Below, one piece after another: positions 1-64,000 of a stretch of DNA of 64,000 nt. Origin of the DNA: Escherichia coli (lineage in GTDB: Bacteria > Pseudomonadota > Gammaproteobacteria > Enterobacterales > Enterobacteriaceae); the NCBI RefSeq assembly GCF_009931435.1, contig NZ_CP043415.1, one strand, 5' to 3'. How positions within the stretch are numbered: position 1 is the stretch's first letter; each line of letters opens with the position of its first letter. The notes beneath the pieces were generated by a model. The model searched no databases and was not told the DNA's origin. It worked only from the letters and a program-made list of their open reading frames with translations. The position numbers were made by a program, and so were the translations under genes.

Positions 1-634
1 GGGTCTGGTATTTATGCTGGTTACCTGTTTCTGTACTGGTCTGAATTTTCGCACCTGATGTGCCCTGACGCAGGGCGGCAACATTATCCGTTGTCACCGT
101 TGCCTTAGTACGCTCTGCAATCTGCACATCCGTGATCATGGTATAGTTCACATCTTCCACCATCGCATCTGCAGCCATACCCACCAGACCGGCAGCAAGG
201 CCCACACCGAGTGTGGCACCGGCAGAATTGGAATTATATCCGGTGATACCGGCACCTAACGCTGCACCAACTGCTGCGCCTTCATAACCACGGTTCAGCC
301 ATCCCTGAGACTCCCGCAGATCCATCTTATCGGCCTTCAGCACATTCGCCTGAATCCAGTAGTAGGCTTTATCCGGAGAAGTCACCACCTGATACCCTTT
401 TGCTTTCACAGCATCAGCAATTTTGCCCTGCAGCCCACTCATGTCTTTATCAGACGTGTTTTTGATCTGCAGAAATACCGTGCGTTCGCTGGCGGGTTCA
501 AGCCAGATGGTCTCACTCATCTGAGTCTTCACCTCAAGGTTACGCTTCTTGATTGCTGTGCTCATCGCACCACACCCTGAAAGGGCCAGAGTGGAACTGA
601 CCAGTGCAACCATCATTAGTTTTTTTGTTTTCAT
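1..634 (-). CDS. traT: TraT surface-exclusion lipoprotein; start codon at 632-634, 3' end lies beyond the window start
   Basis: Reverse-complement of 1-634 translates to [32 protein letters not shown]..., the F TraT N-terminus with lipobox LSGC; follows traS as in F. Confidence 0.9.
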
Positions 635-658
635 CATATATTTACTCTCTAATATCTT

Positions 659-1180
659 TTATTTTACTCTTGATAACTTCTTGTTTTTGACGTAACTATT
701 GATTGCATCAATAACACCAACAAATTGATATCTACCGATATCTAATTGAATCAAGAACGCCATAATAACCGTCACTAAAATTGCGCCAAAACCGTATATA
801 ATCCCTCCACCTAAAAAAGACCATAAAAATATAACCCCCATATACACAATGAAATACACTTTAAGTTTTGATGATATAACCCTCATTACGGATGATGTCT
901 TTAGGAATTCTTCCGGCAGAGAGAAATATAACATTCTAATCCTTGCCACAATAAACAGAATAATAAGTCCAAGCCATCCTCCGGCTAACACAGCAGTGAG
1001 TGTTTCACTTGTCTTTTGTGTTATTAGAAATGACATTAGCAAGGGACAAAAAATCATCCACCCCATGATGATAAGCCCGGGTTTTAATCCCTGCCATAGT
1101 GACGGAATTCTAATATCTCCTGAGTCAATATGTTTCTTTAAAACTTCCAACTCACTACTGATAATTTGTTGTGTAATCAT
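659..1180 (-). CDS. traS: TraS entry-exclusion inner-membrane protein
   Basis: 173-aa hydrophobic ORF between traG and traT, the canonical traS position; assignment by synteny. Confidence 0.7.
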   Translation of the reverse strand: MITQQIISSELEVLKKHIDSGDIRIPSLWQGLKPGLIIMGWMIFCPLLMSFLITQKTSETLTAVLAGGWLGLIILFIVARIRMLYFSLPEEFLKTSSVMRVISSKLKVYFIVYMGVIFLWSFLGGGIIYGFGAILVTVIMAFLIQLDIGRYQFVGVIDAINSYVKNKKLSRVK

Positions 1181-1212
1181 GGTCTCTCCATACCCTACCC
1201 AACATGTTATGA

Positions 1213-4029
1213 TTATTTTTTATGCTGGTAACTCTTTGCTTTCTCTAAAAGCTCTTTCGGACTATCAGCACCAGGTATTCTTTCCTGAGCCAGCTTTTCT
1301 TCATTATATTTATTATTCTGAGTTAATGCTTCTGTTTTATGATGATTTTGTAGTTCAGAATACTGCCCTTTTACAATATTTTCCTCGCCTCGGATGCTGT
1401 TCTGAGTATCTCCGATATTACCTCGATATTCTGTGACCATATTATCAACCTGATGTTTTACATCATTACGGATATTACTGTCCTGCGTTCTTTGCTCAAT
1501 AATGGCCTGATGTCCCTGATGATCAGCAATAATATCCTGGCTGCCACCACCCGAAGGTACGCTCTCCATTCCTTTACCTATATCTCTACGGGATTCACGC
1601 CAGGTGTTATCAACACCAGGCTGTACCTGTTCCTGCACAAAAGACCACGCCATAGCCCGACGGCGTTCTGCAATCTCCGGCGAACTGGTATTTGTCAGAA
1701 TAGCTTCAACATCCTGCGGTGCGTTTTTCATCACATACTGTGCAAACTGTTGCGACAGATCTTCACTCATCTGCCCACTCATACTCTCAGTACGGGATGC
1801 CATTTCAGCATATTCATGGCTGCGGGTCATATTCGTCGTGTACTGGTCGTAACTCTGTTTCGCTGAATTCAGGGCTGCAGACAACTGATCCACACGGGAA
1901 TCAGCATTATTGTCAGTATGGCTGCCGGATTCACTGACTTTGCGGCTGGTAAAGTAATCGCTGGCTTCTTTAAAGTCTTGTGTAGCTCTGGCATCGATAT
2001 CATGACGAGCATCATGGCTGGCCCGTGAACCACTACTGGCTTCATGTGAGTCAAGATCACTGCCATCAATGCTTGCCTTAGCTCCGGCCTGGAGACCAAC
2101 CCCTCCACCGTTACCCAATACACTTATGCCTAAATGCCCTTTAGCATAAGCATCACCGTAAAGGCCAAGCGACGCATTTGTACTTCTCGAGGCCAGTTCT
2201 CTCGTCGCCTGCTCATTACTGATATTATGCGCCTTCGCATAGCTTTCCACTGCACTGCGCATACGGCTGGCCATCATGGAGTCCTGAGCACTCATCGTGC
2301 TGTCAGCACCACCAGTGACAGAGTCACTGCTCCCCCGGTTAGAGCCAAACTGACTGAGTGTGTTCCAGGCACTGGCAATACTGCTGCTGAAACCATGCAG
2401 GGCACTTTCGGCTCTGTTCGACGCCTCCCGGGCCATTTCCTGTTGTGCCGCTGCAATCTGACGCGTTGCATTGATACCGACCGGTAACCGGGACATCGCT
2501 CCGCTTGCATCCATCACCATATTACCGTCACGGGTCTGTGTGGCGGTTGCGCCACTGCCGGTCTGGTACATCATCTGACCAAACGACGTGGTGCTGTTGG
2601 TGCTCCAGCTGAAGCCGTTCACGTTTTCCGTCTGCATGTTGCCGTAGGAGTAATTACCGTCAACCACACTGCCTGCTGCACTGGCCGTTGGACTGATAGA
2701 TGAAGAGGCGAAGTGGCTGTACACGCTGGAAAAACCTGCGCCAAGGCCTTTTACCATCATCCATGACAACGGGGGGATCATGGCTGAAAGATACCCGGCA
2801 GTGGAGGCCAGGTCAGAGTATTTCAGCTGTATCTGAGAGAGTTCAGACAACACGACCGGCGCACCATTCTGTTTCGCATAGAATGTCATGGCACTGTTCA
2901 GAATGGCATACAACAACGGCCAGGTCTGCAGCCACATCAGGGCAAACACATACCCCTTTAATACAGACAATGTCAGCTTGTTAAAGACAGCCGCCAGTAT
3001 CAGGAGCGGGAATATACCAATGGCAATCCCCGTCAGGATAGTCTGGACCATCGGCAGGTTTCGCATAGTTACATGACCAATGGAGACATGTGCCAGACGT
3101 TGTTTCTCCATCGATGACGTGGTGGCCAGACTTACCAGGCTGGCGGTGTCACCGTTACGGGCTGCATTACTGGTGATACCCTCTTTCAGGGCATTCATGG
3201 TGACGTTCTGGCGCATAATCTGGCTGGCAGACTGACTGGAGCCGTAGAAATAACTGTAACTGTCACTGACCAGTTGTCTGAATAACAGGTCCGGGTCCGG
3301 TCTGCCGCCAAATATCTGCTGCACATAATAATGCCAGGTCTTGCCTCCCGTCTTTGTATCGAGATTCAGCCTGTCTTTCAGCGTGACCGACGCATCCTTA
3401 CAAGTTATGAAATTATTATTGTTGTCATAAACGCCCCGTAGCGGGCTGGGGCGGGAAAAAATCAGCGTGTAGGGGTCAGCGGAGGCCATCAGGTCTTCCA
3501 GCGTGTATTTATGATTCAGGTAAATATCACCCAGCACGCAGTTCTGGACGTAGTCCTGGAACAGATTGATGATTTCCGGATTCCGGGACAGGAAATCGGT
3601 GCTTTTCACAATCAGATTCGCCCCGAACAGCATCCCCGTTTTGCTGTAGGTGACGCTGTCCGGTTGCGTGAAGATCATCTCGTAACTGGCCACCATTGCA
3701 TGCCCGATACGGGTCGTCAGTGAAAGTGGCATCGCCAGACCGACCGGCACATTATCCACCCGGTGAACTTTGACCAGGTCACTGTTATCAATAATCTGCA
3801 CCGATGTGCGGACATTAACCAGCAGGCTGATAAGCACAAACACGGCCACCCAGCCCAGCAAATCCATCACGTTGTGCCGCTGTACCCACATTACGGCCAC
3901 CGCGAGAACAGACAATGTGAGCGCAATTTTTTCAATGGAATCCCACGTCCAGGTTCCCATAAAGGCGGCAATGGCGTTCAGGTTATTCCGCAACCACTCA
4001 CCACCGGCAATCACATAAACTTCATTCAC
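1213..4029 (-). CDS. traG: TraG mating-pair stabilisation / entry-exclusion protein
   Basis: 938-aa ORF, same length as F TraG, membrane N-terminal half, located between traH and traS. Confidence 0.9.
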   Translation of the reverse strand: MNEVYVIAGGEWLRNNLNAIAAFMGTWTWDSIEKIALTLSVLAVAVMWVQRHNVMDLLGWVAVFVLISLLVNVRTSVQIIDNSDLVKVHRVDNVPVGLAMPLSLTTRIGHAMVASYEMIFTQPDSVTYSKTGMLFGANLIVKSTDFLSRNPEIINLFQDYVQNCVLGDIYLNHKYTLEDLMASADPYTLIFSRPSPLRGVYDNNNNFITCKDASVTLKDRLNLDTKTGGKTWHYYVQQIFGGRPDPDLLFRQLVSDSYSYFYGSSQSASQIMRQNVTMNALKEGITSNAARNGDTASLVSLATTSSMEKQRLAHVSIGHVTMRNLPMVQTILTGIAIGIFPLLILAAVFNKLTLSVLKGYVFALMWLQTWPLLYAILNSAMTFYAKQNGAPVVLSELSQIQLKYSDLASTAGYLSAMIPPLSWMMVKGLGAGFSSVYSHFASSSISPTASAAGSVVDGNYSYGNMQTENVNGFSWSTNSTTSFGQMMYQTGSGATATQTRDGNMVMDASGAMSRLPVGINATRQIAAAQQEMAREASNRAESALHGFSSSIASAWNTLSQFGSNRGSSDSVTGGADSTMSAQDSMMASRMRSAVESYAKAHNISNEQATRELASRSTNASLGLYGDAYAKGHLGISVLGNGGGVGLQAGAKASIDGSDLDSHEASSGSRASHDARHDIDARATQDFKEASDYFTSRKVSESGSHTDNNADSRVDQLSAALNSAKQSYDQYTTNMTRSHEYAEMASRTESMSGQMSEDLSQQFAQYVMKNAPQDVEAILTNTSSPEIAERRRAMAWSFVQEQVQPGVDNTWRESRRDIGKGMESVPSGGGSQDIIADHQGHQAIIEQRTQDSNIRNDVKHQVDNMVTEYRGNIGDTQNSIRGEENIVKGQYSELQNHHKTEALTQNNKYNEEKLAQERIPGADSPKELLEKAKSYQHKK

Positions 4030-5399
4030 AGCGTGCTCCCTCCGAAGTGATAGTTGTTCTGGTAACGACTGAGCATGCGGGCGGAAAGCTGCTGACGCAT
4101 GTAGCTCATCTGACGATCGACAACCAGCAGCGCATCCTGCTGTACCTGCACCTGTGACTGAAACGCCGCAATCTGCCGGGTGGCATCATTCATGTTGTCG
4201 TTAATATGCCCGATAACCGCTTCGTCATAATTTCCCGTGGCCACCATCGCCCGGGCCTGCTGTATCAGCTCCTGAATGTACTGCAGCAGGATGTCGTAAC
4301 CGATATAGTCCGTCAGCTGGTAAATCATACTGTTGGAAACACCGAGCATCTGCGGGTCAACCAGGTATTTGAAGACGGGGATGGTGGTACTGGAAATAAA
4401 GCCTTTTTCCTTGTCATCCAGAGGCGTGTCACTGACAGCCTTGTTCTGAATGCTGGCCAGAAGTTTAGTAATCTGAGACTTCAGTGCATTATCCCGGCTG
4501 ATGGTCACCGGTGTGTCTGCCACCACTTTCAGGCATTTATCAGAATCGTTGCAGTGATAAATTTTTGCTGTGCCGCCTTCCATCATGGCCCGGATAATTG
4601 AGCGGTCAGTGGTTCTGGCTGACAGCGGTGTGATTTCGCCGTTGGGACCAAACACCAGTGAGCCGGTCAGCGTCATCACAAACTCTTTCAGCTCTTTGTT
4701 GCCGTCAAACATTCTGTTTTTGGAAAGCGCATTCCACATGATGTTAATGTTTTTGGTCACCCGCTCCTTATCCTTGTCGCTGGCTTTATCCCTGACGCTG
4801 TCAGATTTACCGCCAACGGTACATCCCTGCCGGGAAGCCGCCCAGTCAGCAAAAATATTGCTCTCACCGGCAATGTCCTGACAGACTTTTTGCTGGGACA
4901 CCTGCGTCCGGGGGAAAAGCCCGCCGATAATCCCCTGCGCCGCCTGGCAGGAACTGAGGTTCATGCTGTTAATGTCGCTTGCCATTTTCTGCAGGAAGTC
5001 TTTTGCGGTTTTGATTTCCGGCACCGTTGTCTGCAGGGCAAGGTCAAAAAAGTAACCGGCAGCATTACTCATAATCTGCTTAACAAAACGCTGCAGCTGC
5101 TCACCATTAATAAAACTGAACGAACCGAGATAAGCGTCGATGCCGCCACATCCGGCATTGATATCCGGCAGCGTCATGGAAATCAGCTGAACATTTTTGA
5201 CCTGAGTACGGGCATACAGGGAGCCGCCGTAAGCATAGCCGGCAGCCTGCCCCTGCCAGACGCCCGGCTGTGTGGTATTGGAGGCGAAGCCCAGCTTGTT
5301 AAAGAACTGATTCATGTCGCTGTTCACATCCGCTGACGCTGCAGGCGTCACCGTCAGTAAGGCGGCACAAAGAATAAAAAGAGGCTTAATGCGAAGCAT
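4026..5399 (-). CDS. traH: TraH pilus assembly protein
   Basis: 457-aa ORF with signal peptide (MLRIKPLFILCAALLTVTPAASA); length and position match F TraH. Confidence 0.9.
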   Translation of the reverse strand: MLRIKPLFILCAALLTVTPAASADVNSDMNQFFNKLGFASNTTQPGVWQGQAAGYAYGGSLYARTQVKNVQLISMTLPDINAGCGGIDAYLGSFSFINGEQLQRFVKQIMSNAAGYFFDLALQTTVPEIKTAKDFLQKMASDINSMNLSSCQAAQGIIGGLFPRTQVSQQKVCQDIAGESNIFADWAASRQGCTVGGKSDSVRDKASDKDKERVTKNINIMWNALSKNRMFDGNKELKEFVMTLTGSLVFGPNGEITPLSARTTDRSIIRAMMEGGTAKIYHCNDSDKCLKVVADTPVTISRDNALKSQITKLLASIQNKAVSDTPLDDKEKGFISSTTIPVFKYLVDPQMLGVSNSMIYQLTDYIGYDILLQYIQELIQQARAMVATGNYDEAVIGHINDNMNDATRQIAAFQSQVQVQQDALLVVDRQMSYMRQQLSARMLSRYQNNYHFGGSTL

Positions 5400-5811
5400 T
5401 ATTGCTGCCCTCCCTTAATGTGTTCTCCCGGCGCATACGGCGTTTCAACAGGAATATCCCGATATTTCCGTATATTAATTCGTACATTGGGAACAGAAAA
5501 AATGTAACAAGAAACCCGACTGCAAGCGCATATAACGCATACGGAATGACATATATCAGGATATTCCACATATAAATCGAATTATTTAATTCTTGGTCCA
5601 TTTTCCACGAATCAATACAGGCATCAAAAATAATATTCATAGCTGTCCATAAAACAATTCCGGCAGTCAGAAATACCAGAGGCAATCCAGCATACCTGTC
5701 AGTAATTCTGGAAATGTATTTATAATCTCGTTCTGTACTTCTGATTTTGAGTTCAGGATTATTTTTATTTTCTCTCATTATAAGTTCCCTCTGATATTTC
5801 CGATAATTCAT
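5386..5811 (-). CDS. trbF: TrbF membrane protein
   Basis: Small hydrophobic ORF immediately upstream of traH; synteny with F trbF. Start codon uncertain. Confidence 0.65.
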   Translation of the reverse strand: MNYRKYQRELIMRENKNNPELKIRSTERDYKYISRITDRYAGLPLVFLTAGIVLWTAMNIIFDACIDSWKMDQELNNSIYMWNILIYVIPYALYALAVGFLVTFFLFPMYELIYGNIGIFLLKRRMRRENTLREGSNNASH

Positions 5812-6139
5812 TCAGACCAGTCCTGCGGCTGTAATATATTTCAGACACCGAAATCCATCCCACAATTGCCCCCACAAAAAACACAACAGAAACAGAAAAG
5901 GTAAGGCACAGCGAAACGACAATTTCTACAGGGCTGGCGGGATAAAAAAGCCCCTGATGGATAAAGGGGATATTCAGGCTGACGATTATTCCCGTCGCGA
6001 TGCCGGATATTCCGGCAATGAGTAACACCACCTGCTTATTTCGCACCTTTTTTCCCTCCGTACATCTGCAGAACGGTATCCATCCGCGCCATAAAACCGG
6101 CGGCATCCGTTGCCCCCTGTAAAAGCGGTAATGCCTCAA
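5765..6139 (-). CDS. trbJ: TrbJ small membrane protein (start probably internal)
   Basis: Hydrophobic ORF between trbB and trbF; synteny with F trbJ. Confidence 0.6.
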   Translation of the reverse strand: MRHYRFYRGQRMPPVLWRGWIPFCRCTEGKKVRNKQVVLLIAGISGIATGIIVSLNIPFIHQGLFYPASPVEIVVSLCLTFSVSVVFFVGAIVGWISVSEIYYSRRTGLNELSEISEGTYNERK

Positions 6140-6581
6140 GCGTGTTGACGTTGACCAGGAAGGTGGTCGGTGTGGCCACCGGAATATTCGGGAAGAAGGT
6201 CTGCATCACGTCCGGTGGCACCGGTAATGCTTCCGGAAAGGCGGTATCCCCCTGACCATCCAGGGTGTAGGGAAAAACGGAAAAGCCGTACTGCTGTGCC
6301 AGCTGCTTCAGTACCGGGTCAAACTGGTGACAGTAAGGGCAATGCCCCTGCATAAACAGCACCACCTTCCAGTCGGCCAGGTTAACCTGCCTGCCATTAC
6401 TGAGGCGGAACCAGCGGGGAGCCGGCTTTGCTGTCCTGGCTGACGTGCCTGCTGCCGGTTGTGCAGGCTGCGTAGCCATACCCTGCGGATTCCAGAGTCG
6501 CTCTATTTCATCCCGGGTGGAGGCCTGCACAGCAGCGGCGCTCAGCAACAGGGTGAACAGCAGTGATTTAGTGAGAGACAT
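6036..6581 (-). CDS. trbB: TrbB periplasmic thioredoxin-like disulfide isomerase
   Basis: 181 aa with signal peptide and a CPYC active-site motif; canonical position after traQ. Confidence 0.85.
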   Translation of the reverse strand: MSLTKSLLFTLLLSAAAVQASTRDEIERLWNPQGMATQPAQPAAGTSARTAKPAPRWFRLSNGRQVNLADWKVVLFMQGHCPYCHQFDPVLKQLAQQYGFSVFPYTLDGQGDTAFPEALPVPPDVMQTFFPNIPVATPTTFLVNVNTLEALPLLQGATDAAGFMARMDTVLQMYGGKKGAK

Positions 6582-6852
6582 GTCCGCCCTCCTGCTGCCC
6601 TTCCATCATGGCCTGTTGCCTGGCTTCCAGTGCCTCACGCTCTTCCCGGCTGACACGGGCAATCCATGCATCCAGCACCTGGTATGCGCCGAACAGTACG
6701 AGAATGGCCGCAATCAGCTCCGCCAGAAAAAAAGCCATCCAGGGTTTGCTGTAAACAAGACGGGCGACGATATGAAACCAGACACCCAGGGAAAATACCC
6801 ACATTCCCGTAATATCAAGCCGGGGTAAAGAGAATCTGCGTTTACTTATCAT
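6568..6852 (-). CDS. traQ: TraQ pilin chaperone
   Basis: 94 aa, same length as F TraQ; membrane protein at the conserved position. Confidence 0.85.
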   Translation of the reverse strand: MISKRRFSLPRLDITGMWVFSLGVWFHIVARLVYSKPWMAFFLAELIAAILVLFGAYQVLDAWIARVSREEREALEARQQAMMEGQQEGGHVSH

Positions 6853-6932
6853 GTTAAACTCCGGTTATTATTTACATGAGAGTATTCATGTCTGTAATAT
6901 TCGCGTTTGTGTGATATTAATCAGAGGTACAA

Positions 6933-7247
6933 ATGGAAAAGCGATCTTTTAAAGAAAAACTGGAAATAATCAGAAACATAATAAGAGAGTCGTTACTGGG
7001 AAATGCGGCAATTATTGCGCTGATATATGCAGCATCACATTCATTACCGGTCAATGCCTTCCCTGACTATCTTGTAATAAGTTTATTAAGTATCGCAGCA
7101 GTCATCGTTGTATTATGGTTATTTTCAATTATCTATATTTATTTTTGTGAGCTATTCAGAAGCCACTGGATTGCGGTATGGTTTATCATATGGTCTTCAG
7201 TAATCAACCTCATTATTTTGTATGGTTTTTATGACCATTTTATATGA
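6933..7247 (+). CDS. artA: ArtA, anti-sense-oriented small membrane protein of the tra region
   Basis: 104-aa hydrophobic ORF on the opposite strand between traQ and trbA, exactly as artA in F. Confidence 0.65.
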   Translation: MEKRSFKEKLEIIRNIIRESLLGNAAIIALIYAASHSLPVNAFPDYLVISLLSIAAVIVVLWLFSIIYIYFCELFRSHWIAVWFIIWSSVINLIILYGFYDHFI

Positions 7248-7248
7248 C

Positions 7249-7596
7249 TTAGCCTGTCATAAGCCCCCTTATAAAAAACCACATCACTCCGGACCATACC
7301 GATGACAACACAATACAGATAAATATTCTTCTGAACCTGTCGAAGCTCGTAACGTCCGGTAATGCGGCCGCAACTATTGAAACAACCAGTGCTGCGCCCT
7401 GACTCATAATTGCACCACACAGAAACCAGAGACTGGCGGTAAGCACATATAAACACGCGATATTAATAACAAGGAAAACCAGTGAGCTCAGGAGAAACAT
7501 TTTCCTGTCATTACGCTCAGAAAAGAAATAACCGGCAATAATGACAAACATTAACAGAACAACACCTGTAAACATTTTCAAATAATCTTCACTCAT
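7249..7596 (-). CDS. trbA: TrbA membrane protein
   Basis: 115 aa, hydrophobic, located between traF and artA as in F. Confidence 0.7.
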   Translation of the reverse strand: MSEDYLKMFTGVVLLMFVIIAGYFFSERNDRKMFLLSSLVFLVINIACLYVLTASLWFLCGAIMSQGAALVVSIVAAALPDVTSFDRFRRIFICIVLSSVWSGVMWFFIRGLMTG

Positions 7597-7611
7597 AAAT
7601 CAAATCCGCGA

Positions 7612-8355
7612 TTAAAAATTGGGTTTAAAATCTTCAGAAACGTTCAGGAACTGTTTTGCCAGGTCGTCCTGCGAAATAAAGCCGTATGATAACGGGCGAA
7701 CACTGCCCTGTTTCGGGTCAACCAGCATCATGGCCGGGAAATATTTCACGCCGAGGCGCTGCGCCTGCCCCTGGTCAGTCCGGGAATCCGGCAACAGCGG
7801 ATTAATCACGCCATCCACGGAAACGGGAATAACACTCAGACCATACGTATCCCGGAAGCCATTAATGACCTGCGCCAGTTGCCCGTCGATGGGGTCCTGC
7901 CCCCGGTAAAAAAACATGATGCCGTAGTGTTCAGCCAGTTTCGCAATGGCCTGTCGCTGCTGCGCCTGGTCTGCTGCCAGCTGGTTCCGTACCGTGCCGT
8001 TGTAATGGCTGTACTGCAGGTTATAGTCCAGTTCAGGATGTGCCAGCATGGCCTTTCTGGCGCTCATGGTGAAAAGCCCGGCCTGCTGAGTCCAGTAATT
8101 TTGCAGCCGGAAATATTTCACAAAATTATCCACGCCGGGATACAGAATGGCTTCGTACAGCGCCCGCTTTGTTGCCGTCTGCAGTGCGGCCAGTTTCTGC
8201 ATAATATCCGGTTCCTGACGGGGGGCTGCAGGTACAGGTTTATTTTCTTTTTCCTTCGGATTTATTTTCTCGTTATACCACTGCCAGCCTGCATCTTTTC
8301 CTGACGCCGGAAAGATAAAGCAGCAGAGTAACAGTGGCAGTAATGCTTTATTCAT
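7612..8355 (-). CDS. traF: TraF periplasmic thioredoxin-fold pilus assembly protein
   Basis: ORF extends to 8385; start set at MNKALLPLLLCCFIFPASG, giving 247 aa as in F TraF. Confidence 0.85.
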   Translation of the reverse strand: MNKALLPLLLCCFIFPASGKDAGWQWYNEKINPKEKENKPVPAAPRQEPDIMQKLAALQTATKRALYEAILYPGVDNFVKYFRLQNYWTQQAGLFTMSARKAMLAHPELDYNLQYSHYNGTVRNQLAADQAQQRQAIAKLAEHYGIMFFYRGQDPIDGQLAQVINGFRDTYGLSVIPVSVDGVINPLLPDSRTDQGQAQRLGVKYFPAMMLVDPKQGSVRPLSYGFISQDDLAKQFLNVSEDFKPNF

Positions 8356-8608
8356 CTTCATTCCTTTCATCACTTTTTCTTTCATCAGGTTTCTGCAGGT
8401 CAGTCAGGGCAGAAAAACAAAAATACAGAATAAACAGGAGCACACCGGAGTAAAGGATAACGAAAGCAGCGGCAAGCATCCCGTCTGCCGTGGTTTCTTT
8501 TACCGTATCCCACGACCAGATAATTACCGGAGAAATGACAATCGCTGTAATCAAAAGCCGGATAAGAAAATCAATAAAACGGTTCGACGTGAATATGACT
8601 TTCATCAT
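8348..8608 (-). CDS. trbE: TrbE small membrane protein
   Basis: 86 aa, same length as F TrbE; lies between traN and traF. Confidence 0.8.
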   Translation of the reverse strand: MMKVIFTSNRFIDFLIRLLITAIVISPVIIWSWDTVKETTADGMLAAAFVILYSGVLLFILYFCFSALTDLQKPDERKSDERNEDE

Positions 8609-8631
8609 TTCCCCCGGTTATTTCCCATACC

Positions 8632-10440
8632 TTACTGTCCTGCCTGTTTCAGCTGGTCAGCAATCTGCTCTTTCACTTTCTGCGTCAGAACGCCACTGTC
8701 CGGGATTTTCTGGTTATTCATCAGGTCTTCGTAGAAGTTAGTGAAATCCAGTCTGTTGAACTGAATTTTCTGCAGCTCATCAACCGTAATCCCCCGACAG
8801 TCAGGATGCTTCGCACTACCAAAACTGATACGCAACTGACCGTTGCGCCCCTGCTGCTGGACTATCTGCGCCAGCTTCGAATCAAACTGACAGTAGCTGC
8901 GTTTTTTCTCCAGACAGACACCCAGCACTTTCTTCGAACAGAACTCCCCGACGCTGACGGTCAGTTTGTTTGATTTTGCTTTAGCCAGGGCCTTTTCATC
9001 ACTGCTGCATTTGGCCAGCCCGATATCCTGTCCCCAGCCGCTGTCCTTACAGCAGTTGCTGTATCCGGCTGCAGCCTTCTTACAAAATTTCGCCTGACCG
9101 GTGAAAGCACGGACATCCACCCCGTTCAGCGCCGCAACATCCTTACCTGCTGCGGCCAGTGCCGCCAGCTGAGAAACGGCTTCGGCAAAATCATTACTCT
9201 GCCCGCTCTGAGCCTTATCGCATTCGCCATCGAGACAGAAGACGTCTCCCCCACAGACCATCACTTTCCCGGATGTTTTTGACTCACAGGAGTACGTGGC
9301 ATATTCATGCAGACAGGCACCTTCTTCGGAGTAAAAGGCACACTGGTGTGACACCAGGGTACAGGCAGGATTGTCGGTGTAGGTCTGACAGGTTCCCTTG
9401 TCTGCTGACTGCGTGACATACGTGTCCCGGTATGCCCAGCAGCTCTGGTACATGCTGTATGACTGACCGTCTTTCACCAGCGTCCTGTTCCCGCCAGCCT
9501 CCGTACATTCTGTTTTTGTCAGTTTCCCCAGCTCCTTGCTGAACGGGCAGCTTTCAGACCAGACAACATACGGGGTGTACGAGGCTTTTTTTACCCTGAC
9601 AACCAGACGCAGCTTCATTGCCGTATGACGTTTGAATTTTGTATTCCCGACCCGGACGGGGTGAGATGACGTAAAAGCCACACCGGCAGTCAGTGTTTTC
9701 TGTACTGGTGTAAATGAGGCATCTGCTGAGTATTTGGCATTCCAGCTCAGTGGGGTTCCCAGTACTGTAATTGTCATAGGTACACTCTTCTGCAGGTAAG
9801 TACGACTCCAGCTGTAATGCGCATCGACAATTTCACCGGTAACGGGAGAGGTAATGGAGACAACATACTGACCATTCACTTCACGTGCAGGTAGCTGACT
9901 CATTTCATACTCCAGCGTCCGGGTTTCCCATGTGGTACTCCCCTGCAGCTCCATACGGGCAGTTCGTGTGCAGTACTGCTCCACCTGTAAATCCCGCTCA
10001 CAGGTGTAATTCGTGTATTCACTCCTGCTAATCTCCTGCGCACTGCACTGCTGCCCGGTGTTTCCCACAATGCTGTCAGCCCGGTTCACCACATCCCTGC
10101 CGGTCTGGATAAACGGTGCATCCGGTGAAAGAATGTCTTTCGGCTTGTTCATGAATGACTCTGTAATGGTTTTTCCGGTTTCACCGGTCGCCCATTCCGT
10201 GGTGCCGTCATTTTTCAGGCCGCCATCCCCGCCGGCAGTCACGCCACCGTAATATTTTGTCTCGTCCGGATTCGCGTTATAGCCGGGGATACTCTCCTGT
10301 GGCTTAAAGCCCTGAATACTGCTGCTTCCCTGCCCTTTGATCTGGTGAGCAAAATCAGAACCGGCCCGGTAATCACTGTTGCTGTCAGCCTGTGCCATGC
10401 CGGCAACCAGAGCCAGTATCAGAGGTAAAATACGTTTCAT
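8632..10440 (-). CDS. traN: TraN outer-membrane mating-pair stabilisation protein
   Basis: 602 aa, cysteine-rich C-terminal half, signal peptide; position matches F traN. Confidence 0.9.
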   Translation of the reverse strand: MKRILPLILALVAGMAQADSNSDYRAGSDFAHQIKGQGSSSIQGFKPQESIPGYNANPDETKYYGGVTAGGDGGLKNDGTTEWATGETGKTITESFMNKPKDILSPDAPFIQTGRDVVNRADSIVGNTGQQCSAQEISRSEYTNYTCERDLQVEQYCTRTARMELQGSTTWETRTLEYEMSQLPAREVNGQYVVSITSPVTGEIVDAHYSWSRTYLQKSVPMTITVLGTPLSWNAKYSADASFTPVQKTLTAGVAFTSSHPVRVGNTKFKRHTAMKLRLVVRVKKASYTPYVVWSESCPFSKELGKLTKTECTEAGGNRTLVKDGQSYSMYQSCWAYRDTYVTQSADKGTCQTYTDNPACTLVSHQCAFYSEEGACLHEYATYSCESKTSGKVMVCGGDVFCLDGECDKAQSGQSNDFAEAVSQLAALAAAGKDVAALNGVDVRAFTGQAKFCKKAAAGYSNCCKDSGWGQDIGLAKCSSDEKALAKAKSNKLTVSVGEFCSKKVLGVCLEKKRSYCQFDSKLAQIVQQQGRNGQLRISFGSAKHPDCRGITVDELQKIQFNRLDFTNFYEDLMNNQKIPDSGVLTQKVKEQIADQLKQAGQ

Positions 10441-11078
10441 TTCCCGGAATCTCCTTTCCCTGCCAGTAAATCATGAGCCACCTGCCGGCAGTCACCCGTG
10501 GCGGCCACTTTCTCCAGCGCCTGGCCGACCCGCAGGTTTCCCCGGATGATGTCGTATCCCTGACTGCAGAACACCACCAGTGCCGGTACAGTGCGAATGC
10601 CGTACTGTGAAAACAGCGTCGGGTCGATCTGAACACCATCAGTCGCGCCGTCTTTCACCAGGGACAACACAGCTTCAGCGGTGGTCTTCAGGTCATTGTT
10701 CACCATGCCCCGCAGTGTGGCCGGAATACCGTAGTGCCGGGTTTCGCCCAGCATTCGTTTCAGCCCCTCTTCGGGAATGGAAAACGACACAAAATACAGA
10801 GCACCCTGCCGGGGTTTCCCGTCCTGCGAAGCCTGCTGTTTACGAACCAGCTCATCCAGGAAATGGTTATCTGAACGCTGAAGGGGGTTTTCCAGCACCT
10901 GTTTCTCCGCCCAGGCTTTCAGCTGATGGTCAGGTTTTTCACGCAGTTGTCTGCTTAAATTTTCCTGCTGCTTCAGGAACTGGCGGTTTTCAGGAGTGTT
11001 CACGTTTTCTGACGCCATAACCGCCCCGTTCAGCATCATCAGCAGTGCTGCCAGAGATTTCATACTCAGCTTCATCAT
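10437..11078 (-). CDS. trbC: TrbC periplasmic pilus assembly protein
   Basis: 213 aa with signal peptide; sits between traU and traN. Confidence 0.85.
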   Translation of the reverse strand: MMKLSMKSLAALLMMLNGAVMASENVNTPENRQFLKQQENLSRQLREKPDHQLKAWAEKQVLENPLQRSDNHFLDELVRKQQASQDGKPRQGALYFVSFSIPEEGLKRMLGETRHYGIPATLRGMVNNDLKTTAEAVLSLVKDGATDGVQIDPTLFSQYGIRTVPALVVFCSQGYDIIRGNLRVGQALEKVAATGDCRQVAHDLLAGKGDSGK

Positions 11079-11083
11079 TCACC

Positions 11084-12076
11084 TCACAGGAAGACACAGT
11101 TACGTTTACGCCACATCAGGTAGCCGAAGTTTTTCTTTGTGTTGGGCGGATTTTTCCCGGTTTCCCAGCGGGTCACGCTGCGCCCGAACGGGTGGCACTG
11201 CCCGCTGTCCGGGTACATATTCACCATCTGGTAACGCCAGCGTTCTTTGGGCAGGATTGGGGACGGATATTCATTACAGACGGCGTTATTTTTCCCGATG
11301 GTTTCCATAATCATGCCCTGACGGTGCAGCTTGAACGCCATGCGTTCACTGACCAGCAGGGAGGACTGCAACGGACTGGACTCATTACTCACCCAGCCAT
11401 TGAACGGGTACATACTGCCCTGCGAACCGGCACACCAGAACAGAACATCGAGAGGCATATTAAAGGCGCTGGCAATCGCATCTGCTGCACAGGCCCCCTG
11501 TGCTATCGGATTGGCAAAGATGACAGCTTCCGGATTGAGAATGGTGGTCAGGCTGCTGTCCGTCCAGGTGGGGTCGATTTCAGAAAGATAAGCGATATCC
11601 AGGTCACCACCTTCCAGACAGCCCAGCGATGTGATGATGTTAAGCCAGTACGTCAGCGGGTATTTGTACCAGTGAACGTGATAGAACGCCCCGTTCACCT
11701 GCTTCTCATCCTTTTTCGCCGTTCCCTGTGCCGTTTTACCAAAAGCCGGCAGGCTGAAGCCCAGGTTCACCATGCATCCCGGTGATCGGGTGACGTCCGT
11801 CAGCGCCATCGGCTCCCAGTAACCAATGGCCAGCCCGATACGCCTGAACAGCGGCGGCGGTGCCGGACAAATCTGAATGGGCATCGACGGGTTCGCCGTG
11901 TCGGGGACCTTACCCTGACTGACTTTGATACTGCCCAGCGAGAGCGGGAAAATACAGCTCCAGCAGATATCCGTGATCGGGTTTACAAAACGCCCCTCAC
12001 AGGCAGAATCCGCAGACGCTGCAGGGACATGACCGGCGAGAAGGAATAACATCAGCAGCCACAGGCTTCGCTTCAT
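11084..12076 (-). CDS. traU: TraU pilus assembly / DNA transfer protein
   Basis: 330 aa, as F TraU; signal peptide MKRSLWLLMLFLLAGHVPAASA. Confidence 0.9.
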   Translation of the reverse strand: MKRSLWLLMLFLLAGHVPAASADSACEGRFVNPITDICWSCIFPLSLGSIKVSQGKVPDTANPSMPIQICPAPPPLFRRIGLAIGYWEPMALTDVTRSPGCMVNLGFSLPAFGKTAQGTAKKDEKQVNGAFYHVHWYKYPLTYWLNIITSLGCLEGGDLDIAYLSEIDPTWTDSSLTTILNPEAVIFANPIAQGACAADAIASAFNMPLDVLFWCAGSQGSMYPFNGWVSNESSPLQSSLLVSERMAFKLHRQGMIMETIGKNNAVCNEYPSPILPKERWRYQMVNMYPDSGQCHPFGRSVTRWETGKNPPNTKKNFGYLMWRKRNCVFL

Positions 12077-12705
12077 TTTCTGCCCTCCTCTGCCGGAATA
12101 AATTCCACCTTCAGGAAGCGATCGCCGGGAACGGCGCTCACCCGTGCCGGGACCTGATCAATGCCGAGGCGCTGGCAGAGCACACCGTTCTGGTCAAAGT
12201 AAACACGGCTGTCCAGAGACTTCTGCATCTCCGGGATACTGCCCTGCACGAGGATAATTTTGCTCTCCAGTATGGGCGGCGTCTGGCGTTTCATCCAGGC
12301 CACCTGCGCCGGATCATCGCCATTGATGAAATACAGCGTCTGGTTAAAAGGAACATACTGCAGCGGATTCATCACTTCACCCTGACGGGCAAACACCCGC
12401 CCTTCGTTATCCCGGATATCCGCAGCCAGTCTGACGGACGGGTCAAACAACCGGCTGCCGTATTTCTCCGTGCGTCCGATACCGGGCACGGCAGGGGGCC
12501 GCAGACTGTTGCGGATCACCCGCTCCTTAAAGGCATCCATTTTCCGGCCCATCTCACCGGACTGCTCCAGTGCCGTCAGGCGCTGCATGATCACCGTCAG
12601 CATGTCCGGCTCCTTTACCGGCCACAGATCGCCCCAGGTACCAAGATCGGCGGCGGCCACACTCTGCCCCCATATCAGCAGGGCAATCAGCCCCCGGCAT
12701 CTCAT
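12073..12705 (-). CDS. traW: TraW pilus assembly protein
   Basis: Start set at MRCRGLIALLIWGQSVAA (210 aa, as in F); overlaps the trbI stop. ORF track extends it to 12819. Confidence 0.85.
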   Translation of the reverse strand: MRCRGLIALLIWGQSVAAADLGTWGDLWPVKEPDMLTVIMQRLTALEQSGEMGRKMDAFKERVIRNSLRPPAVPGIGRTEKYGSRLFDPSVRLAADIRDNEGRVFARQGEVMNPLQYVPFNQTLYFINGDDPAQVAWMKRQTPPILESKIILVQGSIPEMQKSLDSRVYFDQNGVLCQRLGIDQVPARVSAVPGDRFLKVEFIPAEEGRK

Positions 12706-13088
12706 GGTTCCGCCCTCATTCGCCGGGCAATATCCTGCTGGATTTCCCGGGTGATATCCGGTGCCCCCTGTACCACAGCAGGCGACACCAGAATGACCGC
12801 GTGGTGTTTCTGCTGCCACGCCTGCAGGCTGGCTTCCAGTGCCGTGTTAAAACGCGCTGAAAGGGCTTTTGACTGCGCTTCTGACAGTTGTTTCTGACTG
12901 GCGCTGTCAAAAAACGCATCCACGGTCTGTTTCATGTTGAAGGCGACAGTCACCGGTGCGTTCAGTCTGACAATGCCGTAACTGACGGCTGCGTTCAGTA
13001 ACACCATTGCCAGGCATCCCGGCACCGTCCACCACCAGTGGCTGCGTCGTTCTGCCGTGACGTCGGCGGGTTTCTGCGTTGAACTCAT
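12702..13088 (-). CDS. trbI: TrbI inner-membrane protein
   Basis: 128 aa between traC and traW, as in F. Confidence 0.85.
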   Translation of the reverse strand: MSSTQKPADVTAERRSHWWWTVPGCLAMVLLNAAVSYGIVRLNAPVTVAFNMKQTVDAFFDSASQKQLSEAQSKALSARFNTALEASLQAWQQKHHAVILVSPAVVQGAPDITREIQQDIARRMRAEP

Positions 13089-15712
13089 GCCACACTCCTG
13101 TATTTCTCATGTTCTTCCAGCCAGGCTTCCAGCGAAGCCATTTCCGGCCCTGACTTCTTCCACGCCAGCTGCCACACTGCCTCATGAATACTCAGCCCCT
13201 CTTTACGCTTCTGCTGCACAAACTCAAAATCCGGGCCGTCAGAGCTGTACATGGCGCGGCTTAACGGGTCCACAAACAGACGGTGCCAGGAGGAATGGTT
13301 TTCCACCTGCAGCAGGAAGGAACTGAACCACTGGTCTTTGGCCGCACCAAACTTACCAATCATGTCGCGCTGCAGTGGCAGGAACTGGTCCGGATACAGT
13401 TGGTTGTATTTCGCGAACTCCTTCGCACTCTGTTTGAGGATAATTTTGTAGGAGGAGTTACCCCATGCCGCGCGGGCAGCACTGGAGGCCTTATCAGAGT
13501 CAAAGTCGACGATGTTCTGTGTGATGGTGATATAGGCACCGGTATGACGGCGGGCCGTACGGTAGCCCTTCTCAATAAATTCACCGACCTTGTGATTTTT
13601 GAAGTCCAGCAGACGCCAGCCTTCATCAATAACGTTCAGTTTCTTGAGGTTACGCGGCGTGCGGTACATCCTGTTCTCGATGTAGATAATCAGGGAGAAC
13701 ATCACCGCAACCAGCAGTGACGGACGGTCTTCCAGTCCGCCCAGCTCCAGCACCACCATTTTTGCGTCATCCCGCAGGGACGGCTCATCAGAGTTAAAAT
13801 ACTGGCCGTAAGTGCCGTTGGCAGTGTACTGGTCAAGCAGCACAATCATTTCGTCCAGACGGCTGCGGATAGTCGGTGACTCGGCATACTGCTCGCTGTC
13901 ACTGGCGTTTTTCAGGAAATCCACCACGTCATCAATACGTGCTCTGTTCTCTTTGGCCAGCCAGGAGGCTCTGACCGCCTGCAACAGCAGACCTTCATGC
14001 ACTTCATCCAGGTTACCGTTGGGGCTGGCCATCACTGACAACTGGTCACGGACACGCTCCGCTGACTGGTCAATATCGGTGATGTTCGCAAACGGGTTAA
14101 AACGCAGGGTTTCACCGTCCAGATACACCCCGCCCATGTTCTCACACAGGGACTTGTATCCATCCCCCATGTCGAACACCACGGCAAAGCCTCCGGAGTC
14201 CAGCACGCTGCGGATAAGTGGCTGTATCAGCCCGGTTTTACCGGCCCCGGAGGTGCCACAGACCGCCATGTTGTAGTTGGTGTTATTCATCCCCCGGAAG
14301 AAAATATCGATAAACGCCAGCTGGTTACGGTAGGTGGGTGCCAGCAGACCTGCCGGTGTCAGGGGGTTATCCGCCACTAACGGCATCAGGTTGGCAACAT
14401 TAAAGCTCTCTGCGCGCTGAACCACTCCGGCCTCTTTCAGCTGTTTAAACAGCCCTTTCCCGGCCATAAAGGGCAGGCAGGTCAGGAAATTGCGCATGTG
14501 GTTAAAGCGCGGTGAAATCAGCTCAAAACCGTTTTTACGAAAGCTGTTCAGGATGTCCTGCTCCACTTCCAGTGCCGTTTCATTATTGTCCTTGCAGAAG
14601 GCTGTGATGTTGAGGAAGTAGGACACGACAGAGGACTGACCGGAGCCCAGCCGCTGACGCAGTTCCCCCCACTCCTTCGCCTCTTTCTCCACGGACGGAA
14701 ACCATTTGGCATAGGAGGTCTTCGACTTTTTCTCCAGGTCCATGTACTTCAGGTTGGCTTCGCTGTGGGTTTTCACCTGGTCTTCCACCACCAGAGTCAG
14801 CGTCAGGATGAACGGACAGGAGATGGACAGTTCCGGGTTCAGCAGGTTGCTGTAGTTGTCGGCCATGTTCCACAGGAAGGCGATTTCCGGGTTACGGGCC
14901 AGATGGAAATTCAGGATGCGGGCCGTGCTGTTCCTGCCGTTCTCACGCAGGCCCAGCGTCAGGTAATCAGCCCGGACTTTCAGATCAAAACTGTCCTCCA
15001 CACACTGATAATTCAGATCAGAATACGGGTCCAGCTGACGTCTTTTCGGGTACAGGGAATCCGGGTTATGGTTAATCATCTCCCCGACAATATCGATAAA
15101 GGCCTGTGCATCCACCGTCTGTGTGGTGATACTGGCCCCCTGTAACGACGCCCGGATGATTTTCACCAGGTTTTCCATTTCCAGAATGTCGGCCCGGCTT
15201 TTTTTCTTCGAGGGAGAACAGTACGAGATAAACACCCGGTAATGGCGCAGGGTCAGGGGCAGATTCATTCCCTCCGGCAGCGGAAACTGTGTCGCTGCCG
15301 CTTTCATATAATAGGCCCGGGTAATGGCGTTAAACCGTTCAGCCTGTTCACCTGACCAGGAGAACTCACGCAGCCCGTATTCAATCCTGTCACCAACCAG
15401 CTGACTGGACATCAGATGGATACACAACGGAATACCGCGCGGCAGTTTGGTGCGCAGCATGTGATCGAGGGCCTCCACAATGGACTCATTCGCCCCATTG
15501 ATGGGGATGGCTTCCAGCATAAAGCCCATCGTGGTGTCATTCATGAACAGACCGGATTCCTGGTTGTAATCACGGTACGGCAGCAGACGGCTGAACTGCG
15601 GGAAGCTCATTTCGCCCAGAACTTCATTGGCCTTTGCGGATTCGTCAGGCAGTTTCAGTGCTGTGACGAGGGAGTTAACCGCCTGAGTGACGGCCTCAAG
15701 TGGGTTATTCAC
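13085..15712 (-). CDS. traC: TraC type IV secretion ATPase (VirB4 family)
   Basis: 875-aa translation is near-identical to F TraC along its whole length (MNNPLEAVTQAVNSLVTALKLPDES...); Walker A GTSGAGKT. Confidence 0.97.
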   Translation of the reverse strand: MNNPLEAVTQAVNSLVTALKLPDESAKANEVLGEMSFPQFSRLLPYRDYNQESGLFMNDTTMGFMLEAIPINGANESIVEALDHMLRTKLPRGIPLCIHLMSSQLVGDRIEYGLREFSWSGEQAERFNAITRAYYMKAAATQFPLPEGMNLPLTLRHYRVFISYCSPSKKKSRADILEMENLVKIIRASLQGASITTQTVDAQAFIDIVGEMINHNPDSLYPKRRQLDPYSDLNYQCVEDSFDLKVRADYLTLGLRENGRNSTARILNFHLARNPEIAFLWNMADNYSNLLNPELSISCPFILTLTLVVEDQVKTHSEANLKYMDLEKKSKTSYAKWFPSVEKEAKEWGELRQRLGSGQSSVVSYFLNITAFCKDNNETALEVEQDILNSFRKNGFELISPRFNHMRNFLTCLPFMAGKGLFKQLKEAGVVQRAESFNVANLMPLVADNPLTPAGLLAPTYRNQLAFIDIFFRGMNNTNYNMAVCGTSGAGKTGLIQPLIRSVLDSGGFAVVFDMGDGYKSLCENMGGVYLDGETLRFNPFANITDIDQSAERVRDQLSVMASPNGNLDEVHEGLLLQAVRASWLAKENRARIDDVVDFLKNASDSEQYAESPTIRSRLDEMIVLLDQYTANGTYGQYFNSDEPSLRDDAKMVVLELGGLEDRPSLLVAVMFSLIIYIENRMYRTPRNLKKLNVIDEGWRLLDFKNHKVGEFIEKGYRTARRHTGAYITITQNIVDFDSDKASSAARAAWGNSSYKIILKQSAKEFAKYNQLYPDQFLPLQRDMIGKFGAAKDQWFSSFLLQVENHSSWHRLFVDPLSRAMYSSDGPDFEFVQQKRKEGLSIHEAVWQLAWKKSGPEMASLEAWLEEHEKYRSVA

Positions 15713-15871
15713 ATGAATTCCTTAGTTGAAAAATAAAGCGAGAAATGCGGTAGCCATGAAGGGAATACCTGTAATTAACGCGCCATTTCCCGGCGCATAT
15801 ACAAAGATTTCTGTTTTCTGAATATCCACTCATGTTCATCCGGAATTAAATCACTATGTTCTGCGACTGAC

Positions 15872-16093
15872 TTATGCATAATGTTTTCTCTGTCTTTCCT
15901 GATACGCCTGACATTCAACGCACAACGTCACACCGGGAAATATTTTCCGCCGGGCTTCCGGAATAGGATTTCCGCATGCTTCACAGAGATAAACAGGAAT
16001 ACCATGAGCATTTATTTTCTGGCGTATCCGGTTTATTCCTGTCATGGTCAGTTGTTCTGTCACTGAATATGCTTCATCGGCTTCATCACTCAC
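15872..16093 (-). CDS. traR: TraR, DksA/TraR-family C4 zinc-finger protein
   Basis: 73 aa with CxxC...CxxC; located between traV and traC. Confidence 0.85.
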   Translation of the reverse strand: MSDEADEAYSVTEQLTMTGINRIRQKINAHGIPVYLCEACGNPIPEARRKIFPGVTLCVECQAYQERQRKHYA

Positions 16094-16227
16094 GGAATAT
16101 TCCTCCCGACATGTTCTGACACGCTACCGCCCATCCCTTTTCACGCACAGGGCACTCGTTTTACAGGCAGATTTTGAATACAGAAAGCCCGCCGGCATTG
16201 CCGGCTGATATACAACTTCAGGGCCAG

Positions 16228-16743
16228 TTAATTAATACGTGGTTTTCCCCACGCAGACGGTTTAATAACAAAAAACACGCTGGATGGCTGATGATAAACA
16301 TCCTGGTTATCAATATAAGGCGCTATCCATAATGCTGCCGTCTGCTCACCCGTTCTTAGCGGACGAGGAGGTGTTACCGGCGTAACTGAACTGACCGGAA
16401 CAACCGTTTTCACTTCCCGGGCAGCGGTAAACAGCGGGCGAGGTGCCAGCAGTTTCTGCTCCGGATGTGCTGTCACCGCAGGTCTGCTGCCGGACGGAGT
16501 GGTCGCGGTGACGGTCTGCACCGGCATTGTCCGGAAGTTCCCTTCAGCCAGGCGCGGCAGTGATGCCGCAACCGGCTTTGCTTCTGAGGACTGCTCCAGT
16601 TTTTTGGCCTTCTCATTGGCCTGCTCCATCGTCATACAGGTATCGGATGTGGTGGCGTTACACTCAAATTCCGTACTGGTTCCGGCACAGCCGGAAAGTA
16701 ATAAGGTCCCCAGCAGAGGAATAAAGAAAGAAATCTGTTTCAT
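16228..16743 (-). CDS. traV: TraV outer-membrane lipoprotein
   Basis: 171 aa, lipobox LLSGC, position as in F. Confidence 0.9.
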   Translation of the reverse strand: MKQISFFIPLLGTLLLSGCAGTSTEFECNATTSDTCMTMEQANEKAKKLEQSSEAKPVAASLPRLAEGNFRTMPVQTVTATTPSGSRPAVTAHPEQKLLAPRPLFTAAREVKTVVPVSSVTPVTPPRPLRTGEQTAALWIAPYIDNQDVYHQPSSVFFVIKPSAWGKPRIN

Positions 16744-16991
16744 TGTCCCTCACCTTTCTCATCGCAGTTCACAAAATCCTTCTTCAAATCCCTGACCGTA
16801 CAGGTTTTTACAATGTCAGGATTTTCAAAAACCGTACTCCGTGATGATTTATAAACATATGCCACAATGCGTTTCCCACCCGCATCAGGTTCTGGTGCAC
16901 TGACTTCACATAACGGAGGTGTTATTCCGGACTCATACAGCACCGGATAATTTATTTTTTTGACGCTGCCATCAGAAACCAGCTTATTCAT
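16740..16991 (-). CDS. trbG: TrbG small protein
   Basis: 83-aa ORF between trbD and traV; synteny. Confidence 0.65.
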   Translation of the reverse strand: MNKLVSDGSVKKINYPVLYESGITPPLCEVSAPEPDAGGKRIVAYVYKSSRSTVFENPDIVKTCTVRDLKKDFVNCDEKGEGQ

Positions 16992-17337
16992 CGAAGGGCT
17001 CCTTATATTTCTGAATAATTCTGTCGATTAGTTCTTTCACCGGAACAGATTTTCCGCCACCGGATTGTCCGGCAACCACAATATGCCCCGGAGAAGAAAA
17101 TAAACTCATCGACATACCCTTCTTCATCACACCGACAGCAGCCATATTAAAATTGTCCGGCAATGACTCAGAACCGAATTTCTCCGGTGCAGGAAGTACG
17201 ATTCTTGTGGCGCAGTTACTGAGAACAGCATGCATAAAATCATCTGACACGGTTTTACCCGGCACAGAGAGGGCTGTAATAACATTAATATTACGCATGT
17301 TCATTTTTATCTCCGTTGTTTCTGTTTGTTCTGTCAT
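16984..17337 (-). CDS. trbD: TrbD-like protein (start probably internal)
   Basis: ORF at the trbD position between traP and trbG; contains a P-loop-like GQSGGGKS. Assignment by synteny only. Confidence 0.55.
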   Translation of the reverse strand: MTEQTETTEIKMNMRNINVITALSVPGKTVSDDFMHAVLSNCATRIVLPAPEKFGSESLPDNFNMAAVGVMKKGMSMSLFSSPGHIVVAGQSGGGKSVPVKELIDRIIQKYKEPFDE

Positions 17338-17881
17338 CAGGAAGATAAACAGGGCATTTCCTGATTTTTCCCGGCAGGGAAGCGTCTTCCGTATAAACTT
17401 CCTTCAGATGTTCATCTGCGGTTACCACCCGGATACATTTCATTTTTCCGGGTCGCACCGGATATTTCCCGGTGATCGCTGCCAGCGAGACATACATCAG
17501 TGCCAGTGTTGCCCATAATGCGGTGACCAGTTGCATCAGTGACCGGTCAGTCTCCCTGACATAATCTGCAGCATCAGCCGCGCGGTAATGGCAGATATCC
17601 TGTATTTCTGATCTGCCTGAAGAATCAGAGGAAGAAAACCAGCATTCACTGACCGGGAACTGTCCGGCAGGTGCTGTTTGTCTTACGAAGTTAATCTCCT
17701 TAACCAGTAATTTCCCCGGCGTGGTGTTGTCCTTCCATAAAACAAACAGAGCCATCAGGGCCATTGTGGCCAGTGGCAGAATGACGGTGTACTTCAGACA
17801 CCAGAACAGTCCTCGCAGAACCCGGGCGACAACATACCGGGCGGCATGGCACGCCTGACGGGACGACATATTATTTGCCAT
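17291..17881 (-). CDS. traP: TraP inner-membrane protein
   Basis: 196 aa, membrane protein immediately downstream of traB. Confidence 0.8.
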   Translation of the reverse strand: MANNMSSRQACHAARYVVARVLRGLFWCLKYTVILPLATMALMALFVLWKDNTTPGKLLVKEINFVRQTAPAGQFPVSECWFSSSDSSGRSEIQDICHYRAADAADYVRETDRSLMQLVTALWATLALMYVSLAAITGKYPVRPGKMKCIRVVTADEHLKEVYTEDASLPGKIRKCPVYLPDDRTNRNNGDKNEHA

Positions 17882-19298
17882 CGTTGCCCCCTCCCTGGCT
17901 GCCGGACATAAACTGCTGCGGATTCAGGTTGCCCAGCTGCTTCAGCATCTGGTCAGTATTAAAGCCGTTAAGATGACTTTCAGCCGATGGCGGAACAGGA
18001 ACCGGACTTTCCGGATTGTCTTCTTCCGCTCTGCTCTGCGTGCGTTCCAGCGCCATCTCTTCCACGGTTTTCAGCTGGAAGCCGTCCTGGAACACCACGG
18101 TCACTTCGTTGCCCGCACCAATCGGTATCACCGGGTGATACTGTTCGGCACGTTTGATGTAGTAGTCACTGAGCGTCTGTGCGGCTTTCGATGCGCCGCC
18201 ACCGATACCCATTTTCAGGACATCACCAGCCCCGTAAGCGGCTGTGGCACCCAGCCCGACAGCCGGCTGGGAGGCGCGCTCCATTCCCTGACCGATACCG
18301 TCAACAAATCCCGCGCCCCATGCCCAGCCGAGGATTTTGCCGTTACGCATCACCACTTCGCCCTTGATACCGTTTTTACCCCGGAAGCTGACATGCCCCT
18401 TAATCGGCATATCAATAGTTTTGCCGTCCTTCAGGCAACTGATATTGCGGGTGCGTACAATGGCACGCTCACTGGACACATCCCCCCAGGCTTCCAGACC
18501 CACAAAACATCCCGTTGCGTCATACGTCTTGCTGTTCGGCATTTCCACCAGGCCGGTGATACGCAGCTGCATCGGCACCGTGGATTCATTACCGGTGACA
18601 GAGGCATTGGCATCCGCCCCTTCAATCAGCATGGCTTTCGCAAAACTTCCTGACGGAATGTACGGCAGTGATGGTCCCTGTTTTCCCTCATTACGGGTAA
18701 ACACCTTACGCTGTATCCGGTTAGGCACCGGCACAGACTGGTACGTCACCTGTGGTGGTGGCGTGACACCATTCCCGGGATAAAACGCCGTCGGCGGTGG
18801 AACAGCAACGCTGCCCTGCGGCGGGAAGGATACGGGGGTGTTTCCTGGCTGTGGTTCGCCTTCCGGGCCGGGCGGTGAGGCAGGCATCTGCGGTACAGGC
18901 TCACCGGTCGCCGTGACGGGATTAGCACCCAGGGCTTTTACCTGCTCTGCCAGGGCGGCATTGTCCTGTCCCAACTTTTCAATACGACGCTGGTCATCAC
19001 CGCGCTGTTTGTTCAGAACATCCAGCTCACGACGGATTTCCTCATACTGCTTCTGCATCTGCGCTGCCGTCACCTGCATCTCGGTGGTGGCATGCTGACG
19101 CACCTTGTCATCAAAGGTCGTATCCACCACACCGGTCATATCCGGCACAGGCTCCTGTTCAGCCACGGTTTCACCGTTACCGGACATGTCCACATCAGAC
19201 AGATACAGTGCCCCACCAATCGCGGAGGCTGTACCGACAACCACAATCCCCAGCCACAGGTACTGCTTGCGTTTCACAATGGTATTGATACTGGCCAT
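17871..19298 (-). CDS. traB: TraB (VirB10-like) secretion channel protein
   Basis: 475 aa, proline-rich linker, N-terminal TM segment; F TraB length and position. Confidence 0.9.
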   Translation of the reverse strand: MASINTIVKRKQYLWLGIVVVGTASAIGGALYLSDVDMSGNGETVAEQEPVPDMTGVVDTTFDDKVRQHATTEMQVTAAQMQKQYEEIRRELDVLNKQRGDDQRRIEKLGQDNAALAEQVKALGANPVTATGEPVPQMPASPPGPEGEPQPGNTPVSFPPQGSVAVPPPTAFYPGNGVTPPPQVTYQSVPVPNRIQRKVFTRNEGKQGPSLPYIPSGSFAKAMLIEGADANASVTGNESTVPMQLRITGLVEMPNSKTYDATGCFVGLEAWGDVSSERAIVRTRNISCLKDGKTIDMPIKGHVSFRGKNGIKGEVVMRNGKILGWAWGAGFVDGIGQGMERASQPAVGLGATAAYGAGDVLKMGIGGGASKAAQTLSDYYIKRAEQYHPVIPIGAGNEVTVVFQDGFQLKTVEEMALERTQSRAEEDNPESPVPVPPSAESHLNGFNTDQMLKQLGNLNPQQFMSGSQGGGNDGK

Positions 19299-20026
19299 CA
19301 GTTGCCCTCCCCGTCACGGATGACATACACATCCATGCGCGCACCTGCCAGTAACTGGCTGGCAGGCTGGCTGAACATCACGGCACGGGTTCCCGGCTGC
19401 CAGAAGTCACTTTCCCGGATATTCAGGGCAGACAGCGTTTTATTTTCCACGGCAAAGCGGACCATCTTCAGGTGATTCCCCGTCCATACGGCATCTGCCA
19501 CTGAAGACAGCCCCGCCGGGGCCTGCAGGGTTTCCTTTGTCACTGGGACCTGATACCAGCCTGCGGGTAATTTTCCGCCACGGACGGCCTGGCTGATGGT
19601 CACAAGCAGGGATTCGTAAGGCGTGGACGTTTCCCACGCACCGGCTTCTTCTCCGGTTCCGCGCAGGTCACTGACCAGCTGAATGGTACGCCCCGCGCCT
19701 TCACGGGGAACGGCCTGAATGGAAAGATTCAGACCACGTTCTGTTTCCAGAATGAACGTAAAGGGCTTTTTGTTGACGGTGGCAACCACCACACCGCCGG
19801 AGGCGGTCTGCTCATTATTGGTCAGGGCACCATCCAGACTGTTCACGGCGATAATCCGGTCACCGGGAACGGTAAACAGATTCGGGCTGGTATTGCTGAT
19901 GGCAATACTGGCCTGACCACCGTTCACCATTGGCACCACGGTGGGGGCCAGCGTACCGTTTGCGGCCATCACGCTGCAGGAAAAAAACAGGCTGCCGAAT
20001 ATTATTGCCGTATTATTTTTTCTCAT
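19298..20026 (-). CDS. traK: TraK (VirB9-like) secretin-like protein
   Basis: 242 aa with signal peptide; between traE and traB. Confidence 0.9.
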
Positions 20027-20579
20027 CGTCTGTTTCCCCGAAATTATCCAGCCAGGTCACCCCGTTTTCCCGCTTCAGAATAAGGATGTAATGTTTGATA
20101 TCAGTGAAAGGTTTTGAATCACCAATCCAGGTTTTAAGCACACCTCGAATTTCCACACGGCCATACTGAGGCCAGACACGAACACTGGTCTGGAAAAAGG
20201 CTGAGTTCACGTTATCGTTTTTAATACGCTTCGCTTCTTCAGCCAGAATAACTTTCATCTGGTTCTGTGCGCCCGGGCGGATATATTGCAGAAGCGCCTG
20301 ATGTGAGGCATCGGCGGTTTCTGATGAAACATTCAGACGGAGGGCAATAAATGACAGCGCCATCTGCTGTAAATAAGAGGCGTCGGCACTGTTCTGTGAC
20401 ACGGCAAAGGGGGCATTAAATGCCATTGGCGTCACGGCAGTGCGTTGCTCATTCTGAAGACGGTAGTTATTCACCCCCTGAATGACGTTAACAGAGAGGC
20501 TGAGAACAATAAGCACTGACATAAATATAAAGGCGATGGCCATTACACGACTGGTACTTAAACGGGCACCGTGTTCCAT
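20013..20579 (-). CDS. traE: TraE (VirB5/8-like) pilus assembly protein
   Basis: 188 aa, N-terminal TM anchor; position as in F. Confidence 0.9.
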
Positions 20580-20600
20580 ATAACAATCCTGGTATCAGTT

Positions 20601-20912
20601 CTATTTAATCCACTGCCGGAAACACGAATCGGGAACATTATGAAAAATACCGCGCAGCAGGGCTGTTGGCATATACCAGTAAATCAGGTCACGTAACCAG
20701 GAACTGCCCCGCCCTTTTTTCAGTTTTTTAATCCCGAAATAAACCAGAACCGCTGCACCAATACCGAACAGATATTTCGATGTTGTGATACCCCAGCCAA
20801 TACAGATTGCTGCGGGGATCAGTTCATCCAGTGGCAGGCCAAACCAGCGGCTCTGGTTGGTCAGTGTTTCCGGGAAACGATATTTCTTAAGTTTATTCTC
20901 GTCTCCCGACAT
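20601..20912 (-). CDS. traL: TraL (VirB3-like) pilus assembly protein
   Basis: Small membrane protein immediately downstream of traA. Confidence 0.85.
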
Positions 20913-20926
20913 CGTTTTATTTCCTG

Positions 20927-21292
20927 TCAGAGGCCAACGACGGCCATACCCACAGCAATAAATACAGAGATGATGGCAAAACCGGCCAGGAACTTGACGT
21001 TTTTGGTCATCATGTACATGACCGCACCGACCAGAACTTCAGCCAGAACAACCCATTTAACAACACTGGAGTCCTTACCGAAGGTCGCCTTAACCGTGGT
21101 GTTACCACTTGCCATCAGGTCCTGACCACTGCTGCCGGCGGCCATCGCCAGCTGCGGGAAGAACATCATCAGAACAGCAGCCGGGATCACAGCGCGAGCC
21201 AGGCGAAGCATATTCAGACGAGTGAATTTAGAAAAAAACGACTTCTTTTTGACGGGCGCAGAAACACCCTGAACACTTAAAACGGCGTCCAT
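20927..21292 (-). CDS. traA: TraA propilin (F-type pilin precursor)
   Basis: 121 aa; mature region [70 protein letters not shown] matches F pilin; N-terminus [11 protein letters not shown] is an allelic variant. Confidence 0.95.
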
Positions 21293-21334
21293 ATGATTCC
21301 TCTGTTTAATATTGATAGTGAAAAATAAAACTCT

Positions 21335-21550
21335 TTATATATCGTCTATGCTTTCAGCTTCCTCCTTTACTAAAGATGCATTATAAAAGTCTGGAAAACG
21401 ATTGAGATGATCTTTTAGTCTAATGAACACCTCATTAGTTTTTGTTCTTCCGCTACGATCTCTAGCTGCTAAAAGTTTCTGATTGGTTGTCTCATCCAGT
21501 ATTAATAAGACTTTGTTACCCGGTGCGGCTCTGGTTCTCCCTCTGCTCAC
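21335..21550 (-). CDS. traY: TraY ribbon-helix-helix oriT-binding protein (short, R100-type); GTG start
   Basis: 71-aa ORF directly upstream of traA, starting at GTG preceded by GGAGGAAAC. Confidence 0.8.
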   Translation of the reverse strand: MSRGRTRAAPGNKVLLILDETTNQKLLAARDRSGRTKTNEVFIRLKDHLNRFPDFYNASLVKEEAESIDDI

Positions 21551-21685
21551 GTTTCCTCCGCATAATTACTTGAGATAATAAAATATAATCATATAAATCA
21601 TCTTTAATGAAAACAAAAATAGAGTAAATTATATTAACAAAAACGGGAACCAATGGTTCCCGCAAAGTAACAATAAGTTAACAGC

Positions 21686-22333
21686 CTATCTTCCCAATAT
21701 TTCTTTTACTTTAGCATATAAAGGAAGTATCTTTTCCGTTCTAATCATTTCATCCAACCAGAGATCTCTAGAACTAAATCCATGTCGTTTAAATAATTTC
21801 ATGGTTTTCTTCTTTGATTTAGACACAGTGATGTTCATCTTTGCTGATGAATAATGATGGCTAAACCCTATCAGATATGGCTCAATGCCTACATATTCAT
21901 CAGATAGTACAATTAATTCATTGGTGTATTTAGACACAACAAACGATGACAGATTATCATTTGCTACCCAAATAAATCTCCAGATAAAGAAATAGCCGCA
22001 TGGTGTGATAACACTTTCTATGATCACACTCCATAACATATTATTAAGTAATATGTCATTATTACAATTTACACCATAAACTGAAGAGCATGATTCAATC
22101 TCTGCTCTGGATAACTGTAATTTACATTCCAACGTTAAACTATCAAACCATTCATCACATGAATTAAATGACGATCTGATAAGTTTTTCAAAGCGGTTAT
22201 TTTCCTGAATAAAAGAACCATCCTCGAAGCGGACACATACTGGATATTTTAAAAACGAAATAGCCTCTCCAAGACTATGAGGGAAATGCAATTGACTGAT
22301 GAGTGCTCTTTCTCTACGATCCATCGCACACAT
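21686..22333 (-). CDS. traJ: TraJ transfer activator
   Basis: ORF between traM and traY; start placed at [11 protein letters not shown], preceded by GAGGAGG. ORF track extends to 22411 via an upstream TTG. Confidence 0.8.
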
Positions 22334-22412
22334 AGGAACCTCCTCTAAGGATTCTATGGACAGTCGATGCAGGGAGTGGCTGCTCCCTGCATCGGCGATT
22401 TTCAGTTTCAAT
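22330..22412 (+). ncRNA. finP: FinP antisense RNA, complementary to the traJ leader/RBS
   Basis: Opposite the traJ start: perfect hairpin CGATGCAGGGAG-TGGCTG-CTCCCTGCATCG (22365-22394) followed by a T-rich tract, a stem-loop plus terminator architecture. Ends approximate. Confidence 0.55.
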
Positions 22413-22523
22413 TTTTAACGTGGCATTAACCACATAATCAATATACTAATTATTCTGATTATTGTCATCAGTTTGAACCATAAAAAACCATGATATTTGA
22501 ACAAAGTCAAAATTTATTTCACT

Positions 22524-22907
22524 TTATTCATCATCATTTTTTGGAAAGAACCTTTCCATCTCAACCGACACCTTCTCTCTGATATCTTCAACCATATTGG
22601 CATATTCAAACTTCGGTTTTCCGGAAACATGAGGGCTAAGAGACTCAATACCTAAAATCTTTGCCACCGTTGACTGCGTTTTTACAACACACTCAAGAAG
22701 AAGTTTATTAAACTCTGCCTGATTAAACGCTGATTCTTTTCGTTCCATCTGCGCTTCATAAACTCGCAATCCTAACTCAAGCAACATAGAGGCAATACTT
22801 GAATAACTAACATCTTTCTCTTTTGCTCCCTCTGCTCGCCTTTGCACAGCAATAGCATTTATTTTTTCAGACACATGGTCATTAACATAAACCTGAATTT
22901 TGGCCAT
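22524..22907 (-). CDS. traM: TraM relaxosome accessory protein
   Basis: 127 aa, MAKIQVYVNDHVSEKINAIAVQRRAEGAKEKDVSYSSIASMLLELGLRVYEAQ..., recognisable as F-family TraM. Confidence 0.92.
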   Translation of the reverse strand: MAKIQVYVNDHVSEKINAIAVQRRAEGAKEKDVSYSSIASMLLELGLRVYEAQMERKESAFNQAEFNKLLLECVVKTQSTVAKILGIESLSPHVSGKPKFEYANMVEDIREKVSVEMERFFPKNDDE

Positions 22908-22929
22908 AACACACCTTATTCACCTTCCT

Positions 22930-23260
22930 AAACAAACAATATATTTTCGTGCTCTCTATTCTGCACCTTATGACGAATCACCATTAGATTCATCATACTA
23001 AAATCACGATTCACTATACGAATCAGCAATCATCAAATGACGAATCTAATATAGATTCACGCGCCAAGTAAATAGATGTTTTCAAAAAAAATAGTCATTA
23101 CTGAATCATTGACAATTCGTGATAGATTCACTATCGAATCTATCACGAATCTCTGCAATATAATTCAAAATTATATAATATAAATATAGTTCATTAATTA
23201 CATGATTTAAAACACAAATCAGCAAAAACTTGTTTTTGCGTGGGGTGTGGTGCTTTTGGT
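22930..23260. other. oriT: oriT: origin of transfer with TraM/TraY/IHF binding region and F-type nic site (~23248/23249)
   Basis: Contains TTTGCGTGGGGTGT|GGTGCTTTTGGTGGTGAGAACCACCAACC, the F oriT nick-region sequence; AT-rich repeats toward traM. Confidence 0.85.
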
Positions 23261-23339
23261 GGTGAGAACCACCAACCTGTTGAGCCTTTTTGTGGAGTGG
23301 GTTAAATTATTTACGGATAAAGTCACCAGAGGTGGAAAA

Positions 23340-23849
23340 ATGAAAAAGTGGATGTTAGCCATCTGCCTGATGTTTATAAATGAGATCTGCCAGGCCACTG
23401 ATTGCTTTGATCTTGCAGGCCGGGATTACAAAATAGATCCTGATTTACTGAGAGCAATATCATGGAAAGAATCCCGTTACCGGGTTAATGCCATCGGTAT
23501 TAATCCGGTAACGGGATATGGCAGCGGACTGATGCAGGTAGATTCCCAGCATTTTAACGAACTGGCCCGCTACGGAATTAAGCCAGAACATCTGACAACA
23601 GATCCCTGCATGAACATTTATACCGGTGCTTATTATCTGGCAATAGCATTTAAAAAATGGGGCGTCTCCTGGGAGGCCGTTGGTGCATACAATGCCGGAT
23701 TCAGGAAGACCGAACGCCAGAACCAGAGACGTCTTGCCTACGCATCAGATGTTTACCGGATTTATACCGGGATAAAAAGCAGTAAAGGTATCCGGATTCC
23801 GGCCACGAAGAAATCACTTCCGGAAATTAACAGCGTGCAGAACAATTAA
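23340..23849 (+). CDS. Gene X / orf169-type lytic transglycosylase
   Basis: Start set at [19 protein letters not shown] (signal peptide); 169 aa; first gene on the leading side of oriT as in F/R1. Confidence 0.88.
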
Positions 23850-24094
23850 TCTTACAGACATTGTCAGATACCTGTTATGCCGCAAAAGCGGCATGGAAGG
23901 CCACACACAAAAATATCATATGAGTGACAATACTGACTGGCCGAAGCCCCGCGAAGCGGGAACCCATCTTATATATACCCGGTAACTGCGCAGCCTCCTG
24001 CCAGACCATTTTTCGCGGGCACAATATTTACAGACAACCGGAAAGCCAGTTGATGAAATTGAGGTATATCAGACGACACAGCGATGCCGAAGAA

Positions 24095-24147
24095 TGATAA
24101 TATAAGTAAAGCCCCGAAAAATTTTCGGGGCTTTACTTATATTATCA
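24095..24147. terminator. 53-bp perfect palindrome, likely bidirectional rho-independent terminator
   Basis: TGATAATATAAGTAAAGCCCCGAAAA/ATTTTCGGGGCTTTACTTATATTATCA, a GC stem flanked by A/T runs on both strands, between convergent genes. Confidence 0.6.
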
Positions 24148-24357
24148 TGACTTCCACTTTCTGAACTGTTCGGCAATCACCCATAACGCCTTGTTGATTC
24201 TTATATCACCATCAATACCTGTAATGACTCTTGTCCTGGTATTTTTCCCGGAGGCACTTCGCCCAGATAATCCACCTTTTATCATATTCTCCTGAACCCG
24301 CTGCCAGGTTGTCCAGAGATCGTTCTGTTTATCCTCCCGACGACGGGGAGTAATTAT

Positions 24358-25047
24358 TTATTCAGGCGTCACTGGCGTTTTATTTTCATCTTCATACCTG
24401 ACCATCAGTGCAGCTCTGCCAAATAAATGTTGCTCGTCACTGTTAAGATGAATTTCTTTCATTGCCTCCATATTATCAGTGACCTTATCAAAGACACCGA
24501 GTACTTCATACGCACCCTCGATAACCTGCCCGACAATATCACCTTTATGTGGAACGCGGATTTCGCCAAAATTATTTCCGCACACCAGGCCATTTGTGCA
24601 GACAAAACGAAAAATTCCGGGGTTCATCTGATAACTGGATGAACCATCATGTGAATTAAGCAGGATAATTTCAGGAACTTCCTGCCCGTTAATATGCCCT
24701 TCCCTGCGAAGACGTAACATATGTTTACTGTATTCGCGACGTCCCAAATCACGAACCCGACTCTGACAGGCAAAGAATGGCTGGAAACCTTCATCACGTA
24801 ACTTATTGATGATATTGATTGTTGGAATATACGTATAACGTTCACTCCGGGACTCATGTTTATCACCGGAAAATACCGAAGGCACGAACTGCATTAATTC
24901 ATCATCCGTTAAAGGACGTTCACGGCGGATGGAATTATACCGACCAAAACGGGAAGCTAATCGCATAACAGCTACTCCTTTATGAAAGAATAAATTTAAT
25001 AAAAAATTTTTCCGCTTAATATCATCCCTCCCGATCTCCATTAACAA
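24358..25047 (-). CDS. Conserved leading-region protein of unknown function (possibly DUF932-like); start uncertain
   Basis: 229-aa ORF, first sizeable gene downstream of repeat copy A. Family name is from memory, unverified. Confidence 0.5.
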   Translation of the reverse strand: MLMEIGRDDIKRKNFLLNLFFHKGVAVMRLASRFGRYNSIRRERPLTDDELMQFVPSVFSGDKHESRSERYTYIPTINIINKLRDEGFQPFFACQSRVRDLGRREYSKHMLRLRREGHINGQEVPEIILLNSHDGSSSYQMNPGIFRFVCTNGLVCGNNFGEIRVPHKGDIVGQVIEGAYEVLGVFDKVTDNMEAMKEIHLNSDEQHLFGRAALMVRYEDENKTPVTPE

Positions 25048-25085
25048 GATTGCAACAATCAGGGGGGGGTATTCATCACATCCGG

Positions 25086-25373
25086 TCAGCAGATAGCCCG
25101 GATATCGAGGCCGGCACGCTTAATCTGACGCAGGAACTGTTTGAAGTGATCGGCTTCCGCAATGTTGATATGGCGGAACTGCGTATCCACACCCCGGCTG
25201 AGCGCGTAGCTATAGCTGAAGGCCATCTTTTCCGGGTGGCTTTTGCGATATTTTTTCAGCTCAGTCAGGCTGCTGAATTCCAGGACGTCCCACTCTTCCC
25301 CGGTGTTTTTTTTCTTCCCGGCAACAAGAAGCGTGTACGACGCGGTGTTAACGTGGATATTTCGGGTACTCAT
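25086..25373 (-). CDS. Hypothetical small leading-region protein
   Basis: 95-aa ORF immediately downstream of repeat copy A, co-oriented with the leading-region genes. Confidence 0.45.
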   Translation of the reverse strand: MSTRNIHVNTASYTLLVAGKKKNTGEEWDVLEFSSLTELKKYRKSHPEKMAFSYSYALSRGVDTQFRHINIAEADHFKQFLRQIKRAGLDIRAIC

Positions 25374-25384
25374 CCTGCTTTCTC

Positions 25385-26005
25385 CTCTCTCTGGTTTTCA
25401 GCCCCCATCATCTGTTGAGTTTCGGGAGCCGCGGTTTTGACGTTTTGCGGGGACCTGCCTTTTGTTCCCTCCGGTATTCACCATCACCTGTTTGAGAACC
25501 TTCGCCGCAAGGGGCATCACTGCCACGGCCGGAAACGACTGTCCGGGGGCAGACCGCAAAAGTTTTTGCCTGCTTTTGGGCAAAAACTTTTGCGGGATGT
25601 GCATTTCACCCCTGGACTGGCGGAGACGGTTGTGGCTGTCTTTGCCCCCGGCGACAGGGGCTTAAACAGGTGAATGGCACCGGACACAACAACGGGCAGG
25701 GACCCGCCGCAACGACGTGAAGCGCGGTTTGCGAAACGGAGTTGCCCCTTACATCCCGGCGGTCTTTTGCCGGGATGTAAGGAGCGCAGGCCACGGCGCG
25801 ACCGGAACGGTCGCTGCAAGCCCGGGGTTTTCACGCATCGGACCGTAGCGACAGCCCGAAACCGCGCCAGCGGGTTTGGCGGAGACTGACAGGTGCGCCA
25901 GCAGCTGCCTGTCGGAGTCGGGCCTGACGACCGGATGCCGCCAGGCAGCCGGGAGCCGAAGGTGCGCCCGGCAGACAGGACAACACTGCAGTAGTCAGAA
26001 TCAGA
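25385..26005 (-). repeat. Leading-region repeat copy A (Frpo/ssi-like structured element)
   Basis: Near-identical to 32760-33408 and related to 36112-36600; internal hairpins GCAAAAGTTTTTGCC..GGCAAAAACTTTTGC, CATCCCGGC..GCCGGGATG, GCGACCG..CGGTCGC. Confidence 0.7.
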
Positions 26006-26280
26006 GCAGGAAGAAAAAGAGAATAATCACAGGGAAGGTGATGTGATTTCTGACAGGCCATAACCAGAGAAGGCGGGGGAAAAGAACGGGCGCCGCAGGC
26101 GCACGTTCATCCCCGTTCCTGAAGGGAAACGACCTTCCTGAAGTCAGGTTGTTCATGCCCGTACAACATCAGCAAGGAGAAAGGGGCTACCGGCGAACCA
26201 GCAGCCCCTTTATAAAGGCGCTTCAGTAGTCAGACCAGCATCAGTCCTGAAAAGGCGGGCCTGCGCCCGCCTCCAGGTTG

Positions 26281-26439
26281 CTACTTACCGGATTCGTAAG
26301 CCATGAAAGCCGCCACCTCCCTGTGTCCGTCTCTGTAACGAATCTCGCACAGCGATTTTCGTGTCAGATAAGTGAATATCAACAGTGTGAGACACACGAT
26401 CAACACACACCAGACAAGGGAACTTCGTGGTAGTTTCAT
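26281..26439 (-). CDS. hok: Hok-family toxin (flmA/hok), 52 aa
   Basis: Reverse-complement translates to [52 protein letters not shown]; below the 60-aa cutoff of the ORF track. Confidence 0.9.
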
Positions 26440-26497
26440 GGCCTTCTTCTCCTTGCGCAAAGCGCGGTAAGAGGCTATCCTGATGTGGACTAGACAT
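26285..26497 (-). CDS. mok: Mok (modulation of killing) overlapping reading frame
   Basis: 70-aa ORF overlapping hok in another frame, as in hok/mok/sok loci. Confidence 0.65.
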
Positions 26498-26535
26498 AGG
26501 GATGCCTCGTGGTGGTTAATGAAAATTAACTTACT
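26465..26535 (+). ncRNA. sok: Sok-like antisense RNA (approximate placement)
   Basis: Placed by the known architecture of hok/sok loci, antisense to the mok start region; not verified by structure. Confidence 0.35.
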
Positions 26536-26718
26536 ACGGGGCTATCTTCTTTCTGCCACACAACACGGCAACAAACCACCTTCACGTCATGAGGCAGAAA
26601 GCCTCAAGCGCCGGGCACATCATAGCCCATATACCTGCACGCTGACCACACTCACTTTCCCTGAAAATAATCCACTCATTCAGACCGTTCACGGGAAATC
26701 CGTGTGATTGTTGCCGCA

Positions 26719-27438
26719 TCACGCTGCCTCCCGGAGTTTGTTCGGCACCATCCACCGCTCCATCTCACGAACAGCATGACCGACCACCCTTGCCGCCATA
26801 CCAGCCTCTGCGATGACCTGCCAGAATGGCATATCCTGCCACTGCCAGCGTTCCATTCCGGCCAGTGACGGAAAACGCTCGCCCCACTGCCAGAACAGGG
26901 TTTCCAGGTCATGCTCTGCCACCCGGTCACTCCAGCGTGCATGCCAGCTTCCGACTGTTTCCGGCGAATGGAATGCCAGTTCGATTTCAGCCTGAGCGAC
27001 CAGCGCCTGGTACGCACGGGCTTTCTGCTCTGCCTCCCTCGCCTGCTGGCGGCTGTACTTCTGCATGACCAGCGCGGATTTATGGCGACTGCGTTCCCTG
27101 ACACGAAACCGCACCGACGGGAACAAGCGCTCTGCTGCATCACCGGGAAGGGGAAGGAGGCAGACCTCGCCCTGTGTTTCAATCAGCACATCGATGGCAT
27201 ACAGCCACTGAAGACGGTTGCCGTGCAGTTCTTCTGCGGTCAGGGACGGCATGAAAAATCGCAGGTCAGACAGCGATATCCTGCGGCTTCCGTTCAGACA
27301 GCGGAAAAACGCCCCCGCATACGGATATTCAGCCAGCGTGTTACCCTGATGGCGGCGTTTTTCGGTCTCCGCCACCGCCCGCCATGCGGCCTGTTGCTCT
27401 GTGCTGAGAGGAACCAGTGCCTGTGAACGTGCGCTCAT
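26719..27438 (-). CDS. psiA: PsiA, plasmid SOS inhibition protein A
   Basis: 239 aa, [78 protein letters not shown]...; start overlaps the psiB stop. Confidence 0.93.
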
Positions 27439-27869
27439 GCCTGACCTCCTTCCGCCATCAGGATATGGATGATGTCACTGACGCTGTACCCCTGCGCGTC
27501 CAGTGACGCCGCCAGTGCCAGTGAATGGCTGACGGCTTCCGGTGCAAACCGCCGCTGTACCTGAACCACCGCAAACGGCTCACCACCGGCATTCACCAGA
27601 ACCAGCACCCAGACCTGAGAGACATCGCCCGGTGAACATAACGCCAGGTGGAAACGTTCGTGGGCAGGCGTGAAACGGACCTGGACGGGGAAAAATCCGC
27701 CAAACTCGCTGCCGTACTCGCCGTTCATCGTCCAGTTGTCCGGCGCATCCAGTTCCCGCATCACGGCGTGTGTCAGCTCACGACGTTCATCACTTCCGGC
27801 TGCCCGGATATCTTCATATTCCTGTGCGCTCATGGTCTGTAATACATTCAGGGTCAGTTCAGTTTTCAT
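27435..27869 (-). CDS. psiB: PsiB, plasmid SOS inhibition protein B (RecA inhibitor)
   Basis: 144 aa from [66 protein letters not shown]..., recognisable as F PsiB. Confidence 0.95.
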
Positions 27870-27923
27870 CACGGTATCTCCCTTGCTGCCGCCCCGTCTC
27901 CGGCGGGGCGGTGTGGTTGTTTA

Positions 27924-31844
<3,921 letters not shown>

Positions 31845-31906
31845 TAGTACCTCCCAAAACGGTAATAATGATTGTCTGCCGGACGTGTCCCCGTCCGGCA
31901 CCTCTC

Positions 31907-32742
<836 letters not shown>

Positions 32743-32759
32743 GATGTGCCTCCTTCTGT

Positions 32760-33408
32760 TGATGTTTTCAGCCCCCATCATCTTTTGAGTTTCGGGAGCC
32801 GCGGTTTTGACGTTTTGCGGGGACCTGCCTTTTGTTCCCTCCGGTATTCACCATCACCTTTTTGAGAACCTTCGCCGCAAGGGGCATCACTGCCACGGAC
32901 GGAAACGACTGTCCGGGGGCAGACCGCAAAAGTTTTTGCCTGCTTTTGGGCAAAAACTTTTGCGGGATGTGCATTTCACCCCTGGACTGGCGGAGACGGT
33001 TGTGGCTGTCTTTGCCCCCGGCGACAGGGGCTTAAACAGGTGAATGGCACCGGACAGAACAACGGGCAGGGACCCGCCGCAACGACGTGAAGCGCGGTTT
33101 GCGAAACGGCGTTGCCCCTTACATCCCGGCGGCCTTTTGCCGGGATGCCAGGAGCGCAGGCCACGGCGCGACAGAGGCGGCGCGACCGGAACGGTCGCTG
33201 CAAGCCCGGGGTTTTCACGCATCGGACCGTAGCGACAGCCCGAAACCGCGCCAGCGGGTTCGGCGGAGACTGGCAGGTGCGCCAGCAGCTGCCTGTCGGA
33301 GTCGGGCCTGACGACCGGATGCCGCCAGGCAGCCGGGAGCCGAAGGTGCGCCCGGCAGACAGGACAACACTGCAGTAGTCAGAATCAGAGCAGCAGGAAA
33401 AAGAAGAA
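32760..33408 (-). repeat. Leading-region repeat copy B (Frpo/ssi-like), immediately upstream of ssb
   Basis: Near-identical to copy A over ~600 bp, with the same hairpins. Confidence 0.7.
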
Positions 33409-33462
33409 CAGTAGCAGTAGCAGTAGCAGTAGCAGTAGCAGTAGCAGTAGCAGTAGCAGTAG
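33409..33462. repeat. Hexanucleotide microsatellite (CAGTAG)x9
   Basis: Nine perfect tandem CAGTAG units, present only at the distal edge of repeat copy B; copy A has no expansion at the same place. Confidence 0.95.
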
Positions 33463-33626
33463 CAGGAACAACAACATCATCAGTAACAGACAAATGACAG
33501 GCATGAAGAAACAGAAGCCCCCATCAGAACGTCCGCGTAATGAAAGGGGCGGCGCGTGAGCGCGGCCCCTTTCAGCGCCACCGGCGCGGGCAGACAGGCA
33601 TTTATCCTCCCGCCGGCCCTGTGTCA

Positions 33627-34190
33627 TCAGGCACGCAGACGAATAATCATCGTCGGGACATCGGTATAAGCAAACGTGCCGCGCGGCAGCTCCTCGCGGA
33701 CGTCAGAAAACGGTAACAGCTTCTCCTGCTGGCGTGGTCCGTTGAGACAGACGGCGACCAGCACGCCACCCGGACGCAACAGGGAAAAGGCCCGCAGGAT
33801 ATGCCGGATATCCTGCCCGTGGCTGAACGGCGGATTCATGATAACCCGGCTGTAATACTGCACTGGCTGCCATTCCATGAAGTCGCCACACTGAACCCTG
33901 ACACCGTTAAAATTTTCCCGCAGATACCGGACCAGCCCGCTGTTGATTTCCACCGCATCACACATGGCCCCCGGCGCGGTATCCCGAATCGCCCGCAGTA
34001 TGGCCCCGGTGCCGGCAGAGGGTTCCAGAATGTGATCACGGTTGCTGATCTCCGCCAGCATCACCAGGCGATCACAGACCGGGGCAGGAGTCACAAAAAG
34101 CTGAGATTCAGCCCGGATTTCAGCAACCGGCGCGGCGTTATCCAGCCTTGCGCGCATCAGCCGGATACGTTCTCTTAACTGACTGTGCAT
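33627..34190 (-). CDS. Putative SAM-dependent DNA adenine methyltransferase (small orphan MTase)
   Basis: 187 aa with motif I-like LEPSAGTGA and motif IV-like NPPF; no adjacent restriction gene. Confidence 0.65.
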   Translation of the reverse strand: MHSQLRERIRLMRARLDNAAPVAEIRAESQLFVTPAPVCDRLVMLAEISNRDHILEPSAGTGAILRAIRDTAPGAMCDAVEINSGLVRYLRENFNGVRVQCGDFMEWQPVQYYSRVIMNPPFSHGQDIRHILRAFSLLRPGGVLVAVCLNGPRQQEKLLPFSDVREELPRGTFAYTDVPTMIIRLRA

Positions 34191-34237
34191 ATCATTATCT
34201 CCGTCATCCCCCGGGGATTTTCCCGGGGGGATATACC

Positions 34238-35599
34238 TTATTTCTGTGGGATTTCCGTGATTTTCATGTCGGTGATATACACATTCACCAGGCGGAAATT
34301 ATTGTCCATTGTGCGGCGGTACCGGTATGCCCCGTGGTCTTCTGCTTCTGCCACACTGCGCACGGCCTTACAGTCCCGGGGCAGGGCGGCCCACTGTGCC
34401 TTTGTCATTTCCCGGAAACCTTCCCCCGGATAGTTGACTACCGGCGGACGCTTCGCGGCCTGACTGGCGACGGCAGCCTCTTCTGCCGATGGTGCTTTGT
34501 AGTCCGTGATGCGATCGGGCGTCACTTTCATCGTGCCGCTGTACCCGAGAAAACTGTAATTTGGCGTTGTGACTGAACTCACCGCCCCGTTGCTTTTGTT
34601 CACACGGATGATGGTCAGCCACTCGCCCCGGCTGAAAACCTGTCCGCCCGGCTCAAAATCCTGTGTCCGGGTAACCACGCCGCCGCTTTCGTCCAGCATG
34701 GCACGCTCATAGATCAGGCGGTTCTGATAGTGGTTAACCCAGCGTTGTTGATGCTGAATCTGCCGTTCATGACAGCGGATCGCAATTTCGCGGGCCTGCT
34801 CCGTGGTGATGATGTCATCATCCAGGGCCGACCATAACGATCGACTTCCTTCATACTGGCTTTTTTCTGCCGGGCGCGGATACGTATCCAGCGGGAAACA
34901 GGCGCTGATATGGTCATGACTGCTGATGAGTTTTGCCATATTCAGATCCAGCGATTCAGCCCGCCACATCGTCAGATATTTCTGCGACTGCGCGATGGTC
35001 TTTTCAGCCTTGCGCAAATCAGCTTCGATTTTTTTGATACGACGCCAGCGAACGTCCGGACGTTCTTTATACTTCGCGTGAAGCAGTGCCGACCGCGCCC
35101 GCTCTTCCCAGTATTCCGCACGTTCAAAGAGCATCACGGCTCGTTTCATGCCGTTTTCAATACGCTGCGCATCACGACGGGCGCGGCGTTCGCTGTGATG
35201 CCCCACAAGAATGGGCTGACCGGGCGGGATCATCGCGGCCAGTCTTTCCACTTCATCAAGTGCCTGTGCGGATTCACTGGCCCGCTTTCCGCTGTATCCG
35301 GTAAACCGCTCCGCCCGTGCTTCCTGACGTTCAGCGAGCGTGCTGTCTTCATCCTCAATCTCTCCGGCAAGTGAGAGGAGCACGTCTTCCCGGCCCGGTG
35401 TCCAGGCTGGCGCGACAAACAGCGCCTGTTTTGGTGCCCAGCGGAAACCGGCATCATGCACTTTTTTATACGTCTCCGGGTCAAGACGTGACACGGCATA
35501 CAGGCGCAGTTTGTTGTCATCCGGTGAGTAGGTCGCGCGGTACATCTGCACAGGGCTGGCGGCTTCCGGGGCGGTCATGGTGATTGCTGCTGATGTCAT
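34238..35599 (-). CDS. Conserved leading-region protein of unknown function, 453 aa
   Basis: Long charged ORF co-transcribed in orientation with the downstream MTase; no recognisable catalytic motif. Confidence 0.6.
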   Translation of the reverse strand: MTSAAITMTAPEAASPVQMYRATYSPDDNKLRLYAVSRLDPETYKKVHDAGFRWAPKQALFVAPAWTPGREDVLLSLAGEIEDEDSTLAERQEARAERFTGYSGKRASESAQALDEVERLAAMIPPGQPILVGHHSERRARRDAQRIENGMKRAVMLFERAEYWEERARSALLHAKYKERPDVRWRRIKKIEADLRKAEKTIAQSQKYLTMWRAESLDLNMAKLISSHDHISACFPLDTYPRPAEKSQYEGSRSLWSALDDDIITTEQAREIAIRCHERQIQHQQRWVNHYQNRLIYERAMLDESGGVVTRTQDFEPGGQVFSRGEWLTIIRVNKSNGAVSSVTTPNYSFLGYSGTMKVTPDRITDYKAPSAEEAAVASQAAKRPPVVNYPGEGFREMTKAQWAALPRDCKAVRSVAEAEDHGAYRYRRTMDNNFRLVNVYITDMKITEIPQK

Positions 35600-35650
35600 A
35601 AAATGTTCTCCTTCCGTCTGTTGCCGCCCCTCGCGGGGCGGCTCACCTCA

Positions 35651-35881
35651 TCAGTTAAAAGCGCGTTTCAGTTCGAGTGTGCGGAGCACCTGCCCGAAGG
35701 CCGTGTTTTTCATGGCGGGGATGTGTACACCACGCCCCCGGTGAAAACTCCGGGCAATGTGTCGCCCGAAGGCTTTCAGCACGGGGTCAATTTCCGGCGC
35801 GGGGATGTCTTCGCGTCTGAAACGGGGATGACGGCGGGGCTTTACAGCCGCTGCGGAAGGTGAAACAATACTTACTGTCAT
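35651..35881 (-). CDS. Hypothetical small protein
   Basis: 76-aa ORF, first ORF downstream of repeat copy C; weak support. Confidence 0.3.
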   Translation of the reverse strand: MTVSIVSPSAAAVKPRRHPRFRREDIPAPEIDPVLKAFGRHIARSFHRGRGVHIPAMKNTAFGQVLRTLELKRAFN

Positions 35882-36111
35882 AATTTAGCCTCTTATGACG
35901 TTAATTAATGAAACCGTAAAGACTGTTCGTGCAGTCTCTGCGGTGTGGATTAAGCAGGTCCCTGACCTGCTTTTTTCATATCTGCGTCTGACGTTCTCCG
36001 GTGTTTTCCTCCTTCTGTTCCTGCGTTCTCATTACCTGCCAGCCGGATGACTGACAGAACACATAAATGCGTATTGCCGGAGCCTGAAATAAATCCTGAT
36101 TTTTAAAGAAC

Positions 36112-36600
36112 ATCACCCGTTGAGTTTCGGGAGCCGCGGTTTTGACGTTTCGCGGGAACCTGCTGCTGTATTCCCTGTGGTATGAACTTCACCCGTTTGA
36201 GAACCTTCGCCGCAAGGGGCATCACTGCCACGGCCTGACGCACCTGTCCTGGGCAGAACGCAAAATTTTTTACCGGGTTTTGGGTAAAAAATTTTGTGGG
36301 CTGTTCATTTACCCTGGACAGTCAGTGCGGCAGGTTGTGGCTGTATGAGCCCCCGGCGACAGGGACTCATACGGGTGTGTGGCATCCGGCAGGCAATGAG
36401 CAGGGACCCGCCGCAATGACGGAGAGCGCGTGCGCGAAACGGCGTTGCGCCTCACATCCCGGCGGCCTTTTGCCGGGATGCCAGGAGCACAGGCCACGGC
36501 GCGACAAGGGTGGCGCGACCGTTCCGGTCGCTGCAAGCCCGGGGTTTTGCGGCGTCAGGGATGGAAGCCCGCCAGGGCGGAGACAGCTCCGCTGGCTCCG
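36112..36600 (-). repeat. Leading-region repeat copy C (diverged Frpo/ssi-like)
   Basis: Shares TTGAGTTTCGGGAGCCGCGGTTTTGACG, TTGAGAACCTTCGCCGCAAGGGGCATCACTGCCACGG and CCCGGCGGCCTTTTGCCGGGATGCCAGGAGC blocks with copies A and B. Confidence 0.65.
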
Positions 36601-36801
36601 TTCACGACAGCCCGCCCCGCAAGCGGGACGCCCGGGAAAGCCATAAACAGGAGAGCAACGAAAAGAAGAAGAGGAAGAAGAACAATAACAAGCACGGTAA
36701 CCACAGAAAAATAACATCAGAAAAAAACATTCCGGACACATCACAAACGGGAAGGGTAACGGGCGACGCGTCAGCGTGGCCCGCTTCCCTTCCGGCAGGC
36801 G

Positions 36802-37203
36802 TCAGCCTGCCAGGGGGGGTCGCGCGGGCTGACAGACGGCCTCCACCGCCTGCCCCTGTAACACAACGTCCATTGCTTCGCGTTCTTCCCTGACGAATGC
36901 GTCACCGTCGCCCCCGTTCTCACTCCCGACGGCATACAGGCGCTTCATTTCACTGCCAGCCAGCGCCATCACTTTTTCCAGCATCACCGCCGGAACTGTC
37001 ACCTGACGGCTGGCGCGCTTTTCTTCCATCAGTTCACGAACAACGTCATGAACAATGCTGACATCCGCACCATATTCAAAGGCATCGTCCAGCCGCTGCA
37101 TGACGGTTTCCAGCTCATCGTCTGACAGGTTCCAGTCCTGAGCCATATGGCGCACATCCCCACGGGTCAGCACCACGGCCAAAACGCATTCACTGTCCGG
37201 CAC
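36802..37203 (-). CDS. Conserved hypothetical protein, paralog of the 38947-39414 ORF
   Basis: 133 aa; shares the RQVTVPA motif and acidic character with the 155-aa ORF. Confidence 0.5.
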   Translation of the reverse strand: MPDSECVLAVVLTRGDVRHMAQDWNLSDDELETVMQRLDDAFEYGADVSIVHDVVRELMEEKRASRQVTVPAVMLEKVMALAGSEMKRLYAVGSENGGDGDAFVREEREAMDVVLQGQAVEAVCQPARPPLAG

Positions 37204-37292
37204 GTCTGTATCCAGTACATCGCGGATAATTTCTTTAACAGTACATGTTCTCGTCTTCTTTACAGGGGCGGCATTGCCGCCCCGTCCGTTAA

Positions 37293-37718
37293 TCAGTCCA
37301 GTGCCGCGTAAATCGCGTTACATTCGGGGTGAAATTCGATGTGGCTCCACAACTGCGCATCGCGCATCCGGTAAAGCTGGGTCAGTCCTGCATCCCCACT
37401 GTCGTGGTACAGCCACAACTGGCGGTTAATCACAAGGGAAGTCAGAATGATGCCTGCGGCATCGGCGCTGACCGTGCGGTCAAACCAGTTTTCACCGTTG
37501 ACCAGATGAAAACGGTCGCCATCCGGCATCATGTAACCGCCACCGTCCGGCAGGCGGATGAAGTGCCAGAATCCGCCTTCATATTCCGGCATCATTTTTT
37601 TCGCCAGCGCGTATACAGACGCTTCGGCATACAGAAAATCCAGGCCAAACAGGTAAGGCAGAAAAGACAGACGGTCGCACTCTTCAACGTTCAGAGTGAC
37701 AGGTTTCGCATACTGCAT
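37293..37718 (-). CDS. klcA: KlcA/ArdB-family antirestriction protein
   Basis: 141 aa, typical family length, with an [13 protein letters not shown]-type motif; leading-region location. Confidence 0.75.
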
Positions 37719-38131
37719 GATGTTTTCCTCCGTTGTTCACATATTCCGCGACACCGGGCGGTGCCGTGCCTCCATAAAAGCCGGGCGATAAGGCGGGGAT
37801 GCACAGGGCGCAAGGGAAGCCGCAGCCTGACGCACACGGCTGACGGGAGTTGGAGGGTGAGACAGCGAAATCTGAGCGGGTGAACGACCGGAAAATCACG
37901 GCAGACGGGAAGGAGGGACCGGGTGACCGCAGCGGCGAAGCGTACCCTTGCATCCCTGCCAGCCCGGCTAAGATGGAGGCACGGCACAGCCCGCACACGA
38001 CACGGCGGCCACATAACTGAAAATCCACAAGGCCATGCCCCGCATGGCTGGGTAAAGCGGAGCCGCCGGCGACTTCCTTTGTGCTCTGTCCGGGGACCGG
38101 CAGGAAAAAGGCGGGGATTTCCCCGCCATCA

Positions 38132-38902
38132 TCAGCCCCTGATTTTTGCCAGGGCATCCGCCATGCTGCGGATTTCATCCCGTGCCTCCAGAACAACCTC
38201 CCGCAGAATATCCCGGTCAAACCAGCGACGGGACGGTTCATCCGGTATACGCAGCACATCACAGACCAGACCACTGGCCAGGATATGCTCCACACACTCA
38301 CAGACCAGGTACATTTCCACAGAGGAAAAACGTGCGCCACGGTTCAGAATGGCATCGAGCACCACGGGCAGATTTTCGTCATCTTCATCAAGCCAGCAGG
38401 GGTAATCGCTTTCCTTCACAACCAGACGAAAGCGGCGCGTCTGGCGGGTCAGCAACGTCTGACCGGTGGTGGTCAGCGCCGCCCGGATACGCCGCGCATC
38501 GTCTGCCACCTGGTAACAGATGCTTCGTACTGCATTGCGCACCGCATCAAGAACTGCCCTGATTTCGTCTTCGGTCAGCCATTCACCGGCATACGGAAAA
38601 GACACCTGTGTTCCGTCTGCCGGAAGTACCGGCAGCGACTGCCACTGACTGCCGGACAGAACAAGTTCCGCCCCGGTTCCGGTCAGTTTCTGAATGGCGG
38701 AGGCCAGGTGCGGCGGCAGTACGCCATCGTGGCGGTTAACGAGTAACGTCGCCAGCCGGGGCGCATCCAGCCGCACGTAAATGCTGATCCAGCCCGGATA
38801 CTTCAGGTTACGCTGGTCAACATCCGTCTCTTCCGGCCAGCCCTGCGCCAGCAGCAGGTCGCGGGCATGACGACAAATCAGTGCATTCAGCGTTTTATTC
38901 AT
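38132..38902 (-). CDS. Conserved leading-region protein of unknown function, 256 aa
   Basis: ORF co-oriented with klcA; no recognisable motif. Confidence 0.5.
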
Positions 38903-38946
38903 GATTCATGGTCTCCCTGAATCGCCGCCCGGAGGCGGCGATAACA

Positions 38947-39414
38947 TCAGTCGTTTTCGTGCGTGTTGTTTTTCAGCAGGATGCGGGCCTGATTAACCAC
39001 CGCCTGACGGCGGGTAACGCATTCCGGGACGGCGAGGCCGTAATCACGGGCGGCCCATTCACGCTTCCACAATGCCTGTTCAGCGGTCTGAATCAGGGAC
39101 GCCAGCAGTTCAGCAGGGACGGTCACCTGGCGGTTTTCGCTCACGTTGCTGATAATCTCCATCGCCGCGGCGGAAGAAATACCGGACTCAATTCGCTGGT
39201 CTTCCGGGATGTCCTCCAGGCGCGCCAGGACGGTCCTGATTTCATGATCGGACAGGGAAATATCCATTCCGTCAGCGAGGGCCTGAATCTCTTCCGGGGA
39301 CCAGACAACCAGCATCAACGGCGTGTCTCCCGGATACTTTGCTGCCAGCTCCCGGCATAGCGTTTCGCATGTTCCGTACATTCTCGTCTCCTTCTCAATC
39401 TTTAAAGCACGCAT
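38947..39414 (-). CDS. Conserved hypothetical protein, paralog of the 36802-37203 ORF
   Basis: 155 aa; shares RQVTVPAELL with the 133-aa ORF. Confidence 0.5.
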   Translation of the reverse strand: MRALKIEKETRMYGTCETLCRELAAKYPGDTPLMLVVWSPEEIQALADGMDISLSDHEIRTVLARLEDIPEDQRIESGISSAAAMEIISNVSENRQVTVPAELLASLIQTAEQALWKREWAARDYGLAVPECVTRRQAVVNQARILLKNNTHEND

Positions 39415-39616
39415 CCAGTTCCAGAATTTCGGTATATGCCTCCATCAGGAGGCGGTTTGCGCGAAACAACGTCTGACGCACCAGACGTTCCGGAAGGGTG
39501 TCAGCATTAAAGCTGTACCGCCGCTCCATCTCATTCATGGTTGTACGCAGGTCGCACATGGCATTGGCCACCTCCGCCACTTCGGCGCGAAGTTTTTCGT
39601 GTCCGGCATAGTGCAT
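39395..39616 (-). CDS. Hypothetical small protein
   Basis: 73-aa ORF whose start overlaps the stop of the upstream MTase gene; likely translationally coupled. Confidence 0.4.
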   Translation of the reverse strand: MHYAGHEKLRAEVAEVANAMCDLRTTMNEMERRYSFNADTLPERLVRQTLFRANRLLMEAYTEILELDACFKD

Positions 39617-40300
39617 TTACGCAGCCTCCGGCATAAACCAGTCATCATTCGCGGCCCCCTGCTGCATGGCCCGTTGCACGGCGGAAAGGCGTTGCTGCCC
39701 GGCACGGTGATACTGCTCAAGCAGCTCGATACCGATATACCGGCGTCCGGACTGGAGGGCGGCGACGCAGGTTGAGCCGCTGCCTGCAAACGGGTCCAGC
39801 ACAATTGCGTTCGGGTGTGTGAAGCTCTCAATCAGCGGTTGCAGGCTGGTAACGGGCTTTTCCGTCGGGTGATGGCGATTGCCCGAATATTTCCAGCCCA
39901 GCACGTCCGGCAGCGGGTTTTGTGGCAGACGTGGACGGCCTTTTGCCAGGATGTAGGCGCATTCGTGGCGATAGCCCACATATGCGGCCTTCGATGTGTA
40001 GTTTTTGGTGAAGACCAGGTGACCAACCACGCTGAATCCCGCATTTTTCCAGGCGGCCACAAAGCGATCGACGCGGTTCCAGCCATAGAAGCTGACCATC
40101 AGCGCATCTTTTTTGAGTACGCGGTACATTTCATTACAGGCCGGTTGCAGCCATTCATCGGTTTTATCGCCAGCGATGGTGCGCCCGGAACGGTCACGGA
40201 AACCGACGAGGTACGGCGGGTCGGTGAGGATGAAATCAATGGCGTTATCAGGGATACGGGCTATAACATCGATGCAGTTACCGAGGACAAAACGGGACAT
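39617..40300 (-). CDS. Orphan DNA methyltransferase (beta-class N6-adenine/N4-cytosine MTase)
   Basis: 227 aa; DPPY motif near the N-terminus and DPFAGSGST (SAM-binding) near the C-terminus; no cognate endonuclease nearby. Confidence 0.85.
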   Translation of the reverse strand: MSRFVLGNCIDVIARIPDNAIDFILTDPPYLVGFRDRSGRTIAGDKTDEWLQPACNEMYRVLKKDALMVSFYGWNRVDRFVAAWKNAGFSVVGHLVFTKNYTSKAAYVGYRHECAYILAKGRPRLPQNPLPDVLGWKYSGNRHHPTEKPVTSLQPLIESFTHPNAIVLDPFAGSGSTCVAALQSGRRYIGIELLEQYHRAGQQRLSAVQRAMQQGAANDDWFMPEAA

Positions 40301-40683
40301 ACAAAACGCCTTCTCTTACAGAGGGCACCGGGAGGGCACCCCTGTGGTGCCCGTTCCCCGCTGCCTGTGGGCTGTTCACCGCGTCCGGTAACGGGTCAGG
40401 CCGACCGTGGAATACCGCAGCCGTCGTCTGTTTGACGGCAAGGTTATGCCGCGAAAGCGGCTTGAAGGGCGTTCATCAGAAAAGGGCGACAGGCTGGCGT
40501 ACACTGTCACCGACGCCAGCCGGGAGCGGTAAAAGCGCCCGTCCCGTGCCCGCCGGACGCGGGACACTGACCACAGGCAGCGTTTATGCCGCGCCGCGTC
40601 AGCCGGCGCAGTAAAAAGAGGAGCATGGCGACATCCTTTACCGGAAAAGAAACGGGCAGTTGCCCGCCCGTCTCCGTCATACT

Positions 40684-41586
40684 TCATCCACCGTAATGCG
40701 CCACCTTGTCGACTATCCACGCAGGTCCGGTGACTTCCGGCAGCTCATCGTCATCTGTCGGGGAAGACCATTCCAGTTCCCCCCACAGCACATCAACAAG
40801 CTCTCCACGCTCATATCGCTGCCAGCCACAGAAATTGCAGCCCTGTTCGGCGTACCAGTGCTCCAGCGTGCAGCCGAAACGGCGGCTTAATTCTGCAACA
40901 ACGTCGCTTTCCGGCTGACACCACGGCGTGTCGAAATCCACCTGAATGAAGTTTTCCCCCTGACTGCTGATATTCAGGTCATACCCACAAGGCCACTTCA
41001 CGCCATACCGTTCTGTATACCAGTGATATGCAGAAGGAACACCGTTCAGAACACCACCGTTAAAGCCATTCACTTCAACATCCAGGCGGGTCGGCAGAAC
41101 CGTCAGCAGGTCAAACGGCATGGTTTTTTCCGGCACTACGTTGTCACACAGACGGTTCCACCACACCGATACATCCTCGTTACCCCAGATGTCACACCAG
41201 TCACCTCTTTTTGCGGTGAAATGCACAGTGATGGTTTCCCTGACATCATCCGGTAACCCTTCCCAGCGACGCTGTCCAGTACCGCTCTGCAGCCAGAGTT
41301 CATGCAGCATCAGGCAGTTTTGCTCATCCAGCAGTACACCGTTCTGCAGGTGTGTCAGCCAGCGGGTGAACGCGATATTTTCCGTCGATACAGCACCACG
41401 TCCGGCAGCCGTCACTCCGGGGCACTGCTCAGAGCGGATATTTTCAGTGATCTGCAGAAGTCCGGCACTTCCGGCCAGAAACAGCTGAATACCTTCATTT
41501 GTGGCGCGGCGATAAAACGGTGTGACTGCACCGCTGGCCCGTCGTTTAATCTCAGCAATCTGTGCCGGTTCACCAGAAAAATGCAT
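40684..41586 (-). CDS. Conserved leading-region protein of unknown function, 300 aa, Cys/Trp-rich
   Basis: ORF whose ATG (41584-41586) lies a few nt from the group II intron 3' end; no assigned function. Confidence 0.55.
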   Translation of the reverse strand: MHFSGEPAQIAEIKRRASGAVTPFYRRATNEGIQLFLAGSAGLLQITENIRSEQCPGVTAAGRGAVSTENIAFTRWLTHLQNGVLLDEQNCLMLHELWLQSGTGQRRWEGLPDDVRETITVHFTAKRGDWCDIWGNEDVSVWWNRLCDNVVPEKTMPFDLLTVLPTRLDVEVNGFNGGVLNGVPSAYHWYTERYGVKWPCGYDLNISSQGENFIQVDFDTPWCQPESDVVAELSRRFGCTLEHWYAEQGCNFCGWQRYERGELVDVLWGELEWSSPTDDDELPEVTGPAWIVDKVAHYGG

Positions 41587-41594
41587 ACGATCGG

Positions 41595-43995
41595 GTAGCA
41601 GTGATGCATTACTGCATCACCGCCCCCTAAGAACCGTACGTGCCAGTTTCCCGGCATACGGCTCAAGCCTTTCTAAGCCCACTCTCATGAGCCGGTTTCA
41701 CTACATGTATACCTTTCGCATGAACAAGTGTGTGACACATCGGATGCAGCATAATCAAATTGGAGAGGCAGTTGCTCCCTCCATCGACTCGCCGTATGAT
41801 GTGATGAACCTGCCACTGGGAATCAGATGTAATCCTCTCATCACATATGGGGCATCGGCCCCGCTGCTCAAACCAGATTTGAATGAGCTTTTTCCGTCCT
41901 TGCAGTTTGTGCCGCATTTTGTCTGCACAACGCTCCTCAAAGTACATCTCCCATTGAGGATCGAACGGATTAGCTGCAATTTTAATCGGTTTAAACCGGT
42001 TGATAGGCGTATCGATTGCTTTCCTCAGATTTGCATACTGAGGCTTACCGTTGGCAAGGAGTTCTCCGGTAGCCGTGGAGAAAGACCAGTTTCGGGCACC
42101 TTGTTGATGGAAATATCTTTTCCGAATCCACTTCTTTCCCTTATTGGGATGACGCCGAACAGCCCAACGCCATAAAGCCAGCCAGATCTCATTGTCAACT
42201 TTGTTAAATGCGACCTTGGCCACAATGTGTTGATGGTAAGCCGCCCACCCTTTGATCATTGGGTTCAGCATGCGGATCAACGTAAGCTGATCCATAGCTT
42301 TGTTGCCTTTGATTACAGCGCGTATTTTCTTTAAAAAGGAACTGACATTGGCTTTAGAGGGTTTGATCAGCATCTTACCGCCATATTTGCGAATGTTCTG
42401 TCCAAGAAAATCAAATCCTTCCTCGATATGTGTGATTTTCGTCTTTTCCGGAGAAAGCATTAATCCTCTTTCAGCCATAAACCGCCTGACGACGGGTAAT
42501 ACCTGAGACTCAAGAAGTTCTTTTGACTCTCCAGTGATAATAAAATCATCAGCATATCTCACATAGTTAACTTTCGGGTTAACCAATCGTCCCTTGACTG
42601 TTCTCTTTTTAAACTCCGAAGCAAGAAGCGCCTCCAGTCCATCCAGAGCAATGTTAGCCAGTACAGGAGAAATTATTCCCCCCTGAGGAGTTCCTGAATT
42701 TACAGGGAATAACTGCCCCTTTTCCCTGTAACCCGCTTTAAGCCACTTTGTCAGGATTTGTCTGTCTGTTGAGGTGTTATCGATTAGCCATTGATGAGAT
42801 ATATTGTCAAAGCATCCCCGTATATCCCCCTCAAGCACCCATTCAGCGGATGTTTTCTGCGCAAGAACACAGAAGCACTGTGCTATCGCATCTGCAGTAG
42901 ACCTTCCAGTCCGAAAGCCGAAGGATCTCTGGTCAGCAGTGACTTCAGCAACGGGCTCAAGAGCCAGCAAATACAACGCCTGCATCGCCCGATCCTTCAT
43001 AGTGGGTATCCCAAGGGGACGAGACTTCCCATTTGACTTAGGTATATAAACCCGCTTAAGTGGCTGTGGTTTGTAACCACGCCGTTTCAGCAGGTTAATA
43101 GCAAGAAATTTAACCTCCGGGGAAGACCATGTCTGACCATCAACCCCAGGAGTACGTTTCCCGCTATTCTCTGTAACTCGTCTGACAGCAACTGCTCTGC
43201 CACTAAACGAGTGAGTCAGTATCCATTGCAAGGATTTGACCTTGCCATGTTTACCTTCTCGTGTTGCCTTTACGATACGCGCTTGCAGTCTCCGCACTTC
43301 CCGATAGCACTGACGCCAGTTGATACTGTGCCAGGAGTCACCGTTAAGTAAGGACGCACCTTTACAGGTTGTAGCCTGCTCAGTCATCTGCTTTTCCTTT
43401 CTGGAAGATTACTCAAACTCTCTCGTAATGAAAGACCCAGTGGAAGTCTGCCCGCTTTCGCGTAGGGTAATGTTGCCGGGCTCAACCCTTATCCGGTCCA
43501 TTACAGACTGGCATTCGCTTTTTCCACCTTCTTTTACCCGCACCGCCAACAGTATCCCTTGCGGTTAACCTGCCTCACGAGGCAGCGATACGGGCTTACC
43601 ATGTTCCACCTGAATAACAACAGTAGGTTAGACTCTGCTCACAACACCGGTGGTTTATTGTCCGTGTACCCCTAGCAAACAGAGGAGTAACCAACCACAT
43701 ACCTTTTGGTTCAAGCCTGTCAGCATCTTTGGCTTGTTCTGGTTAACGACGCTTCAGCAGTTCACATATGTTAGTCATGCTACCGAGCCTAGACCTCCTC
43801 CGCCTGATGCTGGCAGATTACATGTAACCTCACGGTTTCATGCGATCCGAAGATCCGGTTTCATTGTCCTGACAGCTTCACACCCCACCGTTACCAGTGA
43901 CGCATGTGTCAGTAGGCTACTGATGACGGAACATCAGGTTCCCTGACGGAATCGAACTCCGCTGGAACAATTATTCAGGCGACTTCATGTCGCAC
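41595..43995 (-). mobile_element. Group II intron (~2.4 kb) with intron-encoded RT-maturase-HNH protein
   Basis: Minus-strand 5' end GTGCGACATG at 43995; domain V GAGCCGTATGCCGGGAAACTGGCACGTACGGTTC at 41664-41631 overlapping the ORF stop; domain VI-like hairpin follows. 3' boundary approximate. Confidence 0.8.
41663..43387 (-). CDS. Group II intron-encoded protein (reverse transcriptase / maturase / HNH endonuclease)
   Basis: 574 aa; RT motif YVRYADDFII, maturase X region, C-terminal HNH block (CPICDERI…HHIIRRVDGGSNCLSNLIMLHPMCHTLVH). Confidence 0.92.
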   Translation of the reverse strand: MTEQATTCKGASLLNGDSWHSINWRQCYREVRRLQARIVKATREGKHGKVKSLQWILTHSFSGRAVAVRRVTENSGKRTPGVDGQTWSSPEVKFLAINLLKRRGYKPQPLKRVYIPKSNGKSRPLGIPTMKDRAMQALYLLALEPVAEVTADQRSFGFRTGRSTADAIAQCFCVLAQKTSAEWVLEGDIRGCFDNISHQWLIDNTSTDRQILTKWLKAGYREKGQLFPVNSGTPQGGIISPVLANIALDGLEALLASEFKKRTVKGRLVNPKVNYVRYADDFIITGESKELLESQVLPVVRRFMAERGLMLSPEKTKITHIEEGFDFLGQNIRKYGGKMLIKPSKANVSSFLKKIRAVIKGNKAMDQLTLIRMLNPMIKGWAAYHQHIVAKVAFNKVDNEIWLALWRWAVRRHPNKGKKWIRKRYFHQQGARNWSFSTATGELLANGKPQYANLRKAIDTPINRFKPIKIAANPFDPQWEMYFEERCADKMRHKLQGRKKLIQIWFEQRGRCPICDERITSDSQWQVHHIIRRVDGGSNCLSNLIMLHPMCHTLVHAKGIHVVKPAHESGLRKA

Positions 43996-44409
43996 ATTTG
44001 AGCACCAGTTTGGCATGGGAATTCTCCTCTCACATGCGGCCTCCACCAGGCCGTGCCGCACCTGTAACCGGGCGACCGCATACGAATGCAGGTGCGGCCC
44101 CGAAGCCGCAGCGCGTGGAGGAGGAACGACGAAACGTGACCGGGTGAGGAGGCCGGCGACAGCGACACACTTGCATCGGATGCAGCCCGGTTAACGTGCC
44201 GGCACGGCCTGGGTAACCAGGTATTTTGTCCACAGAACCGTGCACAAAATGCTGTGGATAAGCTGGACACAGCCGTCCACAGCAGGCATACAGCCACACC
44301 CTCAGAGAATTGAGCGTTTTTTAGTCACAATAATGACATTTGACTGTGTGTGGATTCAGTTATTAGAATACTGTATATGCATACAGCAAAAGAAAAGGGA
44401 GATGAGAAC

Positions 44410-44658
44410 ATGATCCGCATTGAAATTCTTTTCGACCGCCAGAGCACAAAAAACCTCAAATCAGGCACACTTCAGGCGCTACAGAATGAAATCGAACGAC
44501 GTCTGAAACCACACTACCCGGAAATCTGGCTGCGTATAGACCAGGGCAGCGCCCCGTCTGTATCTGTCACAGGAGCCCGCAACGACAAGGATAAAGAACG
44601 TATCCTGTCTCTGCTGGAAGAAATCTGGCAGGACGACAGCTGGCTGCCTGCAGCATGA
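44410..44658 (+). CDS. impC: ImpC, small regulator of the impCAB mutagenesis operon
   Basis: 82 aa from MIRIEILFDRQSTKNLKSGTLQALQNEIERRLKPHYPEIWLRIDQGSAPSV…; SD AAGGGAGA upstream. Confidence 0.85.
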   Translation: MIRIEILFDRQSTKNLKSGTLQALQNEIERRLKPHYPEIWLRIDQGSAPSVSVTGARNDKDKERILSLLEEIWQDDSWLPAA

Positions 44659-45074
44659 GTACCGTTTATCACCGTCCGGCTGACCCTTCAGGCAATGACA
44701 GTTACGTGCGACCGTTGTTTGCCGATCGTTGCCAGGCCGGTTTTCCTTCGCCTGCCACTGATTATGCTGAGCAGGAACTGGATCTGAACAGCTATTGCAT
44801 CAGCAGACCTGCAGCCACCTTCTTTCTGCGCGCCAGCGGTGAATCGATGAACCAGGCTGGCGTGCAGAATGGTGATCTGCTGGTAGTGGACAGGGCCGAA
44901 AAACCACAACACGGGGACATCGTTATCGCTGAGATCGACGGGGAGTTCACCGTCAAACGACTGCTGTTGCGCCCACGCCCGGCACTGGAGCCGGTTTCAG
45001 ACAGCCCGGAGTTCCGCACACTGTATCCGGAAAACATCTGTATTTTTGGTGTTGTCACTCACGTTGTTCATTGA
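44655..45074 (+). CDS. impA: ImpA (UmuD-like), C-terminus altered by a deletion
   Basis: 139 aa with LexA-like cleavage-site region (RASGESM) and catalytic domain; ends …GVVTHVVH, shorter than expected for UmuD-family proteins. Confidence 0.85.
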   Translation: MSTVYHRPADPSGNDSYVRPLFADRCQAGFPSPATDYAEQELDLNSYCISRPAATFFLRASGESMNQAGVQNGDLLVVDRAEKPQHGDIVIAEIDGEFTVKRLLLRPRPALEPVSDSPEFRTLYPENICIFGVVTHVVH

Positions 45075-46031
45075 TTTGCGGGGGGTGAACCGTTGCATCT
45101 CTCCGGAGGTTTTTGGTCATCAGCTCAGGGAACAAGTAAAGAGCTGGACAGGACTCGCCATGGGGGTGGGCATTGCACCTACAAAAACGCTGGCCAAAAG
45201 TGCACAGTGGGCAACAAAGCAATGGCCACAGTTTTCCGGTGTGGTCGCGCTGACGGCAGAAAACCGTAATCGGACCTTCAAGTTACTGGGGCAGCAGCCT
45301 GTTGGTGAAGTCTGGGGAGTAGGACGCAGACTGACGGAAAAGCTGAATGCGCAGGGTATTAACACAGCGCAGCAGCTGGCGCAGGCTAACACGGCATTCA
45401 TCCGGAAAAACTTCAGCGTCATTCTTGAGCATACAGTACGCGAACTCAACGGCGAGTCCTGCATATCTCCGGAAGAAGCCCCACCGGCAAAACAGCAGAT
45501 TGTCTGTAGCCGCAGTTTTGGTGAACGAATCACAGACAAAGATGCCATGCACCAGGCTGTTGTTCAGTATGCAGAGCGGGCCGCAGAGAAACTACGTGGG
45601 GAGCGTCAGTATTGCCGGCAGGTGGCGACATTTATACGAACGTCACCCTTTGCAGTGAAAGCCCCTGTTACAGCAATTCCGCTGTGGAAAAGCTTCCATT
45701 GCCTACACAGGACAGCCGGGACATTATTGCCGCAGCATGCAGAGCGTTAAACCATGTCTGGCGTGAAGGGTACCGCTATATGAAGGCAGGAGTCATGCTG
45801 GCTGATTTCACACCATCGGGTATAGCGCAGCCGGGATTATTTGATGAAATCCAGCCCCATAAAAACAGCGAAAAGTTAATGAAAACACTCGATGAACTGA
45901 ACCAGTCGGGAAAAGGGAAAGTGTGGTTTGCGGGGCGAGGAACCGCCCCTGAATGGCAAATGAAACGGGAAATGTTGAGTCAGTGTTATACAACTAAATG
46001 GCGAGATATTCCCCTGGCCAGGCTGGGTTAG
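45070..46031 (+). pseudogene. impB: impB (UmuC-like Y-family polymerase), N-terminally deleted and frameshifted
   Basis: Translation aligns to UmuC only from about residue 100 (…GVGIAPTKTLAK…); reading frame shifts near 45650-45665, with the C-terminal part continuing in another frame (45612-46031). Confidence 0.8.
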
Positions 46032-46032
46032 T

Positions 46033-46449
46033 TCAGTCATCTCCGAACATATTTTCAGCGTTTCTTCTGGTCTGGTCTTCACCGTCATTTCTCGACAGAC
46101 TCTGCTCTGTAAGAGGAGTACTGCAATCCACAGACGTATGGAGACCAGATTGTTTTTCCAGTAATTCAAGCAATTTCTTTTCAACCGAAAAAGCACCTGG
46201 TATTACGCTGGAAATCACCTTATTAATATCATCCAGAGTCGTATTTTCTGTCAGTAACTCCGATATCAGCAAAGGAAGACGTTTATCTATAGCTGCAAAC
46301 GCCGCACCAGTAACTAACATCGCGCGCATGAAACGTCCCCGCTCCTTCAGTTTTTCATTTGCAATGAGCTCATCTGCTATCTTATCTCCTGTCCGTTCAT
46401 CCGGGAAAAGTTCAAATGAGCAGCGTCTGGATTTATTTTCATCACTCAT
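46033..46449 (-). CDS. parR: ParR/StbB-like partition adaptor protein
   Basis: Small protein downstream of parM with similarity to R1 ParR (…ELLTENTTLDDINKVI…). Confidence 0.75.
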   Translation of the reverse strand: MSDENKSRRCSFELFPDERTGDKIADELIANEKLKERGRFMRAMLVTGAAFAAIDKRLPLLISELLTENTTLDDINKVISSVIPGAFSVEKKLLELLEKQSGLHTSVDCSTPLTEQSLSRNDGEDQTRRNAENMFGDD

Positions 46450-47422
46450 TAGTCACACCACCTTTCATTTTTATCATTCCCATGACTAAATCAAACTGCG
46501 GGGATGAGCTCAGATAAAAGCGCTCATCAGGAACCTTAGTCAGGTTCTTCACAGCCTCGGCCACAATTTCAGCCCCACCACCAACACACATTACATGTGT
46601 ATAGTCGGTGAAACGGCTGATGACATCATTAACTCGTTTAATAAGCAACTTCTGCCGTTCATTGATAACATTAATGATAGACTCACGCTGTTCAGCATTA
46701 TAAATGCGACGGGAAAGGTAGTCAGGTTCATTACGGTGCACAATGATATTGTCAGCCTGGAATGAGCTCACTCTTGTATTAGCATGTACAGCCATCTGTT
46801 CCTTAACCCCGGATGTAATCAGGGACACGCCGATATTCGGATCACACCAGGTTTTTGTAATCCCTGTCATTTTGCTACGAACATGCGACACATCAAGAGT
46901 TGTACCACCGAGATCTACGATCAAAAGGGATTCATCATCCTCAAGCCCCGCAAGAACACTGAAACCAGCGGGAATACTTTCAGGAAGAACGGAAACACTG
47001 CGAATAACAAATGCATCACTCCCCTGCACCCGTACTTCACGCATCACATTTTTTTTCTTTCTTTCAATGTTTTGCTTATTTTTCTGATTGTTGGCGTCAA
47101 GGTATTCAGAGATCGGCAATGTGACGATGACATCAATAGGCTGCGCTTTCAGGCCGGTCTGCTGTAGCGCATGCTGAATGGCCACAACATTCACATCACT
47201 GTACTGATAGCGTGTTTCAGTCGTTACGACAGCATCAGCACTTAATGGATCAAATGAAAACTTCTCGCCGTCGATCTCGTAATTAGCCGGGGCAGCATCA
47301 TCCAGTAAACTAAAAGACCATTCCGGTTTAAAGCTGTTAGGGCTGATTAACGTTTTCACGTCACCATCCTCCAACCAGGCAAGTTTAATGTTGGTAGAAC
47401 CATCATCAATAAAGATTTTCAT
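46442..47422 (-). CDS. parM: ParM/StbA actin-like partition ATPase
   Basis: Start set at MKIFIDDGSTNIKLAWLEDG; 326 aa with the R1 ParM-like actin fold (DLGGTTLDVS). Confidence 0.9.
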   Translation of the reverse strand: MKIFIDDGSTNIKLAWLEDGDVKTLISPNSFKPEWSFSLLDDAAPANYEIDGEKFSFDPLSADAVVTTETRYQYSDVNVVAIQHALQQTGLKAQPIDVIVTLPISEYLDANNQKNKQNIERKKKNVMREVRVQGSDAFVIRSVSVLPESIPAGFSVLAGLEDDESLLIVDLGGTTLDVSHVRSKMTGITKTWCDPNIGVSLITSGVKEQMAVHANTRVSSFQADNIIVHRNEPDYLSRRIYNAEQRESIINVINERQKLLIKRVNDVISRFTDYTHVMCVGGGAEIVAEAVKNLTKVPDERFYLSSSPQFDLVMGMIKMKGGVTNE

Positions 47423-47429
47423 AACCAGT

Positions 47430-47640
47430 CTCCGTTGCTCATAAACAAATAGAAAAAACAAATATGCTTCATACATGCAATGTATATTCAATTATAATGG
47501 AAAGATGGTCTTTCTGAAAGGGTACAAGCAACATAAAAACACAATAAACTGCATGTATATCGCACGTACAACCTTAAGACCAGAGAAAATCATAGATACA
47601 AAAAACATTATGAGTGTTATATGTGATACATAAATGCAAT
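47430..47640. promoter_or_regulatory. Putative parC-like centromere/promoter region upstream of parM
   Basis: AT-rich region with repeated CATGCAATGTATAT / GCATGTATATCGCACGTACA / ATGCAATATAAAA-type motifs, 5' of parM. Confidence 0.35.
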
Positions 47641-47835
47641 ATAAAAATATCTTTGACATCATGGTTCAGGTTAAGGGAAGGGAATGAAATGGTGAAACTG
47701 AGAGGAAAGGAAAGCGGTGACGAATCATGTCACCATATACAGAAAGATGTCTAATGGGGACTCTTTAGGTACACTAAGAATCCCCATAACGCATTTAAAA
47801 GACACACATTAGATACCCTTAAGGTATCCGATAGC

Positions 47836-48144
47836 TTATTGACCTATTGCGCCATCACGTTCAAGCTTCTCTCTTATAGCCTCAATAATATATGAGCTAA
47901 AATCCAGAGATGTTTTACTGGTCGCTTTAAGTTCCGCATGAGCTTCAAAATACGACAGCGGTATGGCCTTAAGATTCTTAGCCTTCGTCCTGGCGGCCAC
48001 GGGACGACCTGAAACTTCCTCTGTACCTTCATTTGGCTGAGACGGGACTGTTGCTGTTACGGCAGAAGAAGAAGTTTGTAATCTGGCAGAATCCACCAGG
48101 TTTTTCAGTTTTTCAGCCTGTGCACTAAATTTCGCTTTGCTCAT
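47836..48144 (-). CDS. ParG-like ribbon-helix-helix partition protein (putative)
   Basis: 102-aa ORF directly downstream of the ParA-like gene; C-terminal region looks RHH-like. Confidence 0.5.
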   Translation of the reverse strand: MSKAKFSAQAEKLKNLVDSARLQTSSSAVTATVPSQPNEGTEEVSGRPVAARTKAKNLKAIPLSYFEAHAELKATSKTSLDFSSYIIEAIREKLERDGAIGQ

Positions 48145-48230
48145 GAGATAACCCAGGATGTTTGTTAGATACTCAAAAGATATCCTTTAAAAACCCAAAG
48201 AATACTATATGGATACCCAATAGATACACT

Positions 48231-48875
48231 TTACTGTTTGTTATTTTCAATCAGATGATTGATTTCTTCGATCAGGGCAATAACTTCCTTACCTCCTGCC
48301 GAATAGCGCCCATGAACAGACTCAGTGATTCCCATCCCAGTCTCAATGACATCCTCAAATTCTGCACGAGCAGAAATGCGGCTCTTCATCAGCTTCAGAT
48401 GTTTGAACGATGGCAGGATTGCATCAAGCTTAGGGAATTTCTTCTTGTTAGGATTAACTTTACAGAGATACAGGTGAGCAGTTATATCAGTCCCCATGAT
48501 AGAGCTGATTTCGTCCAGTACTCCATCAAAATGCATCAAACCAATACGCTCAGTCAGGGAGTCTTTTGAAGGGACAATAACGCAGTCTGCAAAGGCAATC
48601 GCAGTACGGGTAAGATCTGAGTCAAATCCCCCACAGTCAATAAGTAACGTCTTATCGCTGTTCTTGTAGGGAGTCATAATTTCGATTAACTCATCCACTG
48701 TTTTGGGTACTTTCACGGAAATTTCTTTTCCTTCAGGTCTCAGCCCCAGAATGATAGAAAGCCCGGTATGAGTATCCAGATCAACTGTATCAGACTTCAT
48801 TTCACCAACAATGTTTACGGATGAAGTTGTCTTACCCACACCACCTTTGGGATGCGTATTAGCAATAACAGGCAT
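48231..48875 (-). CDS. parA: ParA/ParF-type partition ATPase (deviant Walker A)
   Basis: Start set at MPVIANTHPKGGVGKTT (214 aa); small ParA typical of type Ib systems. Confidence 0.8.
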   Translation of the reverse strand: MPVIANTHPKGGVGKTTSSVNIVGEMKSDTVDLDTHTGLSIILGLRPEGKEISVKVPKTVDELIEIMTPYKNSDKTLLIDCGGFDSDLTRTAIAFADCVIVPSKDSLTERIGLMHFDGVLDEISSIMGTDITAHLYLCKVNPNKKKFPKLDAILPSFKHLKLMKSRISARAEFEDVIETGMGITESVHGRYSAGGKEVIALIEEINHLIENNKQ

Positions 48876-49056
48876 AGTGTATCTCCAGAATCCACATGTA
48901 ATACCCATAAAGCCCCCCCAAAGACACCTTTCGGATATCCAAGAGGTACTCAATAGATGTTTTTTTTACTCTATACCGGCCCGGCATGTCAACAGAATAT
49001 GAAATACCGATAATATATCCATGAGATATCCGAAAGGGATTTAAAAAAGTCAGAGC

Positions 49057-49419
49057 TTAAGGAATTCTTTTGAGCATAGACACCGCATCGGACTCAAGCA
49101 TCGAAAACTGCACCCGGTGCCGTGCAGCCACATCCAGTGCAAATACCTTCGTGTAGACCTCCGTTGAACTGATGGACTTATGCCCCATCAGGCTCTGCAG
49201 GACCTTCAGCGGTATACCGACATACAGCATGTGCATCGCATAGGAATGGCGGAACGTATGTGGCGTGACCGGGACAGATAACGTCACACCGTCAGCGGTA
49301 ACCGCTTCCCCAATCCAGGCCCTGACCGTTCTGTCCGTCACTTCCCAGATCCGCGCTTTCTCTCTCCTGCCTGTCCGTTTATTACGCCGTTCCATGGGGA
49401 TTTTCAGTGTGGCCACCAT
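49057..49419 (-). pseudogene. Tyrosine recombinase/integrase remnant (C-terminal catalytic region only)
   Basis: 120-aa ORF containing HTFRHSYAMHMLYVGIPLKVLQSLMGHKSISSTEVYTKV (H-x-x-R … Y catalytic motif); no N-terminal domain in frame. Confidence 0.7.
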
Positions 49420-49820
49420 CGTCTGCAGCTGGCTGACGTACCAAGAGTCGGAGAGCGGAACCAGCCGGTGAGTCTACTGCCCGGCTGGCGTTCTTCCTGC
49501 CGTCCTGGCTGCTTTTTCTGTCCGCTGCTTCAGAGTGACCAGCAGGTATTTTGGCAGTTCATCATGAACCATCGACATATCCCTCAGTGAAGAGGAGGCT
49601 TATGGATGGTGTCGCTGCGGTAATTTCAGAACGTGCCATCATCCGTCCTGTATAGCGCATCTTCCTGCAGAAGGGTTTCAGCCGCCGCGGTAATAAATGC
49701 TCGTACCGTGCAGATAGCATTCTGCACACTCCCCGAACTGATATACACGGGTTCAAGAGATTCGGTAACTCCATCACGGTGTACCAGTGCGTTTCGGACC
49801 TTGATTACCCTCTCAAGTTC

Positions 49821-50405
49821 CTACAAAGGCCACTCATGCGGTGTTGCCAGCATCGTTGAAAAATACCGATCTATCACTTTGTGGCTCTGAAACGTTTTCT
49901 TCGCCACAAGAGACTGAGCTCGCCAGGTATAAACCTTCTCAGGAGTGGCTGTATCCGGTTCCTGCTCGACCCATTTGGAAGCACGTAATTTTCTTCTGTC
50001 TTCCTTATTAGCAATCAGCGAATCAGCTACCTGCAGAAATCGCTGCAAATGTGGAGGATGATTAAGAAGTGCCCTTGCGCTGTACATCAGAAAACTGTCC
50101 AACACACTCACACAATGAACGTAAGCCATTCGCTCCACAATTCCCGGTTGGTTGAACTGCATCAGGTTCTCTAACTCAAACAATTCATCTTTTGCATCCT
50201 GCAGACGGTCAGGAATACTGGCAAGCGAAGCCTCAAAATATTGCTGCTCAGCCGCCTCTTCCATCCAGTCCTGAAACCAGCTGTATTCCTGTGCTGCCGC
50301 ATCCCATTCAGGAGTTCCTTCCTCAGCATCCGTGTAATTTTCCGCAATCCATTCATCAGTGCGTTCTTCCTGAATTTCAAACAGCAGTTCTTTCATTTTT
50401 CCCAT
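49821..50405 (-). CDS. Hypothetical acidic protein, 194 aa
   Basis: ORF only; no recognisable motif; possibly truncated. Confidence 0.35.
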   Translation of the reverse strand: MGKMKELLFEIQEERTDEWIAENYTDAEEGTPEWDAAAQEYSWFQDWMEEAAEQQYFEASLASIPDRLQDAKDELFELENLMQFNQPGIVERMAYVHCVSVLDSFLMYSARALLNHPPHLQRFLQVADSLIANKEDRRKLRASKWVEQEPDTATPEKVYTWRAQSLVAKKTFQSHKVIDRYFSTMLATPHEWPL

Positions 50406-50593
50406 TTATACCTCACTGAATCTCCTGAAATCCCGCCTGGCATTTGTCTGTGCTCATTCCAGGATTAGATTTATTCAGTATCCATGCTTGGCGTAATGTG
50501 ATGCGATGTTTTTATCCAGAGGTATACCGCACGAAAGCATGAACCGCCCCGGAAATCCTGGAGACTAAACTCCCTGAGAAAGAGGTAAACAGG

Positions 50594-50920
50594 ATGACTA
50601 AAAATACTCGTTTTTCCCCCGAAGTCCGTCAACGCGCAGTTCGTATGGTTCTGGAAAGTCAGGGCGAATATGACTCACAGTGGGCGGCAATTTGTTCCAT
50701 TGCCCCAAAGATTGGCTGTACGCCGGAGACTCTGCGTGTCTGGGTTCGCCAGCATGAGCGGGATACCGGGGGCGGTGATGGTGGGCTCACCAGCGCTGAA
50801 CGTCAGCGTCTGAAAGAGCTGGAACGTGAAAATCGTGAACTGCGCTGCAGTAACGATATCCTTCGCCAGGCTTCCGCTTATTTTGCGAAGGCGGAGTTCG
50901 ACCGCCTCTGGAAAAAATGA
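50594..50920 (+). CDS. IS3-family transposase OrfA
   Basis: 108 aa, HTH and leucine zipper, [41 protein letters not shown]…. Confidence 0.9.
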
Positions 50921-51807
50921 TGCCACTGCTGGATAAGCTGCGTGAGCAGTACGGGGTCAGACCGGTATGCAGCGAACTGCATATTGCCCCGTCAACGTAT
51001 TACCATTGTCAGCAACAGCGACATCATCCGGATAAACGCAGTGCCCGTGCGCAGCACGATGACTGGCTGAAGAAAGAGATACAGCGCGTATACGATGAAA
51101 ATCACCAGGTATACGGTGTGCGTAAAGTCTGGCGTCAGTTGTTACGGGAAGGTATCAGAGTGGCCAGATGCACTGTGGCACGTCTCATGGCAGTTATGGG
51201 ACTTGCCGGTGTTCTCCGGGGTAAAAAGGTCCGCACTACCGTCAGCCGGAAAGCCGTTGCCGCATGCGACCGCGTAAACCGTCAGTTCGTGGCAGAACGT
51301 CCAGACCAGTTGTGGGTGGCTGATTTTACCTGGGTAAGCACATGGCAGGGCTTCGTTTATGTGGCGTTCATCATTGATGTGTTCGCCGGATACATCGTGG
51401 GATGGCAGGTCTCATCATCCATGGAAACAACATTCGTGCTGGATGCACTGGAGCAGGCGTTGTGGGCCCGTCGGCCGTCCGGCACAATCCATCACAGTGA
51501 TAAAGGTTCTCAGTATGTATCGCTGGCCTACACGCAGCGGCTTAAGGAAGCCGGATTACTGGCATCAACAGGGAGTACTGGCGACTCGTATGACAACGCG
51601 ATGGCGGAGAGCATCAATGGTCTTTACAAAGCGGAGGTAATACACCGTAAGAGCTGGAAAAACCGGACAGAAGTGGAACTGGCCACACTAACGTGGGTGG
51701 ACTGGTATAACAATCGACGATTGCTGGGAAGGCTGGGCCATACTCCTCCGGCAGAAGCAGAAAAAGCTTATTATGCTTCCATCGGAAACAATGATCTGGC
51801 AGCCTGA
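50917..51807 (+). CDS. IS3-family transposase OrfB (DDE integrase domain)
   Basis: 296 aa, overlaps the orfA 3' end. Confidence 0.9.
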
Positions 51808-51978
51808 GTTCACAGATAAAACACTCTCCAGGAAACCCGGGGCGGTTCATTCAGTGGTGAACAGTCCATTCCGGAGACGGAATATCTTGTTAAGGCTGTA
51901 TATTATACTGGCTGTAAACAACATGGCCACCAAGGACCATGTTGTTTACAGCATACCCTTGTTACAAAAGAATCCCCG

Positions 51979-54177
51979 TCAGAACAGCACTGAGTAGTTC
52001 AGACCAAAGGTTCGGCCCCGGCCTTTGTAGTCGTACAGTGAAGCAGGGCCGTAACCCGGGCTGTAGTACAGAGGTGCACGCTGTCCCCAGACAGTGGTAT
52101 AGTCACGGTCGAAGAGGTTCTCAACGCTGAAGCTGAGTGTTCCCACCGGAAGCAGCCAACTACTGATAAAATCGACGGTAGTGTAACCATTAATATCGTT
52201 ACCCTCTGCATCGCTTACGTCGAAAGAAGTGGTGCTCTGCACACGCAGACTCCACGGTTCCGGCGCCCAGCTAATGTAAGCTGTCGCTTTCGATGGACTT
52301 GATTCCTTCACGTCATATTTTTGCCATTGACCGTTCACTTTCGACTCGGTTTTCAGCACATTGAAGTTCACACCGGTACTCCAGTCAGTATCCGGGATCA
52401 GGTAGTCCACCGCACCTTCCACGCCGTAAATACGGCGCCTGTCGTCCTTCACACTGATGGTCAGATCTTTATTCCTTTCCACGCTCTTATTGGAAAGCGA
52501 GTAATATGCTGCGATTTGAGTCCGCAGGTTGTCACCGGTAAAGCGCCAGCCCAGTTCATAAGAATCGACTTTCACGCCTTCCAGCTTACTGTCGCTGACG
52601 TTCACGCTCTTTGTCAGGGGAAGATGGCCGTTCACTGCTGCACCATAGATGCCGCGACCATAATATTTCCCCGGATCCGGCAATGCCACCCCCTGGGAAA
52701 AATTGAACCATGCCTGCTGACGTTCGGTGATGTGCATCAGCAGACCAGCATTGAACAGAAAGTTATCGTAATCTACCGAACCACCAGGAATGGCGTCGGC
52801 AGATATCGCCTTCCCGGCAGCAATCTTCTGTTGCTGCATGTAGTCGATAAAATCATCTACCCTGTTCTCAGTATACTGATAGCGTACGCCACCGCTGACG
52901 GTAAAAATATCATTAATGTCATAGCTGGATTGCAGGAAGGCCGCCAGATTGGTGATGTCATATGACGGATAGCGCCCGGTGGTGTAAATCTTATGGTTGT
53001 TCAGCCCTCCGGAAGCACTTGCCTGAGCCAGATCGAAGAACATCTGGTTGGAGGTAAAGCGCTCATGCTCAGCATCCAGCCCCCAGGTGATTTGCCAGCC
53101 GTCCATCAGTTGGCTGTTCAGAGTCAGTTTCATGCCGTACTGGTCGGTATCCTGCTGTGACGAGGAGAAAGCCGTCGCCTGTTTATTCGCATTTACCGTC
53201 GGGAACGGGTAGAACCGCAACGACTCATCGCGGTAGTAAACCTGACCGACCAGTTCCTGTCTCAGGAAATCACTGTCAGAGTACTGCAGGCTGATCAAAT
53301 GCCGCTCAGTGCCGGGAATGCGGTCAGAATTCAGCCCCTTACTGACGTATGGTGTGCTGCTCCCGCTGATGGCGGAAAAGCCTTTCCCGAGATTAAGCCC
53401 GTAATTGTCGTCCCCCTGACTTTTATAGTACTGCGTTATCAGTTGAAGCTGCCGGGATTCATCGATGTTCAGCGTACCGGTTCCCATGATGTCCAGCCGA
53501 TTGGAGTGCTGCAGGCCGGTCTGGGTGTTATCAAGCAGGGTAGCATCGCCGTTACCGTCAAACCAGCCGCCAAATTTCTGATATGCCACGGAAAGACGTC
53601 CGGAGATATGGTCATTTCCGCCGGAGACAGCACCGGCAATGCGCTCATCGTGATCTTTACTGCTGTTAAAGCCACTTTTTGTGCCAGCCTCAAACTCCAT
53701 CATGGTTTCCGGCTGGCCTTTTTTGGTCACGATGTTTATCAACCCTCCGGTACTCCCGCCACCGTACAGGGCCGTCGCGCCGGAGATCACTTCAATATGG
53801 TCGATATTAAAAGGATCGACAGAGTCCAGTTGTCGGCTGTCGGAACGTGAAGAGTTGAGGCGCACACCGTCAATCAGGACAACCAGCGGGCGGCCACGCA
53901 TGTTCATACCGTAGTTGGTTCGGCTCTGGCTGCTGACATCAAGGCCGGGGATTAACTGAGCCAGTGCGTCTTTCAGCTCTTTACCGCCCTGAATCTGCTG
54001 CTCCAGTTCGGCATTTTCGATAACCCAGGTGGTTTGCGCCATCTCCGCTACAGTTCGATTGCTGCGGCTGGCAGACACTATGATCTCATTATCATCGTTT
54101 TGCTGGGCGACAGCTGGTGACAACACGACAAGAAGCAGCGGACCAAGAGCCCGGGGCATATACTTTTTGCGCATCAT
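51979..54177 (-). CDS. iutA: IutA, TonB-dependent ferric aerobactin receptor
   Basis: Start set at MMRKKYMPRALGP…, giving 732 aa; C-terminal TonB-box-family terminus …GLNYSVLF. Confidence 0.93.
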   Translation of the reverse strand: MMRKKYMPRALGPLLLVVLSPAVAQQNDDNEIIVSASRSNRTVAEMAQTTWVIENAELEQQIQGGKELKDALAQLIPGLDVSSQSRTNYGMNMRGRPLVVLIDGVRLNSSRSDSRQLDSVDPFNIDHIEVISGATALYGGGSTGGLINIVTKKGQPETMMEFEAGTKSGFNSSKDHDERIAGAVSGGNDHISGRLSVAYQKFGGWFDGNGDATLLDNTQTGLQHSNRLDIMGTGTLNIDESRQLQLITQYYKSQGDDNYGLNLGKGFSAISGSSTPYVSKGLNSDRIPGTERHLISLQYSDSDFLRQELVGQVYYRDESLRFYPFPTVNANKQATAFSSSQQDTDQYGMKLTLNSQLMDGWQITWGLDAEHERFTSNQMFFDLAQASASGGLNNHKIYTTGRYPSYDITNLAAFLQSSYDINDIFTVSGGVRYQYTENRVDDFIDYMQQQKIAAGKAISADAIPGGSVDYDNFLFNAGLLMHITERQQAWFNFSQGVALPDPGKYYGRGIYGAAVNGHLPLTKSVNVSDSKLEGVKVDSYELGWRFTGDNLRTQIAAYYSLSNKSVERNKDLTISVKDDRRRIYGVEGAVDYLIPDTDWSTGVNFNVLKTESKVNGQWQKYDVKESSPSKATAYISWAPEPWSLRVQSTTSFDVSDAEGNDINGYTTVDFISSWLLPVGTLSFSVENLFDRDYTTVWGQRAPLYYSPGYGPASLYDYKGRGRTFGLNYSVLF

Positions 54178-54179
54178 CG

Positions 54180-55517
54180 TTATTCCTGAATATTTGTTGT
54201 ATAGTGAGTTAAAGAAGCAGCCTCCGGCTGCGGTTTTTTCCGGCTGCCGCTGCGCCACTGAATCAGTGCGGGCGGCATACTGAGATCGAATAAATCACGC
54301 CCCAGTACGCGATTAAGAATACGTGCAGATCTCCAGGCCATCAGGCTGAGCTGGGGTTCGGCGATGCCATGAGTTTGCATGCTGGCGTTGACCGCAAAGA
54401 TGTTATTTTCTTTCGGGCCACTCCATTCCAGAGTGAAGTCATCACGCACTTTAAAGGTGTTCTTATCGTGCATGGTGATCAAGGGCATCAGTGAGGGAAG
54501 TATTTGTGGCAATGCAGAACGGTAACCTGTGGCGAAAATCACCACATCACTTTCCAGGCTCTCTCTGCCCCGATCCAGATGATGTTCCATCAATAACTTC
54601 CAGCCCGGACCACTACTTTCCAGAGTTGTTACCGAGCGGCTGGGTAGCAGACGGATATTTCTTGGTTTTCTCAGAACTTCAAAACGGTGGTACAACTCAC
54701 GATAAATGGTCAGTAAAGAATCGGCAGTGATGCCATCCGATGTCATTTTCTGCTCATCCAGTAACTGATGGCGAATATCTTCCTTCAGTCCGGAGAAGCC
54801 TGAAATATATTCAGGTGTAAAATACTCATCAGCAAAAGCAGCCTCATCCAGTGCGTTAAAATTATTACGCCGTGAGACCCAGTTTATTTCCGCCGCTTCT
54901 CCCCATTCCCCGCGTAATGCATTAAGGAACAGGTCTGCACCACTCTGTCCTCCACCAACCACAGTTATCCGTTTTCCACTCAGGTCCGGCCGACGAAGAT
55001 TCATTTCACTGGCATGGAAACAGGATTGTGTCACATGCTTCACACAGGGTGGTAAATAAGGTTGTTTTCCTGTACCAAGGCAGATATTGCGGGCAAAATA
55101 TTCTCCCCGACTGGTCTGAACCAGAAACAATCGACTTTTTTTGTCGAAATCAATATTTTCAACGGTATGACTGAAATACAGGTTATTCATATCTTCAGCA
55201 GCCCAGCGGAGATAGTCAGAAAACTCTTCACGGGATACTGTACGTAGTCTGCTTGTAAGGAAGCGATAGAACTTTTTGTGCTTCACCAGATAGTTAACAA
55301 AGCTGTAGGGATTTGTAGGTGCAACTGCACTGACCAGATCTTTCAGAAAGACAGTCTGCATATGACAATCCGGTACCAGCATACCCGGATGCCAGGAAAA
55401 ATGAGGATGTTCGTCAAAGAAGAGACAGTTCAGTTCTTCGATCTGATGTGACAATGCAGCAATACTGAGATTAAATGGCCCTGTCCCGACACCAATAAAA
55501 TCGACACTTTTTTTCAT
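54180..55517 (-). CDS. iucD: IucD, L-lysine N6-monooxygenase
   Basis: FAD/NADPH-binding motifs GVGTGPFNLS and GGGQSG; position in the iuc operon. Confidence 0.9.
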   Translation of the reverse strand: MKKSVDFIGVGTGPFNLSIAALSHQIEELNCLFFDEHPHFSWHPGMLVPDCHMQTVFLKDLVSAVAPTNPYSFVNYLVKHKKFYRFLTSRLRTVSREEFSDYLRWAAEDMNNLYFSHTVENIDFDKKSRLFLVQTSRGEYFARNICLGTGKQPYLPPCVKHVTQSCFHASEMNLRRPDLSGKRITVVGGGQSGADLFLNALRGEWGEAAEINWVSRRNNFNALDEAAFADEYFTPEYISGFSGLKEDIRHQLLDEQKMTSDGITADSLLTIYRELYHRFEVLRKPRNIRLLPSRSVTTLESSGPGWKLLMEHHLDRGRESLESDVVIFATGYRSALPQILPSLMPLITMHDKNTFKVRDDFTLEWSGPKENNIFAVNASMQTHGIAEPQLSLMAWRSARILNRVLGRDLFDLSMPPALIQWRSGSRKKPQPEAASLTHYTTNIQE

Positions 55518-57256
55518 GATTCATATTCCTGAGTTACCAGCCACAGCGGATTTTGCAGATTCTCAAGGTAATTCGGCAGCATGCGACTGCCGCCATCCTG
55601 GTCCGGCCAGGTCAGTTTTACCGGGTTCAGCACCACGCGAATGATTTGTGGCCTGAAGAGTGAGAAAAGCGCAAAACGCTCTGACATTTGTGGATGTTTG
55701 TTCATGTAATCACTCAACACTGCTGCCAGCAGTTGATAAAATCGCCTTTCAGGTACGCCAAGACGAACCATCAGTGGCGAAATAAAACGCAGTACTGTCA
55801 CGAAGTGACCCGTCTGCAAATCATGGATTAAGTAGTCCGCACTCAGACGGGATGTGACATCACGCACCTCCTGAGGCAAAGAGTCCATTTCGGGAAACGC
55901 TTCTTTCACCAACCGCATATCGCCCTGGAAGTCTTTCAGCAGAACACGCTGTGGTACCCCCTCTTTCATGGCGAGCGTTATATTTTGTCCGTGTGCAATA
56001 AGCGCGACACCGTAGCGGCAAAGCAGGTGATACAGCGGAACCACAACCACCCGGAACAATTGCGTAAGCCAGGTTTCAGCGTCCAGTCCGGAGCGGTCGA
56101 TATATGCGCCTGCCAGCGGCTGATTGTTTTCGTCGCACTCCATCAGTGTTGCCATCAGAACCGGACTTTCATCCGGTTTCAGCCAGCGGCACGGATTCTC
56201 CCGCCAGATAACACCAAGCATTTCCTGGTAGCGATAGGGAGCCCGGGCAAGCGCGGCATAGCCTTCATGGGACACATAGCCTGCAGCCGGTTCACCAAGG
56301 ATCACTGCGCCGCTTTGCACCAGGGTGGCGTCGGTCGCAAAAACCTGTTGCAGCCAGCGTGAAGCCAGTGGTCCGGCAGCGATATATCTGCCAGGGATCC
56401 CCCGGTAGCATGAGGTGTTGTAGATGGTCAGCGGCAGCTTGATATCCAGCCCTCCCCGGCGGCTGGCGTTGGTCAGGGTACGCAGCGACTGCTGGGCGAG
56501 CCACTGGTCGCCAAACTCGCCGAGAGACACCATCCTGCCTTCGGCAAAATCAGCGATGAAGTCGGTGGCGATTTTTTGCTGCCACTGCCACGGATGTACC
56601 GGCAGCGGCAGCCAGTTGTGATCCAGCCCGTTTTCCTGCCAGACCTGACTGAAGCGTGTAAACTCCTGCGGATCCATTGCGGCAGTCAACAACTGCTGAA
56701 TATCCAGATCGTTGTCGCAGCGCCAGATCATATGTTCACGTTTTACCGCCAGCCAGTGCAGTCTGAAGGTGTTGGCATACTCTGGCGCATATCGTTCCAG
56801 CGCCTCTTTGCCCCAGCCACGGCGACCTTTATTAAAAACGAATTTAGGATGACCGCTCAGCAGGCATTGCAGACGATCGGCATCAAGATTAATCAGGTCA
56901 CTGGCACTCAGTCCGCGACGGGCCTTCAGCAGTTGCAGGTCGCCCAGTAGCGTGGCATACAAATCCTGCATATGCTCTGCAACAGTGGCATCACTCATTG
57001 ACAGCACCGGCTTTAGCTGCATCAGCAGCGTCTGCGCCAGTACTGGTTCGTCCGTGCAGCGCAACGTTTGGGCATCAATCCACAGCCAGCCCCAGATACC
57101 ACGTTCAGCGATGAAGCGCCATTGTGCTCCCGGCAGGTTAATGCAGTAGTGGTCATCGCCCTGAGATTCCGCGTGGAAAACCTGCTCATACTCCATCTCA
57201 GACAACATTTTTGCCACCAGCCGACGGTTAACAAAATCCCAGTCCTTGTGATTCAT
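55514..57256 (-). CDS. iucC: IucC, aerobactin synthetase (NIS synthetase)
   Basis: 580 aa, IucA/IucC family; operon position. Confidence 0.9.
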   Translation of the reverse strand: MNHKDWDFVNRRLVAKMLSEMEYEQVFHAESQGDDHYCINLPGAQWRFIAERGIWGWLWIDAQTLRCTDEPVLAQTLLMQLKPVLSMSDATVAEHMQDLYATLLGDLQLLKARRGLSASDLINLDADRLQCLLSGHPKFVFNKGRRGWGKEALERYAPEYANTFRLHWLAVKREHMIWRCDNDLDIQQLLTAAMDPQEFTRFSQVWQENGLDHNWLPLPVHPWQWQQKIATDFIADFAEGRMVSLGEFGDQWLAQQSLRTLTNASRRGGLDIKLPLTIYNTSCYRGIPGRYIAAGPLASRWLQQVFATDATLVQSGAVILGEPAAGYVSHEGYAALARAPYRYQEMLGVIWRENPCRWLKPDESPVLMATLMECDENNQPLAGAYIDRSGLDAETWLTQLFRVVVVPLYHLLCRYGVALIAHGQNITLAMKEGVPQRVLLKDFQGDMRLVKEAFPEMDSLPQEVRDVTSRLSADYLIHDLQTGHFVTVLRFISPLMVRLGVPERRFYQLLAAVLSDYMNKHPQMSERFALFSLFRPQIIRVVLNPVKLTWPDQDGGSRMLPNYLENLQNPLWLVTQEYES

Positions 57257-58203
57257 TACAGACCGACCTCCGTGAAGAAGTGATGACGATCCGCCATCAC
57301 CATGCGCGAGCGCTTATGTGGGAAGTCGAACTCTTTAATTGTCCGGTATCCCGCAGGCTCAAGATGGCGGAACAGGCGCTGGTTATCGGTGCGTGGCTCC
57401 AGTACTGTGCGCTGCGTACGGGGCTCATCCAGCAGCAGGTAATGTGTCAGCCCGCGCAGCCAGCTTTGCACATAGTGGGCCCCGCGCCATTGCTGTTCAC
57501 CAACCAGCAGATGCAGGCCACGGTCAAAGGGCTGCCACGAATAGTGACGACCAATGCGGTCTTCCGCCGCCCAGTAGATTTCAAAATAGCTGAATGGCCG
57601 ATCGTCGAAGCACCCAATCAGCGGAAATGCATGTTTACCGGTGAGCTGGCGCTCCAGATAGGCGGTCTGTACCTCCAGTGAGCCACTTTGCTCCCAGAAA
57701 TACTCAACGCGCGGATCATTCATCCAGCGGGTGAAACGTTCTGCATCAGAAACGGGATCGGCAATGCGGAAACTCAGCATCCTGCGAATACGTGGATCGT
57801 AACGGCGGTAAACCTCACCCTGCGGACGGGGTGGGCGCTGCGGGAAATAAATCTCACGCTCTGCATCAAAAACCATTTCACCGGAGGCCCGGTTTGCCGG
57901 TGAACTCAACCATAACGGTAACTGCCAGAAGGCGGTACGATGGATAATGTCGCTTTTTACCTGCCCAAAAAGCGTCAGCGCCTGTGGCTCCTCACACCAT
58001 TCGGCCCAGGGGAGAGCCACTGCTGACAGTTGTGGTGCGGCGATAAATATCTGATCCAGCGCATCGCACAGCCACCCTGTCGGCAGCTCCCCGGGACAGT
58101 GCAACACCGCGCTATTGTCCAGTCCCCAGCCAAGATTCAGGGGCTTGTCGAGTTTTTCACAGCGCAGTCCATATCTGCTGTGAATAATGTTTGCCTCAGA
58201 CAT
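57256..58203 (-). CDS. iucB: IucB, N6-hydroxylysine acetyltransferase
   Basis: 315 aa; operon position. Confidence 0.9.
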   Translation of the reverse strand: MSEANIIHSRYGLRCEKLDKPLNLGWGLDNSAVLHCPGELPTGWLCDALDQIFIAAPQLSAVALPWAEWCEEPQALTLFGQVKSDIIHRTAFWQLPLWLSSPANRASGEMVFDAEREIYFPQRPPRPQGEVYRRYDPRIRRMLSFRIADPVSDAERFTRWMNDPRVEYFWEQSGSLEVQTAYLERQLTGKHAFPLIGCFDDRPFSYFEIYWAAEDRIGRHYSWQPFDRGLHLLVGEQQWRGAHYVQSWLRGLTHYLLLDEPRTQRTVLEPRTDNQRLFRHLEPAGYRTIKEFDFPHKRSRMVMADRHHFFTEVGL

Positions 58204-59928
58204 TCAGACCTCCTGAGCCTGCAGCGGGTTAGCGAAATCGAAATAGATCACCGAAGGGTCAACAATGGTGTTCTCGTTATGATCGTTCAGATAACAGAAA
58301 AAGTTACCTTTTACGTTCCAGTACGGACTTTCCAGCACGTAGTTGAGACAGGTTTTATGAGTCACCTGATCACGCACTTCAGCCAGCGATGCTCGTACAC
58401 GAGCCATCAGATTCGATTCGCTGTCCAGCCCGGCAGCCCCCAGCGCAGCGGTCACAGCAAAAGTGGAGTTAACCAGCAGGTAATAAGGGAAATAGCGCAG
58501 CAACTGCTCATGGGTGAAAATATTTTCCGCCTGCGCCTCGCCAATAGAATCGAGCCAGTCTGTCGCGTGAGGCATAAAAGCGCTGCCCTGACAGTCACGG
58601 TAAATAAATCCGACCGGCAGATCCCCAAGCATCTGGACAAGAATATTTTGCTGATGCGCCAGCAGCACCAGGCCGTAATCCGCTTCAGCCGTAAACAGCG
58701 GCTTTAGCACTTGCTGACAGTATGCATCGACCCATGCATGGGCGGCCTGTTGCACAGTGATACCGAGGCGATCGCTCAGGCGTTTTACCGCCGAAACCAG
58801 CAGCGAATCACCGCCATCAGGTGCGGCCTGAGTCAGGGAGACCAGTACGTTGGTCTGGCTTTTCGGCTGATCCACCAGCAGATTTTCACGCAGGGCAAAC
58901 AGACTTTCCTGCATGATGTTGCCGTTAAGATCGAGCAGCCCGGCCCAGCCATCCTCCTGCATTACCCGGAAAGTCGGGAAGCGGACCTGTAGCATCTGCC
59001 AGCCGTCGGTTTGAGCCAGGCGTGCCAGGCGCATCCCACGCTTCACTTCTTTCACGGACAGAGTACGGATGGAGTTGGTCAGCCGTACGCTCAGGGAGAA
59101 CTTGATCATATCGCGGCTGGTGGCACAGTAGAGGGAACGGGAAGAGGTGGTCGGCAGCCACGACGTGCCGGCCTCACCTAAGTCTTTAATCAGCCCTTTA
59201 GCAACAAGTGCCTGGCACCACCCCTGCTGCAAAAGATATTCCCCCTGCCACGGGTGCAACGGGAACAGCCATTGGTTGTCACTTAATTCGTTGAGTAACT
59301 GAGGCGCATTCTCTGCGGCAAATCGCGTCAGCCGCTGTTGAAGGTTGAGATGCAAACTTTCACCGGCGATTTGCGTTTTATCCACCGAAAACCACCGCAG
59401 TGGGAAGTGGGGTGCCATATCAGGCAGGTAGCGTTCAGCCTCCCGCCGGTTAAACGGTTCATGAGACTTAGGCGCAGGGTGGAAAGCGTGTCCTGTCAGC
59501 AGCGCCTGCTCAGCTTCGCCAAAATTCAACGCTTTTTCACGCAGGGCGGTCCAGTCATGACGGGCATCAATTGCCTGTTGCGTATGGGCGTGGCTTTCCA
59601 GCACGCGCTGGTGGAAAGTTTCGCAGAGGGGAACGGGCAGAAACAGTTGATGCCGTAGCTTATCAATAATAAGCCGGGAGAGAGTGGTAAAGTCGACAGG
59701 ATAACTGCCTGATGCCGTGACCAGACGTGCAGGAAATGCAAAGCGGTGATGCTGGGTTGGGGAGAAATAAGCCACTCTGAAATGGAGCGATTTCTGCTCA
59801 TCCAGCGGGATGATCAATTCGTCTGGCGGGTATTCTGTCAGTTTCCAGTCTGTGGTTTCACGAATCAGTGCATTCAGGAAGCACTGCGCAGCCACATCTG
59901 TGGCTGGTTTTTCAGAGGGCAGGGTCAT
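58204..59928 (-). CDS. iucA: IucA, NIS synthetase
   Basis: Start set at MTLPSEKPATDVAAQ (574 aa); the ORF-track N-terminal extension is the Fur box read as codons. Confidence 0.88.
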   Translation of the reverse strand: MTLPSEKPATDVAAQCFLNALIRETTDWKLTEYPPDELIIPLDEQKSLHFRVAYFSPTQHHRFAFPARLVTASGSYPVDFTTLSRLIIDKLRHQLFLPVPLCETFHQRVLESHAHTQQAIDARHDWTALREKALNFGEAEQALLTGHAFHPAPKSHEPFNRREAERYLPDMAPHFPLRWFSVDKTQIAGESLHLNLQQRLTRFAAENAPQLLNELSDNQWLFPLHPWQGEYLLQQGWCQALVAKGLIKDLGEAGTSWLPTTSSRSLYCATSRDMIKFSLSVRLTNSIRTLSVKEVKRGMRLARLAQTDGWQMLQVRFPTFRVMQEDGWAGLLDLNGNIMQESLFALRENLLVDQPKSQTNVLVSLTQAAPDGGDSLLVSAVKRLSDRLGITVQQAAHAWVDAYCQQVLKPLFTAEADYGLVLLAHQQNILVQMLGDLPVGFIYRDCQGSAFMPHATDWLDSIGEAQAENIFTHEQLLRYFPYYLLVNSTFAVTAALGAAGLDSESNLMARVRASLAEVRDQVTHKTCLNYVLESPYWNVKGNFFCYLNDHNENTIVDPSVIYFDFANPLQAQEV

Positions 59929-59970
59929 AGTCAAACAGCTCCCACACAGTAAAATAATAACAATTATGTC

Positions 59971-59989
59971 AATAATGATTCTCATTATC
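59971..59989 (-). promoter_or_regulatory. Fur box (iron box) in the aerobactin promoter
   Basis: AATAATGATTCTCATTATC, a close match to the Fur consensus GATAATGATAATCATTATC, just upstream of iucA. Confidence 0.8.
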
Positions 59990-60063
59990 AATAAGAAATG
60001 TTATTGTCAGATGAATTAATTTTACAAATAAACACAATTAATACATGGAGTTGAAACATTAAA

Positions 60064-61257
60064 ATGTCACCTGGGATCGAAGATACGCCCCAAAAACCAC
60101 TGTCCTGCTGGCCACTTGCGTTCAGTGCCGGGCTTCTCGGTATCGGGCAGAACGGTCTGCTGGTTGTGCTCCCTGTTCTGGTCATACAGACAAATCTGAG
60201 TCTGTCTGTATGGGCTGCCCTGCTGATGCTTGGCTCAATGCTGTTTCTGCCATCGTCCCCGTGGTGGGGAAAGCAAATTTCCCGTACTGGCAGTAAACCT
60301 GTGGTGTTGTGGGCTCTGGGAGGATATGGCATAAGCTTTACCCTGCTAGGGCTGGGAAGCGTGCTGATGGCTACCAGCGCCATAACAACAGCGGTGGGAC
60401 TGGGAATATTAATCATCGCCCGGATCGCCTACGGGCTGACCGTGTCGGCAATGGTGCCAGCCTGTCAGGTCTGGGCATTGCAGAGAGCAGGAGAAGGGAA
60501 TCGCATGGCCGCTCTGGCAACCATCAGCTCCGGCCTGAGTTGCGGCAGGCTATTCGGGCCGCTGTGCGCGGCAGCAATGCTGGCCATTCATCCTCTGGCG
60601 CCACTGGGGCTGCTGATGGCAGCCCCAGTGCTGGCGCTGCTGATGCTGCTGCGGTTGCCCGGCACACCACCACAGCCCACACCGGAGCGCAAGAGCGTCA
60701 GTCTGAAGCGGGATTGTCTGCCTTATCTGCTTTGCGCAATATTACTGGCTGCGGCGGTGAGCATGATGCAGCTTGGACTTTCGCCTGCCCTTACTCGCCA
60801 GTTCGCCACGGATACCACCGCCATTAGCCAACAGGTGGCCTGGCTGTTGGGTCTGTCCGCAGTAGCTGCGCTTATCGCGCAGTTCGGGGTACTCCGTCCG
60901 CAGCGCCTGACTCCGGTGGCCCTGCTCCTGAGTGCCGGAGTGTTGATGAGTGGTGGTCTGGCTATCATGCTCTCCGAACAGCTATGGTTGTTTTACCCGG
61001 GCTGTGCAGTGCTGTCATTTGGAGCTGCTCTGGCAACACCCGCTTATCAACTTCTACTGAATGATAAGCTGGCTGATGGCGCAGGCGCGGGCTGGCTCGC
61101 TACCAGTCACACACTTGGCTATGGACTGTGCGCTTTGCTGGTGCCGCTGGTATCGAAAACAGGTGTCGCAATCGCGCTGATTATGGCGGCATTATTTGCA
61201 ACTATATTATTTACCATTGTGTCTGTATTTATCTGGCATTACCGTGCTATCAAATAA
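60064..61257 (+). CDS. shiF: ShiF-like MFS transporter divergent from the iuc operon
   Basis: 397 aa, about 12 predicted TM segments; divergently transcribed from the aerobactin promoter region. Confidence 0.75.
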   Translation: MSPGIEDTPQKPLSCWPLAFSAGLLGIGQNGLLVVLPVLVIQTNLSLSVWAALLMLGSMLFLPSSPWWGKQISRTGSKPVVLWALGGYGISFTLLGLGSVLMATSAITTAVGLGILIIARIAYGLTVSAMVPACQVWALQRAGEGNRMAALATISSGLSCGRLFGPLCAAAMLAIHPLAPLGLLMAAPVLALLMLLRLPGTPPQPTPERKSVSLKRDCLPYLLCAILLAAAVSMMQLGLSPALTRQFATDTTAISQQVAWLLGLSAVAALIAQFGVLRPQRLTPVALLLSAGVLMSGGLAIMLSEQLWLFYPGCAVLSFGAALATPAYQLLLNDKLADGAGAGWLATSHTLGYGLCALLVPLVSKTGVAIALIMAALFATILFTIVSVFIWHYRAIK

Positions 61258-61642
61258 AGATATGATCATCACCTTACCGGAGTAAATCAGAGGATATGAG
61301 AGAGAACCTGCGTCTGATGAAAGCATGTCAGGCAGTAACACTGGCAAAAATGCACCGCATGGTACAGGGTATGTTCGGTATAAAACCGGCCGGTGTCACT
61401 TAAGTTGCATTGAAGTCATGCTGGTTGTGAGTGCAACATCACATGGCTCTGTCCGGATGCCTGCAGACAATGAGAACAGTGCGATTACTCATTGGGAATG
61501 AGATGAACGCATCCCCAACATTAGATCTGGGGCACCGTGATAAATAAAGGGGAAAATCAGAGAGGTGTCGAGCCTCGCAGATTTCCGGCATCATAGTGCC
61601 CAATACGGGATGCATAAAACTCTCTCAGAGTGGCGTTGATAC

Positions 61643-62682
61643 CTGAAAGAGCTGGAGCGAGAAAATCGTGAACTGCGCCGCAGTAACGATATCCTTCGCC
61701 AGGCTTCCGCTTATTTTGCGAAGGCGGAGTTCGACCGCCTCTGGAAAAAATGATGCCACTGCTGGATAAGCTGCGTGAGCAGTACGGGGTCAGACCGGTA
61801 TGCAGCGAACTGCATATTGCCCCGTCAACGTATTACCATTGTCAGCAACAGCGACATCATCCGGATAAACGCAGTGCCCGTGCGCAGCACGATGACTGGC
61901 TGAAGAAAGAGATACAGCGCGTATACGATGAAAATCACCAGGTATACGGTGTGCGTAAAGTCTGGCGTCAGTTGTTACGGGAAGGTATCAGAGTGGCCAG
62001 ATGCACTGTGGCACGTCTCATGGCAGTTATGGGACTTGCCGGTGTTCTCCGGGGTAAAAAGGTCCGCACTACCGTCAGCCGGAAAGCCGTTGCCGCATGC
62101 GACCGCGTAAACCGTCAGTTCGTGGCAGAACGTCCAGACCAGTTGTGGGTGGCTGATTTTACCTGGGTAAGCACATGGCAGGGCTTCGTTTATGTGGCGT
62201 TCATCATTGATGTGTTCGCCGGATACATCGTGGGATGGCAGGTCTCATCATCCATGGAAACAACATTCGTGCTGGATGCACTGGAGCAGGCGTTGTGGGC
62301 CCGTCGGCCGTCCGGCACAATCCATCACAGTGATAAAGGTTCTCAGTATGTATCGCTGGCCTACACGCAGCGGCTTAAGGAAGCCGGATTACTGGCATCA
62401 ACAGGAAGTACAGGCGACTCGTATGACAACGCGATGGCGGAGAGCATCAATGGTCTTTACAAAGCGGAGGTAATACACCGTAAGAGCTGGAAAAACCGTG
62501 CAGAAGTGGAACTGGCCACACTAACGTGGGTGGACTGGTATAACAATCGACGATTGCTGGAAAGGCTGGGCCATACTCCTCCGGCAGAAGCAGAAAAAGC
62601 TTATTATGCTTCCATCGGAAATAATGATCTGGCAGCCTGAGTTCACAGATAAAATACTCTCCAGGAAACCCGGGGCGGTTCA
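61643..62682 (+). mobile_element. IS629/IS1203-like element, 5'-truncated copy (about IS positions 271-1310)
   Basis: Near-identical to the complete copy from the orfA 3' part through the right inverted repeat; left inverted repeat and orfA 5' end absent. Confidence 0.85.
61750..62640 (+). CDS. IS3-family transposase OrfB (second copy)
   Basis: 296 aa, differs from copy 1 at about 3 residues. Confidence 0.85.
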
Positions 62683-64000
62683 GCATGACCGGATTTTTAT
62701 CAGTGGGTAGACAGTTGGGAGTGAAGCCTGAACACACCCATTGTTGTCTGTGCACATCAAGCGTGGCCAGAATACGACCCGACGCGCTGTAAATTGCAAA
62801 CTGATGTGTATATACCGAACCGGTATATCCTGGCGGTACAGGGTTTATTTTTAACCATAGGAATTTATGACCACAACGTGTCAGATAATTCCAGACATGA
62901 ACTATTGATGCGCGCATTTAGTTCCTTAGTAAAAAGTCACCAATGGTAATTATGATGTGCAGCATAATCAGCTGCACATACCTCTACATCTGTCACTCTA
63001 ATGACTTTCTCCTACCGCAATCATCACTCCACTGATAATAATCAGACATATAGACACATTATTAAATTAACGAATGGCCGTTCCGGTGAGATCCGATTTT
63101 CTGTCTTATAACAACTTTCCGGAAGTGTAACACGGTTGCGTCTTGGCTCTTGCACCCTTTTCTGTCGTTGTGAACGGGCCCACAGGGAATGAAGGAGACA
63201 CAATATATAGTGTCATTAGCATCTAAATTAAGCACTATATGTTGTGCTGACAGAAGGTGGCGTTGTTGTGGGGGAAAAGGAAGATCCGTAACTATCAGGA
63301 CTCTGACGATTAGTCTTAAGACTGTCGGTAAATTAAGTGATATCAGTTGTCAGGATATTCATGGAGTCAGTCTGTATGCACCTTTGCCATTGAAACAAAC
63401 ATATGAAGTGTACTTCGGATATGACCGTATGTTCAGGAAGTACGGCAGATTGAGTCGAAAATTACCTGTAAAGACAGACATCAGAAAAACAGTGCTCGCC
63501 GCAGACCGGTGACCGGGCGAAGCCCGCGAACCGGCGAGGAAGCGCAATGGATCTGTAGTTACAGTGAGCAGGTACGCCCTGAAGCCTTCATAATCGGTAG
63601 TGTATGCTGTTTTTCTGGAATGATTTATCCACATATCCGGAGGCCCGATCCAGTAAACAGATCCATGAATGATCAACAAAGGATCCATTAAAGATCCCCA
63701 TATCTCTGCAAACCTTGTCACTCATGGGCCGGGACTACGATCACATAAGCTGTGGCATGTTACTGATAAACTGTAACATGCTAATGATAAGCTGTATTCA
63801 GTAATCCATATACTGAAGTAAGTTAATGACATAAACTATGGTCAGTATGCCAGACTCAGTTGTTAAATACAGGCTGCAGGTTTTTCTTCAGTCAGTTAGC
63901 GGAGTTCTGACACACGATTTTCTGTTTATTCTTTTACTGTCCACAGGCTGGAGGCTTTCTGGAAAACGAAAATTCAGACATCAAAAAACTGTTCGGCGAG

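Follow-up and report, generated by a model that had tools for sequence, protein, structure and literature searches.

The window, by which we mean the whole 64,000-nucleotide stretch of Escherichia coli DNA analyzed here, belongs to an F-type plasmid (tra genes, FinP/traJ, sok and psiB, with RepFIB repB adjacent) and contains an aerobactin block of 12,143 bp that is bounded by one complete and one 5'-truncated IS629 copy, here termed IS-A and IS-B (Table 1). The genes enclosed by the two copies are iutA, iucD, iucC, iucB and iucA, all minus-strand, and plus-strand shiF, which encodes an MFS protein; each of these reading frames is open. By its gene set, gene order and identity this cargo is the aerobactin locus iucABCD-iutA with shiF, and the recipient is an IncFIA/FIB-type conjugative plasmid of cattle-associated E. 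coli. Aerobactin contributes greatly to both fitness and virulence, and the way it spreads is governed by its transfer to conjugative plasmids. The locus described herein documents such transfer into the IncFIA/FIB plasmids of bovine, yak and human STEC isolates, with exact boundaries and a known empty site.

Gene Content

The iuc and iut gene names are those of the RefSeq annotation of a 99.9%-identical plasmid (iutA, iucD, iucC, iucB, iucA, MFS transporter). They rest on that annotation because NCBIfam offers no equivalog models by which to name the Iuc proteins, which matched only distant siderophore-synthetase families, below the cut-off; IutA scored 631 bits against TIGR01783 (TonB-dependent siderophore receptor). 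The divergent promoter region between iucA and shiF contains a putative Fur box on the minus strand, GATAATGAGAATCATTATT, that agrees at 17 of 19 positions with the Fur consensus. A role of shiF in aerobactin export is stated in passages of PMC7545054 and PMC9997749, both of which cite Genuini 2019.

Table 1. Features of the aerobactin block and its immediate flanks, in window coordinates
Feature	Position	Strand	Basis or remark
Left GCA, 3-bp direct duplication flanking the whole unit	50537-50539		Empty-site comparison with L003
IS-A, complete 1310-bp IS629/IS1203-group element, IS3 family	50540-51849	+	
IS-A IRL	50540-50564	+	
IS-A orfA	50594-50920	+	Intact, 108 aa
IS-A ALIL frameshift pseudoknot	50875-50991	+	RF01497, 117.8 bits (threshold 50)
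IS-A slippery A-run	about 50912-50918	+	orfA/orfB overlap
IS-A orfB	50917-51807	+	Intact, 296 aa
IS-A IRR	51825-51849	+	
Native spacer, IS-A IRR to iutA stop codon	51850-51978		130 bp
iutA, ferric-aerobactin outer-membrane receptor	51979-54174	-	ORF; RefSeq name on 99.9%-identical plasmid; TIGR01783
iucDCBA, whole aerobactin biosynthesis block	54180-59928	-	
iucD, aerobactin biosynthesis	54180-55517	-	Open
iucC, aerobactin biosynthesis	55514-57256	-	Open
iucB, aerobactin biosynthesis	57256-58203	-	Open
iucA, aerobactin biosynthesis	58204-59928	-	Open
Fur-box-like operator, iucA/shiF divergent promoter region	59971-59989	-	Direct reading of sequence
shiF, MFS transporter, auxiliary aerobactin export factor	60064-61257	+	ORF and RefSeq name; function from literature
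IS110-family left-end remnant, fused to IS629 position 271	61497-61642	+	
IS-B, IS629-type, without positions 1-270	61643-62682	+	1040 bp
IS-B ALIL pseudoknot	61708-61824	+	
IS-B orfB	61750-62640	+	Open
IS-B IRR	62658-62682	+	Intact
Right GCA, second copy of 3-bp direct duplication	62683-62685		

The Two IS629 Copies

A preliminary description of this DNA had proposed a same-strand pair of IS copies around iutA-iucDCBA and shiF, consisting of a complete 1310-bp IS3-family element upstream and a partial copy without its left inverted repeat and the first ~270 bp, and all of this holds. Self-BLAST of the window aligned 50540-51849 with 61643-62682 without gaps over IS positions 271-1310 at 99.04% identity (10 mismatches in 1040 bp). 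That the repeats arose in assembly or resemble each other by chance is practically out of the question: they match over 1040 bp at 99% identity, and the structure recurs in 15 complete plasmids whose origins include the UK, USA, China and Germany; since these plasmids were sequenced independently, the arrangement is no artefact of assembly.

IS-A has terminal inverted repeats of 25 bp (22 of 25 positions matching, ends TG...CA), its OrfB matches NF033516 (IS3 family transposase) at 312.9 bits against a cut-off of 160, and the ALIL pseudoknot scores 117.8 bits in both copies. On these sequence features, namely size, inverted repeats, orfA/orfB frameshift, DDE transposase and, in solitary relatives, the 3-bp duplication, IS-A would be placed in the IS629/IS1203/IS3411 isoform group of the IS3 family. 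Its identity is 95.9% with a copy annotated by PGAP as IS1203 family, 98.9% with the copies of O26:H11 strain 11368, and 98.9-99.0% with copies from O26:H11 and bovine strains that are flanked by their own 3-bp duplications; from these last copies its reading frames differ by 3 plus 3-4 residues. IS-A is close to isoforms that are evidently active and, with intact orfA and orfB, a frameshift signal and both inverted repeats, it is predicted to have what transposition needs. No independent IS copy with the allele combination of IS-A was found in complete genomes, in which the best non-self match was 99.0%.

IS-B starts exactly at IS position 271 and is without IRL, the promoter region and the first 72 orfA codons. 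Its OrfB scores 313.7 bits against NF033516 (cut-off 160) and the terminal 27 bp of IRR are identical in the two copies. The IS110-family remnant to which it is fused consists of a non-coding region and about 10 codons, with a ~29-bp internal deletion that takes out the ATG, and is ~80% identical to the sequence directly upstream of IS110-family transposase genes (UPEC 536, RM10410). The segment 61337-61642 was also considered as an IS66-family end, as its matches adjoin IS66 tnpB; this reading was dropped because at two loci a similar segment differs in its upstream start and reaches the start codon of an IS110-family transposase.

The junction of the IS110-family remnant with IS629 position 271 was detected in 201 of the 5,426 complete E. 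coli genomes, for the most part within chromosomal islands, and had no match in the species-representative genome set and no plasmid context in PLSDB other than the 15 occupied plasmids. The truncation had been taken as a sign of past rearrangement at this plasmid boundary, which the identical junction in 201 complete genomes contradicts. Hence the truncation is older than the arrival on the plasmid.

A Single Entry Into the Plasmid

The trinucleotide GCA stands on both outer flanks of the 12,143-bp block. In seven related plasmids the site is uninterrupted with a single GCA (in L003, ...CACGAAAGCATGACCGG...), and the joined flanks are contiguous at 99.8%. The 3-bp duplication and the empty sites show that the block was acquired as a unit of its own and is not just an operon with chance IS neighbors, and as read from these flanks the block arrived on the plasmid once, as a single unit. 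The preliminary description had missed the duplication around the whole block and the empty sites, as well as the age of the truncation and the exchange between the copies. IS-A by itself is without a duplication (flanks GCA vs TTC). Solitary IS629 relatives have 3-bp flanking duplications, namely TAA (L004), TCT (L006) and GTG (L016), and a target duplication of 3-4 bp is given for IS629 (PMC3271280).

All 15 occupied plasmids in PLSDB, which are complete, have one insertion site, and this was the same in each of the nine examined in detail. The plasmid cargo forms one clade with seven fixed differences from the chromosomal islands. It is most improbable that the operon is native to the plasmid backbone and that IS629 later inserted twice, independently, to bracket it, with truncation of one copy afterwards: IS629 is certainly abundant in the hosts (a median of 4 places per E. 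coli genome and a maximum of 53), but in related plasmids the two flanks directly adjoin each other, neither IS copy has a duplication of its own, and the truncated copy with the identical junction is common to chromosomal islands.

A solo IS629 at the site, as an excision product or a precursor, was represented by an 1810-bp flank-IS-flank construct that had no full-length match in PLSDB or the RefSeq complete genomes, an absence that carries little weight because no close unit-free sister plasmids have been sampled. The same unit was not found at a second site with a different duplication in PLSDB, the complete genomes or the JGI metagenome contigs. The junction of IS-A with the iutA side is contiguous in only 7 plasmids among the complete E. 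coli genomes and had no match in the JGI metagenome contigs.

Relationship to Chromosomal Islands and ColV Plasmids

The same truncation junction, together with cargo that is 99.8% identical, is found in the chromosomes of O145, O111, MS 200-1, 3426 and 6629. The likeness extends over the iutA-iucDCBA-shiF cargo (15-19 differences in 9,790 bases), a 239-bp spacer, the IS110-family remnant and the 5'-truncated IS629. The islands differ from the plasmid block in their chromosomal location, with yeeU/cbtA, cah and ibrAB as neighbors, in having no duplication around the block, and in their left arm, which is either a 259-bp IS629 3' fragment or a complete IS1203/type-I copy, whereas the right flank is constant. 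The spacer from IS-A to iutA is 75 bp shorter than in the O145 islands and 87 bp shorter than in the O111 islands. The right IS/cargo junction is identical in plasmid and islands; at the left, every donor sampled has 75-87 bp more. We infer that the plasmid module probably derives from a chromosomal island of the 'PAI iuc/iut' type, which links the plasmid copy of aerobactin to the island of O111, O145 and O26 strains and not to the ColV lineage.

pColV-K30 and the ColV/ColBM plasmids resemble the window in having the aerobactin operon and shiF on an F-type plasmid, bracketed by IS elements, but their cargo is only 94-96% identical and their flanking element is IS1, which adjoins iutA (L006; IS1A in pA338_p1). 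The IS1 flanks ascribed to the ColV type in the preliminary description are thus confirmed, and no IS1 terminal repeat was found in the window with 3 mismatches allowed. Apparent IS629 flanks of the operon in ColV-type plasmids proved to be unrelated IS copies joined by the search tool. SHI-2 and SHI-3, which are tRNA-integrated islands with a P4-type integrase, are unlike the F-type plasmid of the window and only the cargo and IS-B are common to islands.

Route of Entry

The two arms are mosaics. IS-A has a type-II (O26-type) body and a type-I (chromosomal-type) tail and IS-B the reverse: IS-A carries O26-type alleles at 285 and 695-1151 and chromosomal-type alleles at 1189G, 1204C, 1250C and 1283C. 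IS-B combines the IS-A/O26 type with the chromosomal IS-B type: its chromosomal-type alleles lie at 285 and, in lineages with the least conversion, also at 868-1128, and its O26-type alleles are 1250T and 1283T. Markers on either side of about 1151-1250 are reciprocally exchanged between the arms, with the non-reciprocal sites 1151, 1204 and 1251 between them and only 2-3 informative sites 3' of the switch. Successive one-way conversions do not account for this pattern, because alleles cannot be swapped between a pair of copies in that way. The switch point lies within the 259-bp fragment (IS positions 1052-1310) downstream of iutA in the widespread island form, where it is all of the IS629 homology on that side, and in strain 3426 this fragment carries 1189G in common with IS-A. 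IS-A also has a non-O26 patch at positions 93-126 for which IS-B is no possible source. IS629 isoforms in E. coli are commonly mosaic, the 2013C-4974 copy being an example, and the arm patterns could therefore predate the arrival or involve third copies.

We propose, at about an even chance, that the module was captured by RecA-dependent recombination between homologous IS copies at a resident IS629. This is favored over transposition because the arms are reciprocal and the switch lies inside the sole island homology on the iutA side. A type-II (O26-type) IS629 would have inserted alone at the plasmid site, giving the GCA duplication, and RecA-dependent recombination between this resident element and the island IS629 sequences that bracket the operon (the 3' fragment or copy on the iutA side and the old 5'-truncated copy on the shiF side) would have captured the aerobactin segment, either by integration of an excised circle through one crossover or by F-prime-like cointegration and then resolution. 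The outcome would be a complete hybrid IS on the left, a truncated hybrid IS on the right and the duplication of the resident element around the block. Donor islands do have directly oriented IS segments on both sides of the cargo, and the flanking-marker exchange around the crossover zone is reciprocal at the few sites available. The left junction lies nearer to iutA by 75-87 bp than in the sampled islands, which requires either a donor outside the sample or a subsequent deletion next to the IS; a donor with IS-A at the plasmid-type position (predicted left junction ...ATATTGTTATTC/TGAACCGCC...) had no match in the JGI metagenome contigs.

A 3-bp duplication around an IS-bounded unit is the textbook sign of compound transposition, and this route is a tentative alternative to which we give somewhat less than an even chance. 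The OrfAB of IS-A would pair its own IRL with the IRR of IS-B, and the 12.1-kb unit would move by the copy-out/paste-in mechanism of the IS3 family (a circle with abutted ends) to give the GCA duplication; loss of IRL from IS-B would stabilize the unit, since only two usable end pairs are left, IS-A alone or the whole block. The duplication has the length seen at solitary IS629 copies, the empty site fits exactly, an intact IRL (50540) and IRR (ending at 62682) form the outer ends, IS-A itself is intact and near evidently active isoforms, IS3-family compound transposons such as Tn3411 are known, and the solo-IS plasmid that would be the precursor for capture was not found at the site in PLSDB or the complete RefSeq E. 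coli genomes. Against transposition, the 15 plasmids have one insertion site only, the chromosomal copies differ in their left arm and are not flanked by a duplication, the metagenome and genome scans gave no further contexts, and the unit is ~9 times the length of the IS. Reciprocal arms with a switch inside 1052-1310 would also be unexpected and need an extra recombination step in the donor or conversions from third copies. The 3-bp duplication and the exact empty site would be expected from capture at a resident IS and transposition alike. For this reason compound transposition is not proved merely by finding that a block between IS copies has a target duplication at its ends. That the block is a still-active IS629 compound transposon, with a second arm that is a one-ended stub giving only IRR, seems rather unlikely; if it were, it would be a rare kind of compound element in the IS3 family and could carry aerobactin, RecA-free, between chromosomes and conjugative plasmids in E. 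coli strains that are cattle-associated or produce Shiga toxin.

Capture at a resident IS629 would have its parallel in F-prime formation, in which recombination of a plasmid IS with a chromosomal IS moves the intervening DNA to the plasmid, which is then bounded by IS copies in direct repeat. Classically this is known for IS2, IS3 and gamma-delta in laboratory F, whereas the evidence here is indirect and comes from allele mosaics. Tn3411 is a citrate-utilization compound transposon with direct IS3411 flanks, both arms complete, whose transposition has reportedly been shown experimentally; it resembles the block in its IS group, in direct repeats around a metabolic cargo and in 3-bp duplications, and differs from it in that the block has a one-ended stub arm, aerobactin cargo and only a putative transposition. 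IS3411 is listed as an isoform of IS629 (PMC3271280). The putative composite transposon iuc3 of Klebsiella pneumoniae from pigs likewise has the aerobactin operon and a shiF-like MFS gene between IS3-family copies on IncF plasmids of livestock bacteria, but its flanks are ISKpn78 (IS407 group) truncated on both sides, it carries additional cargo and spans 16.2 kb, neither a target duplication nor an empty site is reported for it, and its authors consider it immobile (PMC9997749). No description of an IS629/IS1203/IS3411-bounded aerobactin transposon was found in the literature searched. The module is of an ordinary mobile virulence kind, whose entry route is partly readable from its sequence, and the locus leaves the understanding of such elements unchanged.

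Exchange Between the Arms After Arrival

The direct repeats had been noted as allowing homologous recombination that would excise or amplify the module. Recombination is evident from IS-B in nine sister plasmids, which has different, nested conversion tracts that end at about 863, 995, 1189 and 1250, plasmid by plasmid. No excision or amplification product was found in PLSDB or the 5,426 complete E. coli genomes, and the occupied plasmids have 2-3 IS629 places and one cargo copy with no tandem amplification. As traced by these alleles, the direct copies have kept recombining without crossing over since arrival and IS-B has, step by step, taken on the sequence of IS-A in different plasmid lineages. 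The Fur-regulated operon has stayed intact and has spread by conjugation among cattle-associated E. coli. The two IS arms, 10.8 kb apart, evolve rapidly in concert: 307T has been copied into IS-B in two lineages, and a new mutation, 353A, is present in both IS copies of the RHB40 lineage only.

The Aerobactin Unit and Its Insertion Site

The aerobactin operon is not native to this plasmid backbone, and the 12,143-bp segment from the left inverted repeat (IRL) of the complete IS629-type copy, IS-A, to the right inverted repeat (IRR) of the truncated copy, IS-B, occupies the site of an IS629-type insertion event, because the segment has matching outer GCA triplets, empty sites exist, and IS629 makes 3-bp duplications. 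GCA forms the three bases to the left of IS-A and also the three to the right of IS-B, and the triplets flanking IS-A by itself are unequal (GCA versus TTC). A 600-bp query of the joined outer flanks with a single GCA is contiguous at 99.8% in seven other plasmids, which are O91:H21-type with ehx, and at the base level this empty site reads ...CACGAAAGCATGACCGG..., while all nine of the occupied plasmids extracted have the identical site and the identical GCA. Solitary IS629-type copies elsewhere have the 3-bp duplications TAA, TCT, and GTG, consistent with a published length of 3-4 bp for IS629 (PMC3271280).

The two copies were correctly placed and described in the preliminary description, as a self-comparison of this region of the window aligns them as one long ungapped repeat on the same strand, with 10 mismatches over the 1040 bp of IS positions 271-1310. 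IS-A has 25-bp terminal inverted repeats (22 of 25 identical) and an orfA (108 aa) and orfB (296 aa) that overlap at an A-run, and its OrfB scores 312.9 bits against the NCBIfam IS3-family transposase model (cut-off 160). Given its starting point IS-B has no IRL and no 5′ part of orfA; its orfB is open, its IRR is the same as that of IS-A over the last 27 bp, and the ALIL frameshift pseudoknot (Rfam, 117.8 bits) is found in both copies. The cargo genes are named as in RefSeq on a 99.9%-identical plasmid, and the divergent promoter contains a Fur-box-like 19-mer.

Features of the aerobactin unit and the surrounding plasmid, in window coordinates
Feature	Location	Strand	Remarks
Leading-region repeats	25394-26023, 32764-33408, 36111-36548		three diverged direct copies
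IS21-family element	28709-30658		1.95 kb; IstA 28795-29817, IstB 29814-30596
Group II intron with ltrA	41590-43938	-	leading region
umuC	45064-46031		truncated, frameshifted
Tyrosine recombinase pseudogene	49057-49600		internal stop, N-terminus missing
IS-A	50540-51849	+	complete 1310-bp element
iutA, iucD, iucC, iucB, iucA	between IS-A and IS-B	-	all open
shiF, MFS gene	between IS-A and IS-B	+	open
IS110-family left-end remnant	61497-61642		non-coding; ~145 bp, ~80% identity; abuts IS-B, fused to IS629 position 271
IS-B	61643-62682	+	first base is exactly IS position 271
Deletion in the RHB40 lineage	62022-63572		1,551 bp

The 14.2 kb around the block is 99.7-99.9% identical from end to end in 12 complete E. 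coli plasmids, which are conjugative IncFIA/FIB(/FIC) plasmids of 88-172 kb from cattle, veal, yak, mastitis milk, and human STEC isolates, and three further plasmids match with the right end deleted. Seven cargo differences are fixed between all of the plasmids and the chromosomal islands that share the cargo and the truncated copy, and PLSDB contains no second plasmid context for the block (the sixteenth match, a record of 1.4 Mb, is evidently chromosomal). On these two grounds the block entered in a single event, whichever route it took.

Origin of the Truncated Copy

The truncation of IS-B had been taken to suggest a past rearrangement at this plasmid boundary, but it predates the plasmid. 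The junction of the upstream sequence with IS position 271 is present at full length in 201 of 5,426 complete E. coli genomes, and the 343 bp upstream of it in 200, the carriers of the junction being mostly chromosomal islands of O145, O111, O26, O103, and commensal strains. In UPEC 536 and RM10410 a segment similar to the IS110-family remnant continues directly into the start codon of the transposase, and in the window ~29 bp that include this ATG are missing and ~10 codons are left before IS629 position 271. Since the junction links two internal positions, one in the IS110 remnant and one in IS629, it is an old illegitimate deletion rather than an IS-end event. The left end of IS110-family elements encodes a guide ("bridge") RNA in intact relatives, and positions 61497-61642 have no match in Rfam.

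The sequence to the right of IS-B, where read, does not vary between the O145 (L002) and O111 strain SD134209 (L004) chromosomes, and four further islands (L012-L015) have the same helix-turn-helix pseudogene as their next gene. Among the islands only that of O111:H8 strain 2009C-3675 (L005) has a different right flank, and the one further type observed is that of the plasmids. A group II intron splits the truncated copy in strains H3 (L012, 13344-16611) and 3426 (L014, 13344-16611), and in the H3 island the operon is also interrupted inside iucB, where it abuts a truncated cah.

On the iutA side, where a CFT073-like context (L007) shows the native downstream sequence, the distance from the IRR to the iutA stop is 216 bp in O111 and the widespread island form, 204 bp in O145, and 130 bp in the plasmids. 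The IS has the same orientation in all three contexts and its own duplication in none. This nested series of boundaries (L002 9310, L005 6310, and window 51849) points to recurrent deletions beside the IS or to a hot spot for insertion. The widespread island form (MS 200-1, 3426, and 6629) has only a 259-bp 3′ fragment of IS629, positions 1052-1310, preceded by IS66 genes. Among complete genomes the plasmid-type iutA-side junction is contiguous in seven plasmids only, and metagenome scans found neither this junction nor the predicted donor junction.

Exchange Between the Two Copies

IS-A and IS-B of nine plasmids were compared with several independent isoforms and with the IS-B of the chromosome, whose sequence does not differ among three islands. 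IS-B contains tracts of IS-A/O26-type alleles whose right ends vary by lineage, lying at ~863 (yak and RHB09), ~995 (the window and FDAARGOS_1058), ~1189 (BCE049 and NADC1036), and ~1250 (C301). A mutation at position 353 is found in both arms in RHB40 only, the IS-A allele 307T has been copied to IS-B in two lineages, and the IS-A of RHB40 has IS-B alleles at 1127-1128. As the cargo differs by so little among the plasmids (1-8 substitutions in 9.8 kb; 16-21 for RHB40), arm-to-arm conversion is frequent relative to point mutation. The expectation that the direct repeats would recombine thus holds for conversion, with tracts across the nine plasmids, but not for excision or amplification, as neither a solitary IS at the site nor a tandem duplication was found in PLSDB or complete RefSeq E. 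coli genomes. RHB40 (L011, pRHB40-C03_2, 14022/14023) and two relatives are UK cattle plasmids in which a deletion has taken the final 661 bp of IS-B, IRR included, together with 890 bp of adjoining backbone, and compound transposition of the block is therefore impossible in that lineage.

Route of Entry

Two routes, compound transposition using the IRL of IS-A and the IRR of IS-B, and recombinational capture at a resident IS629, both produce precisely the observed architecture, duplication, and empty site, and we give capture an even chance. A simple IS629 insertion at the plasmid site would come first, followed by RecA-dependent capture of an island segment, in which either a single crossover would insert an island circle, excised via its two IS segments, into the resident IS, or cointegration of the plasmid at one IS would be followed by resolution at the other, as when an F-prime forms. 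Capture predicts a left arm that is of the resident type up to the crossover and of the donor type past it, with the opposite in the right arm, and this is the pattern found. At 285 and 695-1151 IS-A has O26-type alleles, followed by 1189G, 1204C, 1250C, and 1283C, which agree with the chromosomal fragment (1189G is also in that of strain 3426). In IS-B, position 285 and, in the lineages with least conversion, 868-1128 are of the chromosomal type, and 1250T and 1283T are O26-type. Sites 1151, 1204, and 1251 have the same allele in both arms, as expected near a crossover. The switch falls within positions 1052-1310, the sole homology of the common island on the iutA side, and such a swap cannot be reached by one-way conversions between the arms. 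No independent IS copy in complete genomes has the allele combination of IS-A, the best non-self match being 99.0%.

These reciprocal alleles fit the prediction of capture and leave compound transposition, which accounts equally for the architecture, duplication, and empty site, as a possible but more doubtful route. Several points count against capture: the precursor is absent from PLSDB and the complete RefSeq E. coli genomes sampled, the left junction requires one to assume either a donor that has not been sampled or a subsequent adjacent deletion of 75-87 bp, the 3′ side offers only 2-3 informative sites, mosaic IS629 isoforms are common, and IS-B could not have supplied the non-O26 patch of IS-A at 93-126.

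Relation to Known Systems and the Plasmid Backbone

As had been pointed out for classical ColV plasmids, their flanks differ: ColV-type plasmids have an operon of 94-96% identity with IS1 adjoining iutA (as in L006), whereas the window has no IS1. The citrate transposon Tn3411 is flanked by IS3411. IS3411 is an isoform of IS629 (PMC3271280), and in Klebsiella the iuc3 "putative composite transposon" has ISKpn78 flanks, both truncated, with no duplication reported (PMC9997749), while an IS26-mediated aerobactin fragment is known in K. pneumoniae (PMC7763553). Literature searches on aerobactin with IS629, IS1203, composite transposons, or target duplications turned up no account of the 12.1-kb unit. 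Its sequences are already public and automatically annotated, and this analysis adds the exact limits of the block, its ancestry in the chromosome, the evidence on how it entered, and the finding that its arms evolve in concert.

The remainder of the window is F-type transfer and leading region, and RepFIB repB starts just outside it. Just left of the insertion site lie the umuC remnant and the recombinase pseudogene, both as annotated on a near-identical RefSeq plasmid. The IS21-family element splits a ParB/Spo0J-like leading-region gene and is missing from an otherwise 100%-identical stretch of NZ_CP065971.1, with ≤8 bp apparently duplicated at its ends. The group II intron (Rfam RF00029 and RF02012) encodes a reverse transcriptase/maturase, and the leading-region repeats, of 0.4-0.65 kb with 96% and 83% identity, lie near ssb, psiB, and hok-type genes, in places where RefSeq marks short partial "hypothetical" ORFs.

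Follow-up and report, generated by a model that had tools for sequence, protein, structure and literature searches.

The right-hand part (63480-64000) of the last 1318 bases of the window, by which we mean the whole stretch of 64,000 nucleotides analysed here, is almost certainly the origin, together with the cis-acting control elements, of a theta replicon which belongs to RepFIB (IncFIB) and is of the P307/F/pO157 type. Judged by its sequence, the tail under study (62683-64000) is made up of two parts, an accessory spacer (62683-63479) and the RepFIB replicon module (63480-64000). An earlier note on this DNA had left the tail unassigned; it now turns into an annotated replicon which is central to the IncF virulence and resistance plasmids and which lies here beside the aerobactin locus. 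The RepFIB origin as such is ordinary and has already been described, and its base-level annotation is now complete. The only feature which goes beyond routine annotation is a GC-rich hairpin at the left edge of the module, which we consider mildly interesting and which leaves the current understanding unchanged.

The RepFIB module and its neighbourhood

The tail directly follows a truncated insertion sequence, as the earlier note had stated: the right end of an IS3-family element (...GGTTCA) is found at 62682 and the tail begins at 62683. The element is truncated at its 5' end; its transposase ORF is contained in the ORF list (61750-62640) and its ALIL frameshift pseudoknot was detected by the Rfam scan (61708-61824). 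The tail had also been described as AT-rich, which holds insofar as its G+C content is lower than that of the whole window (0.432 versus 0.517), but the difference is moderate and not striking. In the nearest relative, L001 (NZ_CP065971.1, 98.2% identical), iucB, iucA, an MFS transporter gene and a truncated IS3-family transposase are found as in the window. The base which follows the end of the window is in L001 the annotated start of a "RepB family plasmid replication initiator protein", and a tyrosine recombinase gene comes next. This arrangement of rep and recombinase is also present in F, pO157, a Salmonella ColV-type plasmid and others. The extension of the window in downstream direction, which had been proposed as a check and which was done by way of this nearest relative, was therefore decisive: because the initiator gene starts here in L001 and the relatives are typed as IncFIB, the tail represents the DNA upstream of a RepFIB repA.

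Many database records stop exactly at the last base of the window, one base before the annotated rep start. Most likely the tail looks "terminal" because such assemblies have been rotated to begin at the rep gene, so that the window and many of these records are cut or rotated at the repA start set by PGAP. The body of repA and the downstream iterons lie outside the window, which contains only the upstream part of a putatively intact and active replicon.

In total 3211 plasmid records match the tail, almost all of them IncF plasmids and from Escherichia. The homology falls into classes which begin at 63198, 63287, 63385, 63490 or 63585 and which all reach the end of the window, and more than 3000 plasmids show an identity of 92-99% from 63385, 63490 or 63585 to this end. 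Distant relatives from Salmonella, Klebsiella, Citrobacter and Enterobacter (67-70% identity) align from 63490 to about 63850. The published figure of the FIB regions of F and pO157 (Lloyd et al. 2025, Fig. S2) aligns base for base from position 63601 of the window; in addition, the sequence of plasmid F (NC_002483) was aligned directly. The sequence features by which RepFIB membership can be recognised are found in the module, namely the location upstream of repA, the iteron set, the identity to the reference sequences and a CTG codon behind a GGAGG-type ribosome binding site (RBS).

While no recognisable motifs had been noticed in the tail before, its right-hand 520 bp hold a DnaA box, a GATC cluster and five 21-bp iterons. 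The DnaA box (TTATCCACA, 63625-63633, plus strand) matches the consensus perfectly, which only one other site in the 64 kb does. Across eight FIB-family origins a single one of its nine positions varies, the E. kobei sequence being TTATGCACA, and Fig. 3 of Lloyd et al. 2025 likewise shows a DnaA binding site. Five GATC (Dam) sites start at 63647, 63660, 63671, 63682 and 63693 (63647-63696) with a spacing of 13, 11, 11 and 11 bp, which is about one helical turn. Nowhere else in the window are GATC sites so dense: five are found here in 50 bp, whereas the background is 2.3 per kb. All five sites are conserved in the FIB-family alignment, and the stretch is presumed to be the DNA-unwinding stretch of the origin.

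The cores (19 nt) of five direct iterons were located by a pattern search on the plus strand: B (63745-63763), C (63766-63784), D (63787-63805), D' (63808-63826) and D* (63831-63849). The set spans 63745-63849 with a spacing of 21, 21, 21 and 23 bp. Four of the copies are the only matches to the pattern in the window with at most two mismatches, the fifth has three. Labels and positions follow Supplementary Fig. S2 of Lloyd et al. 2025, where the published 20-21-mers start 2 nt earlier than our 19-nt cores. Related iteron copies in both orientations occur downstream of repA in L001, a region which is outside the window. The upstream iterons (63745-63849) are the RepA-binding iterons of the origin and probably also the operator of repA. 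Just upstream of the RBS lies a sequence similar to a DnaA box (CTGTCCACA, 63937-63945, plus strand, seven of nine matches), which is conserved as CTATCCACC in the FIB-like replicons of pMAR2, Salmonella and Klebsiella and which could be a right-hand DnaA site. A strict scan for sigma-70 promoters returned 0 sites, and the best candidate of a relaxed position-weight scan (ATGATA-19-TATACT at 63784/63809) scored 8.4, compared to 9.1 for the 90th percentile of the background.

The family alignment comprises eight FIB-type upstream regions: those of the window, an O18:H1 plasmid, pO157, pMAR2, two Salmonella plasmids, K. michiganensis and E. kobei. The order hairpin, DnaA box, five GATC sites, five iterons, DnaA-like box, RBS and CTG is common to the E. 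coli, pMAR2, Salmonella and Klebsiella sequences, with pO157 being without the hairpin. In E. kobei the order is shared up to the iterons, the sequence of which differs, and the stretch with RBS and CTG does not align.

The RBS of repA (GGAGG, 63950-63954, plus strand) was assigned according to the text and Fig. S2 of Lloyd et al. 2025. A 29-nt string (GTCCACAGGCTGGAGGCTTTCTGGAAAAC), quoted by these authors for the clade which includes P307, is found exactly at 63939-63967, and the T at 63949 is the SNP of the P307 clade. The RBS here is of the strong pO157/P307 type (GGAGG), in contrast to the weak AGAAGG of F, and it is this weaker RBS to which the replication defect of the FIB replicon of F has been mapped (Lloyd et al. 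2025). The same study gives CTG as the start codon of the FIB rep and a RepA of 339 aa beginning with MENENSDIKKLFGEVDKS. Because the peptide encoded from 63959 (MENENSDIKKLFGE) equals the N-terminus of this published, CTG-initiated RepA, the last 42 bases of the window can be regarded as coding; they comprise the first 14 codons of repA (M-E-N-E-N-S-D-I-K-K-L-F-G-E, 63959-64000, plus strand), and the gene runs past the end of the window. The CTG at 63959 is in frame with the GTG start which PGAP places one base after the window end, and the RepA product, with 339 aa counted from the CTG, matches the Pfam family Rep3_N, the gene body being outside the window. We infer from this agreement in sequence that the CTG codon is used as the repA start in this plasmid. 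As the PGAP start lies 14 codons downstream of the published CTG start, which has experimental support, the annotation truncates RepA by 14 residues and hides the RBS. The strong GGAGG predicts an active FIB replicon, and this predicted activity would be relevant for incompatibility typing and for the design of plasmid-curing approaches.

The spacer and the two open reading frames

The left-hand part of the tail (62683-63479) is a spacer which stretches from the IS3-family right end to the RepFIB module, and which appears to be non-coding and to hold part of two chance ORFs. Window and L001 are identical across all of it, since all 23 substitutions and the single indel between the two lie at or beyond 63480. 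Of the 3211 plasmids with a match only 20 align over 80% or more of the query 62683-64000, and about 20 E. coli plasmids carry the whole 1318 bp with an identity of 96-98%. For the spacer neither a Pfam nor an Rfam match was obtained, and no gene is annotated there in the relatives inspected. An Rfam scan of 61000-64000 (E<=1) returned only the ALIL pseudoknot of the IS3-family element plus a chance mir-968 match on a local hairpin, the source of which is a 14-nt inverted repeat within the spacer (63199-63212/63233-63246). The matches of a terminator scan, at 62676 and 62827, are weak.

In plasmids without the IS junction the sequence runs on leftwards from ...GCATGACCGG. One of these, L006, has a hypothetical gene of 147 aa on the minus strand to the left of the spacer. 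This continuity suggests that the DNA from 62683 onward was once the upstream region of the 147-aa gene, which has been removed here by the IS. Furthermore, a different IncF plasmid contains a counterpart of 62728-63136 (82% identity), flanked there by a hypothetical gene and by vapBC. Together with the adjoining truncated IS these two observations could be taken to mean that a gene or another mobile element has decayed in the tail, chiefly in 62683-63479, and has left a remnant there. We consider this improbable, because the ORFs give no protein-family signal in Pfam and no gene is annotated in the relatives inspected; the 147-aa gene of L006 and other neighbouring hypothetical genes of the relatives were searched against Pfam as well, with no match. 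The earlier note had offered "a gene remnant or a regulatory region" for the tail. The regulatory half of this suggestion fits 63480-64000 well, with the origin, the putatively autoregulatory iterons and the first 14 repA codons. For the gene remnant half there is no support, as a Pfam match is lacking, the frames are lost in relatives and no gene is annotated in those inspected. We therefore prefer to see the spacer as probably functionless DNA, which would have been brought beside the replicon by IS3-family activity and recombination.

The two overlapping ORFs which had been listed for this region are indeed present, one on the plus strand (63189-63512, 107 aa) and one on the minus strand (63359-63721, 120 aa). 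We regard both as spurious, that is as chance ORFs and not as genes. In dinucleotide shuffles of the tail the longest ORF reaches at least 107 aa in 14% and at least 120 aa in 7% of the cases. Two ORFs of at least 107 aa are found in only 1.4% of the shuffles, and this rarity of the pair, besides the existence of both ORFs and the fact that pipelines occasionally annotate a "hypothetical protein" hereabouts in some plasmids, is what could be brought forward for one or both of them encoding real small proteins. Several observations make such a coding function extremely improbable. A Pfam search with five ORFs of the tail gave no match, and relatives do not preserve the reading frames: owing to a 1-bp indel at 63484 the plus-strand ORF has a different C-terminus in L001 and L006, and the minus-strand ORF is broken by stops or frameshifts in all relatives examined (L001, L002, L004, L005 and L006). 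Between L006 and the window about eight of the nine substitutions in the plus-strand ORF at 63387-63472 are non-synonymous, and the first two thirds of this ORF are missing from most FIB plasmids, in which the homology begins at 63385 or later. The conservation which is seen under the minus-strand ORF can be explained by the DnaA box, the GATC cluster and the hairpin, all of which overlap the frame. Finally, in the relatives inspected no gene is annotated under the tail; one record has a 67-bp partial "hypothetical protein" pseudogene which abuts its end.

The GC-rich hairpin

The left edge of the origin module is formed by a GC-rich hairpin of 51 nt, GCTCGCCGCAG...CGAGGAAGCG (63494-63544, plus strand). 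In diverged FIB-like replicons, in which the flanking sequences are only 67-70% identical, the segment 63490-63548 retains an identity of 93-95%. A query of 67 nt with the hairpin found at least 5000 plasmid records with more than 8000 places, while searches for the hairpin among phages and Rfam families gave no match. Copies precede FIB-type rep genes and, at a distance of about 360-420 bp, the repE gene of FIA-type replicons; others occupy the opposite strand between repE and sopA or lie beside rop in a ColE1-type plasmid of 3.6 kb. Plasmid F alone harbours three of them: one upstream of the FIB rep, which is identical to that of the window, one in the ori2 region, 365 bp before repE, and one on the opposite strand in the interval between repE and sopA. 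The FIA copies of F are only about 80% identical to the FIB copy. An ssi of F is said to have been described by Nomura and co-workers in 1991.

The hairpin can also be aligned with the pMB1/pUC sequence GCTCGCCGCAGCCGAACGACCGAGCGCAGCGAGTCAGTGAGCGAGGAAGCG, which was confirmed to be real by 100% matches. With RNA I as a landmark, this pMB1 element is found on the RNA II-sense strand and follows the replication start at a distance of about 120-175 nt; among ColE1-type plasmids the range is about 45-175 nt. Judging by this location, the published factor-Y (PriA) effector site probably corresponds to the bases of the pMB1/ColE1 element. Shared between the RepFIB hairpin and this element are the flanks GCTCGCCGCAG and CGAGGAAGCG, the length of 51 nt and a hairpin with a covarying stem. 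They differ in the inner stem, where RepFIB has G-C pairs and the ColE1-type element tandem G.A mismatches, and also in their setting: the RepFIB hairpin accompanies a Rep/iteron origin, about 80 nt beyond the DnaA box on the outer side, and is directed 5' to 3' towards this origin, whereas that of ColE1 is directed away from its own.

To the covariation analysis 23 variants with the characteristic interior contributed. They were picked from the matches of a pattern scan of species-representative genomes, so that the flanks are invariant by construction; the scan gave 99 distinct variants, which include chance matches in high-GC genomes and probable pMB1 vector contamination. Among the 23 variants the pair 16-38 is AU in 12 and GC in 11, and the pair 17-37 is UA in 15 and CG in eight, with no unpaired cells; the pair 24-30 is GC in 20 and AU in three. 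For these pattern-chosen variants the covariation score amounts to 0.219, whereas shuffles give 0.118 and slid registers do not exceed 0.078. The compensatory changes thus support a hairpin fold of the single strand which is probably conserved. Shorter variants have perfect but wholly different stems between the same flanks. The covariation is more informative than the folding of the hairpin region alone, for which the z-scores are modest (-2.0 as RNA, -1.4 as DNA).

With slightly better than even confidence we consider the hairpin to be a putative PriA-type primosome assembly or single-strand initiation site (pas/ssi) which is functional in this replicon. That it accompanies four replicon types which are unrelated to each other speaks for a role in replication. 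Alternatively, the hairpin might not be a priming site but a terminator which insulates the origin, a small structured RNA, or a recombination hotspot. The idea of a terminator is suggested by the minus strand, on which the hairpin is followed by CACTGTTTTTCT in the window, but this T-run is absent in pMAR2 and others, and a structured RNA is not backed by any match to an Rfam family. What speaks for recombination is the distribution of the homology. The window is 100% identical to L001 left of the hairpin and 95.6% identical from 63480 rightwards, so that, going by these identities, the origin allele is mosaic relative to its flanks with the junction at the hairpin; the homology to the distant relatives starts exactly at the hairpin, too. 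However, the positions of the homologues elsewhere point to priming. The ColE1-type homologue is found just downstream of the replication start, where the n'-pas/ssiA of ColE1 has been placed, downstream of ori and in the position of the pMB1 element (PMC3167613; PMC2831885). Likewise, the F copy 365 bp upstream of repE belongs to the ori2 region of mini-F, in which a primosome assembly site has been reported (Imber et al. 1983). We therefore regard the non-priming explanations as unlikely and retain the pas/ssi interpretation.

Even as a priming site the hairpin is not essential for replication, because pO157, which has no hairpin within 3 kb of its FIB region, nevertheless possesses a FIB replicon which replicates autonomously (Lloyd et al. 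2025). In plasmids of the pIGRK/pHW126 type an ssi-like palindrome beside the iterons is dispensable and affects copy number and multimerisation (PMC6854812). It is possible, although this is speculation, that one role of the RepFIB hairpin consists in priming the leftward leading strand and in loading the second helicase after the origin has been opened. A more far-reaching idea, which we can put forward only as doubtful, is that the hairpin represents a portable PriA-type priming module which has been taken up at the outer margin of no fewer than four unrelated types of enterobacterial replicons, i.e. RepFIB, FIA/RepE, ColE1 and pHW126-like. If this was true, and if the element has never been tied functionally to RepFIB, it could be a general helper of iteron/DnaA origins, where it would serve to prime the first leading strand or to load the second helicase. 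The hairpin could then also be a preferred crossover point by which origin alleles are swapped between IncF plasmids.

Proposed mechanism and comparison with known systems

The RepA of RepFIB is 46% identical to the RepA of phage P1 (E 4e-70), and the similarity extends to the organisation of the origin. In the P1 oriR records the annotated order is DnaA site, four (one record) or five (the other) Dam sites, five incC iterons containing the promoter PrepA, repA and incA. The window has the same order with a similar spacing, namely DnaA box, (A/G)GATCC repeats, five direct iterons and rep, and its DnaA box corresponds in relative position to the DnaA site which is annotated in P1 oriR. P1 also has a sequence resembling a DnaA box (CTATCCACA, ATCCACA) just before the start codon of repA. 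Initiation in P1 depends on the Dam methylation of the GATC repeats and on DnaA.

The identity of the RepFIB module, its parts, their order and their conservation are established; every biochemical step in this particular plasmid is what we infer. The mechanism proposed here was drawn from the analogy to P1 oriR and from the published work on RepFIB, and this scheme is the best-supported one because the RepA proteins are homologous and the order of the elements matches the annotation of P1 oriR. For RepFIB, the position of the promoter and the dependence on DnaA and on Dam are suggested by the P1 analogy. According to the scheme, RepA monomers would bind the five upstream iterons B, C, D, D' and D*, and the host DnaA would bind the box at 63625. 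Together they would open the adjacent A+T-richer stretch which carries the five helically phased GATC sites, and these sites would make initiation sensitive to Dam methylation and hemimethylation. After opening, DnaB would be loaded and replication would begin. The GC hairpin (63494-63544) would most likely act as an auxiliary site for single-strand priming or helicase loading (PriA primosome) once the DNA is unwound.

RepA itself would be translated from the CTG at 63959 behind the GGAGG. The upstream iterons are proposed to overlap the promoter/operator of repA, and because of this overlap RepA would repress its own weak expression. Rep expression has indeed been described as weak and autoregulated (Lloyd et al. 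2025). A second iteron set downstream of repA may pair with the upstream set ("handcuffing") and thereby limit the copy number. In the experiments of Lloyd et al. 2025 the downstream iteron block E-J exerts incompatibility, while the upstream block alone does not.

Although the order of the elements is the same, RepFIB and P1 differ in a number of details. The iterons have different sequences (ATAARCTGT... in P1, GATGTGTGCTGGAGGG in RepFIB), and RepFIB has one upstream DnaA box, whereas P1 has two in tandem. The leader comprises about 110 nt in RepFIB compared to 57 nt in P1, and the start codon of the RepFIB repA is CTG. Of the GC hairpin no copy was found in P1-type phages at the sensitivity used. 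Compared to the RepFIB replicons of P307, F and pO157, in contrast, nothing of substance is different in the window: the DnaA box, the GATC cluster, the iterons B-D* and the CTG start are the same. Apart from the strong RBS, in which it differs from F, and the P307-clade SNP, this copy is distinguished by its upstream neighbour, as the module is preceded here by an IS3-family remnant and a rare spacer of 800 bp, where F and pO157 have genes instead.

The IS3-family remnant and the spacer

An IS3-family element without its left end (61258-62682) separates the RepFIB region from an MFS (shiF-like) gene, the neighbour of the aerobactin genes. Only the orfA tail, the ALIL pseudoknot (61708-61824) and orfB (61750-62640) remain of it, and the closest relative plasmid, NZ_CP065971.1, has the identical junction. 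The spacer that follows carries a 14-nt inverted repeat, CACAATATATAGTG / CACTATATGTTGTG (63199-63246), from which an Rfam match to mir-968 was obtained below threshold. One plasmid homology class begins at 63198, just ahead of this repeat.

The mosaic junction and the GC hairpin

While the window and NZ_CP065971.1 are 100% identical over the spacer (62683-63479), they differ at 23 positions over the origin module (63480-64000), with the mosaic junction at 63480-63491. Therefore the origin allele, which carries the P307-clade SNP (T at 63949), is, judged from this comparison, one that was swapped in by recombination at the GC hairpin. This hairpin of 51 nt, with the invariant flanks GCTCGCCGCAG / CGAGGAAGCG, is present in a single copy in the window (63494-63544). 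It was found in at least 5000 plasmids, where the copies adjoin FIB, FIA/RepE, ColE1 and small iteron replicons; plasmid F harbours three of them (positions in the F stretch compared: 2078-2128, minus strand; 12032-12082, plus strand; 13566-13616, minus strand). The stem shows covariation, and the element a short way downstream of the pMB1 ori is homologous to the hairpin, which probably represents a PriA primosome assembly (ssi) site.

The repA start and its upstream site

The experimentally supported start of repA is the CTG at 63959, which concerns positions 63959-64000 of the window. PGAP starts the gene 14 codons downstream, at a GTG that follows the window end, so that the RefSeq entries carry a truncated RepA. 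Many plasmid records stop one base short of the PGAP-annotated start. Directly 5' of the repA RBS a DnaA-box-like sequence, CTGTCCACA, is found (63937-63945). Diverged FIB-like replicons keep it as CTATCCACC and phage P1 has a counterpart, CTATCCACA, ahead of its own repA. This site may serve the origin as a right-hand DnaA site, or it may regulate repA expression.

Comparison with the Enterobacter kobei replicon

The FIB-like replicon of E. kobei pDW108 (positions 2001-2400 of the stretch compared) shares with the window the same hairpin, a DnaA box (in pDW108 TTATGCACA) and the GATC cluster, but its iterons (TTTATAAAxCGGA) are quite different. Its hairpin stem shows two compensatory changes, CACG/CGTG replacing CCGG/CCGG. 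By its sequence, pDW108 is a natural case of iteron specificity switching on a conserved origin scaffold.
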